Source of the DNA: an uncultured bacterium | GTDB taxonomy: Bacteria > Patescibacteriota > Minisyncoccia > UBA6257 > GWB1-50-10 | DNA: 64,000 bases | Assembly: GCA_963768835.1 (NCBI GenBank) | Contig: CAVYJB010000002.1 | Coordinates: 459,082 to 523,081 of the forward strand | Direction of reading: 5' to 3' | In this document: one piece after another, positions 1-64,000 of the stretch | Position numbering within the stretch: position 1 is the stretch's first letter | How the letters are laid out: every line of letters starts with the position of its first letter | Translations under genes and position numbers: made by a program | Notes under the pieces: generated by a model | What the model was told of the DNA's origin: nothing | The model's input: only the letters and a program-made list of their open reading frames with translations | The model's database searches: none

Positions 1-1
1 G

Positions 2-160
2 GAACTTCTAGGCCCCGACCAGCGCACGGTACTCTATCTTCGTTACAACGACCATTTCACCCTCCAGGAGATCGCTGATTCCTTAGGGAAGCCGCTCGAT
101 ACGATAAAAAGTCAGCATCGGCGTGGGCTCCTCAAGCTCCGGAAGCTTCTAACGCGCTAA
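2..160 (+). CDS. ECF-type RNA polymerase sigma factor, C-terminal region 4 (5' partial; gene begins upstream of window)
   Basis: Frame 2 translates to ...LGPDQRTVLYLRYNDHFTLQEIADSLGKPLDTIKSQHRRGLLKLRKLLTR*, a typical sigma-70 region-4 helix-turn-helix. Stop TAA at 158-160. Confidence 0.6.
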   Translation, partial: ELLGPDQRTVLYLRYNDHFTLQEIADSLGKPLDTIKSQHRRGLLKLRKLLTR

Positions 161-203
161 AGGCAAGCGCACCCTTTGACCCCACTAAACGGTATTAAGA
201 TAC

Positions 204-635
204 ATGGACGAGTTGCGGCCTGATTTTGAACAACTCTTTGCCCACGCGAGCCATCAAGAACCATCCCGCGAACTTCGGGGGAGAATTCTTGCACAGATTC
301 ACGCGGCCGAGCGCCGACAGATGCGAACCCACACGGTTCTCTGGGGCGTTCTGGCGCTCGGGGCGGCGGTTGCCCTAGTGCCGGCTTTTCGTGAGCTTCA
401 AGCGGAGATGGCGGGGTCCGGATTCCAGCAGTTCTTTTCTTTGCTCTTCTCGGACGCTGGGACCGTCCTTACATATTGGAAAGATTTCGGTTTCTCTCTT
501 CTCGAATCTCTCCCCACCCTCGGTGTCGCCGCAGTTCTCGCCTCCGTTCTCACGCTTCTTGCTTCCATACGTTTCCTTGTGAATGATATTCGTCGCATGG
601 GGACGCCCGTGCTTCTCGCGCGAGTTCGCCGCTAG
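204..635 (+). CDS. putative anti-sigma factor (membrane protein) cognate to the upstream ECF sigma
   Basis: 143-aa ORF immediately after the sigma gene. Charged N-terminus with RGRILAQIHAAERRQ, then two hydrophobic helices. The position and architecture are typical of anti-sigma factors. Confidence 0.45.
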   Translation: MDELRPDFEQLFAHASHQEPSRELRGRILAQIHAAERRQMRTHTVLWGVLALGAAVALVPAFRELQAEMAGSGFQQFFSLLFSDAGTVLTYWKDFGFSLLESLPTLGVAAVLASVLTLLASIRFLVNDIRRMGTPVLLARVRR

Positions 636-665
636 CACGATTTTTAAACACCGTATTGTTATCGT

Positions 666-1175
666 ATGGACCTCAAACCTATCGTGCAATCCAAAACGTT
701 CCAGCGGATTCTTGTAATCCTCGCGAGCCTTATCGTACTCCTTCTCGTCTTCATGGGAGGGGAAGCTGTAGGGTTTCGGAAAGCGAGCTATTCCTATCAG
801 TGGGGTGAGCGTTACTTCCAAAGCTTCGTGGGCCCTCGTCCCGGTTTCCCAGGTGATCTTGGCCGAGATGGGTTTCTTGGTGATCATGGCACGGCGGGAA
901 CGGTACTTTCTGTGAACGCGGCGAGTTCCACGCTTGCCGTGAACGATGTCGGGGGTACCGAGAGAGAGGTTCTTGTTTCCTCCTCGACATTCCTTCGTAT
1001 GGGCCGCGATACTATTTCTCTTTCAGATCTCAAAACGAACGAGCGGGTGGTCATCGTCGGCACCCCTGACTCGGTTGGTCGGATTGAGGCGCAGCTTATT
1101 CGGGTTCTCCCGCCAGGCGGTATGATGCCGCCGTCTGGACCTTCGGCGCCCCCTGCATCTTCTTCTATACAATGA
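666..1175 (+). CDS. hypothetical N-terminally anchored secreted protein (paralog of 6900..7364)
   Basis: 169-aa ORF with one N-terminal TM helix. Its C-terminal motif VVIVGTPDSVGRIEAQLIRVLPP resembles TVMIQGTPNSDGSITAQTVQIRP in ORF 6900..7364. Confidence 0.5.
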   Translation: MDLKPIVQSKTFQRILVILASLIVLLLVFMGGEAVGFRKASYSYQWGERYFQSFVGPRPGFPGDLGRDGFLGDHGTAGTVLSVNAASSTLAVNDVGGTEREVLVSSSTFLRMGRDTISLSDLKTNERVVIVGTPDSVGRIEAQLIRVLPPGGMMPPSGPSAPPASSSIQ

Positions 1176-2914
1176 AAAAACTCTTCAAAAGCAAGCGGTT
1201 CTGGGTCGTAGCGATTATCGTCGTTCTCGTCGTAGGCTACTTTGTATATCGGTCTCTCACGGGGAGCGTAACCACGGCGACCCAATATGTGACGGCGAAG
1301 GCTGCGAATGGCACCCTTGTGGTTTCTGTTGCCGGGAGCGGACAGGTCGCCGCACTGAACCAGACAAATATTCAGCCGCAGATATCTGGACAGGTTCTTC
1401 ACATCCCCGTCGTGAACAATCAATCCGTGAAAGCGGGGGATCTTCTCGTTGAGCTCGACCCAACGAACGATCAGCGTTCGGTCCGGAACGCACAGACGAG
1501 CCTGGAGAACGCACAGCTTTCTCTCGCGAGTCTTCTCGCACCCCCCGCGACGTCGACGCTTCTCCAGTCGCAGCAGTCCGTGGTGCAGGCACAGCAGTCT
1601 CTAGTATCTGACCAAAACACTCTTGCGACGGACTATGCGAACGCGTACACCGACATCTCGAACGCTTTTATTGATTTGCCTGGCGTGATGACAAGTCTGA
1701 ACAACGTGCTTTACAGTGTCATTATAAACAAAGCGCAGGGCCAGGCAGATGCGGATGCGTATACAAACCTCGTGAGTACCTACAACCCGACCGTTGTCAC
1801 GTATAACCAGAGTGCTATCGCCGGCTATCAGACAGCACTTACGGCGTACAACCAGAGTCTCGCTGACTTTAAAGCGACTACGATCAATTCAAGCACCTCG
1901 ACTGTTGAAACCATGCTGGCAGAAACCTATGCCACACTGAAAACCGTCTCGGTCGCCAATGGCAACGTGAAGAATCTCCTGGATGTTGTGGCGAACAGTC
2001 TCCAGCAGATACAACAGAAAGCCCCGGCTCAGCTCTCAATCGACGAGAACACGCTTCAGACTATTATCACGACGACAAACTCTCACCTCGCGACCATCCT
2101 TCAGACCTTAAACACTCTCCAAAATGACAAGCAGAACATTATAACTGCTGGACTTTCCACGCAGCAGACGGCCGCATCCCTCGCGCAGCTCCAAGCGGGC
2201 GCGACACAGCTTCAGATACAGACTCAGCAGATTTCTGTCACGCAGGCAGAAAATGCTCTTTCGGACGCGCAGCAGAACCTCGCGAACGACTATGTGCGGG
2301 CGCCTTTTAGCGGAATTGTCACGAGCATCACTGCCAAGGTGGACGAACCGGTCGGGACCGGGTCGACTCTGGCCGTGCTTCTCACAGATCAGCAGACCGC
2401 CGAGGCGACGCTGAACGAGGTGGATGCCGTAAATGTGATGGTGGGAGATCCTGCCACGATTACTTTTGCTGCCCTTCCGAACGTTTCCTTGACCGGCAAG
2501 GTTTCGCAGGTAGACACGTTGGGCACCGTCTCGCAGGGGGTAGTGACTTACAATGTGCAGGTGACCTTGGATGTCACGAACCCGCAGGTGAAACCGGGCA
2601 TGAGCGACAATGTCTCGATCGTGACGAAGGTGGAACCTGATGTGCTCCTTGTGCCGAATGCGGCCGTGACGACGAGGCAGGGTGTCTCAACGGTCCAGGT
2701 CATGGGAGCAAACGGAGTGCCTACCACTGCGACTGTAACGGTGGGCGATTCTAATTCAACCATGACCGTAATCACAGCAGGTCTGAACGAGGGCGATGCA
2801 GTGGTCACGCGGACCACGACCGCGGCAAAGACAACCACGGCAGCAACGACAGGGGGTCTAGGGGGTATCCGTATCCCCGGCCTTACAGGTGGCGGGGGCG
2901 CGCGTGGCGGCTAG
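1172..2914 (+). CDS. HlyD-family efflux transporter periplasmic adaptor (membrane fusion protein, MacA-like)
   Basis: 580 aa with an N-terminal TM. The IQPQISGQVLHIPVVNNQSVKAGDLLVELDP lipoyl/beta-barrel signature is followed by a long Q/A/T-rich coiled coil and a C-terminal Gly-rich tail. Overlaps the preceding gene (ATGA). Confidence 0.8.
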   Translation: MKKLFKSKRFWVVAIIVVLVVGYFVYRSLTGSVTTATQYVTAKAANGTLVVSVAGSGQVAALNQTNIQPQISGQVLHIPVVNNQSVKAGDLLVELDPTNDQRSVRNAQTSLENAQLSLASLLAPPATSTLLQSQQSVVQAQQSLVSDQNTLATDYANAYTDISNAFIDLPGVMTSLNNVLYSVIINKAQGQADADAYTNLVSTYNPTVVTYNQSAIAGYQTALTAYNQSLADFKATTINSSTSTVETMLAETYATLKTVSVANGNVKNLLDVVANSLQQIQQKAPAQLSIDENTLQTIITTTNSHLATILQTLNTLQNDKQNIITAGLSTQQTAASLAQLQAGATQLQIQTQQISVTQAENALSDAQQNLANDYVRAPFSGIVTSITAKVDEPVGTGSTLAVLLTDQQTAEATLNEVDAVNVMVGDPATITFAALPNVSLTGKVSQVDTLGTVSQGVVTYNVQVTLDVTNPQVKPGMSDNVSIVTKVEPDVLLVPNAAVTTRQGVSTVQVMGANGVPTTATVTVGDSNSTMTVITAGLNEGDAVVTRTTTAAKTTTAATTGGLGGIRIPGLTGGGGARGG

Positions 2915-2918
2915 CATC

Positions 2919-3632
2919 ATGATAGAGGTTCGCCACGTTTCCAAAATCTATCAGATTGGTGATATTGAGACTCGGGCCCTGGATGATATCTCCTTCACCA
3001 TAAAGGATGGAGACTTCGTTTCCATCATGGGGCCGTCTGGTTCCGGGAAATCAACAACGATGCATATTCTTGGTGCGCTCGATACGCCGACTTCCGGGCA
3101 GTATCTCCTAGACGGCCGAGACGTCTCAAAACTCTCAGATGATGAGCTCGCAGACATACGGAACGAGAAGATTGGGTTTGTTTTCCAACAGTTCAATCTC
3201 TTGCCTCGTGCCACGGTAATCCGGAATGTAATGCTCCCCATGATCTACGCTGGTGTCCCTCGGGGCGAGCGTGAGGAGCGCGCAAAGGAAGCGCTTAAAT
3301 CCGCGGCGCTTCCAGAGGCCTGGTGGGATCACCACTCGAACCAGATCTCCGGCGGTCAGATGCAGCGGGTGGCCATCGCGCGAGCTCTCGTCAACAACCC
3401 TTCGCTCATTCTTGCCGACGAGCCGACCGGCAACCTAGATTCGAAAACCGGGGAGATTGTTCTCGGAACGTTCCAGCGGTTGCACAAAGCAGGCCGCACC
3501 ATCGTTCTTATCACGCACGAACGCTATGTCGCGGAACACGCGGAGCGTATTATCCATATCCGTGACGGTAAGATTGCGGAGGACGGCTCAAATCACAGTC
3601 AGCGTGTCATCCACACAGTCCACGAAGACTAA
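2919..3632 (+). CDS. ABC transporter ATP-binding protein (MacB/LolD family)
   Basis: Walker A GPSGSGKST, ABC signature LSGGQMQRVAIARAL and Walker B ILADEPTGNLD. The ATG at 2919 gives the IEVRHVSKIY start typical of this family; the ORF-track start at 2889 is an upstream extension. Confidence 0.9.
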   Translation: MIEVRHVSKIYQIGDIETRALDDISFTIKDGDFVSIMGPSGSGKSTTMHILGALDTPTSGQYLLDGRDVSKLSDDELADIRNEKIGFVFQQFNLLPRATVIRNVMLPMIYAGVPRGEREERAKEALKSAALPEAWWDHHSNQISGGQMQRVAIARALVNNPSLILADEPTGNLDSKTGEIVLGTFQRLHKAGRTIVLITHERYVAEHAERIIHIRDGKIAEDGSNHSQRVIHTVHED

Positions 3633-3643
3633 CGAACACGACC

Positions 3644-4885
3644 ATGCTATTTTCTGAACTTATTGAGGAAGCTTTCTCCGCTGTCACTGTGAACAAGGTC
3701 CGTTCAGGTCTCACGACCCTCGGCATCGTCATTGGTATTGGGTCTGTCATCGCGATGATTGCGATCGGACAGGGGGCCCAGGGTTCCATTACTGCAAGCA
3801 TACAGGCGATCGGCTCTAATCTCCTGATTGTAACCCCGGGAGCTCAGCGTGGTGTGGGTTTTCAGGTGAGTACAGGGAGAGGTTCGGCTCAGACCTTGAC
3901 CCCCGCAGATTCCGACGCGGTTTCCCAGCTTAACGGTATCGAAGCGATATCTCCGGAAATAAGTGGTCGATATCAGGTGGTATATCTTGGTACCAACACC
4001 AATACTAGTGTTATGGGAACAGTTCCGGCGTATCCCCAGGTGAGGAATCTCCAGATCGATCAAGGAAATTTCATAACGGATACCGATGTGAACAGTTCCA
4101 ACAGGGTAGCTGTCATAGGCCCGACGGTACTTCAGGACCTTTTCGGTTCGGCTTACGCCACGGCGACTCCCGACCAGGCTGTCGGTCAAATCATCAAGAT
4201 CAAAGGAACTGAATTCACTGTCATCGGAGTTACGAAAGCCAAAGGAGGGAGCGGTTTCAATAACCAAGACGACATGATCTACGTCCCTCTTTCGACCGCC
4301 CAACATTTCCTTTTGGGCAACTCAACTTATATAACGGAGTTAGATATTCAGGTGCAAAACCAACAGCAGATGACGAGTGTTCAGAACGCCATCACGAGCC
4401 TTCTCTTGCAACGTCATAATATTTCAGATCCGACGCTAGCGGATTTCAGTGTGCTGAACCAGCAAGACATCGTTTCAGCGGCGTCGAGCGTCACCGGCAC
4501 ATTCACCATCCTTCTCTCGTCCATCGCGGGCATCTCGCTTATCGTGGGCGGTATCGGGATCATGAATATGATGCTTACGACAGTGACCGAGCGGACCCGC
4601 GAGATCGGGCTCCGAAAAGCCATCGGCGCCAAGCGACGCGATGTGAGCACCCAATTCCTCATGGAGTCCATCATGCTTACGTTCCTTGGTGGTGGGGTGG
4701 GGATTGTGCTTGGGTGGGTTCTGTCGCTCCTCGTGACCGCCTTCGCCGGTATCGCGACCAGTGTCGCTCCGTGGTCTATTCTCCTTGCGGTTGGCGTTTC
4801 AGGACTTATCGGCATCGTGTTTGGATACTATCCTGCCCGTCGTGCCGCAGGGTTGAACCCAATCGAGGCACTACGGTACGAGTAG
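3644..4885 (+). CDS. ABC transporter permease (MacB/FtsX family)
   Basis: 413 aa with the MacB_PCD-like periplasmic domain between TM1 and TM2 and a C-terminal FtsX 3-TM bundle (IGIMNMMLTTVTERTREIGLRKAIGA). Confidence 0.85.
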   Translation: MLFSELIEEAFSAVTVNKVRSGLTTLGIVIGIGSVIAMIAIGQGAQGSITASIQAIGSNLLIVTPGAQRGVGFQVSTGRGSAQTLTPADSDAVSQLNGIEAISPEISGRYQVVYLGTNTNTSVMGTVPAYPQVRNLQIDQGNFITDTDVNSSNRVAVIGPTVLQDLFGSAYATATPDQAVGQIIKIKGTEFTVIGVTKAKGGSGFNNQDDMIYVPLSTAQHFLLGNSTYITELDIQVQNQQQMTSVQNAITSLLLQRHNISDPTLADFSVLNQQDIVSAASSVTGTFTILLSSIAGISLIVGGIGIMNMMLTTVTERTREIGLRKAIGAKRRDVSTQFLMESIMLTFLGGGVGIVLGWVLSLLVTAFAGIATSVAPWSILLAVGVSGLIGIVFGYYPARRAAGLNPIEALRYE

Positions 4886-4955
4886 CTGCGGAACCGTTCG
4901 TCGGCGGTAACCCCGCGGCTGGTGGATTGTAAAGTCGAAGAATATAATTTTTAAG

Positions 4956-6812
4956 ATGAACAACTATTCCATGTTTCATGTCCGAATCGCCAAATGCAGC
5001 GCGCTCATCATTATCGCAAGCTTTTTTGCGGTTGCGGGATCTGTCGCGTACGCCGCAGGGCCTACGCTTGTAAGTGCCCGCGTCACAGGCTCGAACACTA
5101 TCGTGATCGTATACTCGGAGCCGGTATCAACCGGTATGGGTGATTACACCAACTTTACAGGAGGTATTGGCGGCGCGGCGCTCGTGGCTGTGGGTGGAAG
5201 TGGGACAAACACAATCACACTCACATTCTCGGGGACTCCTTTCTCCGCCGGCTCGAATGGTTATATAAGCATCGGGACAGGAGTCTATGGCATAAGCGAT
5301 AGTACGTACTTCTCCGGGGGGACCTTCTCGGTCACAAACAATCAAACGCCGGTTCTCGCTTCTGTCTCCGCCACCTTTGTGAACGTTGGCAACGCGTTTC
5401 TGGGGATTGGCAGTACGGTCACCCTCAATTTCACTGCGAGTGAGTCGGTGACGAATCCCACGGTGACCATACAAGGGCACACGATTTCGATGAACGGCAA
5501 CGGTGCGGGGCCGTACTCCGTTACTTACACACTCGCGGGCACTGACACCACTGGAGCGCTCACCGCCACGATTGCCTTCACGGATTCAAATGGCAACCAG
5601 GGAAAGTCTACGGTGGATATCGGAGGTGCTAGCGGCTCCACCGCGAGCGTAAATGGCTATCTCAACTCCAACGCCACGACGCCTGGCGCACTCGGTATCG
5701 GAGGTTCCATCACCTTTAACCTGAACCTTTCAACGCCCGAACCGAATGCCCGAGTCACAGGTTCCTACAACGGCGTCCCGCTCGTCTGGTACACGACCAA
5801 CAATGGGACGACCTATACCGCAACTTACGTAGTGACGAGCGGGCAGACTAGCCAGGCCTATCCGCTCCAGATTAGCGGGGTTGTTTTGACAGACCAGTAT
5901 GGAAACACAAGCACTCCTTTCGCGGGCTCCGATGTCGTAAAGACCATCAGCGCGACGGGCGGTTCCACGGGGAGCGTCGGAGGTTACATCACTTCAAACG
6001 CCACGGCACCCGGCGTTCTCACGATTGGGAGCTCCATCACCTTCACGCTCGTTCCTTCGACACCGGCGCCGAATGGCCGAGTCACAGGTTCCTACAACGG
6101 AGTCCCACTCGCGTGGTACTCGACGAACGGCGGTGTCTCCTACTCGGCTACCTATACCGTCGGGAGCGGTCAAGCGAACCAGCCATACCCGCTCCAGATC
6201 ACTGGCGTGATGCTGACCGACCAGTATAACAATAGTATCGGTCCGATGTCCGGTTCCGATATCGTGAAAACCATCAGCACGACCCCCACCAATACCGTCA
6301 TCTATGAAGTAGCCCCAGTACCGTCGGTCACGACGAATCCGAATCCAACCTACGCCTTCAATTCGAGCGAAGCGGGGACCATCCGCTACGGAGGCGACTG
6401 CTGGAGCGCGACCACGGCCGCTGTGACGGGTACGAACACCGTCACCTTCAACACCCTCGCAAACGGATATCACTCGAATTGTACGGTCACTGTCGCCGAT
6501 TCACTGGGGAATATAAGCAACATACTCCCAGTCACTCCCTTCACGGTTCAGGCGCCGTCGACTGTGGTTACGCCTCCTTCCACTTCCTCCGCCTCGACCT
6601 ACCAGTTTATGAATTTCCTAAACCTGGGTTCCAAGGGAACGGACGTGACGCAACTTCAGCAACGGCTTACCGTCGGAGGGTTCTATACTGGACCGATCAC
6701 GGGATATTTCGGTCCCCTCACGAAAGCAGCTGTAAAACGGTATCAGGCTCAGCATGGTCTCTCGCCCGTCGGGTACGTAGGCCCCGGCACGCGAGCGGCG
6801 TTGAATCAGTAA
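4956..6812 (+). CDS. secreted surface protein with tandem Ig-like repeats and a C-terminal peptidoglycan-binding domain
   Basis: Signal peptide, T/S/G-rich beta-sandwich repeats and a PG_binding_1-like tail (LQQRLTVGGFYTGPITGYFGPLTKAAVKRYQAQHGLSPVGYVGPGTRAAL). Confidence 0.7.
   Translation: MNNYSMFHVRIAKCSALIIIASFFAVAGSVAYAAGPTLVSARVTGSNTIVIVYSEPVSTGMGDYTNFTGGIGGAALVAVGGSGTNTITLTFSGTPFSAGSNGYISIGTGVYGISDSTYFSGGTFSVTNNQTPVLASVSATFVNVGNAFLGIGSTVTLNFTASESVTNPTVTIQGHTISMNGNGAGPYSVTYTLAGTDTTGALTATIAFTDSNGNQGKSTVDIGGASGSTASVNGYLNSNATTPGALGIGGSITFNLNLSTPEPNARVTGSYNGVPLVWYTTNNGTTYTATYVVTSGQTSQAYPLQISGVVLTDQYGNTSTPFAGSDVVKTISATGGSTGSVGGYITSNATAPGVLTIGSSITFTLVPSTPAPNGRVTGSYNGVPLAWYSTNGGVSYSATYTVGSGQANQPYPLQITGVMLTDQYNNSIGPMSGSDIVKTISTTPTNTVIYEVAPVPSVTTNPNPTYAFNSSEAGTIRYGGDCWSATTAAVTGTNTVTFNTLANGYHSNCTVTVADSLGNISNILPVTPFTVQAPSTVVTPPSTSSASTYQFMNFLNLGSKGTDVTQLQQRLTVGGFYTGPITGYFGPLTKAAVKRYQAQHGLSPVGYVGPGTRAALNQ
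5634..6281 (+). repeat. two tandem ~327-nt (~109-aa) coding repeats inside the Ig-like surface protein
   Basis: The repeat units GS..S..GY..SNAT.PG.L.IG.SITF.L..STP.PN.RVTGSYNGVPL.WY.TN.G..Y.ATY.V.SGQ..Q.YPLQI.GV.LTDQY.N...P..GSD.VKTIS begin near 5634 and 5961. Confidence 0.7.
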
Positions 6813-6899
6813 CGAGATCTCTAGCTAACCAAAACATCGAGGGGGGACCGCCGGTCGACGGTGCCCTGATGAAAAGATGGTCGTAAAAATAAAATAACA

Positions 6900-7364
6900 A
6901 TGAAAAACAAAATAATCGTTCCCATTCTAGTAACAGTGGTAGTTGCGGGTGGTATTGGGTTCTATGCGGGGATGCAGGTCGGGAAGGGAGCAGCACCGGC
7001 GAGTGGCGGCTCTGTCAGCTACCAGGGCGGTGGTGGGCAAGGTTTTCAGGGCGGTGCAGGCGGTCCTAGCGGTGCTGGTCGCCGCGGAGGTTTGGCTGGT
7101 GGCATCGTGACCGGCCAAGTTCTCTCCCTGAGCGGGGGGAACCTCACGGTCCAATCACGCAGTGGAAGCTCGCAACTCGTCATTCTCCCAGGTTCAGCTG
7201 CGGTCACGAAGTCGGTGAGCGGCTCGGCGAGTGATATCACGGCTGGAGAGACGGTGATGATCCAAGGAACACCGAACAGTGACGGGAGCATCACAGCCCA
7301 AACGGTCCAGATCCGGCCGACGATGCCGAGTGGCTCGCAGGCGACTTCATCTCAACCCCAGTAG
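6900..7364 (+). CDS. hypothetical Gly-rich N-terminally anchored protein (paralog of 666..1175)
   Basis: 154 aa with an N-terminal TM, a GGGQGFQGGAGGPSGAG low-complexity segment and a C-terminal domain shared with ORF 666..1175. Confidence 0.5.
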   Translation: MKNKIIVPILVTVVVAGGIGFYAGMQVGKGAAPASGGSVSYQGGGGQGFQGGAGGPSGAGRRGGLAGGIVTGQVLSLSGGNLTVQSRSGSSQLVILPGSAAVTKSVSGSASDITAGETVMIQGTPNSDGSITAQTVQIRPTMPSGSQATSSQPQ

Positions 7365-7376
7365 CAAACGCGCTTT

Positions 7377-8204
7377 ATGGAGCGACCCGCCTCTTCCCTC
7401 ACGATTGTAAGCTTCAATATCTGGGATCTTCCTCTCTGGTTCGTCCGTAAACGGAAGGAGCGGGTCGTCGCGAGTGCCCAGTATTTCCGCGACCTTGGAG
7501 TCGACGTTATTTGCCTCCAAGAATCGTTCGACACAAAACACCGGGCGCTCTTCTACTCAGCACTTACGGGTGCGGGGTACCACATGACCGATCGCCGGCC
7601 GGAAGACCGGCGCGTGCCCCTCGCGCGGCTTGACCGCACGGGGGGTCTCGTTATTTTCTCGAAATTTCCCATCATTGAGAGTTCGTTTATTCCATTTCGT
7701 CGCGCCGTAAATGTTTCCGCTGTGGAATTTTTTAGTCGCAAGGGCGCGCTCTTAGCGACGCTCCGCACGCCAATGGGCAACCTGCGCGTCGTGAACACTC
7801 ACCTCCATATGACGAGCCTTGTTCTCGACCGGCGGGTCCGGCTACATCAACTCTCCTGGATCTTTGACCGGTTACGGGAAGAGGAGCGGATGCCTACGAT
7901 CCTAACCGGCGATTTTAACGAGGATCGGATGCTTGCAGAATCCCACTTTCTGGAACTCCTTGTCCGGGAGGGGTTTTCTGACCCTAAGGAAGGCGTCCTC
8001 GAGCCGTCCTATCGTTCCGAGAACCCTTATGTGAACGGTATCTGGGCAAACCGGACGGAAACGTCGCAGCGTTTGGACTACATTTTCTGCCGCGACCTTG
8101 GGATGCTTGGTTCCAAGGTGGAAGGATATCACGTGCTTCATACGCCGGAGCCCTTGTCGGATCACGATCCTATCCTGCTCGCACTCGTCCCCATTTCCCG
8201 CTAG
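7377..8204 (+). CDS. endonuclease/exonuclease/phosphatase (EEP) family protein
   Basis: The EEP motifs IVSFNIW, ICLQES, GDFNE and SDHDPILL are present in canonical order. Confidence 0.75.
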   Translation: MERPASSLTIVSFNIWDLPLWFVRKRKERVVASAQYFRDLGVDVICLQESFDTKHRALFYSALTGAGYHMTDRRPEDRRVPLARLDRTGGLVIFSKFPIIESSFIPFRRAVNVSAVEFFSRKGALLATLRTPMGNLRVVNTHLHMTSLVLDRRVRLHQLSWIFDRLREEERMPTILTGDFNEDRMLAESHFLELLVREGFSDPKEGVLEPSYRSENPYVNGIWANRTETSQRLDYIFCRDLGMLGSKVEGYHVLHTPEPLSDHDPILLALVPISR

Positions 8205-8230
8205 AATAGAGGGAAGAAACGGACGAACCC

Positions 8231-8863
8231 ATGCCAGCAAGTCTAGCGTCCTACATAACGCAGTACGGATACGTCGCTATCTTCTCGCTCATCTTTCTAC
8301 AGGAACTCGGGGTCCCAAACCCCGTTCCGAATGAGCTCGTTCTCATTTTTAGTGGCTACCTCGCCTCGGCGGGGATTCTAGATTTTTCTTTGGTGCTTCT
8401 CGCAGCCATTGCCGGAGATTTCTTGGGAACGACCATCCTTTTTCTCATTTTCTATCATGGCGGAGAGTACATCTTGAACCATCGACCCCGATGGCTTCCT
8501 TTATCCCGCGAGCGGGTCGAGCGTATGAGCAGCCGGATTTCAAGGCAGGAACGCTTAGGTATCTATCTCGGACGGCTCGTCCCGTACCTTCGTGGGTATA
8601 CATCGGTGGCAGCCGGTCTCATGCAGGTACGTCCCACTGTGTTCCTCACGGCGGTGGCCGTCTCCGCGGTCACCTGGAGTGGTGGTTACGTCGTGGCGGG
8701 GAAACTGATGGGGCCCTATTGGAAACGCGTTGCGGATCAGGTGGGGAACGTAGAAAACGTGCTCGTTATTTTGATAGCCATTATCTGTATCACCCTTCTC
8801 GTACGATATTTCCGTCGACAACGAGCCCGGCGGCGGCCCGAGAGTCCAACTCTTACCCCATGA
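8231..8863 (+). CDS. DedA/SNARE-associated family membrane protein
   Basis: GYVAIFSLIFLQELGVPNPVPNELVLIFSGYLA matches the DedA signature; multiple TM helices. Confidence 0.8.
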   Translation: MPASLASYITQYGYVAIFSLIFLQELGVPNPVPNELVLIFSGYLASAGILDFSLVLLAAIAGDFLGTTILFLIFYHGGEYILNHRPRWLPLSRERVERMSSRISRQERLGIYLGRLVPYLRGYTSVAAGLMQVRPTVFLTAVAVSAVTWSGGYVVAGKLMGPYWKRVADQVGNVENVLVILIAIICITLLVRYFRRQRARRRPESPTLTP

Positions 8864-9567
8864 CGTTTTCTGTTGTCGTCCCCGCGTATAACGAAGAGGG
8901 GAACGTCGGTGATGCCGTACGCAGCCTTGCGCTTCAAGATTGGGACCGTTCGGATTTTGAGATTATTGTGGTGGATAATAATTCGACGGACCGCACCTCC
9001 GACGCGGCGCGTCTCGCAAAAGCGGACCGCGTGGTCGTGGAGATTGAAAAGGGGACCAATATGGCTCGGAACCGTGGGTACAAAGAGTCCCGCGGGGATA
9101 TCGTGGCATTCCTTGACGCGGACTCCGAACCGCCAGTCGAATGGCTACAGCGCATCGCCCGGGATTTTGCCGATCCCGCGGTCGCGGCTGTTTCCGGTCC
9201 CTATAATTATGGTTTTCAAGGGTTCCGTCGCCTCGCCGAACGATTCTTTACCTATGACGTGTTACGCCTTGTGCCACCTATCCTAAAGTTTCTCTTCGGA
9301 CGGAGGGCTGGGGTTCTAATCGGGGGGAACTTTGCCGTGCGCCGCACGGTCCTGGACGACATCGGGGGTATCCCCCCACTCTCGTTCTGGGGCGATGATG
9401 CGACTTTGGCAATGATGATCGCTCGCCGGTCGGGTAAGGTATTTTTTGACCCCTGGCTCCGCGTGCGGAGCTCCCCGCGGCGGTTTGAGAAGGAAGGATT
9501 TCTGCATCTCCAGTACCTCTACACGAAGGCATATTTCAGAGCATACTTCGCCGTGCCGGGTCGTTAA
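8860..9567 (+). CDS. family 2 glycosyltransferase
   Basis: MTFSVVVPAYNEEGNV, VVDNNSTDRT and a DAD acidic motif are typical of GT-A/GT2 enzymes. The start overlaps the DedA stop (ATGA at 8860-8863). The ORF-track upstream extension to 8491 is rejected. Confidence 0.8.
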   Translation: MTFSVVVPAYNEEGNVGDAVRSLALQDWDRSDFEIIVVDNNSTDRTSDAARLAKADRVVVEIEKGTNMARNRGYKESRGDIVAFLDADSEPPVEWLQRIARDFADPAVAAVSGPYNYGFQGFRRLAERFFTYDVLRLVPPILKFLFGRRAGVLIGGNFAVRRTVLDDIGGIPPLSFWGDDATLAMMIARRSGKVFFDPWLRVRSSPRRFEKEGFLHLQYLYTKAYFRAYFAVPGR

Positions 9568-9612
9568 CCTCTTGCGCTCCGCCCCTCGCTCAAGGTAGGG
9601 TGGAGATACGAT

Positions 9613-10446
9613 GTGCGAGCATGGAACATGAAACGCGAAACCCTCACTTTAATTCTTCTCATTGCCACAGTGGTGCTCTCTGCGGCAACCCTAACCTTTG
9701 TTCTCCATGGTGCGAGCTGGGTCGCGCTCTCAGGGAGCAGTGAGGACTGCAACGTTCTTGGTGTGAAACTCCACGGAAGTCTCTACACCTACGGCGTGCC
9801 CACGGACCCCTTGAGTACGAGCACTGCCTCCCAAGATGCGACGGCTTCCGATGATCTCACATCCTCTATCACGGACGGTTCCACCGATTCTAGTATTAAA
9901 GCGATCATCATGGAGGTAGATTCGGGAGGAGGCCAGCCGGTGGCTGGCGAGGAGATCGCAAACGCCCTCAAGAATGTATCAAAGCCTACTGTGGCGTTCA
10001 TTCGGAGCGCCGGAGATTCCGCGGCGTACATGGCCGCAACTGGCGCGAAAACAATCTTCGCCTCGAAATTCTCAGATGTGGGGAGTATCGGCGTCACTCA
10101 GTCTTATTCCGATACGCATATCCAGGACCAGCAAAACGGTATTACCTGGAACCAGCTCTCTTCGGGGCCTTTCAAGGATACAGGGGACACCGAAAAAGCG
10201 CTCACGCCAGCTGAACGAACTCTTCTCATGCGGGACGTTAACATCGCATACCAAGATTTTGTGGCCCTCGTCGCGGAGAATCGGCATCTCGATGTACAAA
10301 AAGTGACCTCGCTCGCAGACGGCTCTTCTATGCTTGGTGAAGCGGCGCTTCAGAACGGCCTCATCGACCGCATTGGCGGTCTCCCAGAAGTGGAAAGTTA
10401 TCTTAAGGACCAAATCGGCACGGACCCCATTGTTTGCTGGCGGTAA
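9613..10446 (+). CDS. sppA: signal peptide peptidase SppA (S49 family, 36K type)
   Basis: N-terminal TM followed by IIMEVDSGGGQPVAGEEIANAL and SAGDSAAYMAATGAKTIFASKFSDVGSIGV, the ClpP/crotonase-fold S49 motifs. Confidence 0.8.
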   Translation: MRAWNMKRETLTLILLIATVVLSAATLTFVLHGASWVALSGSSEDCNVLGVKLHGSLYTYGVPTDPLSTSTASQDATASDDLTSSITDGSTDSSIKAIIMEVDSGGGQPVAGEEIANALKNVSKPTVAFIRSAGDSAAYMAATGAKTIFASKFSDVGSIGVTQSYSDTHIQDQQNGITWNQLSSGPFKDTGDTEKALTPAERTLLMRDVNIAYQDFVALVAENRHLDVQKVTSLADGSSMLGEAALQNGLIDRIGGLPEVESYLKDQIGTDPIVCWR

Positions 10447-10546
10447 GGCGTACCAGGCGCCTGGACATTTTTCCTCGATCGCCGGATTCGTGTATAATAG
10501 TCAGGCAAAGGTCGACCACGACCCTATCACTTCAGAATAGAAATCT

Positions 10547-10876
10547 ATGGATTCTACAGAACACACAGAACATGCGCACGGAAAACCGAATGGCATTGCC
10601 ATCCTTTCCTACCTCTGGATCCTCTGCATCGTACCTCTCATCATCGGGAAAGATGACCCGTTCGTGAAGTTTCATGCGAAGCAGGGCTTGGCCCTCTTCA
10701 TCGGGGAGATCGTGCTTTTTGTGATTGCGATGATTCCATTCCTCGGCTGGGCCATTGCCTGGATCGGCAATATCGTGGCCGTCGTTCTCTCCATCATCGG
10801 CATCGTGAATGTCGCACAGGGGAAACGCGCCGAACTCCCCATCGTCGGAAGGTTCGCTGAAAGTTTCAAGTTTTAG
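10547..10876 (+). CDS. DUF4870-family small membrane protein
   Basis: ILSYLWILCIVPLIIGKDDPFVKFHAKQGLALF is the DUF4870 signature; two TM segments. A TATAAT lies at 10493-10498 upstream. Confidence 0.6.
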   Translation: MDSTEHTEHAHGKPNGIAILSYLWILCIVPLIIGKDDPFVKFHAKQGLALFIGEIVLFVIAMIPFLGWAIAWIGNIVAVVLSIIGIVNVAQGKRAELPIVGRFAESFKF

Positions 10877-10954
10877 AAGGCTGACCATGGGATGGCTCTC
10901 GAGAAAGAGGCCCGTTCGGGATTCCGAGCGGGTCTCTTGTTGTATAATAGGATC

Positions 10955-11608
10955 ATGAGAACCCTGCGACGGAGCGAGTGGACCCTTCTTATTATCGTAG
11001 CTGTTATGATCGTTCTGGGCATCTTCGTATACCCGGCGCTTCCAGAGCAGACGGCGTCGCACTGGAATGCGGCGGGAGAAGTAAATGGCTATCTGCCGCG
11101 GTTCTGGGGGGCCTTTCTTTTGCCGATCATCGCTCTCATCATCGCACTTCTTTTCATCGCTATTCCGCGCGTCGATCCAAAACGAGCAAATATCGAGGGG
11201 TTCCGGTCATACTTCGATCGGGCAGTCATTCTCCTGCTCCTGTTTTTCTTCTATCTCTACGGGCTTACGCTTTTTTGGAATGTTGGGTATCATCCGAACT
11301 TCGCGCAATGGCTCGCGCCCGCGTTCGGTATCCTTTTTTACTATCTCGGGGTACTTTCGACTCATACGAAAATGAACTGGTTTATCGGCATCCGCACTCC
11401 TTGGACACTCTCAAGCGAGCGCGTTTGGGACAAGACGCATGCGCTCGGCGGGAAGCTTTTCCGGGCGGCTGGCGCCATCGCCCTCTTCGGCCTGGTATTC
11501 CCAGCCTACGGCATCTGGTTCATGCTTGTGCCCGTTCTTGTGGCGGCCGTGTGGGCCGTAGCATACTCTTACGTGGAGTATCGGAGAGAGGAACGGTCAA
11601 GAGCATAA
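10955..11608 (+). CDS. SdpI/YhfL-family membrane protein (DUF1648 + SdpI-like)
   Basis: A multi-TM protein with [17 protein letters not shown] resembles SdpI immunity proteins. A TATAAT at 10943-10948 sits 6 nt before the ATG at 10955; the ORF-track start at 10892 lies upstream of this promoter. Confidence 0.6.
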
Positions 11609-11630
11609 TCGCTGGCTCGTTATCTCTATC

Positions 11631-12026
11631 ATGAAGATCGCTCAGGAATTCAAAGAGTTCGCGATGCGGGGGAGTGTGGTGGACCTAGCTGTCGGCGTCA
11701 TCATCGGCGCGGCTTTCGGGAAGATTGTTTCCTCGCTCGTCGCAGATGTTCTTATGCCACCGCTGGGAGTCCTTTTAGGTGGTATCAACTTTGCAGACTA
11801 TCAGTGGACTCTCCGGTCGGCAGTCGGTGCGTCACCTGCGGTGACGCTGAACTACGGTCTCTTTATCCAGAACATCGTAGATTTTCTTATCGTGGCGTTT
11901 GTAATCTTCCTTGTGGTGAAAGGGGTCAACAGGTTGCGGAAAGAAAAACCAGCTGTCCCTCCGGAGCCCGCACCAGAAGTGAAGCTTCTCACGGAGATTC
12001 GTGATGCGCTAAAAGAGCGGAAGTAG
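11631..12026 (+). CDS. mscL: large-conductance mechanosensitive channel
   Basis: [46 protein letters not shown] matches the MscL TM1 and periplasmic loop consensus. Confidence 0.85.
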
Positions 12027-12061
12027 TGGTCCTAAGGAATCTTGTGGGGTAGAATAAAAGC

Positions 12062-12469
12062 ATGGACGACAAAGCGAAACAGAATGAGGATGTTTGGCAG
12101 AAGATGCTCACGCCGGAGCAATACAATGTGTGCCGGCTCGGCGGGACCGAGCCTCCAGGGAGTGGGAAATACACCTACACAAAGGAGAATGGGATGTATA
12201 TCTGTGTAGCCTGCGGACAGCCACTTTTCTCCTCGGAGACGAAATTCGATTCCAGCACGGGGTGGCCGAGCTTCTATGATGTCGTGGAGAGGGGGAATGT
12301 AGAACTCAGAGAGGACGCGAGCTACGGCATGCGTCGTACTGAAGTGCGCTGTCGGAACTGCGGCTCGCATCTCGGCCATGTTTTCGATGATGGCCCGGCC
12401 CCGACTGGGAAACGCTATTGTATCAATTCCGTTGCCTTGGATTTTAAAAAGAAAGATGGGAAGGCGTAG
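12062..12469 (+). CDS. msrB: peptide-methionine (R)-S-oxide reductase
   Basis: The SelR fold shows two zinc CxxC pairs (CVACGQPLF ... [16 protein letters not shown]) and the catalytic RYCINS motif. Confidence 0.9.
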
Positions 12470-12704
12470 GGGATTCACCGCTACACCTTTCCTTTCTTGG
12501 CTTTTCCTATGACTATAGCTGGGCAGTGAAGAAGCGACACCTAAAAGGGAACAGAGCTTTCTCGAGAGTGATGACGGCGGAGTCGCGAACTCCGCGGTTT
12601 TCTTTCCAGAAGCTCATAGAGTCCTCCACCAGCGCGTTGACGCTCGCGTCCATGGGTGCTATTTTTCTATCAGTTCATCGAACACACTCACGGAAGGAGA
12701 TGGT

Positions 12705-13265
12705 ATGGGCGCGTCCATGGTTCCTCAGAAGATGTTTGCCACAAAAGGTGTCGGTCGGCATAAGGATTATCTTCAGTCCTTCGAGCTCGCGCTCCGGGAC
12801 GCCAAGATCGAGAAGTGCAATTTGGTAACTGTTTCCAGCATTTACCCACCTGGGTGCAAACGAATCTCGGTGGAGGAAGGCGTGAAGATGCTTTTGCCCG
12901 GGGAGCTCACCTATTGCGTCATGGCCCGCAATGCAACCAACGAGCCGAACCGGCTCATCGCTGCATCCATCGGTGTCGCTACCCCGGCGGACGACACCCA
13001 GTATGGCTATCTTTCCGAGCATCATCCCTACGGCGAAACCGATGAGAGGGCAGGCGAGTATGCCGAAGATCTGGCGGCGACGATGCTTGCCACCACGTTG
13101 GGGGTCGAGTTCGACCCGGGTATCGCCTGGGACGAGCGGGAAAAGCTCTTCAAGATGAGCGGGAAGATTGTGAAAACCTACAATGTGACGCAGTCGGCTG
13201 AGGGCCATAAAGATGGTATCTGGACGACCGTCCTCGCCTCTGTGGTCTTTATTCTCGACACCTGA
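12705..13265 (+). CDS. pdaD: pyruvoyl-dependent arginine decarboxylase
   Basis: [19 protein letters not shown] and [12 protein letters not shown] carry the Ser-Ser self-cleavage site typical of PdaD. The length of 186 aa fits. A GGAAGGAG Shine-Dalgarno sits 7 nt upstream. Confidence 0.8.
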
Positions 13266-13343
13266 TTGCGGATGTTTTCTCTATTACCCCGGTGCGATCT
13301 ACCCATGATCGCAGCCGGGGCTATTTTTTGTTACGATGGTGAC

Positions 13344-14282
13344 ATGCGAATTCTGAAGGGCCTTCTTTTAGCCATTCTTTTCCTTGGTGTAGTTTTCGTA
13401 GCCTATCATTTTCGAGCTCCTATCGAGGATGTTACACAAGGCCTTCTGCCAGCGCCGAAACCCTGTGCCGAACCCATCCGCTATACGCTCGGTGTTTTTG
13501 ATACCCGTTTCGGGATTTCGCAGACGGATTTCCTTGCAGCCGCTAAGCAGGCGACCGCGATCTGGTCTGCGCCCGTTGGCCACGACCTCTTCGCGTATGG
13601 GACGCCCGCTACACTCACACTCAACCTCATCTATGACCAGCGGCAGGATGTTACGCAGCGTCTTCAGGGTCTCGGCATCGTCATCCAGGACAACCAAGCG
13701 AGCTACAATATCTTGAAAACCAAGTTTGAAACGCTCAAGACCGCATACGGTGGGGAAGAGACGGCATATAATAGCGATCTTGCCGCATTCAACACCCAAA
13801 AAACCGCTTATGAGACAGAGGTTGAAAAATGGAACGCGGAGGGTGGGGCTCCGGCGGACGTATATGCCCGCCTTCAGACGGAGAAAGCGGCCCTGGACCA
13901 GGAAGTAGCCCGCGTAAACCAGGAGGGTGCAGACCTCCAGACCTCAGCGGACAACCTAAATGCGGTTGTCGAAGCTCTGAATCGGCTCGCTGGCATCTTG
14001 AATCTTACGGTGGTGAACTACAATGCCATCGATGCGAGCCAGGGCCAGGAATTTCAGGAAGGTGTCTATCAAAGCGATGCCGCAAGCTCTTCTATTGCGG
14101 TCTATCAGTTCGGCACCCGCGACAAGTTGGTACGTGTCCTGGCACACGAGTTCGGCCATGCGCTGGGCCTGGAGCACGTGAACGATCCCCAAGCTATCAT
14201 GTATAAACTGAACCAGGGCACGACGGAGAAGCTCGCGCCCGCGGATATCGCCGAGCTCCGTGCCCGGTGCGGAGGTTTCTGA
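13344..14282 (+). CDS. membrane-anchored matrixin-like zinc metalloprotease with long coiled-coil stalk
   Basis: HEFGHALGLEH followed by a Met-turn AIMY is a metzincin signature. The N-terminal TM is MRILKGLLLAILFLGVVFVAY. The ORF-track start at 13266 is probably an upstream extension. Confidence 0.7.
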   Translation: MRILKGLLLAILFLGVVFVAYHFRAPIEDVTQGLLPAPKPCAEPIRYTLGVFDTRFGISQTDFLAAAKQATAIWSAPVGHDLFAYGTPATLTLNLIYDQRQDVTQRLQGLGIVIQDNQASYNILKTKFETLKTAYGGEETAYNSDLAAFNTQKTAYETEVEKWNAEGGAPADVYARLQTEKAALDQEVARVNQEGADLQTSADNLNAVVEALNRLAGILNLTVVNYNAIDASQGQEFQEGVYQSDAASSSIAVYQFGTRDKLVRVLAHEFGHALGLEHVNDPQAIMYKLNQGTTEKLAPADIAELRARCGGF

Positions 14283-14303
14283 ATTGTGGTAAGCTGAGAT
14301 CAT

Positions 14304-15050
14304 ATGCGGATAGAGTGGAACAAGGTTACGTGGTACTCCGTCACCCTCTCCATTGTTGTCATTGGAGGATTCATTGCTGGTGTCGTTTCGTATATCTCGT
14401 GGTACCGTTCCGTCTCGAGCCGAGCGGAGGCGAGTTATGAGGCGCTTCAACAAGCTGTCGTGGCTCAGACACAACAAGCGCAGCACATCATGACCCTCTC
14501 GCCGGGGTCTCTGGGCACTGGAATCCAGTCGGTAGATACATCGAGCTGGAAGGTTTATACAAATACGAAGTACGGATTTTCGTTCCAATACCCGTCAGGT
14601 CTCGAATTGAAGGAAGGGCCCGTGCCGGATTTTCCGATGTGGAGGTACGGGAGCATGGTGCAGGGGGACCGTGTTGTCGCGGTCGGGGTTTTGGAGTCGC
14701 AGTATCCGAAAACGAATCTTGGGTTCGCGGGATTCCATGTGGGCGTGAGTGCGGACCCCAAAGAAGTAGCCGCCTGTCTTAGTCCTGACTATCCTAGCGA
14801 ACAGATGATTTCAACCTCGCTCTCGGGTGTCCCGTTTGAGTTTACAACCACGACTGATGTGGGAGCGGGGAACTACTATGACATTACAAGCTATCGCACG
14901 GTCCATGCGGGAACCTGTTTCGCGCTGGAGATTGTCCTACACTCTTCGAACATTATGAATTACTCCGAAACGCTTGGCATGAAGGAATTCGACCGCGCCA
15001 GCATCTATCCGCTTCTTCTACACACTCTCCAGACCTTCCGTTTCCAATAG
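14304..15050 (+). CDS. hypothetical N-terminally anchored protein
   Basis: 248-aa ORF with one TM (VTLSIVVIGGFIAGVVSYI). No recognizable catalytic motif. Confidence 0.5.
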   Translation: MRIEWNKVTWYSVTLSIVVIGGFIAGVVSYISWYRSVSSRAEASYEALQQAVVAQTQQAQHIMTLSPGSLGTGIQSVDTSSWKVYTNTKYGFSFQYPSGLELKEGPVPDFPMWRYGSMVQGDRVVAVGVLESQYPKTNLGFAGFHVGVSADPKEVAACLSPDYPSEQMISTSLSGVPFEFTTTTDVGAGNYYDITSYRTVHAGTCFALEIVLHSSNIMNYSETLGMKEFDRASIYPLLLHTLQTFRFQ

Positions 15051-15140
15051 CGAGTTGACCTCATGACCGTTCGGGGAGTAGAGTGTTCATCAGTGAACGC
15101 TCTTTTTCATCTCCAATAACGAAAAACAAAGGAGGGTTGT

Positions 15141-15503
15141 ATGGAGACGGTGAATGAAAGAATCGAGGCGTGGTGTGTCCAGCCCTTGGATAGTTATACC
15201 AATCAGGTGATCGCGAGACGTCTGGATGCCAGCGCAGGAGACGAAGTGCAGGAATCCCATGAGCTCTTCGGCCTCTATCTCTGTTCTCTTAAGGATATTG
15301 AAAGTTTTGTTCTCAGTCGGCACGATCTTAACCTTAAATTCCTCGTTTACGGCCGCCTCGAGAATACACAGAAGTTTGCGAACATAACCTCTCTTTTCGA
15401 CCGCGGAAGACGGCCTATGCGAAGGATGCCCCCGGCGGAACCGACATCTCGTTTCCTGACCGGCCTCACTCATCATTTCCCTGAGTCTGGTGTAAAAGCC
15501 TGA
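15141..15503 (+). CDS. hypothetical protein
   Basis: A GGAGGG Shine-Dalgarno lies 6 nt upstream of the ATG, and a rho-independent terminator follows. An antisense ORF at 15090..15476 is disfavoured. Confidence 0.4.
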   Translation: METVNERIEAWCVQPLDSYTNQVIARRLDASAGDEVQESHELFGLYLCSLKDIESFVLSRHDLNLKFLVYGRLENTQKFANITSLFDRGRRPMRRMPPAEPTSRFLTGLTHHFPESGVKA

Positions 15504-15508
15504 CTCTA

Positions 15509-15550
15509 AAAAAACCCCCGGTGCGCTATAACAGCGTGTCCGGGGGTTTA
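15509..15550. terminator. bidirectional rho-independent terminator between convergent genes
   Basis: AAAAAACCCCCGG-(loop)-CCGGGGGTTT: a 7-bp GC stem flanked by an A-run and a T-run. Confidence 0.7.
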
Positions 15551-15570
15551 CTTATGCTCTCTGCTGTTTC

Positions 15571-16305
15571 TCATTTTCTAGTAGAAGCGAGGAGGGAGCG
15601 GGTGGCGAAGGATTGAAATTTTCGTTTCAAGACAGGAAGTACGGTTGCATCGTAGGGAAGTTCGATCTTGACTGAGATGGAGAAGGTGGCAGGGTTTGGG
15701 AATTCAGGGAACCGGCGCATGAGCTCGAGTTTGATCTCCTCCGGTGTCGAAGGGAGGGGCAGCTTCATCTCCAGGCGACGTGAACGCAGTCCACGTAGGC
15801 GATCTTCGCCAGCGGTATAGATAGAGACTTCGTATTGGTGCAGATCAGGAGTTTGTTCCGGTCTTGAGATGATCCAGTATCCTTCGAGTTTGTGCTGAGG
15901 CTCAAGACCGACCGTGGTGATATGAACGTGCTGTCCAACGAACTCGAAGATTGCAGAGCCTTCTTCGTTTACTTTTCGAATCTGCGGCAGAGCCCAACTC
16001 ATCAAGCTTGCCACCGAATCGAAAGCAGTGTCGTCGCCCGCGAGACAGAAAAGAAGTTTCCGATGTTCGACATCGACCCGTCGTAGTTTATGAGGCAAGC
16101 GATCTTGTAGCTGCTTTCGGTGTTCCAGCACCTCCTCTAGCCCGAGTTGGAGGTCGACGAGCTTGGCGAATGAGGGGTAGAGGCGGTTATGTCTCAACTC
16201 CTTCCTTGCCGCCGTGAGGTGAGCCAGGATGCGGTAGCGCTGCAATTCCTCGTCCTTTTCCGGATGAAGAAAAAGATCGAACGAGAGCTTCTCTGAAACT
16301 TCCAT
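15571..16305 (-). CDS. hypothetical protein
   Basis: Start assigned to the internal Met (MEVSEKLSF...) because GGGAGG lies 6 nt upstream on the minus strand. No recognizable domain. Confidence 0.45.
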   Translation of the reverse strand: MEVSEKLSFDLFLHPEKDEELQRYRILAHLTAARKELRHNRLYPSFAKLVDLQLGLEEVLEHRKQLQDRLPHKLRRVDVEHRKLLFCLAGDDTAFDSVASLMSWALPQIRKVNEEGSAIFEFVGQHVHITTVGLEPQHKLEGYWIISRPEQTPDLHQYEVSIYTAGEDRLRGLRSRRLEMKLPLPSTPEEIKLELMRRFPEFPNPATFSISVKIELPYDATVLPVLKRKFQSFATRSLLASTRK

Positions 16306-16641
16306 AATAAGCCTCCCTCGTTGATAGGTGGGTGAAGTTACTGTTCCATAGTATGCGGCGTGATCGCGGGGTCCGTCAACGGTCGACAACCACAAACCCC
16401 CCGCTGTAGGGCAGGGGGTTTTGTTCTTTGCACGGAACGCACTCCGTGCGGTGCTCCCGAAACGAGAGCTATATGGTTCGCTCATCGGTCGATGAGGTGG
16501 AGAGTTGTGGGGTTTTCAGCCCTGCGGAGGAGGCCGCGGAGGAAAGTAACCGATTGTATGCTCAGCCTGTGTAAGCTTGCGACTATGAGCTGCGGCGTGG
16601 GAAATGATGCGGTAGCGTTTCATGGTTGTAATTAATAGTTT

Positions 16642-17103
16642 TTAGTTGAGGAAGGGAACTCGTATCAAGACACCTCGCGTGGCCGACTTCATGTGGCCCC
16701 AGAAGAAGCCTGCCACTCCTCGGATGGTGCGGAGAATCCGTTCCCAGATGCGACCCCACCGCAAGGCGCGAGTTCCGAGGCCAACAACGAGAAGGATGTC
16801 GACCAGGAGACCGAAGAAAAGGTCGAAGTGGTGAAACTGTGCTGGTACTAGTCCTCCGAGACCGATAGAGTTAGCAAGGGAGCGCACCCCCGTCGCAATG
16901 CCGTCGTTCAAACCATGGTGCGTGAGGTCGAGGATGTGCCAGGAGTCAGCTATGAAACTTCCGATCGCAAGGCCGAGGAGGAGAAGAAAGGGGCCTCGAC
17001 GTGTGTAATGACGGAGACGCGCCCGCCGCAAGATGCGCCGGTGGAGCCGCCCCGATACCGGTTCGGAATCAAGGGATTTAATTTTTTGGAAATAGTAGTC
17101 CAT
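16642..17103 (-). CDS. putative anti-sigma factor (membrane) downstream of the ECF sigma
   Basis: Overlaps the 3' end of the sigma gene on the same strand. Charged N-terminus (RLHRRILRRARLRHYTRRG) followed by TM helices, the same layout as ORF 204..635. Confidence 0.4.
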   Translation of the reverse strand: MDYYFQKIKSLDSEPVSGRLHRRILRRARLRHYTRRGPFLLLLGLAIGSFIADSWHILDLTHHGLNDGIATGVRSLANSIGLGGLVPAQFHHFDLFFGLLVDILLVVGLGTRALRWGRIWERILRTIRGVAGFFWGHMKSATRGVLIRVPFLN

Positions 17104-17665
17104 ATGGTTTTGGGTGCGCGGCGGCGGGGAGGATTTGCGCTTCAAGTTCAAGCGCACGACCGAGCTCCTGCCGCGCGTTTCTTAGATGTGTTTTCAGGGT
17201 TCCGAGGGGTATATTGAGGATGGACGCGATCTCACGGTAACTGAATTCGTCATGGTAGTAGAGGAGCAGCACCGATTGGTGTAAGTGCGGAAGCCGGATG
17301 AGAGCCCGTCGAATATCGAGACCCTCGGCCCAGTCGGCAGGGCGCGATGCGGGGGCCGGGACCTCTTCCGCCGCCTCAAGCGGCGCTTCCTTGAGCCGTT
17401 TCCGCTTCCGGAGCGCATCGAAAGCAAGATTCGTCGCGACGCGGTAGAGCCAACCGCGCACGTTTCGCCCCGTGTCAATCCGCCGTAGGTTGGTGTAGAG
17501 CCGCAGAAACGTTTCTTGAGTGAGATCTTCTGCGTCCTCCCTCTGGCCCACAAGCCGTATGAGATAGTTCAGGATAGGTCGCTCGTGAGCGGTGAGAATC
17601 GCCTCGAAGACCATGAGGCCCCCACTCTTCCCCTCGTTTTGTGGCATATCCGGTCTGGTGTTCAT
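17078..17665 (-). CDS. RNA polymerase ECF-type sigma factor (sigma-70 family, group 4)
   Basis: Region 2 (DAEDLTQETFLRLYTNLRRIDTGRNVRGWLYRVATNLAFD) and region 4 (FSYREIASILNIPLGTLKTHLRNARQEL). Confidence 0.85.
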   Translation of the reverse strand: MNTRPDMPQNEGKSGGLMVFEAILTAHERPILNYLIRLVGQREDAEDLTQETFLRLYTNLRRIDTGRNVRGWLYRVATNLAFDALRKRKRLKEAPLEAAEEVPAPASRPADWAEGLDIRRALIRLPHLHQSVLLLYYHDEFSYREIASILNIPLGTLKTHLRNARQELGRALELEAQILPAAAHPKPYGLLFPKN

Positions 17666-17840
17666 AGCGTAGTTGGCTCCTGGTCCTTCACTTATTAATA
17701 CGAAGGGGAGGAGGAAAAGGTTTGCGAAGCCAGAGAACCATTGGATTTTCGAGCTCTCTGAAGGTTGCCCTTTCCTGGGAATGTGGCGTTCTCATTGTCG
17801 CGTTCTTGCGCAGGGCGGGGGCAGGGTTAAACTGTAGCCA

Positions 17841-19565
17841 ATGCCGAAGGAGACCGATCTTATTAAGCAAAAACTAAATATCGTGGATTTTATCCGCGGA
17901 TATCTTCCCCTCATGCCCGCAGGGAAGAATTTCAAGGCGCTCTGCCCCTTTCATCCCGAGAAGACACCTTCGTTCATTGTCTCACCGGATCGTCAAACCT
18001 GGCACTGTTTTGGTTGCAGTGAAGGCGGAGACATTATCAAGTTTGTGATGAAATATGAGAACCTGGAGTTCCCCGAAGCGCTGCGTTTTCTTGGAGAGAA
18101 AGCCGGCGTCCCCATCCAGGTTTTGAATCCGCGCGAGCAACGGGAGTTCGGCGTACTCTACGATCTCCACGAAGCGGCGCGCGACTACTACCGCGCTGCT
18201 CTTGGAAAGCATGAACGGGCACGCAAGTATCTCGCAGACCGAGGCTTGAGGCCGGAAACGCTCGAAGCGTTCGGTGTGGGGTACGCTCCAGGTGGGGAAT
18301 CCCTAACACTCCATCTTATTCAAAAAGGATTCGACGTTGCGGATGTAGTGCGCGGCGGGCTCGCGGGGAAGGCAGCAAGCGGGATGTTCCGCGACCGTTT
18401 CCAAGCCCGCATCACATTCCCTATCGCGAATCAGCTTGGGAAAATAGTGGCATTCACGGGGCGCATCCTCGAGGTGCCCGTGGGCATGAAGGAAGGGGAT
18501 CTCCCGAAGTATCTAAACAGTCCTGAGACCCCCATCTTCTCGAAGTCCAAGGTACTCTATGGGCTCGATCGCACGAAGAACGCCATCGCCCGGAGTCGCA
18601 CCGCGCTTCTTGTCGAAGGCCAGATGGACCTTCTGATGGCATGGCAGTCCGGCGTGGAGAACATAGTAGCGACTTCTGGCACCGCGCTTACAACCCAACA
18701 TCTCGAACGGCTCCGTCGCATCGCGGACACCGTCATTGTGAGTTTCGACAACGACCCCGCGGGCTTGAAGGCTCTGGAGCGGTCGCTGGATACAATGGGT
18801 GGTTTTGATTTCCACGTGAAGGCCATCCGCATCAGTCCCTATAAGGATCCGGCGGATGCCGTGAAGGCTGACCCTGAGTTTTTGAAACGAGCCGTTGCGG
18901 CCGCGGAACCTGCTTTCCGCTACCTTTTCGCCGAGACCTTTGCTCTTCCGGCGGTGGTGGATGACACGGCGGAGCGGAAACGTGCGGTGCGGGAGTTCTT
19001 GGGGAAGATCCGCCGACTCCCAAGTGCTGTGGAACAGGACGTATGGCTGAAAGATTTGGCAAACTATTCGGGTGTCTCGGAGACAGCGCTTGCGACCGAG
19101 CTTGCGAACCTGCCCGCGCCGAAGACTGGAACCGCAGAACCTGCTGCGGAAGCGAAAGTCATTCTCCCCGGGGCCGAACGTATCGATCTCATCGCGCGAC
19201 GGCTTCTCACGCTTGCGTTTTTCCGCGATGAATTTTTGGAAGCGGTGCGCGTGAAGCGCGATCTACTACCCGCGTTCTATGCTGCAGCACTTGACGACCC
19301 TTCTTCTCAAGCACGGCAGATGCTCGAGCTTCAGGCGAGCTACACGCTTCCCAGCGATGACCCGCTTGCGCTCCGGGAGGAGCTTGATGAACTTCTGGAG
19401 CAGTTGGAACTTGAGAAACTTGTCCGGGATCAACTTGCTCTCCGAGTGGAGATACGCGCGGCTGAGCGACGAGGGGATGAACCGGGGACCCTCACGCTTA
19501 TGGAGCGGTTCAACAAGCTATCCCACGCGATTGACGAACTCCGTGGGAACCTCTATAGTACCTAG
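17841..19565 (+). CDS. dnaG: DNA primase
   Basis: CHC2 zinc finger (CPFHPEKTPSFIVSPDRQTWHCFGC), a TOPRIM domain (LLVEGQMDLL ... SFDNDPAG) and a C-terminal helical domain. Confidence 0.9.
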   Translation: MPKETDLIKQKLNIVDFIRGYLPLMPAGKNFKALCPFHPEKTPSFIVSPDRQTWHCFGCSEGGDIIKFVMKYENLEFPEALRFLGEKAGVPIQVLNPREQREFGVLYDLHEAARDYYRAALGKHERARKYLADRGLRPETLEAFGVGYAPGGESLTLHLIQKGFDVADVVRGGLAGKAASGMFRDRFQARITFPIANQLGKIVAFTGRILEVPVGMKEGDLPKYLNSPETPIFSKSKVLYGLDRTKNAIARSRTALLVEGQMDLLMAWQSGVENIVATSGTALTTQHLERLRRIADTVIVSFDNDPAGLKALERSLDTMGGFDFHVKAIRISPYKDPADAVKADPEFLKRAVAAAEPAFRYLFAETFALPAVVDDTAERKRAVREFLGKIRRLPSAVEQDVWLKDLANYSGVSETALATELANLPAPKTGTAEPAAEAKVILPGAERIDLIARRLLTLAFFRDEFLEAVRVKRDLLPAFYAAALDDPSSQARQMLELQASYTLPSDDPLALREELDELLEQLELEKLVRDQLALRVEIRAAERRGDEPGTLTLMERFNKLSHAIDELRGNLYST

Positions 19566-19568
19566 CGA

Positions 19569-20780
19569 ATGGCCCCCCGATTCCACAAACGGTCCTCTAA
19601 AGCGAGGCCGAAGAGAGTTTTGGCCCTAACCAAGAAAGGTAGCGCGGGGAAGAAGGCGAAAACGAAGGCGCCGGTGGCGAAGCACACTCGACCGGTGGAT
19701 CCGGAATATCTCGAGCACCTGAACGCGCTGGTGATCCGGGGCCGCGGACGCGGCTTTGTCACAGACGCGGAGGTTCTAAATTACTTCCCGGATATCGAGA
19801 AAAACCTCCCCTTCCTTGAACAGGTCTACGATCGGCTTGAAAAGGAGGGTATCAAAGTGCAGGAGTCGAGCCCGCTTGTGAAACACGTGCGGGAGGACCG
19901 TGCCGAGGTGACCGCCGAGGAACTGAAAGCTGCGACGCGCATCGAAGCGGACTTGCCGGATGCGGTTCAGATGTACCTGCGAGAGATTGGCCGCACGCCG
20001 CTCCTCACACAGAAGGAAGAGAAGGAACTTGCGAAGCGCATCGAGCGTGGCGACGAACTGGCCCGGCAGAAACTTATCCAGGCGAACCTCCGGCTCGTGG
20101 TGTCCATCGCGAAGCGCTATGTAAACCGCTCCCCCCATCTCTCCATCCTTGACCTCATTCAAGAGGGGAATATCGGCCTTTCGAAAGCCGTCGACAAGTT
20201 TGACTACCATAAAGGATTTAAATTTTCCACCTATGCTACCTGGTGGATACGGCAGGCGGTGACCCGCGCCCTGGCCGACTACTCGCGCACCATTCGTATC
20301 CCGGTCCACATGGTGGAGACCATCACGAAGTACACGCAGACGAAGCGGCGCCTCATGCAGGAGCTGGGCCGCGAACCGCTGCCGGAGGAGATCGCCTCGG
20401 AACTCGGCGTGGATGTGGAAAAGATCCACTACATCCAAAAGATATCGCAGGAGGTCATTTCCCTCGAGTCGCCGGTAGGGGACGATGACGAGGATTCTAT
20501 CCTCTCGGATTTCATCAAGGATGAGCAGTCTCTTTCGCCCGACCAGCTCGCCTCCCACGCGCTCCTGAAAGACCAGATTAAGGAGATTCTGATCGAGCTT
20601 ACGGACCGTGAGCGAAAAATCCTCGCGATGCGTTTCGGCCTGGATGATAATATCCAGCACACGCTCGAGGAGGTAGGTAAGGTTTTCGGTGTCACGCGCG
20701 AACGCATTCGGCAGATTGAGGCGAAGGCTCTGGAGCGTATCCGCCAGCACGATAAAGTAAAGAAGCTGGAAGGATATTGA
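19569..20780 (+). CDS. rpoD: RNA polymerase primary sigma factor (sigma-70)
   Basis: Region 2.x [40 protein letters not shown], region 3 and region 4 [24 protein letters not shown]. Lies 4 nt after dnaG, the classic dnaG-rpoD operon. Confidence 0.9.
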
Positions 20781-20810
20781 GCCTCCCGGATATCAAAGAA
20801 GTACAAAAAG

Positions 20811-20848
20811 AAAGACCCTCGATGAAATCTATCAAGGGTCTTTTTCTG
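20811..20848. terminator. rho-independent terminator after rpoD (bidirectional)
   Basis: AAAGACCCTCGATG-(loop)-ATCAAGGGTCTTTTTCTG hairpin with a T-run. Confidence 0.65.
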
Positions 20849-20874
20849 TCTGCTTATCAGTTTGCAAGGATTCT

Positions 20875-21261
20875 CTATTCCCCGCTTTCTTCTGCAGAGG
20901 CGGATGAAGAGAAAATAGTGAACACGACGATGTCGATGACGAGCCATGCGAGGGTTCCGATGAGGAAAGCGCGGATACACCAGCCCCACCCCTCGTCGGT
21001 CAAGAGCCGGATGCCGTTGATCCCGAAAAAGGCCCAAGCGGCGACGGCCCAGAGCTTCCGCATTGAGATGTTGGGCGTGAGGGGTTCCCAAACGAGAACC
21101 GCAAAGAGTAGAGGCCACGCAACGAATTTGAAGAAGGAATCCTTAAGGAACCACCAAAATCGATGTGTAGCGGATGGCGCGCCGGGCTTGTGCATGTCGC
21201 TCAAGGTGCTTACGCAGAAGGGCATGAGGAGTAAGAATAAGATGCTGAGGATGGTCTGCAT
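20875..21261 (-). CDS. hypothetical multi-pass membrane protein
   Basis: Hydrophobic 128-aa ORF starting MQTILSILFLLLMPF. The ORF-track version extends to 21315. No known motif. Confidence 0.4.
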   Translation of the reverse strand: MQTILSILFLLLMPFCVSTLSDMHKPGAPSATHRFWWFLKDSFFKFVAWPLLFAVLVWEPLTPNISMRKLWAVAAWAFFGINGIRLLTDEGWGWCIRAFLIGTLAWLVIDIVVFTIFSSSASAEESGE

Positions 21262-21387
21262 GCGACACCTCTCTTTGGCTGTGGATGGAAATAGTTCTGG
21301 ATTTACAGTACTCATTTAGAACATTTTCGTCAAGATGGCGTTGCCCTAGATGGAACTTTCTTGAGAACGGCGGTACAATGCAAAATC

Positions 21388-23148
21388 ATGACCTCGGCGG
21401 ACCTTCGGGAAAAATATATCGAATTTTTTAAGAGCAAGGGGCATACTCCCATCCCTTCGGCGTCACTTATTCCCGAGAACGACTCGACAGTGCTCTTTAC
21501 GACCGCGGGGATGCATCCCTTAGTTCCGTACCTTCTAGGTGGCGTGCATCCAGGCGGGAAGCGTCTCGTCTCGGTCCAGAAGTGCATTCGTACAGGCGAC
21601 ATAGATGAGGTGGGCGATGACGTACACCTCACTTTCTTTGAAATGCTGGGGAACTGGTCTCTCGGTGATTACTGGAAAAAAGAAGCCATTGCTTTTAGCT
21701 TCGAGTTTCTGACAAAAGAATTGAGACTCCCTATTGAAAAACTTGCGGTATCTTGCTTCGCGGGCGACGCGGATGCGCCGCGTGACGAAGAATCGGCGAC
21801 CATCTGGGAATCACTCGGCATCCCACACGAGCGCATCTATTTCTTCGGGAAAAGGGATAACTGGTGGGGGCCAGCGGGGGAGACGGGGCCCTGCGGACCG
21901 GATACGGAAATGTTTTACTGGACGGGCGCTGGGGAGCCTGAACCGCTTACGACTGGTGATAACAAGGAAAAGTGGGTGGAGATTTGGAATGACGTCTTCA
22001 TGCAGTACAACAAAACGACTGCAGGGGCTTTCGAACCTCTGAAGCAGAGGAACGTGGACACTGGTATGGGTCTCGAGCGGACCGTCGCGGTGGTGAACCA
22101 GCAGGACGTTTTCTCCATCGATACGCTTGCGCCGCTCGTTGAAGAGATTGAGAAGCTTTCGTTGAAGAGATACGCCGATGGAGGCGAGACAGCGCGCGCA
22201 ATGCGTATTGTTATAGACCACCTCCGTGCCGCCACGTTCATCCTCGGCGATGAAAGAGGGGTGGCGCCCTCCAATGTCGGCCAGGGGTATGTTCTTCGAC
22301 GCCTTATTCGTCGCGCGGTGCGGTACTGGAAAACACTAGGCATCACCGTGACCCCGTTTTCTCCGCTGCTAGCCCAAAAAATAATTAATATATTTGGCGA
22401 ACAATATCCAGAACTCAGGAATAATCAGGCGCGGATTCAAGGCGAGCTTGTGATGGAAGAACAGAAGTTTGCGGTGGCGCTTGAGAAGGGGATTCGAGAA
22501 TTCTCTCGTCTCGCTCATGTGGACGGTAAGGTGGCCTTCGATCTCTATCAGTCTTACGGGTTCCCCCTAGAGTTTACCGAGGAGCTTTCCCGGGAACGCG
22601 GGTTTGCTATTGATAAAAAGATCTTTGAAGAAGAGTTCCGGAAGCATCAGGAGCTCTCGCGCACGGCATCTGCCGGCCAGTTCAAAGGAGGTCTTGCCGA
22701 CCATTCTGAGACTGTGGTGAAATTGCACACTGCGACACACCTTCTCCATCAAGCACTCATCGATGTTCTGGGAGGTACCGTGGATCAGAAGGGTTCAAAT
22801 ATTACGACAGAGCGTCTCCGATTCGACTTTGCTTGTCCGCGGAAACTGACGCCGGAGGAATTAAAGAAAGTCGAGAACATTGTGAATGAAAATATCATGA
22901 AGGACCTGCCGGTGCGCTTTGAGCTTCTCACGGTCGAGCAAGCGAAAGCGCGGGGCGCCATTGGTATTTTCGAGGATAAGTATGCCCAATTGGGCGACAA
23001 AGTGAAGGTTTACTTTGTGGGGGAGTACTCGAAAGAGATTTGCGGTGGCCCGCACGTGGAACACACGGGTGAGATCGGGAGTTTCAAGATCGTGAAAGAG
23101 GAGGCGGTAGCGGCGGGGGTCCGGCGCATCAAGGCGACCGTGGGATAG
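21388..23148 (+). CDS. alaS: alanine--tRNA ligase, short form lacking the C-terminal C-Ala domain
   Basis: Class II catalytic core (FTTAGMHPLVP, KCIRTGDIDEVG, FFEMLGNWSLGDYWK, WWGPAGETGPCGPDTEMFYW) and an editing domain with HTATHLL ... CGGPHV. Total of about 586 aa, versus about 870 aa for the canonical enzyme. Confidence 0.85.
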   Translation: MTSADLREKYIEFFKSKGHTPIPSASLIPENDSTVLFTTAGMHPLVPYLLGGVHPGGKRLVSVQKCIRTGDIDEVGDDVHLTFFEMLGNWSLGDYWKKEAIAFSFEFLTKELRLPIEKLAVSCFAGDADAPRDEESATIWESLGIPHERIYFFGKRDNWWGPAGETGPCGPDTEMFYWTGAGEPEPLTTGDNKEKWVEIWNDVFMQYNKTTAGAFEPLKQRNVDTGMGLERTVAVVNQQDVFSIDTLAPLVEEIEKLSLKRYADGGETARAMRIVIDHLRAATFILGDERGVAPSNVGQGYVLRRLIRRAVRYWKTLGITVTPFSPLLAQKIINIFGEQYPELRNNQARIQGELVMEEQKFAVALEKGIREFSRLAHVDGKVAFDLYQSYGFPLEFTEELSRERGFAIDKKIFEEEFRKHQELSRTASAGQFKGGLADHSETVVKLHTATHLLHQALIDVLGGTVDQKGSNITTERLRFDFACPRKLTPEELKKVENIVNENIMKDLPVRFELLTVEQAKARGAIGIFEDKYAQLGDKVKVYFVGEYSKEICGGPHVEHTGEIGSFKIVKEEAVAAGVRRIKATVG

Positions 23149-23230
23149 CGAGAAGATTGACATCCACAACCGATTCTGGCAGCGTTACTTTAGAAAGTGC
23201 TTTCACAAACAGCGATGGGAGGAGGATGCC

Positions 23231-23644
23231 ATGCGGACCATAGTCGGTTCCGTTCTGCTCTGTCTCTGGGGTACGGCTGGCTGTTCGATTTTTGACGCTG
23301 CTCCGGCGTCCGAGGAGAGCATCGGGAGTTTTCTTATTAGTGTCGGTGCCGCTTCCAGTCAACAGGTCGTGGATCATCTGGAGTTGAGCGCCTTTGAGCA
23401 GGAAGACCTTATCAGCAAGGGGACCTACGAATGTCTCGCGGCGCTTCTGTGCAGTGCGGACACCATCTTCGGGATCCAAAAGCGCTTCGTTAACCACCCT
23501 GAGGTTGTGAGCGCCGATGAACTCCGGAGCGCCTGGATGGAGTTAACGAGAGTCGGTAAGGCTCAGAAAGTTTTCAACGAGGAATTCCTGGGCGTTCTTG
23601 AATCCATCCGAGGGGCACGGATAAGCGGGCTCCGCCATGTATGA
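23231..23644 (+). CDS. hypothetical lipoprotein
   Basis: Signal peptide with a lipobox-like LWGTAGCS. A GGAGGAGG Shine-Dalgarno lies upstream. Confidence 0.5.
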   Translation: MRTIVGSVLLCLWGTAGCSIFDAAPASEESIGSFLISVGAASSQQVVDHLELSAFEQEDLISKGTYECLAALLCSADTIFGIQKRFVNHPEVVSADELRSAWMELTRVGKAQKVFNEEFLGVLESIRGARISGLRHV

Positions 23645-23708
23645 ATTCCGGTCCCCGATGCCAAACAATGGCATCGGGGACCAACTGTTTTTGAGTTATA
23701 CTATTTCC

Positions 23709-24239
23709 ATGCAAACATTCATGCGCAAGGAACTGGCGCGGGCACTCAAGCAAGGAGCCGTCGGCGTGCTCCCGACCGATACGCTCTATGGCCTTGTGGC
23801 CTCCGCGCTTGATCGCCAAGCGGTGGAACGGGTTTACCATTTAAGAAAACGGAACCCAAAGAAGCCCTGCATCATCCTCATTGCATCAGGGCACGATCTT
23901 GCGCGATTCGGTATCCGAATACCTGCCCGCGCTCGAACGGTTCTCCGGAAGCTTTGGCCCGGGCCGATAAGCATCGTTCTCCCGTGCTCTGCCGCGAAGT
24001 TCCGGTATCTCCATCGTGGAACGAAGACCCTTGCCTTTCGTATGCCCGCCGAGCCCTGGCTCCAAACATTCCTCAGGGCATCTGGTCCCCTTATCGCGCC
24101 CACGGCGAACCGTGAAGGGGAGCCGCCAGCTCGGACTGCCGCAGCGGCGCGAAGGATCTTCGGCGCGCACATCGATTTCTACATGGACCGCGGATTTCAG
24201 GTGGGCGCGCCTTCCACACTGATTAAAATCCTTCGCTAG
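23709..24239 (+). CDS. tsaC: L-threonylcarbamoyladenylate synthase (YrdC/TsaC family)
   Basis: LKQGAVGVLPTDTLYGLVASALDRQAVERVYHLRKRNPKKPCIILIAS is the YrdC fold signature. The ORF-track start at 23637 is probably an upstream extension. Confidence 0.8.
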   Translation: MQTFMRKELARALKQGAVGVLPTDTLYGLVASALDRQAVERVYHLRKRNPKKPCIILIASGHDLARFGIRIPARARTVLRKLWPGPISIVLPCSAAKFRYLHRGTKTLAFRMPAEPWLQTFLRASGPLIAPTANREGEPPARTAAAARRIFGAHIDFYMDRGFQVGAPSTLIKILR

Positions 24240-24254
24240 CGTATAATAAGGACA

Positions 24255-26180
24255 ATGAACCTGGAAACAGGCGAAAACGGAGGCCCGGATAAGGACGTCA
24301 TCTATTTTGGTCGCGCTAACTTTAGGAACGCGAACCGGCTTTTCGGCATCAAGCGAAAAGACCGGCGGCAGCACATGTACATCATCGGGAAGAGCGGTAC
24401 CGGGAAGTCGGTGCTCATTGAGAACATGGTTGTGCAGGACATCGCGAATGGGGAAGGCCTCTGTGTGGTGGATCCGCACGGTGAACTCATCGAACACATT
24501 CTTGCGAAGGTTCCGGTGGACCGCGTGAAAGATGTGGTGTATTTCAATCCTGCCGATCCGGATTACGCGGTGGGATTCAACGTGCTCGAGATCCCGGACC
24601 CGCGGTACAAGCACCTTGTTGCACAGGGGCTGATGGGCATCTTCACGAAGATCTGGTCGAATGTCTGGTCGGCGCGTATGGAATACATCCTGAACAACTC
24701 CATCCTCGCCCTCGTCGACACGCCCGGTTCGACACTTCTCGGCATCCCGCGGCTCCTCGTGGACAAGGAATACCGCCAGAAGGTGGTCTCGAACATCCAG
24801 GATCCCGTCATCAAATCCTTCTGGGTGAACGAATTCGAAGACTGGAAGGATCAGTACCGCATGGAGGCTATTGCGCCTATTCAGAACAAAGTAGGGCAGT
24901 TTCTTTCAACAGCCATCATCCGCAACATCGTAGGGCAATCCAAGAGCACTATCGATATCTTCGACATCATGAACACGTCGAAGATATTCCTCGTGGATGT
25001 CTCGAAGGGGCGTATTGGCGAGGACAACTCAGCGCTCCTCGGCGCCATGATTATCACAAAGATTCAGCTTGCGGCGATGGAGCGGGTGCGTGTGGCGGAG
25101 GAGGAGCGCGTGGATTTCTACCTCTATGTAGACGAGTTCCAGAATTTTGCGACGGACTCCTTTGCAAACATCCTTTCGGAGGCCCGGAAGTATCGGCTGG
25201 ACCTTATCATCGCGAACCAGTACGTGGGGCAGCTCGTGACCGATGTTTCGACTAAGGTGCGCGACGCTATCTTCGGTAACGTCGGGACCGCCGTGGTCTT
25301 CCGCGTCGGAGCGGCGGATGCGGAATTTCTGGAGCCGGAATTCGAGCCTGAGTTTGTCATTCAAGACATCGTGGGCCTTCCGAACTATCACATCTATTTG
25401 AAACTAATGGTGGAGGGGGTTTCCTCGAGGCCCTTTTCAGCGACGACGCTGCCACCTTTCAAGGTCAAAACCTCGGACCGCGTGAAGGAAGAGATCACGG
25501 AATCGTCACGTAAGCTTTACTCGCGCCCGCGTTACGTCGTGGAAGATGAAATACGCTTCTGGACCGGCATGGGGCTCACGGGTGGTTCTTCGGCCCCTGC
25601 GGAAGGCCGGGCGGAGCGGGGACAGGGCTACAGTGGGTATGCGACTGGGCGTGGACGCCCCGGCGGAGGTTATGTGCGGCGTGAACAGCCCCAAGACGTT
25701 GCAGATCTGAGCCATCTCGGCATTGAGTTCTCCCCAAGCGAAGCGGGGCGCGGACCTGCGCCGGTGCGCGCAAGCGCCCCGTCTCCTTCCGTGGCACAAC
25801 AACGTCCACCTTTTCGGGATAGCGGCCCTCCGCGTCCTCAAGGGCCGGTGCCCCGTCCGATAGAGAGCCGGCCTACAGAGAATCGAGAGAGTCGTCCGCA
25901 GGAACGTAACCGTTGGGAGCGTCCGCCGGGCTTCACGCCGGGCCGCCGGCAATCGATCATGCAGAGAGATATTCCCAACGCCACGCCGGCCGAGAATGGA
26001 CCAGTCATGCCTGACAGACCCTCTGGGCCAGCTGCCCCAGCGGCGCCGAGCATCAGTCTCCGCGATCTAAAACCCGAAGAGCGTCACACTATCCAGCCGA
26101 AGGGAGAGCCGAACTTGGATGAACTGCGGAAGGCCTTAAGCTCCGCGCTTGAGAATCTGAAGGACAAACCCGGGGAATAG
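24255..26180 (+). CDS. TraD/VirD4-like (TrwB_AAD/DUF87-type) P-loop ATPase with a long disordered Pro/Arg/Gly-rich C-terminal tail
   Basis: Walker A IIGKSGTGKS, DPHGEL, a Walker B-like LYVDEFQNF and ANQY. The C-terminal roughly 200 aa is low-complexity. A TATAAT at 24242-24247 sits 7 nt before the ATG, suggesting a leaderless transcript. Confidence 0.65.
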   Translation: MNLETGENGGPDKDVIYFGRANFRNANRLFGIKRKDRRQHMYIIGKSGTGKSVLIENMVVQDIANGEGLCVVDPHGELIEHILAKVPVDRVKDVVYFNPADPDYAVGFNVLEIPDPRYKHLVAQGLMGIFTKIWSNVWSARMEYILNNSILALVDTPGSTLLGIPRLLVDKEYRQKVVSNIQDPVIKSFWVNEFEDWKDQYRMEAIAPIQNKVGQFLSTAIIRNIVGQSKSTIDIFDIMNTSKIFLVDVSKGRIGEDNSALLGAMIITKIQLAAMERVRVAEEERVDFYLYVDEFQNFATDSFANILSEARKYRLDLIIANQYVGQLVTDVSTKVRDAIFGNVGTAVVFRVGAADAEFLEPEFEPEFVIQDIVGLPNYHIYLKLMVEGVSSRPFSATTLPPFKVKTSDRVKEEITESSRKLYSRPRYVVEDEIRFWTGMGLTGGSSAPAEGRAERGQGYSGYATGRGRPGGGYVRREQPQDVADLSHLGIEFSPSEAGRGPAPVRASAPSPSVAQQRPPFRDSGPPRPQGPVPRPIESRPTENRESRPQERNRWERPPGFTPGRRQSIMQRDIPNATPAENGPVMPDRPSGPAAPAAPSISLRDLKPEERHTIQPKGEPNLDELRKALSSALENLKDKPGE

Positions 26181-26230
26181 AGAAGTGAGCGCGTCCCGGG
26201 GTGGATTCCTTGGCAGAGGTTTCTAAAAAA

Positions 26231-26264
26231 GAAACGGCAACTCACCTGGAGCGAGTTGCCGTTC
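26231..26264. terminator. rho-independent terminator (perfect 11-bp stem) between convergent genes
   Basis: AACGGCAACTC-ACCTGGAGC-GAGTTGCCGTT. The upstream A-run on the + strand becomes a T-run for the minus-strand gene. Confidence 0.7.
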
Positions 26265-26292
26265 ATTGTAGCAAGAGAATATACACCACCCC

Positions 26293-27069
26293 TCACAGGA
26301 CGAGTTCCTTCGCGCGGCCGAGCGTGTAGTAGTCTCGGGTGAGCTGGTTGAGTTGCGAGAGGCGTTTCTTTGCCATCTCCATGGCAAGCGATCCTTCCTC
26401 CTCTGCTTTTTGAGCCGCGGGGTAGCAGAGGTCGATGGTGACGCATTCGACTCGCTTCCCGTCGGCTTTCGCGAGCATCGGAAGATAGTGCTGGATGTAG
26501 GTATCTTTCACTCCATGCGCAAGGTAAAGAGATTGCGAAAGAAGGTACCGCTCCGCGTACTCAGGCGTGAAGGCGATGGGCCCATGCATAATATCCGCGC
26601 CCTCAATGCCCGTAACCTCGCGAAAGACTAGGTTTCCGATTCCCTCGGATATCACCTGGAATTCCGGATAGGATTTCCATCCCGCTTCACTTCGACCGGC
26701 GATGACGACATCCGCGCGGCCCTCCGCTATGGGTGCGATGATATGCGGGATGCATTCAACAACGCCGTACTTTTCGGGTTCGGTCCATACCATGATCGTG
26801 TTGGAGTGCAAGTGAGTCGGAAGATGGCAAAGGGCGACATCGATGGCCTGCCGTCGCGCCGCTCCCATGGTTTTCCCGGACTGCATAGCGACATTGGCCC
26901 CGAGTCTCATGAACGTGTCCCGAATCAGGGGGACCGGTGATGCATCGACGATATTGATGGGTATCATTGCTTTCCCGGCGGATGCAACAAGCTCTTTTGC
27001 GAACGAGAATCTTGTCTCGTTTATGCCCTTGTAAGACGTGGTTGTTATAATCACAACGGTCGGTTTCAC
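26293..27069 (-). CDS. hypothetical protein (possible nucleotide-sugar-transferase-like/Rossmann fold)
   Basis: 258-aa ORF (MKPTVVIITTTSYKGINE...) with an alpha/beta pattern. No confident motif. Confidence 0.45.
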   Translation of the reverse strand: MKPTVVIITTTSYKGINETRFSFAKELVASAGKAMIPINIVDASPVPLIRDTFMRLGANVAMQSGKTMGAARRQAIDVALCHLPTHLHSNTIMVWTEPEKYGVVECIPHIIAPIAEGRADVVIAGRSEAGWKSYPEFQVISEGIGNLVFREVTGIEGADIMHGPIAFTPEYAERYLLSQSLYLAHGVKDTYIQHYLPMLAKADGKRVECVTIDLCYPAAQKAEEEGSLAMEMAKKRLSQLNQLTRDYYTLGRAKELVL

Positions 27070-27164
27070 GAATCACCTCTAGCGTTTGGTGGATGTATAG
27101 ATGAATTGCAAAAAACTGCCACCATTGTAGCAGTTTTATAATCTGATGTCAATGATTGTTTGCT

Positions 27165-27752
27165 TTAGGCCTTCTCAACCCGTTCTACATACTCGCCAGT
27201 TACTGTACTTACCTTCACGATATCGCCTTCATTGATGAAGAGGGGAACATTCACTTTGGCGCCGGTCTCAAGTGTCACGCTCTTTGTGCCGCCCGTTGCG
27301 GTATCGCCCTTCACGGCCGGCGGCGCTTCGGTAACTTTCAGGTCAACTTTGGGAGGGAGCTCGACGCTGATGGTTTTCTCCTTGAACTTGCATGCCCTCA
27401 CCTCTGTGCCTGCTTTCAAAAACTGCCCCGTGCCGCCTAGAACATCATCCGTAAGGGAAAAACGGTTTTTGGGGTTTCCAATTTCATGGAACCAATATTG
27501 GTCTTTCGAGTGATAGATGAAGACAACAGGCTGTTTCTCTATTTCAACCTCATAGAATGATTCATTTTGATGGGCGGCGTAGTCCTGTACTTTCCCGGAG
27601 AGGAGATTCTTTATCTTCAACTGTGTTACGGGCTTGCGCTGCTGCATCCGAATGAAGGCATAGTCTAGTACCACGTAGGGATCCGGATCCTCGTTCTTCG
27701 TGAAAATAGTACCGACTTTAAGTTCGTTATAGTTCAACATTGCGGGGTTCAT
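27165..27752 (-). CDS. efp: elongation factor P
   Basis: KOW-like N-domain (NELKVGTIFTKNEDPDPYVVLDYAFIRMQQRKPVTQLKIKNLLSGKV) and the C-terminal PLFINEGDIVKVSTVTGEYVERV, matching EF-P along its full length. Confidence 0.85.
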   Translation of the reverse strand: MNPAMLNYNELKVGTIFTKNEDPDPYVVLDYAFIRMQQRKPVTQLKIKNLLSGKVQDYAAHQNESFYEVEIEKQPVVFIYHSKDQYWFHEIGNPKNRFSLTDDVLGGTGQFLKAGTEVRACKFKEKTISVELPPKVDLKVTEAPPAVKGDTATGGTKSVTLETGAKVNVPLFINEGDIVKVSTVTGEYVERVEKA

Positions 27753-27844
27753 TGTACCCGACCGAAGAAAATAATCAAGAGTGGGGAAGGAAAAGTAACC
27801 CCGCACCGTGTGAACGGTGCGGGGTATATGCCGGCCTGGAGAGC

Positions 27845-28045
27845 TCAGACCCCTTTCTCTCGCGCCTCCCTTAAAATCCGTTTCCTGCGCATCTCCTCGA
27901 CCACTACTTTTGTTGCGGCACGACCCCTGTCCTGTTTTTTCGCTCTCCTCGCGAGCTCTTCGCTTACCTTAGCAAGGTAAGCCGCTGCTTCCTTTCGGGT
28001 GGCAATAGGGGTCGGCGTTTCCTTATGAAATAGACATCGTTTCAT
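27845..28045 (-). CDS. small basic hypothetical protein (66 aa)
   Basis: MKRCLFHKETPTPIATRKEAAAYLAKVSEELARRAKKQDRGRAATKVVVEEMRRKRILREAREKGV. GAGGTG lies 6 nt upstream on the minus strand. The ORF-track 5' extension would overlap mnmA. Confidence 0.3.
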   Translation of the reverse strand: MKRCLFHKETPTPIATRKEAAAYLAKVSEELARRAKKQDRGRAATKVVVEEMRRKRILREAREKGV

Positions 28046-28100
28046 ATAGCACCTCGCATTTGTGGGTGAGCTGATTTTACAGTAAAGTTTCGGTACCGGA

Positions 28101-29243
28101 ATGTCAAAAACAGAAGCAAAAAAGGTTTTTGTCGCTATGAGTGGAGGAGTAGATTCCTCTGTTGCGGCGCTGCTGATGAAGAAGGCTGGGTACGACGTGA
28201 CCGGCGTCTTCATGCGTTGCTATAACCTTGACGGTTGTGCCGAGCGGGATGCGGAGGACGCCCGGCGCGTGGCGGACCATCTTGGTATTCCGTTCTACAC
28301 CTTCGATTTCGAGAAAGAATACAAAGCGAAGGTCGTCGAGTATATGATTGCGGGGTATCGGCAGGGGATTACCCCAAATCCGGACGTAATGTGCAATCGT
28401 GAGATAAAGTTCGGGTTATTTCTCACGAAAGCGCTCTCGCTGGGAGCGGAACATGTGGTGACTGGACACTATGTGCGGCTCGGAAAGCACGCTGATCGTT
28501 TTACGCTCCATATCGCGAATGACAAAAACAAGGACCAGAGTTATTTTCTCTGGACGCTTACACAGAAGGAACTCGAGCACTGCCTATTCCCCATCGGCGG
28601 TTATCTGAAAAGTGAGGTACGAGAGATGGCGAGAAAGGCAGAGTTACCGACTGCGGAGAAGAAGGATTCGCAGGGCGTCTGCTTTCTTGGTGATGTGGAC
28701 ATCTTCGATTTCCTGAGAAGGCACATCCCCGAAAAGCGGGGTGATATCGTGGTTGCCCTGCAAGGGATTGGAGGAGTAGTCTACCGCAAGGTGGGGGAGC
28801 ACCGCGGTGTTTGGTTCTATACCATAGGGCAGCGCCACGGTCTCGATCTGCGGGAGCCCGGGAAACTGCTTCGCCGTCGTGGTACAGAACCGACGGGGCC
28901 TTTCTACGTCGCAGCGAAGGATCTCAATACCAACACACTTGTTGTGGCGGAGGGAAACGATGCCCCCGCCCTGTTTCGAACGGAAATCACGCTTGCAGAC
29001 ACGAACTTGATTTCGGGGAATGCTCTGACTTCCGGCTCCAAGCTCTCGGTCCTTGCACGCGTGCGGTATCGGCAACCCGTTTCCGAAGCTATTCTTTCAT
29101 ATTTCAATTCAAACGAATCAATGAAAAATGAAGGTGTGGCAACACTTGTTTTTAAGAAGCCCCAGAAGTTTGTGGCTCCGGGTCAGTCCGCGGTCTTTTA
29201 TGAAGGAAGTGGGGAGATGCTCGGTGGAGGGGTAATCGAATAG
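28101..29243 (+). CDS. mnmA: tRNA-specific 2-thiouridylase
   Basis: PP-loop SGGVDSS, the catalytic Cys motifs NPDVMCN and CFLGD, and overall MnmA layout. Confidence 0.9.
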   Translation: MSKTEAKKVFVAMSGGVDSSVAALLMKKAGYDVTGVFMRCYNLDGCAERDAEDARRVADHLGIPFYTFDFEKEYKAKVVEYMIAGYRQGITPNPDVMCNREIKFGLFLTKALSLGAEHVVTGHYVRLGKHADRFTLHIANDKNKDQSYFLWTLTQKELEHCLFPIGGYLKSEVREMARKAELPTAEKKDSQGVCFLGDVDIFDFLRRHIPEKRGDIVVALQGIGGVVYRKVGEHRGVWFYTIGQRHGLDLREPGKLLRRRGTEPTGPFYVAAKDLNTNTLVVAEGNDAPALFRTEITLADTNLISGNALTSGSKLSVLARVRYRQPVSEAILSYFNSNESMKNEGVATLVFKKPQKFVAPGQSAVFYEGSGEMLGGGVIE

Positions 29244-29321
29244 CGTCTCCCGCACTCCACGAAATACGATTTATCCACTTATTTTGTGGCTTTTTTCGCG
29301 TATAATGGAGAAGAAGGGCCA

Positions 29322-29327
29322 ACTCGG
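29322..29327 (+). promoter_or_regulatory. candidate -10 hexamer (TATAAT) upstream of the giant gene
   Basis: CGCGTATAATGG lies 30 nt upstream of the ATG at 29358, preceded by a T-rich weak hairpin that may terminate mnmA. Confidence 0.3.
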
Positions 29328-29357
29328 AATCGATTGGCCGCTTTCACGTCATAAAAA

Positions 29358-32300
29358 ATGACCGTTCCCAAACCAAAGACTCCACGAACTAGGAAACCCC
29401 GCGTACCGAAAAACCCAACGGTACAACCTACGCCCATCTCAGACGTCTTAGAAGGGGGGCGTCGAACTATTTACCTTAGGGAGCGTTTTCCCCGCCTCGT
29501 CCAGCTCTCGCGCCAGCGTTTTGCAATCCCCATCTTTATTCTTGCCGCGGCGCTCGCGATAGTGGGGACCTATCAAGCGCTCTTCGTACACGCCGATCTC
29601 ACGACCCTTTACCCAAGCTCCTGTCTTGGCGGGTGGCGGTACCCGGGGAACGCGACAGGGAAGCCGGATATTCCCCTCGACATCGTCCCGGATCTGAACC
29701 AGTTTACGACGGCAAACTCCGCCATCTCGGATGGGGGAGAGAGTCCGCTCTTCTGCGGAAGTTTCACGGGCGACACACTCGATCCTGCGGCCACAATCAC
29801 GCATGTACGGCTCCGGTTTTCTCTCGCGGCCTTTTTCGGTTTGGATGCGGTGAAACGTGGAGCCGCCGCCGCGGCGGCGCCTGCCGGGAACGCGCCAGGG
29901 GATGTTCCTCTCCTCATTCTCGATACACGACCGTCGTCCACAGAACCTTCAGCGCTCCCCGAGGAAGGCTCTTCGACACCAACCGAGGAAAGTTTTTCGA
30001 CGTCTTCAACGGGTTCGACAGCCTCGCCACAGGTTCCTTCGGCAAGCTCAGGACAAGCGGATTCGACGGATACATCTCCCACCGCGACGGACACGCCTCC
30101 CACGCCATCAGCCCCTCCGGTCCTCCCGCCACCCAGCGATGCCTCGGGGACACTTCCGTCCGCTGCGCTCCGTACGCTCGCGGAACTCTTCTTCCCTCAT
30201 GCGGCTGCGCAGGAAGCATCTGCTTCAACCCCTTCAACAAATCCACCGCAAGCGGATTCAACAAGCTCACCAGAAGCGGATTCGATTCCTTCGATAGATT
30301 CAGGACAAGCGAACCCACCGCAAGCCGCTTCAGCTCCGAACGACGAAACCTCGACATCCCCAGTGCTTGTCTCACCACCCTTGCCGTCAGTGCCTTCCTC
30401 GACCCCTCCGACCTCCTCGACAAGCTCAGGAGAGGCGCCCTCGGGATCGGCGCCGCCTCTCGAACTTTCCGCATCTTCCACGAACGCCACCGGGACGCAG
30501 AACAGCGAGCTTGTCCCGACCTCTACTTCATCGAGTTCCCCTGAGGAATCTCCGGCTCCGTCTCCCGAGCCTCCCGCCCCCGCTCCTGCGGATACTACCT
30601 CCACCGCCTTCCTCGTGGTTTCCTATACCCTGGACGGCCAAACCTGGCAGCCGCTGGGGTACGTCACTCCCGACAACTGGCAGCAGGCGAACTTCGATGT
30701 TCCTGTCACTTCGACAGATGACATTTCGAAGCTTCAGGTGAGCGTAGAAAGCGTTCTCACGGCGGACCAGCCGCCCGTCGTGTACCTCGACGGCATGGCG
30801 CTTGAGGTGAGCTATGGGCCTCCGCCGGCTCCGAAAAGCCTGACGCCCGAGGATATCAACAAACTGTCGCGCGTCCAGGTGGATGCGAACAAGCTGTTCC
30901 GCGCGGCGAGACACGATTTCCGAGCCGGTGAGACCCCGTCCTTCGAGATCGATATTCCATCGAGCACGGACGCGCTCCTTTCTTCTCCTTCTTCTTCGGT
31001 CTCCACCTCGACCCTGGACGCGCCCGGAGAAGAAACGGTTCCCGGCGCTTCCACAACTCCTTCGGAAGGCGATATTCCATCCTCCTCTCCTGCCAGCGGC
31101 TTTTTGGATTCGCTGCGCAAGCTTGCAGGGATACCGGACGCAGCGGCGCAGACCTCCTCCTCAAGCATCCAGCGCGTGGAGGTCCTAGATATTTTCAATA
31201 ACCCGGTCGATGTCCAGCCGCAGGTCGTTCAGAACGGAAATCAGATTGTGATCAATTTCCCCGCGCCCCCGCGGGCGTTCCGTCCTGGGAGATACCAACT
31301 GGACGTGGAGGTGCTCGTGGGGGATACCGTCTATGCCTCGGAGCAGGACTTCACGTGGGGTATCCTCGCCCTTAACCTCGACCGCTCCATTTTCACACCG
31401 GGGCAGACGGCTTATTTACAAATGGCGGCCTTGAGCGATGAGGGGGACACGCTCTGCAACGCGAACCTCTCCCTCTCAATCACCGATCCGGGCGGAACTG
31501 TCACCCACGTCCCCGTGCAGCCGGGGGCTTCCTGCGGCCCGAACAACGTCACGGACGTTCCGGACTACACAGCTCATTATTCGGTGGGGAACACTACGGG
31601 TGTCTATACCATAACGCTTGAGAATCAGGATACCGGGCACACGATCACCGATACCTTCCAAGTCCAGAATTCCGTTCCGTTCGATGTGGAGCGCATAGGG
31701 GCGACCCGCATCAACCCGTTCATGTCCGACTATCGCATGCGTTTCCGCGTCACGGCGAATCAGGGCTTCGACGGCACCGTGCAGGAGCAGCTCCCGCAGG
31801 GTTTCGCCGTTATTGACCCAGGTGGCGGGGACGTTGCGGCGGGAGATGCCGCGACAATCCTTGGCTGGGAGGTACATCTTGCGGCGGGCCAGAGCATCGA
31901 GCTCTCCTACGTGTATCGGGCTCCCCGCGTGTCGCCGCAGTTCTATCTTCTCGGGCCCGCGCAGTTCATCCACCAAGCGGGCGTTCTGGATAAAATCGTG
32001 GGTTTTCTCTTCTCGAACCTCACGGGGTCCCAACCGCCCGTGGTATTCCAGGAAGCGCGGCAGTGGCAGCTCGCGGCGGACGCTTCCAACCCGGCTACCA
32101 TCCGCCAAGAGATCAATATTCTCGACCATACGTTCACCGCGGGGACCGTCGCCACTTCCTCGATGGAGATCGTGAACCTTAACCCGACGCAGTACGCGAC
32201 CGGGACCAATACCTTCTACTTCGAGATCGTCGCCTCAACGACCGGTGTTGTAGCGACCGCGACCCTGCAGGAAGCGGGGGGGCTTATCGACGCCACCACC

Positions 32301-35300
32301 ACCATCCCTGCGACCGCCACGTCCTCCACTCTCATCCGGACCGCGTTCACCCCCAATGCAGCCACGACGAACTACATTGTCGGTCTCCAAGGGCTCTCCT
32401 CCGGGTCGGCATATCTCCAGGCGGCCCGTATTGTCGTCAAAGAGGCCGCGACGAACTTCACAAACACAGAGACCCAGATCGAGATCGGAAACTACGAAAC
32501 GGGGAAAACGAACACCGCGACTTCAAGCTTGAGCAAACCGAAATACTGGCTGTATACCTCCTCGTCATGGGACGGCACAAAAACTTTCTACGCGGAGGTG
32601 ACGTACCAAACCAGCGCGTCGGTGACTACCTCAAGCATAGCCTCATCCTCGCTCTACACGGCGGCCGGCAACTTTACCTGGACGGCCCCCACAAACATCT
32701 ACGGGACGACGACCATGGAGGCGTGGGGTGCAGGTGGAGGTGGTGGAGGTGTGAACACGTCGAACGAGGGTGGTGGGGGTGGGGGTGGTGGCGCCTATGC
32801 GAGGGTTAACTCCTCCACGACTCCGGCGGGAACCCCGCTCGCGGTGACCGTCGGTGCGGCGGGCGGCGCTGGCGCGAGCTCGGGCGGGACCGGCGGTGTA
32901 GGTTCGACCTCGACCATCGCGACGAGCACGGTCGTGGCACAAGGTGGAAACGGTGGTGTCGGGAACGACGGGGCGGGAGGTACCGGGACGACCACACAGA
33001 GCGTCGGAGATGTGAAATTCGCGGGCGGCACCGGCTCCGCCGGTGCGTCGGCGTCGTACAGTGGTGGCGGTGGCGGTGGCGCAGGTTCAACCGGTGCCGG
33101 AGGCAGCGTGACCGCTACGACGACGGCCGGGCTGGGAACGACCGTGGGCGGCGGGAACGGCGGTGCGGGAAGACTGTCGTCCAGCGCGGGAGTCGGGAAT
33201 AATGGTAACCAGGCAGGCGGCGGTGGTTCCGGAGGGTACAGGGGGTCTTCTACGAACCGCGCCGGGGGCTCGGGAGGACCAGGGGAGGCAAAATTGACCT
33301 ATAGCCTGCTCGTCACGACCACGACGTTCGCCACCACCACTGTCTCTCTTCAGGAAGATAACGGTGCGTTCGGAGGATGGACGGACAAGCTCATCATCCT
33401 CGCTGCCGGTGTGAACACGACCTCGACGCGGGTCCGTGCGGGGCCTTTCACGCCCACGGACGGTCGGCACTACCGTTTGGCGTTTACGAACGCGACCACG
33501 ACCCGTGCCTTCAATATCTACAACGCGAAGATCATTGTGGACCAGGCGGGGAACCCGACGATGCTCGAACCCCAATACCTCCTCGCCAACACCGCGCTCG
33601 GCACGGGGACCTCCCTGCAAGGATTTCAGACCAAGTGGGATTCGACCGAGTGGAGCAATGTGTCGAACGTGTACCTCCACGAGGTGGAGGCCACCTCCTC
33701 CGCGACGTCCACCATCGAGCTGGACACCACCGGAGGGTCGCAGGTCGCCGGTTCCTCCATCGCGAATCCGAGCAACCTCGCGACCTCGACCCTCACGATG
33801 CCCGCGAGCCAGAACTTCGATGTGAAGGCCACCGCAAACTACGGGGGCATTTATGCGGACAGGATCCTGGTGGACGTTTCGTCCATTCTTCCGGTCTTCG
33901 AACAGACCGCGTACCGATGGTACCAGAATGCCAACATCGCTAACCTCCTCTTTGGTGTCGGGGGAGCCACCTCATCGAACCCATCGGCGGGTGATGACGA
34001 GGCGAACGGCATCGCCCTCAACGCCGCCTCGGGGACAATGTACGTGGCGGGGTATGATAATGCCAGCGGCACCGAATGGCGCATCGAAGCCCGCAACCTC
34101 TCCAACGGCTCGCTCATCTACGCGACGAACTCAATCCCGACCCTCAATTCTCCCGAGGCGAACGCCATCGCCATCAATGCCGCTTCAGGAACGATGTATG
34201 TGGTGGGGAGTGCGAATCCTGTTCTCGGGAACCTACAGTGGCGCATCGAAGCCCGCAACCTCTCCGACGGCTCGCTCATCTACGCGACAACCTCGAACCT
34301 AGCTGTGGGCACCAACATCGCGACCGCCATCGCCCTCAACGCCGCTTCGGGGACGATGTACGTGGCGGGGTATGATAATAGTCTTGGCGGCGGTGACCTA
34401 GAATGGCGCATCGAAGCCCGCAACCTCTCCGACGGCTCGCTCATCTACGCGACAACCTCGAACCCAACAGTCAATACAAACGAGGCGACCGCCATCGCCC
34501 TCAACGCCGCTTCGGGGACGATGTACGTGGCGGGGTATGATAGCCCTAGCGTCAGTGAGTGGCGCATCGAAGCCCGCAATCTCTCCAACGGCTCGCTCAT
34601 CTACGCGACGACCACTGCCCCGACCGCGGGTGGTGACCAAGCGACTTCCATCGCCCTCAATACCGCTTCGGGGACGATGTACGTGGCAGGGTCCGAGAAC
34701 AGCACTGGAAAATGGCGCATCGAGGCCCGCAACCTGTCCGACGGCTCGCTCGTCTACCGACAGTCTCTTAGCCTGACAACCTCTGACAAGGCGAAAACCA
34801 TCGCCCTCAATACCGCTTTGGGGACGATGTACGTGGCGGGGTATGACAATTTTGCTGCCGATACGGAATGGCACATTGAGGCCCGTAACCTCTCCGACGG
34901 CTCGCAGGTTTATGGGACAAGCTCGAACCCGACCGCGGGCCTTGACGAGGCGAACGGCATCGCCCTCAACGCCGCCTCGGGAAAGATGTACGTGGCGGGG
35001 TATGACAGCGGTGGTGGCACCGAATGGCGCATCGAAGCCCGCAACCTGTCCGACGGTACGCTTCTCAGCACCATCACCAGTCTTGTCCCCGGCACGCCCC
35101 TCGCGGCGCAGAACACCTCAACGACGCTCGGTACTGTGACGGCCTCGAGCACTTTCCGCCTACGCTTACTCCTCAAGGATTCCGTCGCCACCTCCACCAA
35201 TAGCAAGTTCAACCTGCAGGTCGCGAGCACGACAGTCGGTAACTGCCCCGGTAACTATACTGGGCTGACGTATACTAACGTCCCCACCTCGACGGGCTAC

Positions 35301-38300
35301 ATCACCTACAACACCAATAGTAACATCACTTACGGTACCGTCATCGCCACGAGCACCAACGACCCGACGAACGGCGGCGATACCGTCATCCCAGAGACCT
35401 ACAACGATCAGAATCCATTCTCCGTCGCTTCAGCCATCGGTTTGGGTCAGGACGGTGAGTGGGATTTCTCGCTCGTAAGCAGTAGCTCTATGCCCACGAG
35501 CACCGCTTTTTGCTTCCGAGCGGTCAATACCAGCGGCCAGCTCCTTACGACTACGACCGCTACGCAGATCCCTGAGATCGATACCCCGAATATATCAGCG
35601 GGAAGTACGATCAGTGGCTACCTTTACTCGGACGAGGGGGTGACCCTCACGACCTCCACGGTGAAGATTGCGGTGAACGGGTCCACACAATTTTCCTCGA
35701 CGACGATCGCGAGCTGGTACAACCCCTCCTGGCTATATCGGAAGCTCATCACTATCACGGGTTCCTTGGTCTCGGGCACGCAGACGGGCTTCCCGGTGCT
35801 TGTGAACACCACGGATCCGAACTGGGCCTACACCGGTAATGGCGGGCACATGGGTTCCTCGACGGGATATGACGCGCTCTTTACCGCTGCGGACGGCGTG
35901 ACGAAGCTGAACCATGAGGTGGAGTCCTACAATGCCACGTCGGGCCAGCTCGTCGCGTGGGTGCAGATACCCCAACTCACGGCGAGCACCACCTTCTATA
36001 TCTACTACGGCAACGCGGGGGCCAGCAACCAGCAGAACGCGACCTCCACCTGGGATGTAAACTATGCGGGCGTCTGGCACATGAATGAGGTCGGAGCGGC
36101 GACCACGACCGTGCCCGATTCAACAGGAAACAGAAACACAGGGACAAAGCTTTCCGCGTCCCAACCTTTCGCAACCTCCGGTCCCATTGCGGGCGCCCTC
36201 GCGTTTGACGGAAGCGCGGCGAAGATCACCACACCGTTCACGGCGACAACAACGAGCTTTACGCTTTCGGGATGGGTCTACTCAACGAGTACCGCGACCA
36301 CCGGAACGGTCAATAACGCGATGGCAGGATCGGTAAACAGCTCACGAGGTTTCGCGTTCTGGCCGGAGTGGGGCAACCCGGCGCCGCCGCAACAAGATAA
36401 CCTCATTGTCTACGGCAGTTCCGGGACCGTATCTCTGCAGACCTCCGACAACTTCAACCGGGGCGGCTGGTTCTATTTTGTGGCAACATATGCGAGCCCC
36501 AATGCCACGGTATACAAGAATGGAGCGTTCCTGAACTCGCAGAGTGTCGCTGTCGGTACCACTACAAACGTAGGATTCGACATCGGGGATCGTGGGGATG
36601 GTGCCCATTTCTGGCCCGGTGACATCGCCGAGGTACGACTCTCGACTATCGCACGCTCGGCGGCCTGGATCCTCACCGAGTACAACAACCAGTCTGCGCC
36701 GGGCGTGTTCTACACAGTGGGTCCCGAGCTGGCTTCAGGTGAATACTCATTTACTCTAGGTTCCTCCCTGAACACTGGCGATGTCATCACGGTCTGGATG
36801 GGGAACGGCATCTCGGCGCGCACGGGCGCGACTGTTACCCGCTGGTCAAACTCCCTCTCCACGCTTTCAGGCCTCAACATCTACCAACAGCACCTTATCG
36901 CGCGCCACGAGGACACAGGACCCCTCACCGACGCGAATATTCTCCTCTGCTCGAAGACTGCGGGGAGCGCCTGCTCGGACCCCGACCTCCACTTTGCGGC
37001 AGGCACGAACCCCAGTGACCTCACGGTGGACCCCGACTGGGGCCTCTATCTCTGGGGGGGGAAAACCTTCTCGCCGAACGGGACAGTCACGCTTTCTGCG
37101 GGCACCACCTCTTCGACCTACGGCGGCACTTTGAAGTGGGGGTCCTCGTCCACGATGCTCGCGGCGAGCACCTCCACGCTCTCCATTGGGGGGAGCTGGC
37201 TGAATGCTGTGGATGGGCTATTCTTCTCGTCCTCAGGTCAGGTCACCTTTTTTACAGGGAGTTCCTCACCAGTCTACAGCGTGGATAGCACTGGCAATAG
37301 TTTCCAGAATATCGTGTTTGGGTCTTCGACGCCCGCGACCAGCACTGCCTGGTACAGCGCCTCCTGGCTCCACCGTAAACTTATCAATATAACCGGTTCC
37401 CTCGTATCCGGCACACAAACAAACTTCCCGGTCCTTGTCTCGACCGTCGATCCGAACTTGGCTTACACCGGGAACGGCGGCCACGTGGGGACCTCCACAG
37501 GGAACGATATCCTTTTCACCGCCGCGGACGGCGTGACGAAGCTGAACCACGAGATCGAATCCTACACTTCCTCGACTGGGGCGCTTGTGGCCTGGGTTCA
37601 GGTGCCACAGCTTACCTCGACTACAAGTCTCTATATTTATTACGGCAACGCGGGGGCCAGCAACCAGCAAAACGCGACCTCCACCTGGGACCCCACTTTC
37701 TTGGGGGTTTGGCACTTAGGGGATTCTGCAAGCTCTGCCACCTCGATCGACTCCACCGGGAATGGGTATAGTGCAAAGAAGCAGGCGGTGAACAATCCGG
37801 CCGCGATTTCGACTGGCACTATTGATGGAGCTTCCTCCTTCAATGGCTCAACATCCTTCGCCTCCACATCCAAGCCGCTGAATTTGAATTCCACCACCAC
37901 AATCAGCGCTTGGGTTAAGCGCTACACAACTGGGGCCATCCAGCTCTACTTCACGAAGACAGATGCGCATGCTGGCAACTCCGACTACGCCGTCGGCTTC
38001 GAGGGCCCAGGGGCCAATGTCGACAAGTTCCAGTTTTGGGACAGCAATCTCAATCCCGGAACTCTCTATGCAGCACGTACGATTACCGATACCAATTGGC
38101 ACCAGCTTGTAGTAGTCACTGACTTCCATTGGTATGCAAGTTTCTATGTTGATGGCGCATTCGTGAACACAGGGACATACGATGGGAATAATAGCCAAAC
38201 CATCCATTCTTATCCCACTCACATCGGAGACGCGTTCGGGAACGCTCCTGATCTTTATTGGATGAATGGCGCGGTCGACGAACTTCGCGTCGCTTCCTCC

Positions 38301-41300
38301 CCCCGCTCGGCGGCCTGGATTCTCACCGAGTTTAACAATGAGTCCTCACCAGGCACCTTCTTAACGGTGAAGCCGGAGGATAGCTACCCGGGCGGTGTTT
38401 GGAACATCACGAGTGATTTAAATGCGAGCGGGAATCTTGCGGTTGTGACCGGGACGGTGGTGGGCTCCGCGAACGTCCTCATCGCGGGTGGGAACGCTAC
38501 GAGCAGCGGCGGCACGCTTAGCTTCGCAGGCGGTACCTTCACGCTTGCGCACCCCGGTTTCTACGGTGGTCTCCAGCCGTGGAGTCTCTACAACTTCATA
38601 GCTAGCTCCGGGGCCTCCGGCATCACCACAACCACTGGCACGGGCACCACAACGGTTACGGGCGCCTTCACTATCTGGCCGGGCTCCGGGTTCAACGCCG
38701 CGACCTCCACCTTTGTCCTTACAGCGATCTCCGGGGCGCCTTTCGTTCCCCAGGGCACCTTCCTGCCCGCCACCTCGACGGTCCTCTTCACGGGTGACGG
38801 CAACATTACAATCGCCTCCACGACCTACTATAATCTCACCCTCAGCCCAACCTTGACGGCAAGCCGAGCTTATAGTTTGGGAGGGCCGGGCATTATTCAG
38901 TTCATCCAAGCCACCTCGACGGTCACAACTACCACGGCGGCCTCTGTCACTTTCCCTTCGCCGGTAGGGGCAGGCGACACCATTATCGGCAGCATGATCG
39001 AGCCATCCGGTAGTACGGTCCAAGTCGGTGACACGCGGGGGAATTCCTACACCATTGCCGTTGGATCCTTCCCCGATCCCTTGGGCGACCTGATCTATAT
39101 GTTCTATGCCCCGAATGTGGCGGGCGGGCCAACCACGGTTATTGCCACGAGCTCTCTTGCCTCCCCGGCCTTCAATGAGCTCAACATTACCGAGTATAGC
39201 GGCCTCAATACCGTGAGCTCGTTGGACGCCATCTCCACTGGCACCAGCGTCGGCGGTGGTGTGAACCCCACAACTGCCACCACGACCATCACCTCTGCGA
39301 AGGAGCTCATCTGGGCCTACGGCCCGGATCTCGGTAGCGGCCTCAGTGCGGGGGCGAGTTTCACACCTCGGCTCGTCACGCAGGGCGATACCGTCGAAGA
39401 CAAAATCGTGTCCACTGCGGGATCCTACAGCGCCTACATGATTGCCACCACTACGAGCAACTGGGCCATCGTGATGGGGACTTTTAAGACGGGCCCAGGA
39501 TCCGGTATCCCTGGTGCGACAACAATCAACAACAATTTCCTTATCAACCCCACCTCCTCGAGTGCTCTGAACCTCGATGTAACTCTTGCCTCCACAACCA
39601 CCGTTCTTGGTGGGACGACCGTAATGAGTGGCGGTTCCTCCACTTCCACCCTCGACACGACGCCCTCAAACTCTTCCCTCACGACCGGGAATCTTACAAT
39701 CCAGGCGGGGGACGGTATGAATGCGAACGGTTCAAACGTGACCTTGACCGGCATCAACTCTCCTCTCGTTAATAACGGCCTCCTTTCCGTCGGCACCTCC
39801 ACCTTCATATACACCGGCGCCGGGGCCACGGTTGTTAACGCAAGCACCACGTACTGGAACCTTACGCTCCAGCCCGTATCCTCAGGCGCCGCTTTCGGGT
39901 ACCAGATGGCAACAGGCACCCCACTCACAGTTTCAAGCACGCTGAATGTGAACGGGTCAGGCGATGAAGGCGCAAACTGGACCCAGGCGACCTCGAGCGC
40001 CGCGTGGGCCGGGCGGAAATCCGAACCCGCCCTCGTCTATCACGGAAAGCTCTGGCTCCTCGGGGGGCAGCTATCGGGGCCTGTGGCGACCTCGAGCGTC
40101 TGGTCCTCCTCGGACGGTGTGAACTGGACCTTTATGGGTTACGCGCCTTGGACTGCGCGCTACTCGGCGGCGGGGCTTGTGTATAAGGACAAGATGTGGA
40201 TCATGGGCGGTACAGACCAATCCGCGGCGCGGAAGAATGATGTCTGGTGGTCCACCGACGGCGTGAACTGGACCCAGGCCACCTCGTCCGCGACCTGGGC
40301 GGCGCGTGAAGCCCCCCGCGCCGTCGTGTTCAAGGGCTACATGTGGATTGTGGGGGGGTACATCGGCTCTGTCACCCATGATGTCTACTATTCGTCGAGC
40401 GGCATCGCATGGGCTACAGCGACGTCGAGCGCGAACTGGTCTATCCGCTACTACAACGCGTTGGTCGTCAAGGACGGGAAGATGTGGGTGTACGGAGGGT
40501 ACGGAGGCGTTGATGACTGTGCGAGCGGTTCCCGCAACGATGTCTGGTGGTCCTCCGACGGCGTGAACTGGACCCAGGCGACTGCAAGCGCTCCCTGGGC
40601 CTGCCGATGGCAGCTTTCCTACGGTGTCTACGACAACAAGCTGTGGGTGGTGGGAGGGTACGATAGCTCGGCCGGCTATAGGACTGATGCTTGGTACTCG
40701 CCGGACGGAGTGAACTGGACAATGGCCACGAGTGGGACTGCAACGAAAACAAATGACACGCCGCTTTTAGCTTTCCAGAACCGCCTCTGGAGAATCGGCG
40801 GCGAAAATGGATCGTATTTGAACAATGTCTGGTACACACCTTCCTCGACCCTCACTGTCACGCTCGGAGCTACCACGACCGTTGCCTCGACGACGAACGT
40901 AAATGCGGGCATCCTCGATGCAACTTCCTTAAACTACCCGCTGACGACCATGAATCTCGCAGTCGGGCCCGGTGGCACCCTCACTGGTCGCGGCTCAGCG
41001 CTCCTCGCGACGGGGGATGTCAGTATCAATGGGTACGGTCGTGACAACGGTGGCATCCTCCAATCTACGACCAACACCCTCACTATCCAGGGCAACTACA
41101 CCCAAACTGGCACCTTCGCAAGCGGCACGACAGGAACCGTTCTCTTCAACGGAAGCGCTCAGCAGGTTCTAGCGGGGGAGATGACGGGCGGGAACGCGTT
41201 CGGCCTCCTCACCTTCGCGAACAACTCCGGAGGCGATCCTTCTTCCACCCCCTCCCTCATCGTTTCCTCGTCGCTCGACGCCGCAACTTCCACCATCACG

Positions 41301-42644
41301 ACTGCGAACGTGAAGGTCCGCTGGACCGCGGGTGCGACAACCACCATCTTCAACGGCGTGAACTGGAACGGACAGGCGAGCACGACGCGCATCGCGTTTC
41401 GAAGTTCGGTCTCGGGCACGCCTTGGGGCCTTATCGTGGAATCAACCTCCTCTGTTTTCAACGTGGACACGAAAGATTCGAATGCTTGCGGCCAAGCTAC
41501 CTCCTCTGCCCCGAACACAGCGAACAGCGCGACGACCATTACGGCGGGCAACGGCACGAGCCTGGACAGCGGGGGGAACTACTGCTGGAGCTTCGCCTCC
41601 TCCACGCAGACCCAATCCATCACGCTCACCCTAGACACCAATACTTTAAATCTCCCGAGCCTGACGCCGGGGGCTCCGGTCAAGGCGACCACGACCGCGA
41701 CCGTTAGTATCACAAACACAGGTGGGAGCGGGTACACCCTCTTTTTCAATCGGATCGCCACGACCTCGACGCTCACAGCTTTGGGAAGTGGCGGCGCCTC
41801 CTCGTCGGGGCCCTTTAATACCGCGACCGTCGTGAACGATGTCACGACCGGCACGATTGCATGGACCAGTCCGGGGAATGCAACGACGAGCGATAACGTG
41901 GTGGCATCGTCCGGCGTCTTCGGCGTCGTGGAGTCGAACTATCTGAAAGCGACAAACTTCGGTTTCTCCATCCCCTCGACCGCCACGGTGACTGGCATCA
42001 AGGTAGAGGTGCGGCGGGAGGATTCGAACTTGAACGCCTATGATGCATCCGTTCGTATTGTGAAGGGCGGGACCATCCAGAACGCGGTTGACGAGGCGAG
42101 TTCGACCGTGTGGCCGGTGTCGATGGCTTACGCCACATACGGTTCCTCCACGGATCTTTGGGGTACCACGTGGGCGCCCTCCGACATCAACGCTTCGAAC
42201 TTCGGTTTCGTGTTGGCGTGCCGGGGGGTCAGCTTCGGGGACACCTGCTGGGTCGACCAGATCCGCATCACGGCTTATTACACGGTCCCCGGTTACACCG
42301 GTGTAGCCACCTTCCCCGACTACGCGGCCTGGGCACCGACCGGCACGACTTGTTCACCGGGAGAGGGGAATGGGACCACAACCCCCAACCGGGCCTTTTC
42401 CTTCCGCGTCCAACAATCCGGCACGAACTCCAATTACTGTACAAACTGGTGGGGAGCAAACGATACCCTAGGCACCGCCATCTACGCTGGTACTCCGACC
42501 TCAACCCAGACCATCATGAATTGTCCTACCTGCAATTCCGGTACCACCGTAACCTACATTCTCTATCAGGCGGACGCTCCGGCGACCCAACCGATCGCTA
42601 GTTATACGGGTCAGGTCACTATCACGGCGCTTGCGAACCCATAA
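29358..42644 (+). CDS. giant (4,428 aa) membrane-anchored multidomain surface protein
   Basis: Uninterrupted 13.3-kb ORF. The N-terminal TM (AIPIFILAAALAIVGTY) is followed by a P/S/T-rich linker.
The Gly-rich domain WTAPTNIYGTTTMEAWGAGGGGGGVNTSNEGGGGGGGGAY resembles PF12810.
Seven tandem ..IALNAASGTMYVAGYD...EWRIEARNLSDGSLIYAT.. units resemble SBBP beta-propeller repeats.
Two DUF2341-like modules (WLYRKLITITGSLVSGTQTGFPVLV...YIYYGNAGASNQQNATSTWD) are each followed by a LamG-like domain.
Six Kelch-like W..DGVNWT repeats follow.
The C-terminal domain ends ...YTGQVTITALANP*, the motif shared with the downstream small proteins. Confidence 0.85.
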   Translation: MTVPKPKTPRTRKPRVPKNPTVQPTPISDVLEGGRRTIYLRERFPRLVQLSRQRFAIPIFILAAALAIVGTYQALFVHADLTTLYPSSCLGGWRYPGNATGKPDIPLDIVPDLNQFTTANSAISDGGESPLFCGSFTGDTLDPAATITHVRLRFSLAAFFGLDAVKRGAAAAAAPAGNAPGDVPLLILDTRPSSTEPSALPEEGSSTPTEESFSTSSTGSTASPQVPSASSGQADSTDTSPTATDTPPTPSAPPVLPPPSDASGTLPSAALRTLAELFFPHAAAQEASASTPSTNPPQADSTSSPEADSIPSIDSGQANPPQAASAPNDETSTSPVLVSPPLPSVPSSTPPTSSTSSGEAPSGSAPPLELSASSTNATGTQNSELVPTSTSSSSPEESPAPSPEPPAPAPADTTSTAFLVVSYTLDGQTWQPLGYVTPDNWQQANFDVPVTSTDDISKLQVSVESVLTADQPPVVYLDGMALEVSYGPPPAPKSLTPEDINKLSRVQVDANKLFRAARHDFRAGETPSFEIDIPSSTDALLSSPSSSVSTSTLDAPGEETVPGASTTPSEGDIPSSSPASGFLDSLRKLAGIPDAAAQTSSSSIQRVEVLDIFNNPVDVQPQVVQNGNQIVINFPAPPRAFRPGRYQLDVEVLVGDTVYASEQDFTWGILALNLDRSIFTPGQTAYLQMAALSDEGDTLCNANLSLSITDPGGTVTHVPVQPGASCGPNNVTDVPDYTAHYSVGNTTGVYTITLENQDTGHTITDTFQVQNSVPFDVERIGATRINPFMSDYRMRFRVTANQGFDGTVQEQLPQGFAVIDPGGGDVAAGDAATILGWEVHLAAGQSIELSYVYRAPRVSPQFYLLGPAQFIHQAGVLDKIVGFLFSNLTGSQPPVVFQEARQWQLAADASNPATIRQEINILDHTFTAGTVATSSMEIVNLNPTQYATGTNTFYFEIVASTTGVVATATLQEAGGLIDATTTIPATATSSTLIRTAFTPNAATTNYIVGLQGLSSGSAYLQAARIVVKEAATNFTNTETQIEIGNYETGKTNTATSSLSKPKYWLYTSSSWDGTKTFYAEVTYQTSASVTTSSIASSSLYTAAGNFTWTAPTNIYGTTTMEAWGAGGGGGGVNTSNEGGGGGGGGAYARVNSSTTPAGTPLAVTVGAAGGAGASSGGTGGVGSTSTIATSTVVAQGGNGGVGNDGAGGTGTTTQSVGDVKFAGGTGSAGASASYSGGGGGGAGSTGAGGSVTATTTAGLGTTVGGGNGGAGRLSSSAGVGNNGNQAGGGGSGGYRGSSTNRAGGSGGPGEAKLTYSLLVTTTTFATTTVSLQEDNGAFGGWTDKLIILAAGVNTTSTRVRAGPFTPTDGRHYRLAFTNATTTRAFNIYNAKIIVDQAGNPTMLEPQYLLANTALGTGTSLQGFQTKWDSTEWSNVSNVYLHEVEATSSATSTIELDTTGGSQVAGSSIANPSNLATSTLTMPASQNFDVKATANYGGIYADRILVDVSSILPVFEQTAYRWYQNANIANLLFGVGGATSSNPSAGDDEANGIALNAASGTMYVAGYDNASGTEWRIEARNLSNGSLIYATNSIPTLNSPEANAIAINAASGTMYVVGSANPVLGNLQWRIEARNLSDGSLIYATTSNLAVGTNIATAIALNAASGTMYVAGYDNSLGGGDLEWRIEARNLSDGSLIYATTSNPTVNTNEATAIALNAASGTMYVAGYDSPSVSEWRIEARNLSNGSLIYATTTAPTAGGDQATSIALNTASGTMYVAGSENSTGKWRIEARNLSDGSLVYRQSLSLTTSDKAKTIALNTALGTMYVAGYDNFAADTEWHIEARNLSDGSQVYGTSSNPTAGLDEANGIALNAASGKMYVAGYDSGGGTEWRIEARNLSDGTLLSTITSLVPGTPLAAQNTSTTLGTVTASSTFRLRLLLKDSVATSTNSKFNLQVASTTVGNCPGNYTGLTYTNVPTSTGYITYNTNSNITYGTVIATSTNDPTNGGDTVIPETYNDQNPFSVASAIGLGQDGEWDFSLVSSSSMPTSTAFCFRAVNTSGQLLTTTTATQIPEIDTPNISAGSTISGYLYSDEGVTLTTSTVKIAVNGSTQFSSTTIASWYNPSWLYRKLITITGSLVSGTQTGFPVLVNTTDPNWAYTGNGGHMGSSTGYDALFTAADGVTKLNHEVESYNATSGQLVAWVQIPQLTASTTFYIYYGNAGASNQQNATSTWDVNYAGVWHMNEVGAATTTVPDSTGNRNTGTKLSASQPFATSGPIAGALAFDGSAAKITTPFTATTTSFTLSGWVYSTSTATTGTVNNAMAGSVNSSRGFAFWPEWGNPAPPQQDNLIVYGSSGTVSLQTSDNFNRGGWFYFVATYASPNATVYKNGAFLNSQSVAVGTTTNVGFDIGDRGDGAHFWPGDIAEVRLSTIARSAAWILTEYNNQSAPGVFYTVGPELASGEYSFTLGSSLNTGDVITVWMGNGISARTGATVTRWSNSLSTLSGLNIYQQHLIARHEDTGPLTDANILLCSKTAGSACSDPDLHFAAGTNPSDLTVDPDWGLYLWGGKTFSPNGTVTLSAGTTSSTYGGTLKWGSSSTMLAASTSTLSIGGSWLNAVDGLFFSSSGQVTFFTGSSSPVYSVDSTGNSFQNIVFGSSTPATSTAWYSASWLHRKLINITGSLVSGTQTNFPVLVSTVDPNLAYTGNGGHVGTSTGNDILFTAADGVTKLNHEIESYTSSTGALVAWVQVPQLTSTTSLYIYYGNAGASNQQNATSTWDPTFLGVWHLGDSASSATSIDSTGNGYSAKKQAVNNPAAISTGTIDGASSFNGSTSFASTSKPLNLNSTTTISAWVKRYTTGAIQLYFTKTDAHAGNSDYAVGFEGPGANVDKFQFWDSNLNPGTLYAARTITDTNWHQLVVVTDFHWYASFYVDGAFVNTGTYDGNNSQTIHSYPTHIGDAFGNAPDLYWMNGAVDELRVASSPRSAAWILTEFNNESSPGTFLTVKPEDSYPGGVWNITSDLNASGNLAVVTGTVVGSANVLIAGGNATSSGGTLSFAGGTFTLAHPGFYGGLQPWSLYNFIASSGASGITTTTGTGTTTVTGAFTIWPGSGFNAATSTFVLTAISGAPFVPQGTFLPATSTVLFTGDGNITIASTTYYNLTLSPTLTASRAYSLGGPGIIQFIQATSTVTTTTAASVTFPSPVGAGDTIIGSMIEPSGSTVQVGDTRGNSYTIAVGSFPDPLGDLIYMFYAPNVAGGPTTVIATSSLASPAFNELNITEYSGLNTVSSLDAISTGTSVGGGVNPTTATTTITSAKELIWAYGPDLGSGLSAGASFTPRLVTQGDTVEDKIVSTAGSYSAYMIATTTSNWAIVMGTFKTGPGSGIPGATTINNNFLINPTSSSALNLDVTLASTTTVLGGTTVMSGGSSTSTLDTTPSNSSLTTGNLTIQAGDGMNANGSNVTLTGINSPLVNNGLLSVGTSTFIYTGAGATVVNASTTYWNLTLQPVSSGAAFGYQMATGTPLTVSSTLNVNGSGDEGANWTQATSSAAWAGRKSEPALVYHGKLWLLGGQLSGPVATSSVWSSSDGVNWTFMGYAPWTARYSAAGLVYKDKMWIMGGTDQSAARKNDVWWSTDGVNWTQATSSATWAAREAPRAVVFKGYMWIVGGYIGSVTHDVYYSSSGIAWATATSSANWSIRYYNALVVKDGKMWVYGGYGGVDDCASGSRNDVWWSSDGVNWTQATASAPWACRWQLSYGVYDNKLWVVGGYDSSAGYRTDAWYSPDGVNWTMATSGTATKTNDTPLLAFQNRLWRIGGENGSYLNNVWYTPSSTLTVTLGATTTVASTTNVNAGILDATSLNYPLTTMNLAVGPGGTLTGRGSALLATGDVSINGYGRDNGGILQSTTNTLTIQGNYTQTGTFASGTTGTVLFNGSAQQVLAGEMTGGNAFGLLTFANNSGGDPSSTPSLIVSSSLDAATSTITTANVKVRWTAGATTTIFNGVNWNGQASTTRIAFRSSVSGTPWGLIVESTSSVFNVDTKDSNACGQATSSAPNTANSATTITAGNGTSLDSGGNYCWSFASSTQTQSITLTLDTNTLNLPSLTPGAPVKATTTATVSITNTGGSGYTLFFNRIATTSTLTALGSGGASSSGPFNTATVVNDVTTGTIAWTSPGNATTSDNVVASSGVFGVVESNYLKATNFGFSIPSTATVTGIKVEVRREDSNLNAYDASVRIVKGGTIQNAVDEASSTVWPVSMAYATYGSSTDLWGTTWAPSDINASNFGFVLACRGVSFGDTCWVDQIRITAYYTVPGYTGVATFPDYAAWAPTGTTCSPGEGNGTTTPNRAFSFRVQQSGTNSNYCTNWWGANDTLGTAIYAGTPTSTQTIMNCPTCNSGTTVTYILYQADAPATQPIASYTGQVTITALANP
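33960..35100 (+). repeat. seven tandem ~156-165-nt coding repeats (beta-propeller SBBP-like) within the giant gene
   Basis: TGGCGCATCGAAGCCCGCAACCT recurs near 34077, 34239, 34404, 34560, 34713, 34868 and 35024. Confidence 0.75.
35710..38380 (+). repeat. internal duplication of a ~1.0-kb DUF2341+LamG-like module (copies at ~35710-36730 and ~37350-38380)
   Basis: WYNPSWLYRKLITITGSLVSGTQTGFPVLVNTTDPNWAYTGNGGHMG...ARSAAWILTEYNN aligns with WYSASWLHRKLINITGSLVSGTQTNFPVLVSTVDPNLAYTGNGGHVG...PRSAAWILTEFNN. Confidence 0.75.
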
Positions 42645-42709
42645 TGATGCTCTGGAGACTACCATCTCCCAATCCTGTGGATAATTTAGCATTCAGAACG
42701 ACTTTGGTA

Positions 42710-42718
42710 TGGTATACT
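42710..42718 (+). promoter_or_regulatory. extended -10 promoter element TGGTATACT upstream of the small WxL-like gene
   Basis: TTTGGTATGGTATACT. The same TGTGGTATACT element recurs upstream of the paralog at 48193-48201. Confidence 0.4.
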
Positions 42719-42798
42719 TATCCAGTAGCGAGGCATTTCCTCTCCAATCACCAAAATTCAAGAAAAGAAAAGGTCGGAACGACAGTTTGTATGAAAAA

Positions 42799-43497
42799 AT
42801 GAGGAATCACATTAATTTAGAGACCGTTATAGGAGGGATTGCGGTTGTAGGCATGGCCGCGTTTATGTTCAGTGGAGTAGCGGGGTCGTTCTGGTCCGTT
42901 TTGGACATCCAGCACGCTTTTGCCGGCACTTCCACTTCGACCAACCAGACCATTAACCTGACCGTGAACCAGGTTATCACGCTTTTTCTTTCCACAACGA
43001 CGCTCACGCTGCCATCCCTCACGCCTGGCATCCCGGTTTCAGGGAATGCATCGGCAACCGTCACGACAAATGCCGACCAGGGTTTCCAGCTTCTCTTCAA
43101 TCGCGTGAATAACCCGACCTCGACCCTAACCTACGGCGCCACCTCGACCTTCCCGGATGCGACGAACACCTGGAACCCGACGTTGTTCGGTGGTGTTGGT
43201 AACGCAACAGACACGACCCGCACAGTGGTTCAGTCGGACCTTTCTTTCCGCGTGGCATCCTCTGGAACCACCGGTTCGCTCCTGAACACTTCGTACTGGG
43301 GTTCGGTTGACACGGACGGTGTTGGGCAGGCGGAGTATGCAGGTTTCCCGACCACAAGTCAGGTCGTTGCTTCGACAAGTACTTATACCGGTGTCTCGCA
43401 GATCATCACCTATAAGGTACGTGCGGACGCTCCGCTGACGCAACGATCCGGTACTTATTCCGGTCAGATTACCATCACAGCGACGGCGCAGCCATAG
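42799..43497 (+). CDS. small secreted WxL-like (SCPU/WxL-like) surface protein, member of a local paralog family
   Basis: Signal anchor followed by AGTSTSTNQTINLTVNQVITLFLSTTTLTLPSLTPGIPVSGNASATVTTNADQGFQL. The C-terminus RSGTYSGQITITATAQP* matches the C-terminus of the giant protein (YTGQVTITALANP*) and of 48226..48896 (YTGQITITATALP*). Start chosen downstream of the promoter element. Confidence 0.6.
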   Translation: MRNHINLETVIGGIAVVGMAAFMFSGVAGSFWSVLDIQHAFAGTSTSTNQTINLTVNQVITLFLSTTTLTLPSLTPGIPVSGNASATVTTNADQGFQLLFNRVNNPTSTLTYGATSTFPDATNTWNPTLFGGVGNATDTTRTVVQSDLSFRVASSGTTGSLLNTSYWGSVDTDGVGQAEYAGFPTTSQVVASTSTYTGVSQIITYKVRADAPLTQRSGTYSGQITITATAQP

Positions 43498-43685
43498 TTT
43501 TACCCCGCTGGGGTTTCTTCTTGGGAAGAGCCTGTGACTCTCTCGACCTCAGCGGGTGCGTCGCCAACCGCTCGTGTAGTTCTCTGTCCCGTTTCTTTGG
43601 TAGATTGACAGAGAGCAAGAGTGGGGCCACAATTTCTCCTGAAGGAGTTCTCCTGCCTGAGGGGAGCGATGCTACCATAAATGTA

Positions 43686-44591
43686 ATGAAGAGGAAAGTA
43701 TTCAGCCTTTCGGTTCTTGTTCTGTCAGTCGTGTTCGGTATGTTGCTTTTTCCATCCGCAGGTTTTGCGCAGGTGGGTATTTCTTTGTTCCCGATTAAGT
43801 TTCGCGTGACGATAAACCCGGGCGATACGTACTCCGACACGGTCACGGTCATGAACCCGAACAGCTTTCCAATTGGTGTCCAGCCAGAGATCGAGAACAT
43901 CGGTGGGGGCGATGAGGGCGCCATTACGCTCATTGCGGGCGATGCGCCCTACGGCCTCATGTCATGGATCCAGATGACCAAGGACCCGTTCACCCTAGCG
44001 CCGAACGAGCGACGCCAGGTACCTTTTAGCATCGTGATTCCCAAAGATGGTGAACCCGGTGGTCACTACGGAGCTATCCTTTTCCGAGCCATCCAACCCA
44101 CGAATGGCACTTCCACTCAAAGTGGTGTAGGAGTCTCGGGACGCGTCGGGAGTGTCATCTTGGTAGAGGTTCCTGGAGCGACCCAAAAGACCGGAGAACT
44201 CTACAATTTTACGGGCCCGTCTTATATGTCTCACGGACCCGTCACGTTCACTTTTCATGTAAAAGACACAGGAAACACTCACTTTGATCCCACTGGTGCG
44301 GTGACAGTGAGCGGATGGTTCATGGCGGACGCGGTGCTTCCTTTTGAGTCGCGCGTCGTCTTCCCGGGGTACTCGCGGACTTTCACGGCCACATGGCCGT
44401 CCCGCTATGCTTTTGGCCCGCTCACAGCAAAGGTGGAGGTACAAATGCCGGATGGAGGTACACAGGTAGCTACCCTGTCCTTCTTCGCGTTTCCATGGCA
44501 GGAAGGCCTTATCGTAGTGGTGGGCCTTTCCGCTCTGTGGTTTGTGGCTCGCTTTTTCAAACGAAAGTTCAAGATCGTGAAGGTTTCCTAG
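43686..44591 (+). CDS. CscA-like (DUF916/DUF3324-like) secreted protein with C-terminal transmembrane anchor
   Basis: Signal peptide (MKRKVFSLSVLVLSVVFGMLLFPSAGFAQ), beta-rich Ig-like domains (FPIKFRVTINPGDTYSDTVTVMNPNSFPIG ... HYGAILFRAIQP ... GRVGSVILVEVPG) and a C-terminal TM plus basic tail (LIVVVGLSALWFVARFFKRKFKIVKVS). This mirrors WxL-interacting proteins of Firmicutes csc clusters. The assignment is inference. Confidence 0.5.
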   Translation: MKRKVFSLSVLVLSVVFGMLLFPSAGFAQVGISLFPIKFRVTINPGDTYSDTVTVMNPNSFPIGVQPEIENIGGGDEGAITLIAGDAPYGLMSWIQMTKDPFTLAPNERRQVPFSIVIPKDGEPGGHYGAILFRAIQPTNGTSTQSGVGVSGRVGSVILVEVPGATQKTGELYNFTGPSYMSHGPVTFTFHVKDTGNTHFDPTGAVTVSGWFMADAVLPFESRVVFPGYSRTFTATWPSRYAFGPLTAKVEVQMPDGGTQVATLSFFAFPWQEGLIVVVGLSALWFVARFFKRKFKIVKVS

Positions 44592-44605
44592 TGCCCTACG
44601 TATGA

Positions 44606-45097
44606 ATGCGTATCTTGCACCCTTTTGCTCGTTCTTTTCTCGCATTTTTTTCTGCGCTCGTTCTTTCGATTGAGTTCCCCGCGCTGCCGATAGCCCGTGC
44701 GCAGATTTTGACGACTTCGAGTTCGCAGACCGTGACTGTTGAGGTCTGCCCCTGCGAGATTCCTCCACCTCCTCCACCGCCCCCCCCACCGCCTCCCAGT
44801 GGAGGCGGTGGGGGTGTTTTCGGCGGCACTCTTCTGTCACCGCTTCCCCCCGCGCCGGCGCGCCCTATACCCTCGAAGCGCATTCTCCGGTCGGTGGATT
44901 TCAACCACGATGGCAAGGTGGACATTATCGACCTCTCCATCCTTCTCTACTACTACAACCGTTTTAGGCCAGGGGTCGACCGTGCGGATGTTGATATCAA
45001 CGGTGATGGGGTCGTGGATCTAACCGATGTCTCTATCTTTCTCTATTATTGGGGCGGCTCCGGCGTCATCGAGGTGGCGAGTGGAACAGGAAATTGA
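44606..45097 (+). CDS. secreted dockerin-domain protein with poly-proline linker
   Basis: Signal peptide, P12 plus G5 linker, then two Ca-binding dockerin repeats (DFNHDGKVDIIDLSILLYYY and DINGDGVVDLTDVSIFLYYW). Confidence 0.6.
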   Translation: MRILHPFARSFLAFFSALVLSIEFPALPIARAQILTTSSSQTVTVEVCPCEIPPPPPPPPPPPPSGGGGGVFGGTLLSPLPPAPARPIPSKRILRSVDFNHDGKVDIIDLSILLYYYNRFRPGVDRADVDINGDGVVDLTDVSIFLYYWGGSGVIEVASGTGN

Positions 45098-45099
45098 CC

Positions 45100-46020
45100 A
45101 TGAGAAAGTTTTTTCCAATATTTATTGGATCCCTCGCGCTCCTTTGTGCGCCCGCTCTCGCGTCTGCGCGAGTAAGTTTCTCGTTCGAAGGATACACGCC
45201 GCCGGGACTTTCCGCCGCGGATTTTGGCGTTCGCATCCTCGTGGATTCAGATGAACCCGTAAATGCCTTTGATCTTATCGTGTCCTACCCAGTGGGGCTT
45301 GCAAAGCTTACCGGTATCGATACCAGCCGCTCCATTGCGGATCTCTGGCAGAGCTCTCTCACACCACCCGATGGGAACCAAGTCCCGCTCGTGGGCGCGG
45401 CTACCAAGCCGTTCATCGGGACCCACGGGGAGTTCGCGACCCTTATCTTTAATGGTCTGCGGGTTGGCTCAAGCACGCTCCATTTTGTCCAGGCGGATGT
45501 CTATCGTGCGGACGGAAAGGGGACGCTGGCCGAGGTGGAGACACAGGATCAGAGCCTTGCGCTCTACGCCGTGCAGGTGGAAACAACCTCCACAGAATCC
45601 GTGAGCGAGGCAAGCGGTGTAGGCCAGGTGCAAAATGGACCCACACCCGCAGGAGCGGGCCCCACTATCGGCGACCTTCGCATTGTGGACAACTCCTTCG
45701 CACCCGGAGAAAAACTTCTCATCTTTACGGTGGGAGAAACTAATGGCGTTCTCCGCCGTACAGCGGTCCGCACCCGTTCTTGGCTTTTTTGGAGCGCTTG
45801 GCAAGAGGCGCGGAACCCCTTTCCTGTTCCATCTGGCGCTTGGGCAGTGGATTTCGCCGCTGTCGACAGCCTTGGGAACGTAGCTGAGCGCGTGTTGTAT
45901 CGTTCCGACATTATATTGGAGAAGGGAGGCCTCGTCCTCGCGGTTATCATTCTCCTTTTGCTCGCTCGATACTATTTTGTGCGGAGGAGAAGAAAGCGCG
46001 CGCTCCAAAGTGTACAATAA
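45100..46020 (+). CDS. cohesin-domain protein with C-terminal transmembrane anchor
   Basis: Signal peptide followed by a cohesin-like beta-sandwich (FSFEGYTPPGLSAADFGVRILVDSDEPVNAFDLIVSYPVGLAKLTGID ... GEFATLIFNGLRVGSSTLHFVQADVY) and a C-terminal TM (LVLAVIILLLLARYYFVRRRRKRA). The ATG at 45100 sits 2 nt after the dockerin gene stop. Confidence 0.55.
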   Translation: MRKFFPIFIGSLALLCAPALASARVSFSFEGYTPPGLSAADFGVRILVDSDEPVNAFDLIVSYPVGLAKLTGIDTSRSIADLWQSSLTPPDGNQVPLVGAATKPFIGTHGEFATLIFNGLRVGSSTLHFVQADVYRADGKGTLAEVETQDQSLALYAVQVETTSTESVSEASGVGQVQNGPTPAGAGPTIGDLRIVDNSFAPGEKLLIFTVGETNGVLRRTAVRTRSWLFWSAWQEARNPFPVPSGAWAVDFAAVDSLGNVAERVLYRSDIILEKGGLVLAVIILLLLARYYFVRRRRKRALQSVQ

Positions 46021-46025
46021 GAAGC

Positions 46026-48137
46026 ATGGTGGGTTCCTTGCACTGTAGGGGGTGGATGCCCCGCACCGCAGCGCTGGCGGTTGTCTTTGCGCTCGCCGGA
46101 TTCACGATGGCGCCTTGCGCGTCCGCACAAAGCGACGTCAGCCCGGCATCGCTCTATGTGAGCCCTTCCACAGGAACCTTCACAGTGGGGAGCACTTTCA
46201 CGGTCTCCTTCTATCTGAACACCGGCGGTCAATCGGTGAACGCGCTTCAGGCAAACGTAATTTTCCCGCCGGACATGCTGCAGGTGGTCTCGCCCACCAC
46301 CGGGACCTCTTTCGTTCAATTCTGGACCTCGCAGCCGAGCTATTCGAACGGGGACGGGACCCTTTCGTTTCAAGGAGCGGTCGCCGCGCCGGGCATTAAT
46401 ACCTCGGCAGGCCTCATTGCCACCGTCACCTTCCGGGTCACGGCTCTGGGGACCGCGGTCATTAAATTTGCAGATAATTCCCGCGTCCTTTTGAACGACG
46501 GCCAGGGAACGAACGTTCTGGGCCAGACGAGCGGGGCTATCTATTCGCTTGCACTGCCGCCGCCTGCCGGTCCGATCGTGACCTCGCCCACAGATCCTGA
46601 CCAACAAAAATGGTACTCGAATTCCGATGTGTCCTTCGAGTGGCAACCGCAGGATGCTGCAGTCACGGGCTACAGCTATATCCTGAGCCATAACCCCTCC
46701 GACATTCCCGACGATATCGCGGAAGGGGACCAGACTTCCGTGTCCTATCCTAATCTCCCCGATGGCATCTATTATTTTCATATCAAGGCGCTCCGGAACG
46801 GAAGCTGGGGAGGCGTCACTTCTTATTCGGTGAAAATCGATGCCACGCCGCCCGCGACGTTTCCCATTGAGGTCTCGCCGGGTACGCGGACGACCCTCAG
46901 GAGTCCTATCATCTCGTTCATCACCACGGACAATCTCTCGGGCATCGACCACTATGAAGTGAAGGTGCTTCCGCTCACGCCCCTCCCGCCGTCCACGGGG
47001 AGCAACGCACCTTCGAGTGCCATCCAGCCTTTCTTCATCGAGGCCACAAGCCCCTATGTGCCGCAGCTCGATCTCGGGTCTTACGACATTATCGTTCGTG
47101 CTGTGGACCGCGCGGGGAATGAAACAGATTCGAAGACCCACATTGATGTGGTGACGCCGCTCTTCGAGGTGGTGAGCGGCGAGGGGCTTCGGGTGAACAA
47201 CACCTTCACCATTCCTTGGCTCGGTCTCTGGGCTACTCTCGCGGCTTTGGTGCCCCTTCTTTCTTATTTCGCATGGAAAGTGCGTCGTTCCCATCGCTTG
47301 ATACAGCTTAAGCTTGCGGAAGGCGCCCTCTCCGATCCGGTGATACGAAAACGTCTCGAGGAATTAAAAGCGAAGCGGCAGGAATATGCCAAGAAGGCGC
47401 TTCTCATATTTTTTGCCTTAGCATTCAGTCTCACGCTCGGGATTGGCTCGGTCCGCGCGGCCGCGACCTCCTCCATTTCTACCATTTCGCCGCCTCTCGT
47501 CACGCTCTATGGAAACAATATTTCAGACGCGGAGCTTCTCTACATCGGTGGGAAGTCCGAAGAGCTCGGTGCCACGGTCGAAGTCTATCTCCAGAACACC
47601 CACACGGGCGAGACGCTCTCTGAGGAGGCGGTGGTGGATCCCCAAGGCGAATGGTTCTACTCGTACCCCAAATTCCTCCAGGCAGGGAAGTATCTCCTTT
47701 GGACCCAGGTCAAGGCAGGCGACCAATTCTCGCCGCCGAGCCCGCAGCTCGAGGTGAACGTCGAGCCCACCGCGTTCCAGTTCGGCGCTTCCCGTGTGAG
47801 TTATGAACTTATTTATCTTGCGATCTCCGTCCTCCTCGCGCTTGTGATCCTCGGGTTCGTCAGTTTCATTCTCTACCACTTCGCTCAAGGGCGGCGGAAG
47901 CGCGCGCTCCTCGAGCGGGAGCTCCAGGAGGCGGAGGAGTCTATCCGGCGGGGGTTCGCCGTGCTCCGGCGCGACATTGAAGCGGAACTCGAGGTTATCC
48001 ACCGCGCAAAACTGCAGGGGGAACTTGCTATCGACGAGCGGGTACGTGAAGAAAAGCTTATCCGTGACCTCGACCTCGTACGGCGCTACATCGGGAAGGA
48101 GGTTTGGGATCTTGAGCGGTTCCGGCACATAGAGTAA
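46026..48137 (+). CDS. multi-pass membrane protein with N-terminal cohesin domain, Ig/Fn3-like domain and coiled coils
   Basis: The cohesin signature LYVSPSTGTFTVGSTFTVSFYLNTGGQSVNALQANVIFPPDMLQVVSP ... GLIATVTFRVTALGTAVIKFADNSRVL is followed by a beta-sandwich domain and three predicted TM helices separated by charged coiled-coil segments. Confidence 0.55.
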   Translation: MVGSLHCRGWMPRTAALAVVFALAGFTMAPCASAQSDVSPASLYVSPSTGTFTVGSTFTVSFYLNTGGQSVNALQANVIFPPDMLQVVSPTTGTSFVQFWTSQPSYSNGDGTLSFQGAVAAPGINTSAGLIATVTFRVTALGTAVIKFADNSRVLLNDGQGTNVLGQTSGAIYSLALPPPAGPIVTSPTDPDQQKWYSNSDVSFEWQPQDAAVTGYSYILSHNPSDIPDDIAEGDQTSVSYPNLPDGIYYFHIKALRNGSWGGVTSYSVKIDATPPATFPIEVSPGTRTTLRSPIISFITTDNLSGIDHYEVKVLPLTPLPPSTGSNAPSSAIQPFFIEATSPYVPQLDLGSYDIIVRAVDRAGNETDSKTHIDVVTPLFEVVSGEGLRVNNTFTIPWLGLWATLAALVPLLSYFAWKVRRSHRLIQLKLAEGALSDPVIRKRLEELKAKRQEYAKKALLIFFALAFSLTLGIGSVRAAATSSISTISPPLVTLYGNNISDAELLYIGGKSEELGATVEVYLQNTHTGETLSEEAVVDPQGEWFYSYPKFLQAGKYLLWTQVKAGDQFSPPSPQLEVNVEPTAFQFGASRVSYELIYLAISVLLALVILGFVSFILYHFAQGRRKRALLERELQEAEESIRRGFAVLRRDIEAELEVIHRAKLQGELAIDERVREEKLIRDLDLVRRYIGKEVWDLERFRHIE

Positions 48138-48192
48138 AGGTTTCGGAGCTTGGGAATTATCCACCGTCGGGGGTCCTTTGGGTACCCGATTG

Positions 48193-48201
48193 TGGTATAC
48201 T
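48193..48201 (+). promoter_or_regulatory. extended -10 promoter element TGGTATACT upstream of the WxL-like paralog
   Basis: TTGTGGTATACTCTAGG. Identical core to 42710-42718. Confidence 0.4.
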
Positions 48202-48225
48202 CTAGGTATAAATTCTCTTTCTGGT

Positions 48226-48896
48226 ATGCATAAGAGATTCGAGATTGGAACGGTTGTTATGGGATGTCTTCTCCTCGGAGGGATGAGCTTCCTTTTCTTC
48301 GGAGGTGGCTTTTTGGTATCTCTTTTTGCGCCAAACGTCCAAGCTGGTACTTCTACTTCTACCAATCAGACGGTGAGCGTCACCGTGAACCAGACTATTA
48401 CGCTCACGCTTGCTTCCACGACGCTTACGCTCCCGACTCTCACGCCCGGTACTCCGGTCTCGGCGATGTCGTCAGCAACCGTCGTGACAAATGCCGACCA
48501 GGGCTTCCAACTTTCTTCAGCCGCGTGAACAACCCGACCTCGACCCTAATCTACGGCGCCACCTCCACCTTCCCGGATGCGGTCGCGTTCGACGGGACGA
48601 CCAATACGACGACCGACACGACCGCAATCGGCGCGAACCTTCATTTCCGCGTGGCGTCCTCGGGGACACCAGGCGGCCTTTACAGCTCGAGTCTCTGGGG
48701 ACCGAACGACTCGGACGGGATTGGGGAACGCGGAGTACTCGGGTTTTCCGACTACAAGCAAAGTCGTCGCCTCGACGAGCACCTACGCTGGTGTCTCGGA
48801 GACCATCACGTACAAGGGCGTGCGAACGCGCCAGGCACGCAGCGGTCCGGTAACTATACCGGCCAGATTACGATTACCGCGACGGCGCTACCGTAG
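48226..48896 (+). pseudogene. WxL-like small secreted protein paralog interrupted by three apparent 1-nt frameshifts
   Basis: Matches ORF 42799..43497 across three reading frames: MHKRFEIG...NADQGFQL in frame A to 48528, RVNNPTSTLIYGATSTFPDA... in frame B, and a middle AEYSGFPTTSKVVASTSTYAGVSETITYK segment in frame C. It returns to ...GNYTGQITITATALP*. One frameshift maps to a 1-nt deletion in CTTCTCTTC>CTTTCTTC. Confidence 0.6.
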
Positions 48897-49013
48897 TCGA
48901 TCTACGGCGGAGACATAAACGGTTTGCCTTCCGAATCTTTTCTCCCGCACCATAAAGCATAGTGCGGGAGTTTTATTTGAAGTCCGTCGGTTTCATGGTA
49001 CGATAGGAATACT

Positions 49014-50414
49014 ATGGTTCGCATGCTTGCGAAGGATATCGGTGGGCATGAAGGGAAAGAAGTAGAACTCCTGGGGTGGGTGGACACCCGCCGTGACCAC
49101 GGGAAGCTCATCTTCATCGATCTTCGGGATCGATCGGGGATTTCCCAGCTTGTGTTCAAGCCGACGGAGAAGGCAACGCATGTGGCCGCGGAGCAACTCC
49201 GATCCGAGTGGGTTATCCGGGTGAAGGGAATGGTAGGGAAGCGTCCGTCGGGGATGGAGAACCCCAAGATCCCGAACGGGGCATTCGAGATTCCCGTCAC
49301 CGAGCTCGAGGTTCTCAACGAAGCGAAGACGCCGCCGTTCGATCTCGCGGGTTCGGGGCTCGAGGTGAGCGAGGATGTACGGATGCAGTATCGGTACCTC
49401 GACCTCCGCCGCGCGCGCCTCCAAAAAAACCTTCGGCATCGGGCGAAGGTGTTTCAGCACATCCGGGATTTCTTGACGGCGCGCGAGTTTGTCGACGTGG
49501 AAACCCCCATCCTCACGAAATCAACGCCTGAAGGCGCGCGGGACTATCTCGTGCCTTCCCGGCTTCACCCCGGCACCTTCTACGCGCTCCCACAGGCTCC
49601 CCAGCAATACAAGCAGCTCTGTATGGTGGCGGGTCTTGAGCGGTATTTCCAGATTCCGCGCTGTTTCCGCGACGAGGACACCCGCGGTGACCGTCAGCCG
49701 GAGTTCACCCAGCTGGATCTTGAGATGAGCTTCGTGGAGCGTGAGGATGTGATGGCCCTGAATGAGGAGCTCCTAGTCTCTATTGTGAAAACGCTCTATC
49801 CGGAGAAGAAAATTCAAGATATCCCGTTCCCGCGCCTCACGTATGCGGAAGCCATGAAGAAGTACAAGACGGACCGGCCGGACCTTCGAAAGGATACGAA
49901 CGACCCGAATCTACTCGCTTTTTGCTGGGTCATCGATTTTCCCTTTTTCGAGAAGACGGACAAGGGCGGGTGGACCTTCACGCATAACCCGTTCTCCGCT
50001 CCGAAGCCGGAATTCATGGACGATCTTCTCGCGAAGCGGAATATTCCGGACATCCTGACGAGCCAGTATGATGTGGCGCTGAATGGCTGGGAGATCGGTG
50101 GAGGAAGTATCCGGAACCACAAATCCGAAGCTTTGAAAGCGGCACTCTCTATCATGGGATACTCGGACGAGCGCATTAATGCAAATTTTGGTCACATGCT
50201 TGAAGCTTTTGATTTTGGAGCGCCGCCGCATGGCGGAATCGCTTGGGGGCTCGACCGGCTCGTGATGATTCTGGAGAACGAATCAAACATCCGGGAGGTC
50301 ATCGCGTTCCCGAAGACCGGTGACGGGCGCGACTTCATGATGCATGCGCCCTCAGCGGTATCGCCGGAGCAGCTTCACGAGTTGCACATCAGTATTGAAA
50401 AGAAAGAGGATTAG
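49014..50414 (+). CDS. aspS: aspartate--tRNA ligase (short bacterial-type lacking the GAD insertion domain)
   Basis: An N-terminal OB anticodon-binding domain is followed by class II motifs: FRDEDTRGDRQPEFTQLDLEMSF, GGGSIR and GLDRLVMIL. Total 466 aa. Confidence 0.9.
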   Translation: MVRMLAKDIGGHEGKEVELLGWVDTRRDHGKLIFIDLRDRSGISQLVFKPTEKATHVAAEQLRSEWVIRVKGMVGKRPSGMENPKIPNGAFEIPVTELEVLNEAKTPPFDLAGSGLEVSEDVRMQYRYLDLRRARLQKNLRHRAKVFQHIRDFLTAREFVDVETPILTKSTPEGARDYLVPSRLHPGTFYALPQAPQQYKQLCMVAGLERYFQIPRCFRDEDTRGDRQPEFTQLDLEMSFVEREDVMALNEELLVSIVKTLYPEKKIQDIPFPRLTYAEAMKKYKTDRPDLRKDTNDPNLLAFCWVIDFPFFEKTDKGGWTFTHNPFSAPKPEFMDDLLAKRNIPDILTSQYDVALNGWEIGGGSIRNHKSEALKAALSIMGYSDERINANFGHMLEAFDFGAPPHGGIAWGLDRLVMILENESNIREVIAFPKTGDGRDFMMHAPSAVSPEQLHELHISIEKKED

Positions 50415-50418
50415 AATC

Positions 50419-51024
50419 ATGTCACACCAAAAAGCAGAACGAACCTTGGTTGTTGTAAAACCCGATGGGGTCCAACGAGGACTCATCGGTGAGGTTATCC
50501 AACGATATGAACGAACCGGTCTGAAACTCGTCGGTGTCAAAATGGTTGTGCCGACCGAGGAGTTTGTGCGCAAGCACTATATGCTCGATCCTGAGTGGCC
50601 AATGAAGAACGGTTCCAAGAGTATTGAGGCCTACCGAAAACAAGGAAAGAAACCTCCCTCCGAGGACCCATTGGAGATGAACCGGATGACACTCGCGAAA
50701 CTCACGAAGTATATCGCGTCAGGGCCGGTCATCGCCATGGTGTGGGAAGGCATTCATGCGGTGGGTATCGTGCGAAAAATCACGGGCGGCACCGAGCCCC
50801 TCACAACGGATGTAGGAACAATCCGGGGCGATTTTACCATCGACTCGTACGAAATCTCGGACGTGGATGGCCGCGCGGTACGCAACCTCGTCCACGCCTC
50901 GGGGTCTCCCCAAGAAGCCGAAATGGAAATTCCGCTGTGGTTCAAGCCGGAGGAGCTCCATAGGTACCGCCTTATCAATGAAGAAATCCTCTACGACGTG
51001 AATCTCGACGGGATTCTGGAATAG
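50419..51024 (+). CDS. ndk: nucleoside-diphosphate kinase (with an internal insertion)
   Basis: ERTLVVVKPDGVQRGLIGEVIQRYERTGLKLVGVKM, the active-site region NLVHASGSPQEA and His-containing TIRGDF. Total of about 201 aa versus about 140-150 aa typical. Confidence 0.85.
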   Translation: MSHQKAERTLVVVKPDGVQRGLIGEVIQRYERTGLKLVGVKMVVPTEEFVRKHYMLDPEWPMKNGSKSIEAYRKQGKKPPSEDPLEMNRMTLAKLTKYIASGPVIAMVWEGIHAVGIVRKITGGTEPLTTDVGTIRGDFTIDSYEISDVDGRAVRNLVHASGSPQEAEMEIPLWFKPEELHRYRLINEEILYDVNLDGILE

Positions 51025-51025
51025 T

Positions 51026-51523
51026 ATGGAACAAGGTAAGCCTGATCCGCGGCTCCATATCATTACCGTCACGGGCATCATCGAACGTGACAGGAAATAC
51101 TTGATTTTGAAGCGTTCTGAGCGCGAAATCGTTTACCCAGGGTGGTGGACGGTGCCGGGCGGGAAGTTCGTCCGGCATGAATACGAAGGACTTCCGAAGA
51201 CCGAAGGGTCCGATGGTTGGTATCGCGTCGTTCAGTTCGTCTTGGAAAAAGAGATTCGTGAGGAAGCGGGACTCGAAGTGAAGGATGTTTGCTATCTCAC
51301 TGATATGACCTTCATTCGTCCCGACAATATTCCGGTGTTGGTACTCTCATACTGGTGCCGATGGGTGCGCGGAGAGGTGAAACTCGGCAAGGATATGACG
51401 GGGTCGGCCTGGATAACACCGGAGGAAGGAAAAAAATATCAGATCATCCCGGGTATCTTGACGGAGATAACAGAAGTAGACCACCTCATCCTCAAAGAAT
51501 CGACAAGCGGCAAAGGAAGTTGA
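51026..51523 (+). CDS. NUDIX hydrolase
   Basis: Nudix box GGKFVRHEYEGL...LEKEIREEAGLEV (GX5EX7REUXEEXGU pattern). Confidence 0.8.
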   Translation: MEQGKPDPRLHIITVTGIIERDRKYLILKRSEREIVYPGWWTVPGGKFVRHEYEGLPKTEGSDGWYRVVQFVLEKEIREEAGLEVKDVCYLTDMTFIRPDNIPVLVLSYWCRWVRGEVKLGKDMTGSAWITPEEGKKYQIIPGILTEITEVDHLILKESTSGKGS

Positions 51524-51567
51524 CGCAGAGCAAGGGTTGTGACGTGCTTGCTTCGCATTGAAAAAAC

Positions 51568-51602
51568 ATTGCCGGCGATAAGTTTTTCGCCGGCGTTTTT
51601 AT
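51568..51602 (+). terminator. rho-independent terminator after the ndk-nudix unit
   Basis: GCCGGCGA-TAAGTTTT-TCGCCGGC followed by GTTTTT. Confidence 0.7.
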
Positions 51603-51659
51603 CCACAGACGCGGATTGCGTAGGGCTTGAGGCGTACGGCCCCGGGGTATAATGGGGAT

Positions 51660-51850
51660 AGATCCTGCCCTTTGATTCCGGATCATGTAATCACAAAATG
51701 AGATTGCAGTATTCGCCGATTCGATTGAGGAATTAATCTTCTTCGTAAGGATCGGAACGAGCAAACTCACGTGGCATTTAGCCGGGAACCTCAAGGGCAG
51801 GATCGATCGTAATCAGTGCCCCGCTTGTCCAATCAACACGCGGGGTTTTG
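51660..51850 (+). ncRNA. candidate ~190-nt structured small RNA with its own promoter and terminator
   Basis: GGGGTATAATGGGG (-10 at 51648-51653) lies upstream. The 5' segment GATCCTGCCCTT (51661-72) is perfectly complementary to AAGGGCAGGATC (51793-804). The unit ends with the CCCCGC...GCGGGG+TTTT terminator (51819-51849). No ORF longer than 11 codons. Confidence 0.3.
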
Positions 51851-51875
51851 GTTTCTCGGTGGGGGACCACGCTAG

Positions 51876-51884
51876 TGGTATAAT
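51876..51884 (+). promoter_or_regulatory. extended -10 promoter TGGTATAAT for the downstream hypothetical gene
   Basis: CTAGTGGTATAATGGTG, about 45 nt upstream of the AAGGAG Shine-Dalgarno and the ATG at 51928. Confidence 0.4.
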
Positions 51885-51927
51885 GGTGGGCAGTTCTGCA
51901 GTTCACATAGGACAAGGAGCTGTGGCG

Positions 51928-52527
51928 ATGACACCAATGAGCCGGGTAGTTATCAAGGAACTCCTGCAATTCATTCGAGTCGCGTGTTTGCAGGAGGAGA
52001 TTTCATTTGGGAGCGTCGAATTTAAGAAACAGGTCCAGGGCGCGAAAGCGGCGGTTGATTGGAAGCCAGAAGAGGACGGAGAGGTGACGCGCATCGTGCG
52101 GACGATCCGGTCATCTGAAGGACCTGTTCTCCCGGCAGAAGAAGCCCTCCGTGTCGCGGAGGTCCCACCGGAGCCACTCGAGGTATGGGAGCGGCAAGCG
52201 ATTGTGGAGTTTCTGACGTTCATTGAGGTCACCAAGAGACTTCCAGATCAGTTCTGGGTCGCGCGATATAAGAGCACGGCGTTCCGCGAAAAAATGGGAG
52301 CGGTCGAATGCGCACTTCGCTGGACACCCGAGGAGCAGAAAGAGGTCGAGGAGCTTACCAAGGTTTTCCCCAAAGGCTTCGGTGCTACCAAGGAGAGAGC
52401 GACCAAGAACTTTAACGCGTGGCTCAAAATCGCAACGAGCATTGCGCTTGTCACCACAGTAGGTGCGACAATCGGCTTCGTGCACCACAGGCGGAGAAAA
52501 AAACAAAAGAAAAGCGCCAAGGAATAA
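51928..52527 (+). CDS. hypothetical protein with C-terminal TM and basic tail
   Basis: An AAGGAG Shine-Dalgarno lies 8 nt upstream. The ORF ends IALVTTVGATIGFVHHRRRKKQKKSAKE. The ORF-track start at 51859 lies inside the promoter. Confidence 0.45.
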   Translation: MTPMSRVVIKELLQFIRVACLQEEISFGSVEFKKQVQGAKAAVDWKPEEDGEVTRIVRTIRSSEGPVLPAEEALRVAEVPPEPLEVWERQAIVEFLTFIEVTKRLPDQFWVARYKSTAFREKMGAVECALRWTPEEQKEVEELTKVFPKGFGATKERATKNFNAWLKIATSIALVTTVGATIGFVHHRRRKKQKKSAKE

Positions 52528-52550
52528 TTCCGAGGCGCTTTCCTTATTTG

Positions 52551-52621
52551 TCGGGCCGCCGGGAATCGAACCCGGTCTACATGCACCCCATGCATGCGTA
52601 CTACCGGTATACGACGGCCCG
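52551..52621 (-). tRNA. tRNA-Pro (anticodon GGG)
   Basis: Reverse complement CGGGCCG-TC-GTAT-ACCGGTA-GTAC-G-CATGC-AUGGGGU-GCATG-TAGA-CCGGG-TTCGATT-CCCGG-CGGCCCG-A. Features are a C1:G72 pair and A73 (Pro identity elements), the GG D-loop, U33-GGG-G37 and a canonical T-loop. CCA is not encoded. Confidence 0.8.
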
Positions 52622-52778
52622 CGTCTTTCTTTTAGCCATTGAAGTATGGCATTTCATTCCAGGCCCGGCAAGGCTTTATAGAAGATGGACAGTAAGGGAG
52701 TTCTGTGGTACGATAGAAACAGTTCGTTCTAACATCAGAAACCACAATTAATTATTCCATTTGGAAGGAAGGAATAAT

Positions 52779-52991
52779 ATGGAGCAGACAGAAAGTGGTG
52801 GCGGGCAGCGGCAATCACCGGCGCCCATGCACGCATTTTATTTCCCTGGGCCAACCCAGCCCGTTCGGTGGGCGCGTGATCAGTCTGAGGTATCTCGATT
52901 GAGGGCTGAGCTTGAAGCTGCGGTCGCTGATAGGCTGAGAGAGTACAAAGAAGCTCAGGGGCCACAGGAACCTCCTCTGATTGGTTGCTAG
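52779..52991 (+). CDS. small hypothetical protein (70 aa)
   Basis: A GGAAGG Shine-Dalgarno sits 6 nt upstream of ATG 52779, and a strong terminator follows. No homology is evident. Confidence 0.3.
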   Translation: MEQTESGGGQRQSPAPMHAFYFPGPTQPVRWARDQSEVSRLRAELEAAVADRLREYKEAQGPQEPPLIGC

Positions 52992-53016
52992 CAATTCCCT
53001 CCGTTCTTTCTCCAAA

Positions 53017-53050
53017 CAAAAGACCCCATCTTCTGGGGTCTTTTCCTTTT
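53017..53050. terminator. bidirectional rho-independent terminator
   Basis: AAAGACCCCA-TCTTC-TGGGGTCTTTTCCTTTT. Confidence 0.7.
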
Positions 53051-53066
53051 CGTGCTGATTTGCTAC

Positions 53067-53291
53067 CTACGCGTTTGCCGGTGCGGTTTTCTTGGTGCGA
53101 GTCCGTTTCCCACGGGTCAAAACTTTGAGACATTTCGTGCAGACAAACGAACGTCTTCGGGGGTTAAGGAGGCTCGTCCATTGCAGATTAGCTTTTTTCC
53201 GCCCAGAAGTAGTCGGGTTGTAGTGGGCGCGGAGCAACTTTCGCGTTCCGCCCATCTGATAGGATTTTCCGCATCTTTCACACGCGCGCAT
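53067..53291 (-). CDS. rpmB: 50S ribosomal protein L28
   Basis: MRACERCGKSYQMGGTRKLLRAHYNPTTSGRKKANLQWTSLLNPRRRSFVCTKCLK shows the L28-like C..CGK...N..SH....T.R...PNLQ...RVC..C pattern. Confidence 0.6.
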   Translation of the reverse strand: MRACERCGKSYQMGGTRKLLRAHYNPTTSGRKKANLQWTSLLNPRRRSFVCTKCLKVLTRGKRTRTKKTAPANA

Positions 53292-53342
53292 AGTAGGTCC
53301 AGCTTACACGCTGGCGGTGTTTGTTGTCAACGGTATCGCCGG

Positions 53343-53990
53343 TTAGCCGATGACCGTCTCCTTGTAGGTTTGTTTCACGAAATCGATCTCGTAGAACTTG
53401 AAATCCTGCCCCGTCTGCACTTGCAGAATGATGGGATTGGGATTCCCGGGTACTAGGAACTGGACGTTCCCGCCGACCGAGCTGCCGGGCGCCATCGAGC
53501 TGAACTGGCCTGTGATGTTCGTCGCCATGAAGTTATCTCCGTTCAGGTTGACGATCTGGAAGGTGCTCGAAGCATCGAATGCGCTGTAGGAGGTCGCGTC
53601 GCTTGTATAGACTTTAAAATTCAACGTGATAGTTCCATCGGTCGCCTGCGAGACACTATCCACGGTGATGGTGAGCGGGGCCTGGGGCTGGAGGCTCGGG
53701 CTTGAGGAGGCGGCGAGTACGATGGCGGTTGGGATGGAGACCTCCTCAGAAGAATTGTTGCCCGTAGGCCCTTCGGTTGGCGCAGGCGTGGGGGAGGTCG
53801 TCGTGGGAGATGGCGTCGGGCTTGAAGGCGTGGTAGGCTCTGTCTTTTGTGCAAGTTGGGTTTGGAGTTCTAAGTTCTTCACGTCGGCATCAAGCCCCGA
53901 GATCCGATCGAACATAAAATAGAACCCCGCGAGTACGAGGAGCGCGAAGACGACCACTAAAATGTAGGGACCCCGATCAGTTCGTTCCAT
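53343..53990 (-). CDS. hypothetical N-terminally anchored secreted protein with P/T/S-rich linker
   Basis: TM helix (ILVVVFALLVLAGFYFMF), a coiled segment, a PT linker and a beta-rich C-domain (DUF4352-like pattern). Confidence 0.5.
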   Translation of the reverse strand: MERTDRGPYILVVVFALLVLAGFYFMFDRISGLDADVKNLELQTQLAQKTEPTTPSSPTPSPTTTSPTPAPTEGPTGNNSSEEVSIPTAIVLAASSSPSLQPQAPLTITVDSVSQATDGTITLNFKVYTSDATSYSAFDASSTFQIVNLNGDNFMATNITGQFSSMAPGSSVGGNVQFLVPGNPNPIILQVQTGQDFKFYEIDFVKQTYKETVIG

Positions 53991-54055
53991 AATGCTTATT
54001 CTACCATATCCCGTTTCCGGTGGTGTATACTGAAACAGCGAATCTATTACTAACT

Positions 54056-54685
54056 ATGGATATTCCCATCCTTATCTACGAGATTATCGTTTTGGTTTTC
54101 TCCGCCGTCGTCCACGAGGTGTCGCACGGCTTTATGGCGGAACGCCTCGGGGATCCCACCGCGCGGCTCGCGGGGCGCTTGACCCTGAATCCCCTGAAAC
54201 ACCTCGACCCGTTCGGTTCCGTGCTCTTGCCGCTCCTCATGCTTCTTTCGGGGACTGGTATCGTTTTCGGGTGGGCGAAACCGGTGCCCTACAACCCCTA
54301 CCAGCTCAAAGACCCAGCGAAGGGGGGAGCGCTCATCGCCGCCGCGGGTCCCGCCTCGAACCTCGCCATCGCGGCGGTCTTCGCACTTTTCTTCCGGGTC
54401 CTCGCGGCCGCCACCGGGCCCGTCCCGGGTTCAGCTGCGGCGCTCCTGCTCCTTACGGGTCTCATCGTGCAAGTGAATTTAATGCTCGCCATCTTTAATC
54501 TAGTACCGATTCCGCCCCTCGATGGTTCCAAGATCCTCATCGCGTTTTTGCCCGCGTCAGCCGGCAGAGCTTTCGGGAGTATTGAACGCTACGGTTTCCT
54601 TTTGGTACTTCTCTTCATCTTCTTTGGGTTTTCCATCATCGCTCCAGTTATCGGTGCCCTGTTCCACCTTCTTACGGGAGCGTGA
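54056..54685 (+). CDS. site-2 protease family (M50) membrane metalloprotease
   Basis: HExxH in TM helix (AVVHEVSHGFMA). Multiple TM helices and an LDGS motif (NLVPIPPLDGSKIL). Confidence 0.7.
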   Translation: MDIPILIYEIIVLVFSAVVHEVSHGFMAERLGDPTARLAGRLTLNPLKHLDPFGSVLLPLLMLLSGTGIVFGWAKPVPYNPYQLKDPAKGGALIAAAGPASNLAIAAVFALFFRVLAAATGPVPGSAAALLLLTGLIVQVNLMLAIFNLVPIPPLDGSKILIAFLPASAGRAFGSIERYGFLLVLLFIFFGFSIIAPVIGALFHLLTGA

Positions 54686-54695
54686 GGGGTTGGGA

Positions 54696-54725
54696 TTGAC
54701 ATATTCACGGCTTTTTCTCTATACT
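54696..54725 (+). promoter_or_regulatory. sigma-70-type promoter of the str operon (TTGACA-18 nt-TATACT)
   Basis: TTGACA at 54696-54701 and TATACT at 54720-54725, about 25 nt upstream of the rpsL ATG. No Shine-Dalgarno in the short leader. Confidence 0.55.
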
Positions 54726-54750
54726 TACGGGGCACTCGAAATTCCTTACC

Positions 54751-55164
54751 ATGCCTACAGTGCATCAACTGATCAAGCGCGGGCGCTCGAGCGCGGTCTC
54801 CAAGGCCAAGGCGCCGGCTTTGCGTTCCTATTTCAATTATCTCAAGAACCGACCGGTGGATTCACCATCGCCGTTCAAGCGCGGTGTCTGCCTCAAGGTA
54901 TTCACCACCACGCCGAAAAAGCCGAACTCTGCACTTCGGAAAGTCGCACGTGTGCGTCTCACGAACGGTATGGAGGTCACGGCCTATATTCCCGGTGAAG
55001 GACACTCGCTTCAGGAGCACTCTGTGGTGGTCGTGCGCGGTGGCCGCGTGAAGGATCTTCCCGGCGTGCGCTATCACATCATTCGCGGTGTTCTCGACAC
55101 CACGGGCGTGGAGGCGCGGCATCAGCAGCGATCGAAGTACGGCGCAAAGCGCCCTAAGAAATAG
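54751..55164 (+). CDS. rpsL: 30S ribosomal protein S12
   Basis: [12 protein letters not shown]...[59 protein letters not shown]. Confidence 0.95.
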
Positions 55165-55165
55165 C

Positions 55166-55636
55166 ATGCGTAAGCGCGGGTATTACAAGCGGCGGGAACA
55201 CGCGGTGGATCCAGTCCATGGCCGCGTTGACGCGGCGCGGTTCATCAACTACCTCATGGTGGGTGGTCGGAAAACCGCCGCGGAGAAAAATTTCTATGGA
55301 GCTCTGAAGATCGTAGAGACGACCGCGAAAGAGGACCCGGTGAAGGTGTTTGAACGGGCACTCCAGAACGCGACGCCGCTCCTTGAGGTGATGTCACGGC
55401 GCGTCGGCGGCGCAAACTACCAGATCCCGCGCGAGGTGCGCCCCGAGCGGAAGTTTTTCCTTGCGTGTCACTGGCTTATCGCGGCAGCGCGCGCCAAGAA
55501 AGGAAAGCCCATGGCGGCCAAGCTTGCGGAAGAAATCCTCGCGGCCTCCAAGGGCGAGGGGTCGGCGATCAAGAAAAAGCAGGATATGCATCGGATGGCG
55601 GAGGCGAACCGAGCGTTCGCGTCCCTGATCCGCTAA
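55166..55636 (+). CDS. rpsG: 30S ribosomal protein S7
   Basis: MRKRGYYKRREHAVDPVHGRVDAARFINYLMVGGRKTAAEKNFYGAL...GGANYQIPREVRPERKFFLACHWLI. Confidence 0.95.
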   Translation: MRKRGYYKRREHAVDPVHGRVDAARFINYLMVGGRKTAAEKNFYGALKIVETTAKEDPVKVFERALQNATPLLEVMSRRVGGANYQIPREVRPERKFFLACHWLIAAARAKKGKPMAAKLAEEILAASKGEGSAIKKKQDMHRMAEANRAFASLIR

Positions 55637-55702
55637 CGCACGGAGCGAGCCCTGAAACCAAACCCGGCTCGCCAAAGCGAGCCGGTTTCCATACTACAAC
55701 GT

Positions 55703-57813
55703 ATGCCCAGACAGTATCCCATCGAGAAAGTCCGCGACATCGGTATTATCGCACACATCGACGCGGGCAAGACCACGGTTTCCGAGCGGGTGCTTTTCTA
55801 CACCGGCGTTTCGCACAAGATCGGAGAGGTGCACACGGGTGACACCGTGATGGACTGGATGGAGCAGGAGCGGGAGCGCGGCATCACGATTACCTCGGCT
55901 GCCACAACCTGTTTCTGGATACCCACCTATCGCAAAGGGGACAAGAAGTACGAGCACCGCATCAACCTCATCGACACCCCGGGCCACATCGATTTCACCG
56001 TCGAGGTGAAACGATCTCTCCGTGTCCTGGACGGCGCCGTCGTCGTTTTTGACGGCGTGGCGGGCGTGGAACCTCAATCGGAGACGAACTGGCGATACGC
56101 CGACGAGTATGTCGTCCCGCGCATGTGTTTCGTGAACAAGCTCGACCGGATGGGCGCGGACTTTTACGCGGACATGCAGAGCATCCATGAGCGGCTCACC
56201 CCGAACGCGGTGGCGCTCCAGCTCCCCGTGGGTATCGAGGACAATTTCTCAGGCATCATCGACCTCCTCACGATGAAGATGTACACGTCCGAGGGGGACA
56301 AGGGGGAACGGCTCATCGAGAAAGAAGTGCCCGCGGAGATGAAAGTGAAAGCGGATGAGTATCGCCATATCCTCGTCGAGAAGATTGCGGAGACCGACGA
56401 CATCCTCATCCAGAGATATTTAGATAACAAGGAAATTTCGGTCGAGGAGCTCAAGGCTGCGCTTCGCAAAGCGACACTCGCGGTGAAACTCATCCCGGTG
56501 CTCTGCGGATCGGCGCTCAAGAATAAGGGTGTCCAGCTTATGTTGGATGCCGTGGTGGACTACCTGCCATCGCCGAACGACATGCCGGCCACGAAAGGTA
56601 TCGACCCCGCGACCGGCGCCGAAGTGGAGCGTCACCCGAAGGATGACGAGCCTTTCGCCGCGCTGGCCTTCAAGATCGCGGCCGATCCCTTTGTGGGGTC
56701 GCTAACGTACTTCCGCGTATATTCGGGAACGCTGAAGCGCGGAAGCTATATTATGAATGCGACGAAGGGGGACCAGGAACGCATCGGGCGCATCGTGCTG
56801 ATGCACGCAAACCATCGCGAGGAAGCGGAGGAAGTCCACGCGGGCGATCTCGGAGCGCTCGTAGGCCTCAAAAATACCACGACGGGGGATTCGCTCGTGG
56901 ATCCGGAACATCCCATGGTGCTCGAGACCATCACGTTCCCGGAGCCCGTGATTTTCATCCGCATCGAGCCGAAAACCAAGGTAGACCAGGAGAAGATGGG
57001 GGTGGCCCTGCGACGCCTCGCGGAAGAGGACCCCACCTTCCGCGTGAAGGGAGACGAGGCGACCGGGGAGACCATCATCGGTGGAATGGGTGAGCTCCAC
57101 CTCGAGATCATTGTCGACCGAATGAAGCGCGAGTTCTCAGTCGAGGCAAATGTCGGCCGCCCGCAGGTGGCGTATAAGGAGACCGTGAAGGGGAAAGCGG
57201 AAGCGGAAGGAAAATATATTCGACAATCCGGTGGCCGCGGGCAGTATGGGCATGTCTGGCTTCGGGTCCAACCGATGGAGCGAGGGAAGGGTTTCGAGTT
57301 CTTGGACGAGATCAAGGGTGGTGTTATCCCGCAAGAGTTCATTGCTCCGACCGAGAAGGGCGTGCGCGAGGCGCTTGATAAGGGCGTGCTCGCGCCGGCT
57401 ATCCGTTGACCGACATCGAGGTGACGCTCTTCGATGGTTCCTTCCACGAAGTGGACTCCTCGGAGTTCGCGTTCAAGATCGCGGCTTCGATGGCCGTGCA
57501 GGAGGCGACGAAGCGTGCGAAGCTCGTGCTCTTGGAGCCCGTGATGAAAGTGCAGGTCATTACCCCACCCGATTTCCTGGGTGATGTGACGGGAGATCTC
57601 TCGTCCCGCCGCGCCAAGATCACGTCGATGGGGGAGCGCGGCTCCGCGCGTATCGTGGACGCCGAAGTGCCGCTCGCGGAGATGTTCGGCTATGTTACCA
57701 ACCTTCGCTCGATGTCCCAGGGTCGTGGCAGCTTCACGATGGAATTTTTGAAGTACGACGAGGTCCCGGCGAGTGTCGCGCAGGTCATCATCGAGGGGAA
57801 AGCGAAGAAGTAA
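55703..57813 (+). CDS. fusA: elongation factor G, split by an apparent 1-nt deletion near 57395
   Basis: GTPase G1-G5 motifs ([18 protein letters not shown]). Frame A stops after ...KGVLAPAIR* at 57409, and frame B continues ...[33 protein letters not shown], which is EF-G domain IV/V. A single-base deletion in GCGGCC explains the split. Confidence 0.85.
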
Positions 57814-58006
57814 CCCTACCTGTTCCAAGGATTTCGAGTTAGAACTTATATACTTATCCACACCTTGGTCGGGAACTTGACATTTCAAGGGGTTTCCGCA
57901 AGAATGAGCTTGCACACTTTGGACCCGTGTGAGGACGGGTTCGAAGAATTCTCGAAATTTTATTAGGTCGAAACCAAAAACAAATTTAAATAGAAACAAT
58001 ACACTA

Positions 58007-59212
58007 TGGCAGAAAAAGAAAAATTCGCAGCGGTCGAAGCCGCACGTGAACGTCGGCACCATCGGTCACGTCGACCACGGCAAGACGACCTTGACCGCGG
58101 CGATCACGCACGTGTTGCACATGAAGGGTCTCGCAAAGAAAGGAGGAAGGCGTGAACGAGATCGACAACGCTCCGGAAGAGAAGGCGCGCGGTATCACTA
58201 TCGCGCTGCACCACTCGGAATATGAGTCGGAGAAGCGCCACTACGCGCACATCGACGCTCCGGGACACGCGGACTACATCAAGAACATGATCACGGGCGC
58301 CGCCCAGATGGACGGCGCGATCCTCGTGGTCGCCGCGACGGACGGCCCGATGCCGCAGACGCGCGAGCACATCCTTCTGGCCACCAGGTAGGCGTGCCGA
58401 AGATCATCGTCTTCCTGAACAAGTGCGACATGGTGGACGATCCGGAACTCATCGATCTCGTGGAATCCGAGGTGCGCGAGCTTCTGAAGAAGTACCGGCT
58501 TCGACGGGCGACAACGACCCCGATCATCCGCGGTTCGGCACTCAAGGCGCTTGAGCACGAAATCGCCGGATGACGCGGCCGCGAAGCCGATCCTGGACCT
58601 CGTGAAGGCGCTGGACGACTATATTCCGGACCCGGTCCGCGAAATGGACAAGCCGTTCCTTATGCCGATCGAAGACATCTTCTCGATTGAAGGCCGCGGC
58701 ACGGTCGTGACCGGGCCGCATTGAGCGCGGCAACGTCAAGGTGAACGAGGAAGTGGAGATCGTCGGTCTCCGCCCGACGCCGAAGACGGTCGTGACGGGC
58801 ATCGAGATGTTCAACAAGATCTTGGACGAGGGCCGGCCGGCGACAACGTCGGTGTGCTGCTCCGCGGCTTCAAGAAAGAGGACGTGGAGCGCGGGCAGGT
58901 CATCGCGAAGCCGGGTTCGCGTCACGCCGCACACCGAATTCGAGGCCGAAGTGTACGTGCTCTCGAAGGAGGAAGGCGGACGCCACACGCCGTTCTTCAA
59001 GGGCTACAAGCCGCAGTTCTACATCCGCACGACTGACGTGACCGGCGAGGTCACGCTGCCCGCAGGGCACGGAAATGGTCATGCCGGGCGACACCGTGAC
59101 GATCACCGTCAAGCTCATCGCTCCGGTGGCGCTCGAAGAGAAACAGCGCTTCGCCATCCGCGAAGGCGGCAAGACCGTCGGCGCCGGCGCCGTGACGAAG
59201 ATCATCAAATAA
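58007..59212 (+). pseudogene. tuf: elongation factor Tu with multiple (>=5) apparent frameshifts
   Basis: EF-Tu segments appear in all three frames. [27 protein letters not shown] is out of frame with the ATG, followed by [76 protein letters not shown] and then [24 protein letters not shown]... . Stops at 58391 and 58566 interrupt the frames. Confidence 0.8.
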
Positions 59213-59258
59213 CGGAAAGCCATCCGGCTTATACGGCCACCCGCACCTTACCAACCAC

Positions 59259-59596
59259 ATGGCAAAGAAAGAAGAACAGCGCACAAAGAAAGTCTGCGCC
59301 TGCAGGGTCAAGTCCTACGATCGCGAAGCTCATCGACAATTCGGTGCGCCAGATCATCGAAGCCATCGGAGCGCCAAGGCGGCGAAGGTCATCGGACCGA
59401 TGCCGCTTCCGACGGAGTTCAAGAAGTACACCGTGAACCGTTCGACCTTCGTGCACAAGAAATCGCGCGAACAGTTCGAGACTGCGCGTGCACAAGCGCC
59501 TGATGGACATCCTGAACCCGCACCAGAAGATAATTGAATCCCTCGAGGGATCTGAACCTTCCGGCGGGGGTGGATGTGGAGATAAAGATGAGCTAA
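59259..59596 (+). pseudogene. rpsJ: 30S ribosomal protein S10 with multiple apparent frameshifts
   Basis: S10 segments are spread over three frames: MAKKEEQR...RVKSYD, then [14 protein letters not shown], then [33 protein letters not shown], then [18 protein letters not shown], then DLNLPAGVDVEIKMS*. Confidence 0.75.
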
Positions 59597-60316
59597 GGGA
59601 AGGATTGGTATCGCTCATGAAGAACCGCCCTCATTCAAAGAATGGGGGCGTCGCTTTTGCAATAGCATAGAGCATGGAGGAGTTCGTGGAGCGGGTGATA
59701 ACCACCTTCCGACCGAAGTGGCGCGAGCAGTGAATACATCGCTGTCCGGAAAGGATAATCGCCATATGGGTGACCACTTTTTCAGAGAGACTCGCCCTGC
59801 GTTTCAGGTAAAGAACATATCCAGACGGGTGAGCTTTCGAGCTCTTCTGCCGTCACGTTTGATGCCAGGGGAGGCAATGTCAGGCGTACCGCTCGGTATA
59901 CTGCACGGACGAACGCCGTGCAATCAAAATCGGCTGAATAAGACCTTCCAAGATACAGGAGGGCTTCTCTTTCAACCCTTTCAGCCGTTTCCTTGGTAAA
60001 GGACATAGGCATTTCTCCTTATGGCGTGCGGATTTGGAGGGACTCGGGACTATGATATGGCATTGAAAAGCATTGTCAATCTGAGTCGAGCAGGGAGTTG
60101 ACGAAATTCGCGGCTCCTATAGGATACGTGAGGTTTAGCCAGTGTGGTTCGGTAGTAGAACTCCAGGCTTGACTTGGTGTTCTCTGTCCCTCACCCCTTG
60201 GAAACTTTCCCCCAGCGATGCTGGACCAGGAACAGCCCAACGGGTCGAGCATAGCGAATCGTGGAGTTGGGAAGCTGCGTGCTACCCCAAGTGGTTCTAT
60301 CTACGTTATACGAAGC

Positions 60317-60754
60317 ATGGAGAAAGTTACGCTCAAAAAACTGAAAATGACGCAGGTCTGGAAAGACGACGCCGTCGTCCCCGTAACCGTCCTCACTCTT
60401 TCTAAGGAAGGCGATGTCGCATCCCTCGGTGTCTTCAAGGTAGGCGATCTTGTAAAGGTTACCGGTACCTCGAAGGGGAAAGGATTCCAAGGCGTCGTGA
60501 AACGGCACGGCTTCCACGGTGGTCCTCGGAGTCACGGTCAAAAGGACCGCCTCCGCTCGCCCGGTTCCATTGGTCCTACGGCGCCGCAGCGCGTGCTGCC
60601 GGGCCGCAAGATGGCGGGACACATGGGGGCGGCGCGGGTTACCGTAAAAAATCTTTTAGTGGCAGACGTGAAACCGGAAGAGCGGACACTCCTCGTACGG
60701 GGCGCGGTGCCAGGCGCGCGCGGAAGTGCAGTTATCGTGCGAAAGGATTCTTAA
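60317..60754 (+). CDS. rplC: 50S ribosomal protein L3 (unusually short, ~146 aa)
   Basis: [26 protein letters not shown] ... [27 protein letters not shown] ... GRKMAGHMG ... [19 protein letters not shown]. About 50-60 residues between the PVTV and [10 protein letters not shown] motifs are missing relative to typical bacterial L3. The ORF-track start at 60218 is probably an upstream extension. Confidence 0.75.
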
Positions 60755-60762
60755 CTATTACC

Positions 60763-61386
60763 ATGGATGCTGAGCTTTTGAATCGCGAGAACAAGAAGGT
60801 AGGAACGGTGAGCGTCCCGGACGCCGTTTTTGCGCGAAAGTGGAACGCCGATCTGGTCCATCAAGTGGTGACGGCAGAGCGTGCCAACGCGCGGAATCCC
60901 ATTGCACACACAAAGGATCGGAGTGAGGTGCGTGGCGGTGGTAAGAAGCCGTGGGCGCAGAAACACGCCGGGAAAGCCCGTCATGGATCGACCCGTTCGC
61001 CCCTTTGGGCGGGTGGAGGTGTTACCTTCGGGCCGCGCAAAGACCGCGATTTCACTCAGAAAATCAACAAGAAGATGCGGCGGGCAGCTCTTTACTCGCT
61101 ACTTTCGCGGAAGCTCAAGGACGGCGAAGTGAAGTTTCTTGAGGATCTGAAGCTCCCAGAGCGGAAGACCAAGCAGGTCGCTCTCATGCTCAAGGGATTT
61201 TTCAAAACACCGCAGAGCGTTCTCATTGTCCCTGCCAAAGGGAATATCGATATTTTTCATGCAGGCCGGAACATTCCGCGCATCGCCATCACCGCAGCGC
61301 CGTCGCTTGGCGTCTACGAATGCTCAACCCACCGCTATCTCATGATCGAGAAGGCCGCCATTCTGGAGCTCACTCCGTCAAAATAA
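60763..61386 (+). CDS. rplD: 50S ribosomal protein L4
   Basis: VRGGGKKPWAQKHAGKARHGSTRSPLWAGGGVTFGPR is the L4 signature. Confidence 0.9.
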   Translation: MDAELLNRENKKVGTVSVPDAVFARKWNADLVHQVVTAERANARNPIAHTKDRSEVRGGGKKPWAQKHAGKARHGSTRSPLWAGGGVTFGPRKDRDFTQKINKKMRRAALYSLLSRKLKDGEVKFLEDLKLPERKTKQVALMLKGFFKTPQSVLIVPAKGNIDIFHAGRNIPRIAITAAPSLGVYECSTHRYLMIEKAAILELTPSK

Positions 61387-61390
61387 CCCT

Positions 61391-61762
61391 ATGAGCCTTT
61401 TAAAGAAAAAAGCGAAGCCCGAGCCGGCGGAAACCGCCGTTCCGACGGAGGTCCCAACGGAGAACAAGCCGACGGTCCTTTCCGGCAGCGTTTTCCAGAG
61501 CGTCATTCGTCGCCCGCATGTGAGCGAAAAGACCGCGCGCACGGAGGTGAACCGGCAGTACGCCTTTGAGGTGCATCCGGACGCCAACAAATCCGTGGTG
61601 CGGGAAGAGGTGGAGCATCTCTATCGCGTGACTGTGGAACGGGTGAACATCGTGCGTCTCAAGGGCAAGCCTAAGCGATGGGGTTCCCACGCCGGTTCCC
61701 AGTCCCCGCGGAAGAAAGCCATTGTTACCCTGAAAGCAGGACAGAAGATCGATACTATCTAA
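61391..61762 (+). CDS. rplW: 50S ribosomal protein L23
   Basis: VIRRPHVSEKTARTEVNRQYAFEVHPDANKSVVREEVEHLYRVTVERVNIV. Confidence 0.9.
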   Translation: MSLLKKKAKPEPAETAVPTEVPTENKPTVLSGSVFQSVIRRPHVSEKTARTEVNRQYAFEVHPDANKSVVREEVEHLYRVTVERVNIVRLKGKPKRWGSHAGSQSPRKKAIVTLKAGQKIDTI

Positions 61763-61764
61763 TC

Positions 61765-62592
61765 ATGAAACAGTTCGGACCCTACACCGCTTCGCGCCGG
61801 AATTACTCCACTGTTGACTACGGTGGCCTCACGCGTTCCAAGCCGCACAAAGCTCTTACGCGGAACCTTCCTTCACACGCAGGCCGGAACCATTCCGGGC
61901 GCATCACCGTGCGGCACCAGGGCGGGGGCAACAAGAGGACCTACCGCGACGTGGATTTCAAGCAGAACAAGATCGGCGTCATGGGACGTGTGGAGAGCAT
62001 CGAATACGATCCCTATCGCACGGCGTTCATCGCTCTCGTGGTGTATCGGGACGGCGACCGTCGCTACATCTTGGCGCCCCAGGGGCTTCAAGTAGGCGCC
62101 TCCATTATCACGTCCGAGGACGCACCGTTCGAAGTCGGGAATCGCACGAAGATGGAACGCATCCCGGCGGGCACTTTTGTATACAATGTGGAGCTTGCGC
62201 CCGGACGCGGTGGCCAGCTTGCGCGTTCCGCGGGATCTTCGGCGCAGGTCCTCGCGAACGAGGACGGCTACACGCACCTTCGGATGTCCTCCGGCGAGGT
62301 TCGTAAGGTTCTCTGGACCTGTCTCGCTTCTATTGGGCAAGTTTCAAATCCCGAACACAACCTCACGGTGATTGGTAAAGCGGGGCGCTCCCGGTGGCTC
62401 GGTGTTCGGCCCACCGTCCGCGGTACCGCGATGAACCCCCGCGACCATCCCTATGGAGGCGGTGAAGGCCGCCAGCCGCGCGGTACGCGTCGGCCCAAGA
62501 CCAAGTGGGGGAAGATCACCGGTGGTCGCAGGACGCGGAACAAGAAGAAGTGGTCGTCGAAGCTCATCCTCGAGCGACGGAAGAAGAAATAA
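61765..62592 (+). CDS. rplB: 50S ribosomal protein L2
   Basis: MKQFGPYTASRRNYSTVDYGG...GRNHSGRITVRHQGGGNKRTYR...GTAMNPRDHPYGGGEGR. The ORF-track start at 61678 overlaps rplW. Confidence 0.95.
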   Translation: MKQFGPYTASRRNYSTVDYGGLTRSKPHKALTRNLPSHAGRNHSGRITVRHQGGGNKRTYRDVDFKQNKIGVMGRVESIEYDPYRTAFIALVVYRDGDRRYILAPQGLQVGASIITSEDAPFEVGNRTKMERIPAGTFVYNVELAPGRGGQLARSAGSSAQVLANEDGYTHLRMSSGEVRKVLWTCLASIGQVSNPEHNLTVIGKAGRSRWLGVRPTVRGTAMNPRDHPYGGGEGRQPRGTRRPKTKWGKITGGRRTRNKKKWSSKLILERRKKK

Positions 62593-62598
62593 TCTATT

Positions 62599-62913
62599 AT
62601 GTCTCGATCATCCAAGAAGGGCCCGTGGGTCGACCCGCGGCTCCTCAAGAAAATCAATGGCGTGAAGCCCGATGGGAAGACCGTCATCAAGACCTGGTCG
62701 CGTTCCTCCGAAATCTCTCCGGAGATGGTCGGACACGTGTTCGGTGTCCACAACGGCAAGCAATTCATCGAAGTTCACGTGGGCGAGGATATGGTGGGGC
62801 ATCGTCTGGGGGAGTTCTCGCTGACCCGGAAGTTCGTGAAACACGGCGGCAAGATGCAGAAAGACCTTGAGCAGTCCGCCGCGCAGACGCCGGCCGTAGC
62901 CCCCAAGAAATAA
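62599..62913 (+). CDS. rpsS: 30S ribosomal protein S19
   Basis: [19 protein letters not shown]...[35 protein letters not shown]. Confidence 0.95.
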
Positions 62914-62916
62914 CCC

Positions 62917-63456
62917 ATGGCTACCACCGTCACCGTAAAACTTCGCTATCTCCACATTTCGACCCGCAAGGTTCGCTCGGTTGCAGACCTCATCCGGGGC
63001 CTTTCAGTGAACCACGCAGAGGCGCAGCTTTCGCTCTCGCCCCGGCGCGCGAGCGCGCCCATCCTGAAGCTCCTTCGAAGCGGGGTGGCGAGCGCGCAGG
63101 CGGTGTTGAAAGCCGAACCGAAGCAGCTGGTAATACGGGAGGTACGCGTGGATCAGGGGCCTCGCATGAAGCGATACACACCGCGGGCACGCGGGTCAAT
63201 GAGCAAGATTGAGCGAAAGACAAGCCACGTGACAATCGTTCTCGGCGTCGTGGAAGCGACACCGAAGCGGACCTTCACCTTCCGACCGAAACCCAAGAAA
63301 GAGAAGGAGAAAGAGTCGAAGTCGAAGCGGGCACCGAAAGCCGGTGAACCCCATGAGCACGACCACGAGCCGGCTGCGAAAGCGGCGCCCGCGGTGAAGC
63401 GCTCGCCCGCGAAGGAGGGCGGCTGGCGCCGGGTTTTCCGTCGCAAAGCCGTTTAG
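62917..63456 (+). CDS. rplV: 50S ribosomal protein L22 with a lysine/glutamate-rich C-terminal extension
   Basis: L22 core (LRYLHISTRKVRSVADLIRGLSVNHAEAQL ... RMKRYTPRARGSMSKIERKTSHVTIVL) plus a basic/acidic tail of about 60 aa. Confidence 0.9.
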   Translation: MATTVTVKLRYLHISTRKVRSVADLIRGLSVNHAEAQLSLSPRRASAPILKLLRSGVASAQAVLKAEPKQLVIREVRVDQGPRMKRYTPRARGSMSKIERKTSHVTIVLGVVEATPKRTFTFRPKPKKEKEKESKSKRAPKAGEPHEHDHEPAAKAAPAVKRSPAKEGGWRRVFRRKAV

Positions 63457-63501
63457 AAAGTTTGCGAATCCTCGCTCACTAAGGTATCGTTCCCTAAGCT
63501 T

Positions 63502-64000
63502 ATGGCACAGAAAGTCAAACCCAACACGTATCGTCTCGGTATCACGCAGCCCTGGTCTAGCCGGTGGTTTTACCACAAATCCCAGAGCTTCTTTCTCGAG
63601 GAAGACGAGTTCATGCGCAAGTTCATTACCAAGCGCATTCTCCAAGCGGGCATTGCTTCTATCGAGATCGAGCGTACCACCCAGATGATCCGAATCTCTA
63701 TTCACGCAGGGCGCCCCGGCCTCATCATCGGCCGCGGGGGCAAGGGGATTGAGGAGCTGAAGGACGGACTCATGAAAGGGATGGCAGCGCTCCGCACGGC
63801 GCGTGGCGTGCCTCCGAAGTTCGCTCTGTCCCTAAACATCGAGGAGCTTCGGCGCTCCGACGTATCCGCGCAGGTGACGGCGCAGCAAATCGCTTTCGAT
63901 CTGGAGAAACGGCAGCCCTATCGGCGGGTGATGAAGCGTGCCATCGAGGCCGTGATGCAGAACCGCGACGTGAAGGGCGTGAAGGTGCGCCTCTCGGGCC
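63502..64000 (+). CDS. rpsC: 30S ribosomal protein S3 (3' partial; continues past window end)
   Basis: MAQKVKPNTYRLGITQPWSSRWFY...KH domain GRPGLIIGRGGKGIEELK. Confidence 0.9.
   Translation, partial: MAQKVKPNTYRLGITQPWSSRWFYHKSQSFFLEEDEFMRKFITKRILQAGIASIEIERTTQMIRISIHAGRPGLIIGRGGKGIEELKDGLMKGMAALRTARGVPPKFALSLNIEELRRSDVSAQVTAQQIAFDLEKRQPYRRVMKRAIEAVMQNRDVKGVKVRLSG

Follow-up and report, generated by a model that had tools for sequence, protein, structure and literature searches.

A 4,428-residue LamG/propeller protein and a WxLIP homolog in a conserved Patescibacteria gene cassette: a candidate surface adhesin locus

The window, i.e., the whole 64-kb stretch of DNA analyzed here, harbors a conserved six-gene cassette that encodes a large protein, a small tail-only protein, a WxLIP homolog, a dockerin protein, a TM protein and a cohesin protein. 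The large member, read from the ORF list and its translation, is a giant ORF of 4,428 aa at 29358..42644 (+), in agreement with the single 13.3-kb ORF of the original prediction. The names of homologs place the organism, an ultrasmall CPR bacterium of the Paceibacteria type, in Paceibacterota/Minisyncoccia. The flanking genes are housekeeping genes (MnmA, EF-P, AlaRS, AspRS), and an origin from a prophage or mobile element, which was also considered, is therefore unsupported. The giant protein gave no match in an NCBIfam search, and the Pfam search left about half of it without a family assignment.

A Kyte-Doolittle scan of the giant protein revealed exactly one hydrophobic TM-like segment, located near the N-terminus as predicted (aa ~54-78, 29520..29588, +), which may serve as a signal anchor or a long signal peptide; the VHA↓DL sequence behind it is a possible cleavage site. 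A conserved N-terminal domain follows in two pieces (aa 78-165 and 414-488; 29589..30821, +), split by a low-complexity linker of ~250 aa (aa ~166-413) with 66% P/S/T/A, which corresponds to the P/S/T linker expected at ~230 aa. Both pieces match a separate protein of 500-560 aa encoded upstream of the cassette in relatives, and the domain has no Pfam match. The Ig-like domains that had been listed stay putative, the sole Pfam match being a sub-threshold one to an MG2-like β-sandwich at aa 674-769 (31377..31664, +; E 2.6e-7, 31.3 bits vs the 32.8 cut-off). A Gly-rich domain is indeed present at aa 1101-1315 (32658..33302, +), but its family is PF21722 (Gly_rich_2; E 6e-10, 39.9 bits vs 24.3, full-length match to model positions 1-225/226) rather than the proposed PF12810, which the Pfam scan did not return. 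A search of this segment against PDB sequences matched nothing, with no ALK/LTK-type match.

Seven repeats of ~52 aa occupy aa ~1533-1906 (33954..35075, +) and form a seven-bladed β-propeller, as indicated by the repeats themselves, AF2 modeling and Foldseek. Seven copies of the motif WRIEARNLS lie at aa 1574-1890 with a spacing of 51-55 aa, and the corresponding DNA is a tandem array with a period of 156 nt and 6.8 copies (33991..35056). The number and length of the repeats are as foreseen, but they are not near-identical, with a pairwise identity of 53-75% at the amino acid and 73% at the nucleotide level. The AF2 model of the region is a closed seven-bladed propeller with 7 x 4 = 28 strands (pLDDT 91.4, pTM 0.90), for which Foldseek returned YncE, BamB and WD40 propellers; target-normalised TM-scores for the seven-bladed YncE/WD40 structures were 0.68-0.81. 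The blades had also been described as SBBP-like. No Pfam SBBP (PF06739) match was obtained for the repeat region at E<=5, and the sole Pfam match was a sub-threshold one to DUF5122 (26.3 bits vs the 27 cut-off); the region does align in register (31% over 379 aa) with the homolog P0132, in which Pfam recognises SBBP in 6 stretches (E 7.5e-21). Taken with the seven-bladed AF2 fold, this homolog places the propeller in a distant relationship to SBBP.

Downstream of the propeller, two DUF2341 + Laminin_G_3 modules were identified at aa 2112-2457 (35691..36728, +; Pfam E 2.3e-9 and 4.4e-13) and aa 2654-3007 (37317..38378, +; E 6.2e-12 and 1.9e-15), all four Pfam matches lying above cut-off, as the prediction of two such modules would have it. 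Internal duplications were identified by tiling the giant protein against a masked copy of itself. High amino acid identity had been claimed for both module ends; it amounts to 65% over the first 179 aa and to 41% at the far end, with no detectable similarity in the stretch that separates the two ends, and the DNA of the modules is 77% identical over 344 nt. Since the modules have diverged to this extent and the propeller repeats likewise, the idea of recent internal duplications finds no support, and the DUF2341-LamG duplication is, judging from this divergence, old. The next recognised region is a six-repeat Kelch propeller (aa 3535-3829, 39960..40844, +), in which the predicted W..DGVNWT repeats are evident as six (D)G(V)NWT copies at aa 3538-3783, 48-52 aa apart. 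Profile matches comprise Kelch_1 in 4 stretches (E 7.6e-16) and Kelch_KLHDC2_KLHL20_DRC7 (58.9 bits vs the 50 cut-off), and the PDB sequences matched are the Kelch propellers of LZTR1, KLHL20 and KEAP1.

The C-terminal tail of the giant protein, ~170 aa in total, is split by an insert and is homologous to the 232-aa protein encoded by the next gene (BLASTP E 2e-16). Its first part (aa 4084-4140, 41607..41777, +; QSITLTL...LPSLTPG...GYTLFFNR) was delimited by motifs and by BLASTP to residues 75-119 of the small paralog, and its second part (aa 4313-4428, 42294..42641, +) ends with YTGQVTITALANP. The gap between the two BLASTP segments contains a nested domain of ~170 aa (aa 4141-4312, 41778..42293, +), for which neither a Pfam match nor any family was found. 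The giant's tail lacks the first of two N-terminal strands present in the small proteins. At E<=1e-3, the tail family comprises 392 representatives (50% clustering) and is unannotated and so far unnamed. The domain is C-terminal in every complete protein listed, both in small proteins of ~200-230 aa and in large ones of up to 4,200 aa, and further members of 3,773-4,200 aa approach the size of the giant protein. Their passengers vary: one carries nine LamG domains, another a combination of SBBP, LamG, Flg_new and Filamin, and many have none that can be recognised.

The tail had been called WxL-like, which applies to its gene context but not to its recognition as a domain. Pfam WxL (PF13731) matched neither the giant's tail nor the small protein, nor any of the 58 tail-family members (0/58) at E<=5, and a canonical WxL HMM matched none of 3,170 ORFs in CPR loci. 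When the family was compared by hhalign with 13 authentic WxL proteins, E-values of 0.037-0.056 were obtained at a probability of ~1%, with 0.32 for the reversed control; global and greedy alignments did not reach significance. The first Trp-x-Leu motif does appear in the family consensus (GWxLxV), its W being nearly invariant in the close small family; the giant protein has YTL and its small neighbour FQL at this position. The second motif is absent from the family and is replaced by (I/Y)T(A), within ...YxGxITYTATxNP. The tail profile gave chance matches only among PDB sequences, and tblastn of a family member against plasmids returned nothing. AF2 modeling of the small protein, the only tail-family model, was of moderate quality (pLDDT 64.7); its closest structural neighbours, all of weak similarity, were donor-strand-complemented fibre subunits, including the chaperone-usher pilins CfaB, CsuA/B and FimA, TasA, and archaeal bundling pili/cannulae, and the top neighbours of this moderate-quality model did not include 9i25_A, the solved WxL chain.

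The small tail-only protein (232 aa; 42799..43497, +) consists of a signal peptide and the tail domain, as indicated by a 100% match to P0001 and by the family alignment, and its start lies 30 codons downstream of that of the 262-aa ORF version. The small-family alignment shows a conserved N-terminal strand and a C-terminal YxGxITITAxxxP motif. The gene is followed by a terminator-like hairpin and then by the WxLIP (DUF916-type) homolog (301 aa; 43686..44591, +), in which a signal peptide is followed by two β-sandwich domains and, at the C-terminus, by a TM helix with a basic tail. PF06030 matches 34 of the 36 members of this homolog's family (best E 5.8e-13), the protein in the window itself scoring 24 bits, below the cut-off of 27.3, and DUF3324 was not matched. 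By hhalign, the family aligns with 7 authentic WxLIPs over 243 columns with a probability of 98.3% and E 1.4e-14, and the best PDB match is EfmWxLIP1 (9i25/9i1y; E 6.5e-5). The cassette continues with a small secreted dockerin protein that has a poly-Pro spacer (163 aa; 44606..45097, +; Pfam Dockerin_1 E 1.4e-8, 35.2 bits vs 22.9), a 306-aa protein that has hydrophobic segments at both ends and no Pfam match (45100..46020, +; a gene call in the independent contig), and a 703-aa membrane protein with cohesin and Y_Y_Y domains (46026..48137, +; Pfam Cohesin 34.2 bits vs the 24.1 cut-off). Behind it, tblastn pieces in different frames and a motif scan revealed a second small tail-domain paralog with at least two frameshifts (48226..48896, +), which is either a pseudogene or affected by indel errors. 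A regex search through the six reading frames of the window detected no LPXTG sorting signal and no TLxTC sortase signature; sortase anchoring of the giant protein was rejected on this ground, and the result fits non-covalent anchoring.

To assess the conservation of this context, loci of relatives were compared. A tail-domain ORF was detected in 56 of 80 Patescibacteria WxLIP loci, nearly always directly upstream of the WxLIP gene and on the same strand, and at least 15 CPR genomes share the syntenic gene order small-WxLIP-dockerin-cohesin. Among the 17 closest loci, 15 contain at least two tail-domain ORFs, in nine of them in the order large then small. The last ~111 aa of the syntenic large proteins are 55-67% identical to the giant's tail, whereas these proteins measure only 261-1,604 aa in length and differ in their passenger regions. 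The conserved tails and short, differing passengers indicate that the passenger region was rebuilt, and enlarged greatly, in the present lineage. The description of the giant protein as fast-evolving thus holds through its variable passengers and lengths, and not through recent duplications.

The adhesin clusters of Firmicutes, such as those of enterococci and lactobacilli, show a layout of large WxL, small WxL and WxLIP (DUF916-DUF3324-TM) genes (PMC9772566, PMC10599100), which was also seen in the authentic clusters compared here. Hassan et al. (2023) define a WxL gene cluster as one that holds, in a span of four genes, at least one WxLIP and at least two WxL proteins. At the present locus, a full-length WxLIP homolog (PGBD/DUF916, second β-sandwich, C-terminal TM) lies beside large and small neighbours with a common C-terminal domain, a pairing that recurs in relatives. 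As in the WxL (Csc) clusters of Lactobacillales/Bacillales, the last domain of the large protein corresponds to a small protein made of a signal peptide and that domain, the WxLIP gene comes next, the tails of large and small proteins are distinct subtypes, and the large protein has variable, adhesin-like passengers. The motifs of the two domains are also collinear (strand-FG, V.V.(D/N)...G(W)xLxV, L.VP..(T/Q)...Y...(L/I)T(W/Y/I)T...P). In contrast to these clusters, neither Pfam nor profile-profile comparison identifies the present tail as WxL, I/Y-T-A replaces the second Trp-x-Leu, an LPXTG protein or sortase is missing, a conserved dockerin-cohesin pair is present, the organism belongs to Patescibacteria rather than Firmicutes, and the large protein has 4,428 aa vs 500-1,600 aa in the Firmicute examples. 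A giant LamG/propeller mosaic by itself is not unusual for such genomes: giant surface proteins with LamG, β-propeller and Ig-like arrays, as found in CPR and other uncultured bacteria, are similar in size, T/S/G/A-rich composition, N-terminal TM and modules. What sets the present protein apart is an anchoring context made up of its tail domain, the neighbouring WxLIP gene and the conserved cassette, a context of which no description was found in the searchable literature.

We consider it reasonably likely that the giant protein is a displayed adhesin with its tail docked non-covalently to the membrane WxLIP. The surface adhesin of lectin-like and propeller modules suggested by the original prediction fits all findings, and the export signal or anchor, the tail common to the small neighbour and the adjoining WxLIP homolog strengthen this reading; binding of a ligand would follow from the modules. 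The protein would be exported via its N-terminal signal/anchor, and the ~170-aa β-sandwich tail would dock on the membrane-anchored WxLIP homolog, probably by β-strand complementation, as is predicted for Firmicute WxL-WxLIP pairs; the tail may also contact the cell wall, and a comparable site would be filled by the small paralog. The passenger region of ~4,000 aa, with its Gly-rich domain, seven-bladed propeller, two DUF2341-LamG lectin-like modules, Kelch propeller and unassigned β-rich stretches, would project outward as a multivalent binding array, by which the cell probably attaches to a host cell or glycan surface. If the N-terminal TM stayed uncleaved, both ends of the protein would be tethered, which would count against this model. 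Also weighing against it are the failure of WxL profiles to recognise the tail, the moderate-quality tail model with 9i25_A outside its top neighbours, the half of the protein that lacks a family and the G-tract frameshift of the alternative assembly.

CPR/Patescibacteria live attached to other cells, and to our knowledge the way they hold on is largely unexplained. With its WxLIP homolog, small tail-only protein, dockerin-cohesin pair and variable large protein, the locus offers a concrete and widely conserved attachment candidate, and it extends a WxL-type architecture beyond Firmicutes. The tail family could serve to list the displayed surface proteins of Patescibacteria, and tail-WxLIP binding, together with a comparison to the solved WxL-WxLIP complex (PDB 9i25), makes it possible to test the anchoring step. 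A far wider reading, which we regard as rather doubtful, is that of an undescribed, Patescibacteria-wide WxLIP-centred display, in which the unnamed C-terminal β-sandwich, an ancient and extremely diverged WxL relative, would be strand-complemented on WxLIP and/or built into a small-subunit fibre and would carry lineage-specific giant host-gripping adhesins, with G-tract slippage as a possible on/off switch of the adhesin.

A fibre or pilus would be an unlikely alternative to docking on WxLIP. Here the small protein would polymerise by donor-strand exchange, with the groove of each subunit accepting the conserved N-terminal strand of its neighbour. The giant protein would be a tip or terminal subunit like FimH, and WxLIP would serve either as the base in the membrane or as a chaperone that donates a strand in the manner of PapD. 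The conserved strand QTINLTVNQTITLxLS right after the signal peptide of the small proteins resembles that of donor-strand-complemented subunits (CfaB, CsuA/B, FimA; TasA), and its pLDDT of 35-48 in the monomer model is expected if it becomes ordered only in a partner. The lack of the first N-terminal strand in the giant's tail, the hairpin after the small gene and the recurrent weak DUF4402 matches (11 of 58 tail-family members) point the same way, and the combination of an adhesin part with a C-terminal pilin-like domain recalls FimH/PapG.

The passenger modules and the cassette could also serve a cellulosome-like capture of nutrients, the LamG/DUF2341 modules, propellers and cohesin-dockerin proteins binding and processing polysaccharides or other polymers instead of attaching to a host. 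Carbohydrate binding is common among LamG and propeller folds, cohesin and dockerin proteins are conserved in the cassette, and a role in carbohydrate utilisation has reportedly been proposed for the Csc (WxL) clusters of Lactobacillus. Yet no catalytic domain, be it a glycoside hydrolase, a lyase or another enzyme, was detected by Pfam in the giant protein or elsewhere in the cassette, and the dockerin protein, at just 163 aa, has no enzyme module, so we judge this use to be improbable.

That the long ORF arose from misassembly at its repeats, or that the real population carries the gene as a non-functional pseudogene, is very unlikely, since a 13.3-kb ORF would hardly be open by chance at 55-60% GC and every recognised domain is complete and in frame. 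As a check for a chimera, the window was compared with an independent assembly. Positions 35018..47486 were recovered in the Logan per-run assembly of ERR11594402 with 0 mismatches and 1 indel over 12.5 kb, matching the 3' 7.6 kb of the ORF, and a second contig spans its first 131 codons. Given the agreement over 12.5 kb, a chimeric origin is excluded for the two LamG modules, the Kelch region and the tail. The independent assembly breaks within the seven-repeat array and shortly past the start codon, which would fit misassembly, and the linker, Gly-rich domain and seven repeats (29752..35018), outside both contigs, are read from the GenBank assembly alone. The frameshifts of the neighbouring tail-domain paralog would fit a pseudogene, as would a G8 homopolymer within the ORF (37054..37061, +) that the independent assembly reads as G7, with truncation at codon 2592. 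Phase variation at this tract was considered; since about two runs of G>=8 are expected in 64 kb of such composition, sequencing error is at least as likely, and a one-base homopolymer difference is a typical error of this kind.

The open reading frame of 4,428 codons at 29358..42644 (+) encodes a giant protein for which the original prediction of an adhesin is reasonable, and the gene context adds support. The more informative finding is this context itself, a conserved WxLIP-centred cassette, together with an unnamed C-terminal domain family, both in Patescibacteria. In the giant protein, T/S/G/A make up 47% of residues and the only hydrophobic segment lies at aa 54-78. Pfam, run on the entire protein and on 17 overlapping segments, identified Gly_rich_2 (PF21722; aa 1101-1315), two copies of DUF2341 + Laminin_G_3 (aa 2112-2457 and 2654-3007), Kelch_1 with a Kelch-domain model (aa ~3535-3829) and a sub-threshold MG2 beta-sandwich (aa 674-769). 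No NCBIfam match was obtained for the protein, and Kelch propellers were its sole matches in a PDB sequence search. The predicted architecture stands for the most part, with corrections to repeat identity and duplication age among others. The DUF2341-LamG modules share 65% identity across 179 aa at their N-terminal ends, 41% aa identity at their C-terminal ends and 77% nucleotide identity across 344 nt, so that the duplication, first described as recent, is instead old. A 47%-identical pair of ~65-aa segments (aa 3101-3164 and 3443-3506; window 38658-38849 and 39684-39875), bracketing a ~280-aa stretch without a family (aa 3165-3442), is a further internal duplication that had gone unmentioned.

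The seven repeats, which carry WRIEARNLS at aa 1574, 1628, 1683, 1735, 1786, 1838 and 1890, are real and correspond to a DNA tandem array at 33991..35056 (period 156 nt, 6.8 copies), but they are not near-identical as proposed, sharing only 53-75% amino acid and 73% nucleotide identity. Pfam returned no SBBP match for this region, its only signal being a DUF5122 propeller match slightly below the cut-off. Numerous homologs in Bacteroidota, Nitrospirota, Planctomycetota and Saccharimonadales (35-43% identity, ~90% of the length covered) share the repeat 'WRIEKR ... NPS ... D.A.AIA.D....YV.G.D'. P0132, one of these homologs, is assigned to SBBP by Pfam and aligns in register across 379 aa, and AlphaFold, supplied with an alignment of 60 sequences, produced a 28-stranded closed propeller (pLDDT 91.4, pTM 0.90) whose PDB neighbours are the seven-bladed YncE and WD40 and the eight-bladed BamB. 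Describing the repeats as seven SBBP-like blades is therefore correct in the sense of a distant relationship.

An independent per-run assembly (ERR11594402) matches 35018..47486 (12.5 kb) with 0 mismatches and one indel inside the giant ORF, G7 in that assembly against G8 in the window at 37054-37061; the G7 version would end translation between the LamG modules, at codon 2592. Because this contig starts within the seventh repeat and another contig stops at about 29752, the stretch 29752..35018 lies outside the independently supported sequence. The G7/G8 difference may reflect slipped-strand switching (phase variation); sequencing error is as likely, since G-runs this long are expected about twice per 64 kb at this composition. 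Further G7 tracts lie at 32276-32282 and 40352-40358.

The next gene (42799..43497) encodes a 232-aa protein consisting of a signal peptide and the tail domain, with nothing else. The giant protein matches it in two pieces, aa 4103-4152 with residues 75-119 and aa 4313-4428 with residues 112-232 (E 2e-16); a ~170-aa domain (aa 4141-4312; window 41778-42293) is therefore nested within the tail domain of the giant protein, where it separates the ...FFNR strand from the ...TFPDY segment; this nested domain has no Pfam family and is missing from the small paralog. The small-protein family carries no Pfam annotation and occurs in Paceibacterota/Minisyncoccia MAGs. A profile of the tail family recovered 392 members at E<=1e-3 among 1.84 billion representative proteins, comprising a class of ~200-230 aa and a large class reaching 4,200 aa with highly diverse passengers. 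The domain forms the extreme C-terminus in all complete proteins among those listed, and the common ending is VPxTQxxGxYxGxITYTATxNP.

Downstream, 43686..44591 encodes a WxLIP/DUF916 homolog of 301 aa, in which a signal peptide and a C-terminal TM helix accompany two beta-sandwich domains. PF06030 matches 34 of the 36 members of its family, and an hhalign comparison with seven authentic WxLIPs, taken from plasmids of Enterococcus, Lactiplantibacillus and Bacillus, gave a probability of 98.3% (E 1.4e-14, 243 columns). Among PDB entries it best matches the solved EfmWxLIP1 (9i25, 9i1y), and one relative already bears the NCBI name 'DUF916 domain-containing protein'. A terminator-like hairpin immediately past the small-protein stop codon (43502-43514, +) and a promoter-like TTGACA-17-CACAAT ahead of the WxLIP gene (43605-43633, +), both consensus matches only, could give the small subunit a different expression level. 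Also downstream of the WxLIP homolog are genes for a secreted 163-aa dockerin protein with a poly-proline spacer (44606-45097, +), a 306-aa TM protein and a 703-aa cohesin/Y_Y_Y membrane protein (46026-48137, +).

What defines a WxL cluster is the combination of a large and a small WxL protein with a WxLIP (DUF916-DUF3324-TM) (PMC9772566; PMC10599100). The cassette shares this layout and has a genuine WxLIP, whereas its tail domain fails the WxL sequence tests: Pfam WxL matched none of 58 tail-family members, a WxL HMM from 13 authentic proteins matched none of 3,170 ORFs of CPR loci, and hhalign of the tail family against authentic WxL gave E 0.037-0.056 (reversed control, 0.32). The domain also has no second Trp-x-Leu motif, and on these grounds we treat it as a putative WxL analogue rather than a family member. 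It may be a very remote homolog. In a greedy alignment the two domains are collinear across 149 columns and three of their motifs correspond, without statistical support. We found no paper connecting WxL or DUF916 clusters to Patescibacteria.

The strand directly after the signal peptide is strongly conserved, yet it is the lowest-confidence part of the monomer model, which agrees with the proposed docking by strand complementation. In the preferred version, the tail would dock on the WxLIP, by analogy with 9i25 and Firmicute predictions; in WxL proteins, the predicted filler of the beta-sandwich gap is a WxLIP strand (PMC9772566; PMC10599100). In the alternative version, the small subunit would polymerise and the giant protein would be the terminal subunit.

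To assess conservation, the WxLIP-like alignment was scanned against one genome per GTDB species, yielding 154 relatives labelled nearly all as Patescibacteria lineages (Paceibacterota, Jorgensenbacteria, Saccharibacteria, Woesebacteria, Magasanikiibacteriota, Berkelbacteria, Uhrbacteria, Doudnabacteria, Gracilibacteria, Peribacteria and Microgenomates). A tail-domain ORF was detected in 56 of the 80 kept WxLIP loci, in nearly all of them immediately 5' of WxLIP on the same strand; 15 of the 17 closest loci contain at least two, nine of these ordered large - small - WxLIP. At least 15 genomes retain the order small - WxLIP - dockerin - cohesin. The dockerin and cohesin genes belong to this co-directional cassette, their synteny with WxLIP is seen in at least 15 genomes of Patescibacteria, and the pair appears to be a fixed component of the surface system.

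The last ~111 aa of the giant protein are 55-67% identical to the syntenic large proteins of relatives, only 261-1,604 aa long, versus 40% to its own small neighbour. Giant aa 36-160 and 414-488 (window 29463-29837 and 30597-30821), the N-terminal region of TM segment plus domain, have a homolog in a separate protein of 500-560 aa, whose gene lies a few kb 5' of the cassette in relatives (e.g., 1439-3049 in locus L014 and 659-2353 in L019). This homology suggests a partial origin of the giant gene by fusion; the P/S/T-rich linker has been inserted into this N-terminal domain. Taken together, the shared tail, the short syntenic proteins and the separate N-terminal homolog make the giant protein look like the cassette's variable member after lineage-specific fusion and expansion.

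In L005, a Logan SRR7589087 contig of 34% GC from a low-GC organism very different from that of the window, three small tail-domain genes are followed by two consecutive WxLIP-like genes (288-4264); the tail-family/WxLIP pairing therefore extends beyond close relatives. Immediately past the cohesin gene of the window, a second small tail-domain paralog (48226-48896, +) has the C-terminal ending YTGQITITATALP and a reading frame broken at least two times, being either a decaying paralog or the product of assembly indel errors. Two further genes of the window are typical of Patescibacteria genomes: one for a type IV secretion coupling protein of the VirD4/TrwB type (24255-26180, +), a few kb 5' of the giant gene, and one for an alanyl-tRNA synthetase that is short, at 595 aa (21361-23148, +).

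Follow-up and report, generated by a model that had tools for sequence, protein, structure and literature searches.

The window, a stretch of 64,000 nucleotides from the genome of an uncultured bacterium, carried a gene cluster on the forward strand (29358..48896). ORF 29358..42644 (+) was translated into a giant secreted protein of 4428 aa, for which a role as a pilus tip adhesin is proposed. A signal anchor at the N-terminus and a Ser/Thr/Pro-rich region were followed in order by MG2, Gly_rich_2, repeats of approximately 45 aa, two DUF2341 + Laminin_G_3 units, Kelch repeats, and a pilin-type domain. Pfam matches were obtained for Laminin_G_3 (2.5e-22), DUF2341 (4.6e-17), Kelch_1 (1.1e-8), Gly_rich_2 (1.8e-7), and MG2 (4e-6), and the C-terminal domain was matched by the family HMM with an E value of 2.3e-33 (--nobias). 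This 13.3-kb ORF, adjacent to the small-subunit genes described below, contained no frameshift. The hmmsearch match to the pilin-type domain was divided into a first piece beginning with STQTQSITLTLDTNTLNLPSLTPGAPVKATTTATVSITNTGGSGYTLFFNR (aa 4082-4146; 41601..41795, +; iE 4.1e-9, profile positions 41-122) and a second piece reaching the last residue (aa 4315-4428; 42300..42641, +; iE 1.9e-31, profile positions 102-211), which ended in the signature strand ASYTGQVTITALANP (42597..42641, +). The gap between the HMM pieces corresponded to a nested insert of approximately 168 aa in a loop of the domain (aa 4147-4314; 41796..42299, +), which matched no known family in Pfam or NCBIfam. Such split matches were rare, with 3 found among the 150 best representatives.

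A small stand-alone subunit of 232 aa, copy B, was encoded at 42799..43497 (+); it had been listed as ORF 42709..43497, and the start at 42799 is the one used by the gene caller and by the homologs. It consisted of a signal peptide (aa 1-42, with cleavage after AFA as read by eye), a conserved N-terminal extension GTSTSTNQTINLTVNQ (aa 43-58; 42925..42972, +) proposed as a donor strand, and the pilin-type domain (aa 59-232), which terminates in RSGTYSGQITITATAQP. A second small subunit, copy C (48226..48896, +), could be recognized by three-frame translation and DNA alignment to copy B and had the same layout, namely a signal peptide, an NQTVSVTVNQ strand, the domain, and the C-terminal RSGNYTGQITITATALP. 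The alignment revealed single-base indels at approximately 48514 (-1), 48723 (+1), and 48818 (-1), and the family HMM matches were spread over three separate frames. Its N-terminal part was in the frame of ORF 48178..48528, to which the middle piece returned, and its C-terminal end was in the frame of ORF 48264..48896. Copy C may be a pseudogene, or else the indels stem from an error in the local consensus.

The next gene, 43686..44591 (+), coded for a DUF916/WxLIP-type protein of 301 aa, which is proposed to be a membrane-anchored PapD-like chaperone; behind its signal peptide it has two beta-sandwich domains of the Ig-like type and, at the C-terminus, a TM helix. In structure comparison, E. 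faecium WxLIP ranked first and PapD-type pilus chaperones came next, with approximately 170 residues aligning with CfaA, SafB, YadV, and CsuC. Pfam WxLIP_PGBD was matched by 31/32 homologs; the second domain did not match the Pfam HMM of DUF3324, and the family did not match the NCBIfam Pam models. It was followed by a small dockerin protein of 163 aa (44606..45097, +; Pfam Dockerin_1, 1.4e-8). In it, a signal peptide and an N-terminal strand, SSSQTVTVEV (with QTVTVEV at 44726..44746, +), are joined by a poly-Pro/poly-Gly linker to a type I dockerin. The protein of 306 aa at 45100..46020 (+), with a signal peptide and a C-terminal TM helix, had no direct Pfam match and was assigned as cohesin-like by its likeness to the cohesin region at the N-terminus of the following gene product; it is proposed to be a membrane dock for the dockerin protein. 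That following gene (46026..48137, +) coded for a membrane protein of 703 aa with Cohesin (3.4e-8), Y_Y_Y (4.3e-6), and Big_13 (7.4e-6) matches.

The six-gene cassette of large protein, small protein, chaperone-like protein, dockerin protein, and two cohesin membrane proteins could also be found in 11 other Paceibacterota genomes. The order large / small / DUF916-like was kept in 11/11 distinct GTDB-representative loci and the position of the dockerin gene in 10/11 distinct related loci, while the cohesin-like gene was conserved and the homolog of 46026..48137 was the final cassette gene in related loci. In two loci at greater distance, there were three small paralogs in tandem or a pair of chaperone-like genes. 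The dockerin orthologs were approximately 400 aa long, with fn3, and retained an alternating N-terminal strand (AQTV..L.L.V.VV.LP.AP). A CscA/DUF916-like membrane protein, whose co-occurrence with the domain had been suggested as a check, was present in 14/14 distinct loci.

A widespread family of C-terminal pilin-type domains

The signature motif closes a pilin-type beta-sandwich domain of approximately 170 residues. When 1.84 billion proteins were searched with a profile made from close homologs, 353 clusters (50% identity representatives) reached E<=1e-3, and 194 reached E<=1e-10. The relatives counted were 36 close ones and the 353 representatives. The domain occurs alone, in proteins of approximately 215 aa, or terminates longer proteins of up to 4,428 aa. 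In 179/179 relatives it ended 0-4 residues from the protein C-terminus. The initial annotation was supported in that the motif marks a whole conserved domain common to the giant protein and its mini versions. The family is real and widespread, and the motif goes far beyond chance. The motif had been reported from three proteins, with no TM segment behind it; both statements are true of the giant protein and copy B, while the third, 48226..48896, lacks an intact ORF. The upstream segment QxITLxL..TLxLPSLTPGxPV...ATV..TN..GFxLxFNR was likewise found in both the giant protein and copy B, and because the domain of the giant is split by the insert, the segment lies approximately 280 aa ahead of the motif there. 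Calling the signature new was an overstatement, as the CPR Pam pilus had already been covered by a 2026 preprint and by NCBIfam NF058581 and NF058579.

The predicted subunit fold was closest to the Csu/SCPU/Fim pilins, in agreement with the likeness first noticed, and resembled donor-strand-exchange pilins (Csu, Fim, CupE, TasA). Few segments of the small proteins were as conserved as the N-terminal extension, which was unstructured in the monomer model. Its strongly conserved strand QTINLTV was restricted to the small proteins; comparison of domain starts revealed no such donor strand before the domain of the giant.

Two further explanations can be weighed against these data. The signature could be a C-terminal sorting or processing signal read by a dedicated transpeptidase or protease, like LPXTG or PEP-CTERM, and its position at the extreme C-terminus, its terminal Pro in 134/179 domain-bearing relatives, and its presence in proteins of very different size agree with this. 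Such a signal is nevertheless very unlikely: no hydrophobic segment or charged tail stands behind the motif, the conservation spans the entire domain of approximately 170 aa instead of a short tag, the cassette contains no sortase-like or exosortase-like gene, and the motif is predicted as a structured beta-strand (residues 224-230; average pLDDT of 84-88 in the last three 10-residue blocks). The chance that the likeness merely reflects Thr-rich low-complexity sequence, or a paralog family limited to this one genome, is slighter still. The proteins are very Thr/Ser-rich, and the HMMER bias filter discards the full-length giant; however, the hundreds of relatives from independent metagenomes, with E values down to 1e-82 and invariant W/Y/G/P positions, together with the conserved synteny, refute both chance and single-genome paralogy.

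Comparison with known surface systems

The CPR Pam pilus comprises PamA/PamB/PamT pilins, PamC/PamD chaperones, and a PamR anchor; in its published model the tip subunit has no donor strand, the PapD-like chaperones are TM-anchored, and the terminator bears a strand (10.64898/2026.03.03.709456). NF058581 (CPR_Pam_pilin_C, "Pam pilus system pilin subunit") and NF058579 (PamT), both dated June 2026, were matched by 28/55 and 5/55 family members, respectively; the NF058581 matches, at best 1e-8, all fell below the 55-bit cutoff of NCBI but were colinear over profile positions 3-146/148, reaching the C-terminus. The proteins of the window itself did not match NF058581 directly. P0096, the best match of that model, was found at E 9e-24 by a profile built solely from close homologs of the window protein. 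The locus shares with Pam a strand-less tip subunit, PapD-like two-domain chaperones with a C-terminal TM helix, the lack of an usher, a CPR host, and, as we infer, donor-strand-exchange assembly; one related locus adjoins ATP synthase genes, a neighbourhood that has been reported for pam operons too. It differs in that the subunit is single-domain with a donor strand at the mature N-terminus, whereas PamA/PamB possess an N-terminal domain and a donor strand in a linker; the tip, a multidomain adhesin of 4428 aa, has a domain nested in its pilin domain; and the RbmA-like PamR is absent, its place being taken by the dockerin protein together with the two membrane proteins of the cohesin type. 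The lineage here is Paceibacterota/Minisyncoccia, whereas the preprint concerns mainly Saccharimonadia and Microgenomatia and contains no mention of DUF916, WxL, cohesin, or dockerin (10.64898/2026.03.03.709456). The locus is most likely a variant, so far without annotation, of the Pam pilus that was recently described from ultra-small CPR bacteria, with the DUF916-type protein proposed as analogous to PamC/PamD.

Among chaperone-usher pili, the best structural matches of the subunit were the CsuA/B, FimH, and PapG pilin domains, CupE, and CfaB; further likenesses are the alternating hydrophobic strand at the N-terminus of the subunit and a last strand alternating as in SCPU. DUF4402, matched by 10/55 members (best E 0.002) in colinear alignments that reached the C-terminus, was the only recurrent Pfam match. 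In contrast to these pili, the present system lacks both an usher and an outer membrane, the chaperone is membrane-anchored, the subunits are larger (approximately 175 aa mature) with a WWG-containing middle region, and every sequence match was below threshold. TasA, the archaeal cannulae CanA/CanX, DUF1102 tubes, and TasA-like TLP are donor-strand fibres without a dedicated chaperone gene, unlike the present family, in which a chaperone-like gene stood beside the subunit in every locus examined. As in the cellulosome, a type I dockerin and cohesin-bearing membrane proteins are encoded together, but here glycoside hydrolases are absent, the modules lie in a pilus-like cassette, and their link to a fibre is hypothetical.

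The rival with the most substance, although an unlikely one, is a WxL-type surface display complex without a fibre, in which the C-terminal domain is a divergent WxL-like module and the giant and small proteins are held non-covalently, one to one and without polymerisation, via DUF916 (WxLIP) and/or peptidoglycan. WxL/Csc clusters of Bacillota and Actinomycetota combine a small WxL protein, a large WxL protein, and WxLIP (DUF916-DUF3324-TM), and WxL proteins have been described as peptidoglycan anchors, not fibres (PMC9772566, PMC10599100). Sequence and structure both identify the partner encoded here as a true DUF916 relative, the three-part grammar with an always C-terminal domain fits the published cluster definition, and GWxLxV stands in the family consensus where WxL motif 1 is located. 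The terminal register Y-x-x-x-(I/L)-T-(aromatic/I)-x-x-x-x-x-P recurs in true WxL proteins of B. anthracis pXO1 (YESKLTYSIVTGP), Listeria, and Pontibacillus (YRSTIQWVLSAGP), so that this part of the originally suggested WxL likeness stands, and AF2 modelling predicted insertion of a DUF916 strand into WxL (PMC10599100). The likeness does not extend to detectable sequence homology, since Pfam WxL PF13731 matched 0/55 family members, the family HMM found no true WxL domain with filters off, and the hhalign score against true WxL (30.4, P 6.5e-4) was above shuffles but below the DUF916-like family control (35.8). True WxL proteins did not match the Pam model, the Asp/Arg of WxL motif 1 and the second Trp are absent, and the window copies lack Trp in both WxL motifs. 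The gene order is large-small-DUF916 instead of small-DUF916-large as in Bacillus and Listeria, no LPXTG protein is present, and the extremely conserved N-terminal strand confined to the small proteins is left unexplained by surface display. Since strand exchange could also be the way in which WxL clusters operate, the fibre and WxL readings may be compatible.

Proposed assembly of a putative fibre

We consider it probable that the signature represents the beta-strand at the C-terminus of a pilin domain with a truncated Ig-like fold and that the locus 29358..48896 codes for the Paceibacterota version of a CPR Pam-type pilus, assembled by chaperone-assisted donor-strand exchange. The donor-strand idea put forward at the outset remains the best-supported mechanism, with the roles of the strands exchanged: if chaperone-usher and Pam pilins are taken as the guide, the strand conserved at the C-terminus probably belongs to the pilin itself, as its last strand, and lines the acceptor groove, and the donated strand is likely the N-terminal QTINLTV of the small proteins. 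The 232-aa protein would be the polymerising subunit; upon removal of the signal peptide, its QTINLTV strand would enter the groove of the preceding subunit beside the C-terminal strand Y-x-G-x-I-T-I-T-A. The DUF916 protein would cap the grooves of newly exported subunits at the membrane and hand the subunits over, as proposed for PamC/PamD.

More speculatively, the dockerin protein, with a donor strand and no acceptor domain, might, as a strand-only terminator or adaptor, both end growth and secure the base of the fibre to the pair of cohesin membrane proteins, which would amount to a split PamR terminator and anchor. The 'large' proteins of other loci (440-500 aa) keep a conserved strand, QYPQATL, ahead of the domain and may be two-domain pilins and not tips. 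The giant has an acceptor domain and no donor strand, and therefore only the distal tip position would be possible for it; from there, the 4428-aa protein would present its lectin-like, Kelch, and repeat domains to a host cell.

C-terminal signature and its domain family

The giant protein (ORF 29358..42644, 4428 aa) terminated in ASYTGQVTITALANP, and the ORF that follows it ended in RSGTYSGQITITATAQP. The latter most likely starts at 42799 and encodes a small stand-alone protein of 232 aa (42799..43497). The C-terminal signature reported for both proteins in the initial annotation could be recovered in each of them, together with the stretch quoted upstream of it. A third copy had been described as a single ORF at 48226..48896; its terminal RSGNYTGQITITATALP was confirmed, ending at 48896, yet three frame changes are needed to read the gene through. 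Alignment with the small stand-alone gene revealed single-base indels near 48514, 48723, and 48818 in a copy that was otherwise well conserved (72% nucleotide identity). Since the adjoining 13.3-kb giant ORF is frameshift-free, either the third copy is a pseudogene or its consensus is locally in error between paralogs. A second small copy at this position was found in none of 11 related loci.

When the small protein was used as query, 36 close relatives with 42–56% identity were obtained from Paceibacterota and Minisyncoccia metagenome bins, none of which carried a Pfam domain. The profile of these relatives, searched against 1.84 billion representatives, matched 353 clusters at E ≤ 1e-3 and 194 at E ≤ 1e-10, and the carriers ranged from stand-alone proteins of ~200 aa to proteins of 4200 aa. 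The domain ended 0–4 residues from the C-terminus in every one of 179 proteins, with Pro as the last residue in 134. The broad consensus of the last strand was Y-R-L-D-x-P-x-T-Q-x-x-G-x-Y-x-G-x-I-T-Y-T-A-x-x-N-P, and an invariant W in a WWG motif was present upstream. Judged from these alignments, the signature is the end of a domain family; the readings as a chance similarity and as a sorting signal were rejected.

Pfam and NCBIfam scans gave no informative match for the small protein or the giant C-terminus. Among 55 diverse family members, DUF4402 (PF14352) was the sole recurrent Pfam match (10 members, best E 0.002), peaking at 19.2 bits and thus under the gathering cutoff of 25.2, and SCPU (PF05229) did not match any of the 55. 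No paper mentioning DUF4402 was found in the literature. Sequence searches with the close and broad profiles returned nothing from a PDB copy that did not contain the Pam pilus structures.

In the giant protein, the domain is split by an insert of ~168 aa (aa 4147–4314; 41796..42299), so that, beside the broken third ORF, this split domain is an exception to an observation that is otherwise real. The two domain pieces scored iE 4e-9 and 2e-31 with the family HMM under --nobias, an option needed because the HMMER bias filter conceals the full-length giant. The nested insert, which contains GTIAWTSPGNATTSDN, FGFSIPSTATVTGIKVEVRRED, and CWVDQIRITAYYT in this order, occupies a loop of the pilin-type domain and had no match in Pfam or NCBIfam. 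Split domain matches were rare in the family (3 among the 150 best representatives). The giant also carries about eight tandem repeats of ~45 aa at aa ~1560–1900 (containing ASGTMYVAGYD and EWRIEARNLSDGSLIY), a Gly-rich domain, and two near-duplicate DUF2341 and Laminin_G_3 units. The GC fraction over its gene was 0.58–0.63, above most of the remaining window (about 0.52–0.59).

Conserved cassette and its DUF916-like protein

In 11 distinct loci of GTDB-representative genomes (Paceibacterota, Minisyncoccia, and Jorgensenbacteria), the first three genes always encoded, in this order, a large protein bearing the domain at its C-terminus, a small protein of full length, and a DUF916-like protein. 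The co-occurrence of the domain with a membrane-protein partner, which the initial annotation had put forward for checking, therefore held for the DUF916-like protein in all 11. A dockerin protein (~400 aa, with fn3) came next in 10 of the loci, and cohesin-bearing membrane proteins were present in all of them. The window cassette spans 29358..48137, with the broken third copy in addition, and is flanked by housekeeping genes, namely MnmA and EF-P upstream and AspRS downstream. A VirD4/TrwB-like coupling protein (24255..26180; TrwB_AAD_bind 1.1e-12) was also located among the upstream housekeeping genes and may be part of a patescibacterial type IV secretion system. The window dockerin protein (44606..45097) is 163 aa long compared to ~400 aa in its fn3-containing orthologs and contains 13 consecutive Pro residues and then Gly5; a spurious 114-aa ORF (44596..44940) lies on the opposite strand.

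Two more distant loci each contained two chaperone-like genes, in one case with three tandem small paralogs and in the other with a strand-less 234-aa member; both layouts are typical pilus-operon variations. At the former, L023 (8262..12383), all three small subunits start with STATINATV.ETMTL and are followed by two chaperone-like genes like those of PamC and PamD, the chaperones of the Pam pilus. A giant protein of over 3000 aa with RCC1/WD40 repeats, which does not carry the C-terminal domain, is encoded upstream.

The DUF916-like protein of the window (43686..44591, 301 aa) matched Pfam WxLIP_PGBD (DUF916) at 24 bits. The same model matched 31 of its 32 homologs (best E 3.3e-10), in agreement with the DUF916 part of the WxL-cluster definition (Hassan et al. 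2023), and some of these homologs are named 'DUF916 domain-containing protein' by NCBI. DUF3324 had no Pfam match in the protein, but the protein does contain a TM helix and a second domain that is Ig-like; the two or three domain-bearing genes in the cluster would count toward the definition only on the premise that their domain is WxL-like. In the AF2 model (pLDDT 89.6), a signal peptide is followed by two beta-sandwich domains and a helix at the C-terminus.

The profile of this protein family matched DUF916 proteins of Arthrobacter (76 bits), Curtobacterium (52 bits), and a Deinococcus plasmid (111 bits), and those of Listeria and Bacillus only marginally. In Curtobacterium, the gene directly upstream of the DUF916 gene is annotated 'WxL domain-containing protein', and its Arthrobacter equivalent matched PF13731 (WxL) at E 5.5e-4. 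The accessory protein therefore ties this cassette of a CPR bacterium to the Gram-positive WxL clusters. The 111-bit gene belongs to a plasmid of Deinococcus sp. NW-56 (L016, 5941..8397), where it is flanked by a 190-aa protein ending in GGGYLFDMTFTALALP, almost the CPR signature, and a 292-aa protein ending in LTYTLTSNTTGFATGN; this arrangement suggests that the same system occurs in Deinococcota.

Relation to Pam pilins and to WxL domains

The Pam pilus has been described in a 2026 preprint (10.64898/2026.03.03.709456), which includes cryo-EM structures of the PamA and PamB filaments of Ca. Mycosynbacter amalyticus. In that system, PamT, which has the acceptor domain alone, is assigned to the tip; the chaperones PamC and PamD resemble FimC/PapD and bear a C-terminal TM helix; PamR, with its N-terminal strand and TM helix, would terminate and anchor the fibre; and no usher is present (10.64898/2026.03.03.709456). 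Neither DUF916 nor WxL is mentioned in the preprint. NCBIfam release 20 contains NF058581 (CPR_Pam_pilin_C, 'Pam pilus system pilin subunit'), which matched 28 of the 55 diverse members (best 35.4 bits, E 1e-8), all of them below the curated 55-bit cutoff, and NF058579 ('PamT'), which matched five. The NF058581 alignments covered positions 3–146 of 148, from just past the N-terminal extension of the small proteins to the final residue. The window copies, that is, the small protein and the giant C-terminus, did not match NF058581 even at E ≤ 10; since their relatives did, the link between the window and Pam is transitive, each step being strong. For example, one family member (P0096) scored 35 bits against NF058581 and E 9e-24 against the profile of the close homologs of the window protein.

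The pilin acceptor domain of Pam, truncated and Ig-like, lies at the extreme C-terminus; the domain here is likewise C-terminal (179/179) and is a predicted beta-sandwich with pilin-type top matches. A PapD/FimC-like chaperone with a C-terminal TM helix also has its counterpart in the cassette, although the scan of the chaperone-like family against NCBIfam returned no Pam chaperone model, only weak 'choice-of-anchor' matches. Pam pilins follow a two-domain plan of N-terminal beta-sandwich, linker donor strand, and C-terminal domain, whereas the small subunits here consist of a signal peptide, a 16-aa extension, and the domain, with no N-terminal domain. The RbmA-like PamR (N-terminal strand, two FnIII domains, and C-terminal TM helix) has no such gene in the window cassette; in its place stand the dockerin protein with an N-terminal strand (and fn3 in orthologs) and the cohesin-TM proteins (45100..46020 and 46026..48137). 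No usher family could be detected among the cassette genes by Pfam and NCBIfam scans, and the related loci have the same six genes. The cassette of one related genome (L003, 15701..20615) is directly followed by an F-type ATP synthase operon, which is not so in the window; pam operons have been reported in an ATP synthase neighbourhood (10.64898/2026.03.03.709456).

The main rival explanation, less likely but plausible, is a non-polymeric, WxL-like display complex; the two readings may describe one mechanism from different sides. It draws on the DUF916 homology of the partner and on the C-terminal register, since true WxL proteins encoded on plasmids end in YESKLTYSIVTGP (B. anthracis pXO1), YTSTVTWSLVSGP (B. 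cereus), and YRSTIQWVLSAGP (Pontibacillus), all sharing the register of YSGQITITATAQP. An additional alternating strand at the N-terminus, ahead of the first domain strand, is likewise found in small WxL proteins. The resemblance to WxL proposed in the initial annotation thus stood as to this register. Membership in the WxL family was not supported, as PF13731 matched 0 of 55 members at E ≤ 10. The family consensus has GWxLxV at the place of WxL motif 1 (GFQL and GYTL in the window copies) and I-T-I-T-A rather than Trp-x-Leu at the second. In WxL domains, two adjacent strands each bear a Trp-x-Leu motif, and Asp and Arg stand at W1-8 and W1-6, respectively; here, T-T-N is found instead of Asp/Arg.

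The family HMM did not match any of nine true WxL domains with filters off (--max), and true WxL proteins did not match NF058581. With hhalign, the family scored 30.4 (P 6.5e-4) against the nine-sequence WxL alignment, compared to a maximum of 17 for shuffles and 10.9 for the reversed alignment; the control against the DUF916-like family reached 35.8, so the WxL score does not discriminate. Single comparisons gave E 0.064 for an Arthrobacter WxL-like protein and E 0.0062 for a Deinococcus neighbour. Homology of the C-terminal domain to WxL was therefore not demonstrated, whereas that of the partner protein to DUF916/WxLIP was, and the locus falls outside NF058581 by the NCBI cutoff and outside Pfam WxL. 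No paper linking WxL to strand exchange was found in the literature. True WxL-DUF916 clusters of B. anthracis pXO1 (L019, 342..7639) and Listeria pLM5578 (L021, 3123..10740) lie on conjugative plasmids beside CpaB/CpaF/VirB11-type genes, the latter also adjoining a thioester-domain adhesin, a neighbourhood that hints at a role in mating or contact.

Proposed assembly and its significance

The locus is best explained as encoding a Paceibacterota variant of a Pam-type, chaperone-assisted donor-strand-exchange pilus. This variant would combine a subunit of one domain, a giant tip adhesin whose pilin-type domain holds a nested insert, a membrane chaperone of the DUF916 type, and a cohesin-dockerin module. 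AF2 modelled the small protein as a beta-sandwich (pLDDT 71.6) with residues 43–58 unstructured. Foldseek gave nothing significant against the PDB (best E 0.012), and CfaB, TasA, the PapG pilin domain, and CS17 were listed; such modest scores for a predicted model would, alone, fit many Ig-like folds. Directly after the predicted signal-peptide cut AFA|G, the small proteins contain the segment TSTSTxQTINLTVNQ, with alternating hydrophobic residues as in donor strands. Among 35 homologs, T51 and V56 of this extension were invariant, and T46, Q50, I52, N53, and T55 were kept in at least 90%. The median profile start was 9 for small proteins, which aligned from the signal peptide on, and 36.5 for large ones. 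Chaperone-usher and Pam pilins suggest, by analogy, that the N-terminal strand of the small proteins would enter a groove lined by the conserved C-terminal strand, and from this analogy and the conserved N-terminal strand we infer assembly by donor-strand exchange.

In the giant, the domain begins at the next strand, QSITLTL, with no donor-like segment before it; the giant has many N-terminal domains but no donor-like strand. The 440–500-aa 'large' proteins of related loci have a conserved QYPQATL strand ahead of the domain and might not be tips but pilins with two domains, like PamA. All dockerin proteins have an alternating strand just past the signal peptide: SSSQTVTVEV in the window, near NQTVSVTV of the broken third copy, and AQTV..L.L.V.VV.LP.AP elsewhere. 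These short, Thr/Val-rich sequences suggest the dockerin protein as a hypothetical strand-only terminator, which would plug the last subunit and dock onto the cohesin membrane proteins as a split equivalent of PamR.

A broader reading is possible but doubtful. It would unite the DUF916/WxLIP proteins of Gram-positive WxL clusters (Enterococcus, Listeria, Lactobacillus, B. anthracis pXO1, and Actinobacteria) and the CPR Pam-type chaperones in a single family of PapD-like, membrane-anchored chaperones of ancient origin. The 'cell-wall binding' WxL proteins would then be subunits and tip adhesins of an usher-less donor-strand-exchange fibre common to single-membrane bacteria, and the Paceibacterota fibre, with its 4428-aa tip adhesin, would be fastened to the membrane via the strand-bearing dockerin adaptor in the cohesin proteins.

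CPR bacteria (Patescibacteria) are thought to live attached to host cells by means that are largely unknown, and these Paceibacterota proteins are labelled 'hypothetical' in public records. If the pilus reading is true, the locus would add Paceibacterota to the lineages with the recently described Pam pilus. It also suggests a cohesin-dockerin pair as a way of fixing the fibre to the cell, of which we know of no earlier description. The parts could be sorted by a rule from sequence, in which the acceptor domain only marks a tip, strand and domain a shaft, and strand only a terminator. Such a rule would let very large, variable adhesins be recognized as pilus tips by sequence alone. Further, the DUF916/WxLIP homology of the accessory protein makes testable the old question of what the enterococcal, listerial, and lactobacillar WxL clusters do mechanistically.

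Follow-up and report, generated by a model that had tools for sequence, protein, structure and literature searches.

Cellulosomal type I, II and III cohesin-dockerin pairs, described from Clostridium thermocellum, Ruminococcus flavefaciens and others, belong to the same two Pfam families as the set of genes described here (g4, g5 and g6). They share with it a C-terminal dockerin of tandem F-hand loops (D-x-N-x-D-G-x-x-D-x-x-D) behind a flexible linker and a beta-sandwich cohesin carried on a cell-anchored protein. In contrast to cellulosomes, the present set has no enzymes, CBM or multi-cohesin scaffoldin, pairs one dockerin with two single-cohesin proteins, and is anchored by transmembrane (TM) helices rather than SLH domains or sortase; its dockerin subtype also differs in its hydrophobic loop positions 10/11 and an invariant C-terminal end (...YYWTG). 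The pair likewise occurs outside cellulose degradation in the NagJ/GH84C toxin complexes of C. perfringens, the R. bromii amylosome and Archaeoglobus fulgidus (2xdh). Those systems join enzymes or toxins together, whereas here a tiny adaptor and membrane proteins would be the partners, and their operon also includes pilin-like genes and the gene of a giant adhesin.

The neighbouring genes recall other surface systems. The Pam pilus of Ca. Mycosynbacter amalyticus also belongs to a monoderm CPR host and is made of Ig-like donor-strand-exchange subunits; it has been reported mainly from Saccharimonadia and Microgenomatia, and cohesin and dockerin modules are not mentioned in its description (10.64898/2026.03.03.709456). 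For Pam, in CPR classes other than the present one, the prediction is that the membrane-anchored PamR places a strand from its N-terminus in the last pilin; the PapD-like chaperones have a TM helix (10.64898/2026.03.03.709456). We liken PamR, the terminator predicted to tie the fibre to the membrane, to the anchor proposed here, and the Pam chaperone-like proteins (two Ig domains and a C-terminal TM helix) to the present cluster, with the difference that the anchor here would consist of two parts, a dockerin adaptor that bears the strand and, as proteins of their own, the membrane cohesins. The WxL/WxLIP (Csc) clusters of Firmicutes (PMC10599100; PMC1534035) follow the same logic: a small domain-only protein, a large protein that ends in the same domain after its host-binding modules, and a DUF916-type protein of two Ig domains and a C-terminal TM. 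WxLIP is predicted to supply the strand that makes the WxL sandwich complete (PMC10599100). As for a Csc-type partner, g3 gives weak WxLIP_PGBD matches, but g2, g7 and g1 have neither a Pfam WxL match nor W-x-L motifs, and WxL clusters lack the cohesin-dockerin trio. The fold of g2 is also similar to those of chaperone-usher pili (Csu, CFA/I, Fim and Pap) and of the TasA/TapA fibres of Bacillus subtilis. From these systems comes, in addition, the idea of an accessory, strand-only or strand-first, that nucleates or terminates a donor-strand fibre and anchors it, as with TapA and PapH (PMC10151520).

The g4-g5-g6 cohesin-dockerin operon

The features below lie in a single 64-kb stretch of DNA, referred to as the window.

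g1, 29358..42644, + strand: 4428-aa surface protein with a predicted N-terminal TM or signal anchor (hydropathy)
g2, 42799..43497, + strand: secreted protein of 232 aa (start of the longest ORF, 42709)
g3, 43716..44591, + strand: 291 aa; predicted signal peptide, one or more Ig-like ectodomains, and a C-terminal TM with KRKFK behind it (hydropathy)
g4, 44606-45097, + strand: 163-aa secreted dockerin protein
g4 signal peptide, aa 1-32, 44606..44701, + strand: ends ARA|Q (sequence and hydropathy)
g4 mature N-terminal peptide QILTTSSSQTVTVEVCPCE, 44702..44758, + strand: beta-strand-prone; may serve as donor or capping strand
g4 Pro12-Ser-Gly5 and Pro-rich flexible linker, 44759..44893, + strand (sequence)
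g4 C-terminal dockerin, aa 97-151, 44894..45058, + strand: two F-hand Ca loops with a helix after each
g5, 45100-46020, + strand: 306-aa predicted type-I membrane protein; signal peptide, cohesin (~aa 22-160), Ig-like domain (~aa 180-268), TM, RRRRKR tail
g6, 46026-48137, + strand: 703 aa; outside, cohesin (aa 38-178), Fn3/Y_Y_Y-like domain (185-271) and Ig domain (281-397); then a TM hairpin (398-470), a second ectodomain Ig (491-580), and TM3 with an 85-aa helical cytoplasmic tail (593-702)
g7, 48178..48896, + strand: g2 paralog with a 1-nt frameshift near 48510 (frames 48178-48528 and 48264-48896)

This analysis shows the domain identities, predicted topology, conservation and synteny of g4, g5 and g6, together with the pilin-like fold of g2 and the way the N-terminal module of g4 changes with the gene set 5' of it. 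It also recognises the three genes as a fixed, lineage-wide operon in Parcubacteria/Paceibacteria. Intergenic distances are only 14 nt (g3/g4), 2 nt (g4/g5) and 5 nt (g5/g6). In 66/67 related loci with enough upstream sequence the first cohesin has a dockerin ORF no more than 1.5 kb away, exactly two cohesin domains are present in 62 of 81 loci, and 65 distinct sequences from related loci encode a g5 homolog directly 5' of g6; in L003/L004 the two are fused into a single 968-aa protein. The g4 dockerin is the only one within the window.

Behind its signal peptide g4 consists of the 19 residues QILTTSSSQTVTVEVCPCE, a P12-S-G5 run, a linker and the dockerin. A preliminary description had reported a duplicated Ca-binding dockerin segment behind a poly-Pro/poly-Gly linker on a secreted protein, and this is borne out by a Dockerin_1 match of 35.2 bits (Pfam gathering cut-off 22.9) and by phmmer matches to the solved dockerins of R. 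bromii Amy12, the best match (E 6.8e-6), and 2y3n_B (E 1.6e-4). The Ca loops are DFNHDGKVDIID and DINGDGVVDLTD, so that positions 1, 3, 5, 9 and 12 are D, N, D, D and D in both, and the helices that follow (DLSILLYYY and DVSIFLYYW) make the two repeats alike. The Ca-coordinating residues, intact in g4, are also conserved in 71 orthologs: in loop 1, D98 and D109 are invariant (71/71 each), D102 is kept in 68/71 and N100 is N in 60 and S in 10; in loop 2, D141 is invariant (71/71), D130 is kept in 70/71, N132 is N in 53 (7 S, 7 D) and D134 is D in 48 and N in 18. S111, S143 and W149 are invariant in the same set. All g4 orthologs carry the dockerin at the C-terminus or a few residues from it, preceded by Gly/Pro-rich linkers. 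At the DNA level the g4 linker contains a 14-bp GC-rich hairpin (at about 44777-44826) with an RNA fold of -41.9 kcal/mol (z -6.0) and a terminator-like match.

The same early account placed cohesins on proteins with C-terminal or multiple TM helices. Hydropathy agrees, giving g5 a signal peptide and one C-terminal TM, followed by RRRRKR, and g6 a signal peptide and three TMs; both cohesins are predicted to face outward on membrane-anchored proteins. For g6 the assignment is direct (Pfam Cohesin 34.2 bits, cut-off 24.1). A Pfam scan of g5 alone gave no match, and we assign it as a cohesin by profile: BLASTP against the g6 cohesin gave E 7e-5, a 56-ortholog g5 profile aligned with the g6 family across two modules, the cohesin and the Ig domain (hhalign probability 100%, E 5.7e-41), and the g5 profile matched the solved cohesins 5aoz (E 5.3e-5) and 5m2o (E 1.4e-4), with weak matches to NagJ cohesins and 2xdh. 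Next to its cohesin g6 has an Fn3/Y_Y_Y-like domain (Y_Y_Y 27.0, cut-off 26.6; Big_13 26.8, below its cut-off of 27), and Foldseek with the g6 AF2 model (pLDDT 78 overall, about 90 over the cohesin, helical C-terminal tail of ~85 residues) placed the cohesin+FN3 tandem of C. perfringens GH84C (2w1n) third (E 1.5e-11), the closest structure among the non-cellulosomal systems above. More than 700 full-length g6 homologs were found at about 50% identity, the cohesin being the most conserved region (62% identity to the window sequence); g6 is thus unusually conserved for a surface protein, its cytoplasmic helices included. Mirror-tree correlations with the dockerin were 0.61 for the g5 cohesin, 0.59 for the g5 Ig domain and 0.43 for the g6 cohesin, and single out no cohesin surface.

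Pilin-like neighbours and the N-terminus of g4

The genes around the trio indicate a surface structure. Mature g2 is one Ig-like domain with a fold that resembles donor-strand-exchange pilins and ends in YSGQITITATAQP; both g7 frames match g2 (BLASTP E 6e-20 and 9e-34) and the g2-domain HMM. The modules of g1 (Pfam) are Laminin_G_3, DUF2341, Kelch, Gly-rich and MG2-like, and at its C-terminus (aa 4086-4140 and 4313-4428) it has the g2-type pilin-like domain (BLASTP with g2, E 4e-15 and 1e-9), with which other large proteins also end. At least 21 related loci have a g1-like giant 5' of the trio. Of the 25 loci with the g3 family (F0), most have it immediately 5' of g4; on g3 itself Pfam WxLIP_PGBD reaches 24.1 bits (E 3.8e-5), below the cut-off of 27.3, and it matches 5/27 family members (best E 3.5e-6). 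We regard this WxLIP (DUF916)-like protein as a candidate membrane-anchored chaperone or holder. The likeness of a second family, F1, to pilins is at most tentative (hhalign probability 49-69%, confined to the last 29 residues).

The part of g4 in front of the linker varies between orthologs, from folded modules of 65 to about 350 aa (among them a 65-aa STNF module, a 170-aa YRW module, Ig repeats and Fn3) to a bare strand, and it co-varies with the upstream gene set. The YRW-type module co-occurs with upstream F0+F1 in 10/11 loci, and the STNF type with F2/F3 and never with F0/F1. In STNF-type loci the stretch from the giant gene to g4 is free of g2-like and g3-like genes, and the invariant trio thus does not strictly need pilin-like partners.

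The g4 orthologs of pilin-type loci open with an xVS[IV]T[IV] strand, behind which comes a flexible linker. The best matches of QILTTSSSQTVTVEVCPCE score 25 in g7 and 20 in g2, both on mature N-termini, the former exceeding all 4413 positions of the S/T-rich g1 (maximum 24), and a g4 strand resembling the pilin-like mature N-terminus recurs in L066 and L019/L035. N-terminal similarity is higher in cognate than in non-cognate pairs (25.6 vs 22.7, MWU p 0.01), a small difference confounded by phylogeny. The similarity of the g4 strand to g2 and g7 is short and of low complexity, and at family level an HMM of the pilin N-terminal extension from other genomes gives g4 only 3 bits (rank 7 in the window).

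Proposed surface attachment and alternative readings

The set most likely serves to attach a surface structure, either a giant adhesin or one like a pilus, to the cell membrane. Somewhat better than even, in our judgement, are the chances that g4, g5 and g6 form a dedicated cohesin-dockerin joint in which g4 is an adaptor linking the membrane cohesins to a surface fibre or adhesin. In this uncultured, monoderm, ultra-small CPR bacterium (Parcubacteria/Paceibacteria), the joint would sit on the cell surface: g5 and g6 would leave the cytoplasm through Sec but remain membrane-bound, the cohesins at their N-termini exposed to the outside, and the Ca-loaded C-terminal dockerin of secreted g4 would bind one or both of them. 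The dockerin would be the constant end of the adaptor and the lineage-variable N-terminal part its connection to the upstream gene products. In the window that part would be a single beta-strand on a long Pro/Gly tether, resembling the N-terminal extension of g2 and g7, and could complete the Ig-like pilin domain of g2/g7 or of the g1 C-terminus by donor-strand complementation, while the WxLIP-like g3 may act on these subunits as holder or chaperone. In sum, a cohesin-dockerin plug would keep a fibre or giant adhesin attached to the membrane. Here we infer the dockerin-cohesin binding itself, which cohesin is bound, the strand insertion and the chaperone role of g3.

The preliminary description had proposed a generic plug tethering a secreted protein to the membrane in a non-cellulolytic setting. 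A membrane tether outside cellulolysis is supported by the anchors, the operon and the lack of glycoside hydrolases among the window ORFs scanned, and neither ground named for rejecting it applies: the dockerin and one cohesin score above the Pfam gathering cut-offs, profile comparison recovers the second cohesin, and the Ca-binding positions are conserved. 'Generic' does not fit, since one dockerin in 64 kb and exactly two cohesin domains in most loci argue for a dedicated set, and the operon context (giant surface protein, pilin-like and WxLIP-like genes) points to what is tethered. Essentially that earlier model is a simple display system, in which g4 is cargo whose variable N-terminal modules are adhesive or binding, unlinked to the pilin-like genes or the giant, and the g4 of the window is a degenerate minimal copy. 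The folded modules of other orthologs and the conservation of the trio where pilin-like genes are absent fit such display, which we nevertheless consider doubtful: 19 residues before the linker are too short to fold or to present anything, the gene is intact and its dockerin conserved despite them, the module co-varies with the upstream genes, and the strand resembles cognate pilin N-termini. Rather unlikely is a clasp, in which near-symmetric dockerin halves bridge the g5 and g6 cohesins, the N-terminal modules are accessory, and the conserved membrane scaffold possibly passes information to the g6 cytoplasmic helices. One dockerin per two cohesins, the alike repeats, the g5-g6 fusions and the conservation of g6 with its cytoplasmic helices would suit it, but fusion would leave bridging redundant, and the symmetric dockerins of cellulosomes are known mostly to engage just one cohesin, which they can do in two alternative orientations.

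Cohesins and dockerins are best known from cellulosomes, g1 has Laminin_G_3/ConA-like lectin modules, and a published metaproteome study interpreted CPR cohesin and dockerin proteins as cellulosome-like. A complex for polysaccharide degradation, in which g5 and g6 would receive enzymes encoded elsewhere, is nonetheless highly improbable here. In agreement with the preliminary description, the Pfam scan of 37 window ORFs recognised no glycoside hydrolase, and it gave no CBM either; there is no multi-cohesin scaffoldin, and the sole dockerin in 64 kb is on a protein without an enzyme module. Nor was such a module recognisable by eye in any of 70 g4 orthologs, four of which were scanned with Pfam. 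It is very unlikely, too, that the 'dockerin' is a mere EF-hand-like Ca-binding stabiliser or sensor that leaves the neighbouring cohesins unbound. The g4 loops do overlap weak Pfam matches to EF-hand and FG-GAP, and no partner is known for many non-cellulosomal dockerin-like modules, but the dockerin gene adjoins cohesin genes in nearly all related loci, and the invariance extends beyond the Ca ligands to predicted helix residues (the two serines, the tryptophan and the aromatic runs).

Dockerin and cohesin domains of the g4-g6 trio

The genes g1 to g7 form one tightly packed operon on the + strand amid housekeeping genes, with mnmA (28101-29243) as upstream neighbour and aspS and ndk downstream. 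The finding under study comprises g4 to g6, a dockerin gene followed by two genes for cohesin membrane proteins, and the intergenic gaps in this part of the operon are 14 nt (g3/g4), 2 nt (g4/g5) and 5 nt (g5/g6).

Genes of the operon
29358-42644, + strand: g1, giant surface protein (4428 aa)
42799-43497, + strand: g2, small secreted protein (232 aa)
43716-44591, + strand: g3, anchored, WxLIP-like protein (291 aa)
44606-45097, + strand: g4, dockerin protein (163 aa)
45100-46020, + strand: g5, cohesin membrane protein (306 aa)
46026-48137, + strand: g6, cohesin membrane protein (703 aa)
48178-48896, + strand: g7, g2 paralog, frameshifted

The g4 product matched Pfam Dockerin_1 (PF00404) with 35.2 bits (gathering cut-off 22.9) and resembled the solved dockerins R. 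bromii Amy12 (E 6.8e-6) and 2y3n_B (E 1.6e-4). It consists of a signal peptide (…ARA/Q), the 19 residues QILTTSSSQTVTVEVCPCE, a P12-S-G5 run, a Pro-rich linker and two Ca-binding loops, DFNHDGKVDIID and DINGDGVVDLTD, which are tandem 12-residue motifs (D1, N/D3, D5, D/N9, D12) with a helix after each. Across 71 g4 orthologs the Ca ligands D98, D109 and D141 were conserved in every sequence, D130 in 70 and D102 in 68; loop positions 3 and 9 were N/S/D or D/N; S111, S143 and W149 were invariant, and most of the proteins ended in …YYWTG. The duplicated Ca-binding dockerin segment proposed for g4 in a preliminary description is thus borne out by the Pfam score and by the conserved ligands of both loops. 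A precomputed PF00404 match was also present on most of the 120 listed dockerin-profile relatives. Six-frame translation of the 64 kb window revealed no second dockerin, and a search with the 63-aa dockerin alone returned two candidate homologs. The dockerin profile search recovered mostly contig-end fragments of 50-110 aa and is uninformative on other cargo with the same dockerin subtype.

At the DNA level, a (CCN)n run and then a (GGN)n run encode the Pro12-Ser-Gly5 linker of g4 (44777-44826); the two are mutual reverse complements and form a GC-rich hairpin (-41.9 kcal/mol, z -6.0 versus shuffles). The site was flagged by a terminator scan, with a 14-bp stem and a T-rich stretch 3′ of the hairpin. 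The hairpin could simply result from the coding sequence, or it could act within the RNA as a structure or attenuator.

The g6 product exceeded the cut-offs for Pfam Cohesin (PF00963; 34.2 bits, cut-off 24.1) and Y_Y_Y (27.0 bits, cut-off 26.6). In its AF2 model (pLDDT 78 overall, approximately 90 in the cohesin) residues 41-176 are predicted to be all-beta, and the modelled module order is cohesin, Fn3-like, Ig, TM hairpin, second ecto Ig, TM and long cytoplasmic helices; the third-ranked Foldseek match was the C. perfringens GH84C cohesin+FN3 structure (2w1n; E 1.5e-11, TMt 0.47). The g5 sequence itself had no Pfam match and fell below the Cohesin cut-off, and its orthologs scored 23.3, 22.3 and 14.4 bits against the same 24.1-bit threshold. 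Nevertheless, g5 aligned with the g6 cohesin (E 7e-5), and a profile of 56 g5 orthologs aligned with the g6 family over the cohesin as well as the Ig module (hhalign probability 100%, E 5.7e-41); g5 is thus a shortened paralog that corresponds to the outer half of g6. The same profile reached the solved cohesins 5aoz (E 5e-5) and 5m2o (E 1e-4), and g5 is accordingly classed as a cohesin on profile evidence only. The cohesin-like domains that had been described in the two genes after g4 were therefore recovered, in g6 by Pfam and AF2 fold and in g5 by profile; the expectation that the domains would pass their Pfam thresholds held for g4 and g6 and failed for g5.

Hydropathy and positive-inside tails place all of the cohesins, one in each of g5 and g6, outside the cell in the predicted topology. 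The cohesin is the best-conserved region of g6 (62% identity to the window sequence), an uncommon finding for a domain that is exposed and one consistent with a fixed partner. Mirror-tree correlations with the dockerin were 0.61 for the g5 cohesin and 0.59 for the g5 Ig module; because the dockerin tracks the Ig module as well as it does the cohesin, this signal is attributable to subtype or phylogeny, not to an interface, and it does not single out either cohesin as the partner.

Conservation across Parcubacteria and Paceibacteria

We found more than 700 full-length g6 relatives of approximately 50% identity, every named one of which belongs to Patescibacteria, Parcubacteria or Paceibacterota; many records are named 'uncultured Candidatus Saccharibacteria', which may be a generic submitter label. 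Scanning the GTDB species genomes yielded 80 loci, among them loci from Liptonbacteria, Jorgensenbacteria, Colwellbacteria, Nomurabacteria, Kaiserbacteria and Spechtbacteria. The g4-g5-g6 order was repeated almost everywhere: a dockerin ORF lay within 1.5 kb of the first cohesin in 66 of the 67 loci whose upstream sequence exceeded 1 kb, exactly two cohesin domains were encoded in 62 of 81 loci, and a g1-like giant gene was present upstream in at least 21. Two loci (L003, 10001-12907; L004, 7814-10720) have in common a natural fusion of g5 and g6 into one protein of 968 aa (P0076). The presence of the trio in nearly every related genome examined, with g6 still approximately 50% identical at order- to class-level distances, suggests a core envelope function and not an accessory adhesin.

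A few loci depart from this arrangement. Locus L014 contains two dockerin ORFs and an additional cohesin ORF similar to g6, which suggests partial duplication; in L056 the dockerin gene is divergent (9356-9943, - strand) and g5 is missing; and L077 has g6, with neither a dockerin nor g5 in the 10 kb upstream of it.

Pilin-like upstream genes and the variable N-terminus of g4

The AF2 model of g2 was confident (pLDDT 88.5, pTM 0.75) and its Foldseek neighbours were mainly subunits of donor-strand-exchange fibres (CfaB, E 3e-4; PapG pilin domain, CS20, TasA, CsuE, FimG and Caf1), with moderate scores and a hit list consistent in kind; as modelled, g2 has an Ig-like pilin fold. This domain is repeated in g7 and at the C-terminus of g1 (aa 4086-4140, E 1e-9; aa 4313-4428, E 4e-15). 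An exhaustive HMMER search found it in 127 homologs, either as stand-alone secreted proteins of 200-240 aa or as the C-terminal end of proteins of up to 1876 aa. The family has a conserved N-terminal xTLxxTV extension, and its C-terminal motif is YxGxITITAT, without Trp. No Pfam family matched the g2 family at cut-off (DUF4402 was weak in 5 of 60 members, best E 0.002), and the WxL domain (PF13731) gave no match in g2, g7 or the 60 family members. Assignment of g2 to the WxL family was rejected, there being neither a Pfam match nor a W-x-L motif.

The g3 product, which has a C-terminal TM, scored 24.1 bits against WxLIP_PGBD/DUF916, below the cut-off of 27.3, and sub-threshold matches were seen in 5 of 27 members of its family (F0). 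DUF3324 did not match g3, and the g3 family profile found no PapD-like or otherwise informative match among PDB sequences. Of the other gene families at related loci, F4 has a C-terminal domain homologous to g2 (hhalign 95.8%), and the alignment of F1 to the g2 domain was limited to the last 29 residues.

The g2 paralog g7 (46-56% identity) is split into two frames by an apparent lost T in a T run near 48510 (…caactttcttcagcc…), either as a real pseudogene or through a MAG assembly error. The giant g1 comprises an N-terminal TM, Ser/Thr/Pro-rich spacers, MG2-like and Gly-rich parts, two DUF2341+Laminin_G_3 units, Kelch repeats and, at approximately aa 1560-2000, about eight tandem 'ASGTMYVAGY…EWRIEARNLSDGSLIYATTSNP' repeats; only the N-terminal 900 residues and the C-terminal domain are common to the giants of related loci.

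In all g4 orthologs the dockerin lies at or near the C-terminus, after a Gly/Pro-rich linker. The N-termini vary by lineage and include a 65-aa 'SSTNFxL…GFLYF' domain (STNF-type), a 170-aa 'YRWY…DALTP' domain (YRW-type), Ig repeats, Fn3, Cys-rich sequence and a bare strand, the last being the type found in the window. These types are paired with particular neighbours: YRW-type g4 with F0 and F1 in 10 of 11 loci, strand- or Ig-type g4 with F0 and F4, and STNF-type g4 with F2 and F3, which are small membrane proteins, and in no case with F0 or F1. A constant C-terminal plug joined to a co-varying N-terminus has the look of an adaptor; shared ancestry contributes to the pattern.

The STNF mini-domain (e.g. 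L020, 8573-9091; L044, 8846-9331) contains the strand motif S-S-T-N-F-x-L three times and ends in GFLYF, and may constitute a compact unit of three strands that joins onto another sheet; the L020 protein, the one STNF example scanned, had no Pfam match besides the dockerin. Directly 5′ of STNF-type dockerin genes, F2 and F3 replace g2/g3-type genes (L015, 5434-6812; L017, 5063-6218; L044, 8435-8839; L074, 753-1791). Both are small N-terminally anchored proteins (F2 approximately 135-190 aa, F3 approximately 150-230 aa), and F2 has the motif 'YQAVFLTNGQVYFGKL…LVKLGxELHGP'.

Anchoring models and related surface systems

The adjacency of dockerin and cohesin genes in 66 of 67 loci and the invariant helix residues suggest that the g4 dockerin would bind the cohesin of g5, of g6 or of both, and that the trio forms a membrane tether is, in our judgement, highly probable. 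The alternative that the g4 'dockerin' is a Ca module without a cohesin partner is set against this same adjacency and is very unlikely; that the dockerin serves as a clasp bridging g5 and g6, the two cohesin proteins of the trio, is improbable to a lesser degree. CPR cohesin and dockerin proteins are otherwise interpreted in the literature as cellulosome parts. For this locus a cellulosome-like complex was rejected and has next to no likelihood, since no glycoside hydrolase or CBM occurred among the 37 window ORFs scanned (in agreement with the preliminary description, which had seen no glycoside hydrolases nearby), the 64 kb hold one dockerin, and each cohesin protein has a single cohesin. 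The suggestion that the pair acts as a generic plug tethering the dockerin protein to the membrane holds as regards the tether and not as regards 'generic': the plug is dedicated and part of a lineage-wide operon, the other genes of which suggest that the anchored cargo is a fibre or adhesin.

With the dockerin held at the membrane, the N-terminal part of g4 may join the products of the upstream genes. In the window, the pilin-like domain (in g2, g7 or g1) would receive its strand as a donor or cap, and g3 might hold the subunits in a chaperone-like manner. Mature g4 has only 19 residues before the flexible tether, too few for independent folding, and the best matches of this strand in g7 (score 25) and g2 (score 20) lie exactly at their mature N-termini, the g7 score exceeding that at all 4413 positions of the S/T-rich g1. 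Similar mimicry of mature pilin-like N-termini was seen in L066 and L019/L035, and N-termini were slightly more alike in cognate than in non-cognate pairs (p 0.01). Against a donor-strand adaptor, an HMM of the pilin N-terminal extension built from other genomes scored g4 at a weak 3 bits, so that the idea rests only on cognate-specific similarity, and STNF-type loci have no pilin-like genes at all. We judge the donor-strand role of g4 to be possible though somewhat short of an even chance, and the rival explanation, that g4 merely displays its own modules, to be unlikely. Tether and donor-strand adaptor taken as one combined statement are slightly favoured. A still more tentative proposal is that the cohesin-dockerin joint is the base anchor of a Parcubacteria/Paceibacteria donor-strand fibre or of giant adhesins, in which the adaptor strand would enter the last pilin-like domain and the dockerin the two membrane cohesins.

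Two known systems follow the same logic as the window operon. In Firmicute WxL clusters a small protein consists of the domain only, a large one bears the domain at its C-terminus, and the membrane-anchored WxLIP is predicted to supply a strand that completes the WxL sandwich (PMC10599100). Likewise, g2 and g7 are small domain-only proteins and g1 is large with the same C-terminal domain, but g2 and g7 lack the WxL domain and W-x-L motifs. The Pam pilus of Saccharimonadia and Microgenomatia is built of donor-strand pilins with PapD-like chaperones that carry a TM helix, and its membrane protein PamR is predicted to anchor the fibre by inserting an N-terminal strand into the last pilin; the preprint does not mention cohesin or dockerin (10.64898/2026.03.03.709456). 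The operon is related to two known kinds of system, namely cohesin-dockerin pairs outside cellulosomes and the surface systems of monoderms that work by strand complementation. Our literature search found no paper on the g4-g5-g6 operon or uniting cohesin, dockerin and Parcubacteria, and those mentions of cohesin or dockerin with Patescibacteria or CPR that were examined proved incidental. An essential dockerin protein is noted in passing in a Saccharibacterium (SEML1_0315, Southlakia epibionticum; PMC10633639).

What is surprising here is the breadth of trio conservation together with a possible link between cohesin-dockerin pairs and pilus anchoring. CPR bacteria may make up a sizeable fraction of all bacterial diversity, and attachment to hosts is their presumed way of life; to our knowledge, little has been established about how giant surface proteins or filaments are retained on their wall-poor envelope with its single membrane. 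A correct adaptor model would provide a concrete, testable answer for Parcubacteria by way of three small soluble domains that E. coli can express, would widen cohesin-dockerin biology beyond enzyme scaffolds to the anchoring of fibres, and would bring three systems hitherto regarded as separate, the Firmicute WxL/WxLIP clusters, the Pam pilus of CPR and the TasA/chaperone-usher fibres, under one monoderm strand-complementation theme. Should the base-anchor reading hold, this would be the first cohesin-dockerin anchor of a pilus or adhesin, and a second, mechanistically distinct Pam-type CPR pilus across one of the largest bacterial lineages. Cohesin and dockerin matches in CPR metagenomes should not be taken as evidence of cellulosomes.

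Elsewhere in the window, a TraG/VirD4-like type IV coupling protein (24255-26180; TrwB_AAD_bind, TraG-D_C) is encoded singly in a housekeeping neighbourhood, and no further conjugation genes were seen near it. The segment 1172-6812 encodes an HlyD-like adaptor, then a MacB/FtsX-type permease, with an ORF between these two (2889-3632), and after them a 618-aa protein with a terminal PG_binding_1 domain; these genes form an envelope export module in an organism without an outer membrane.
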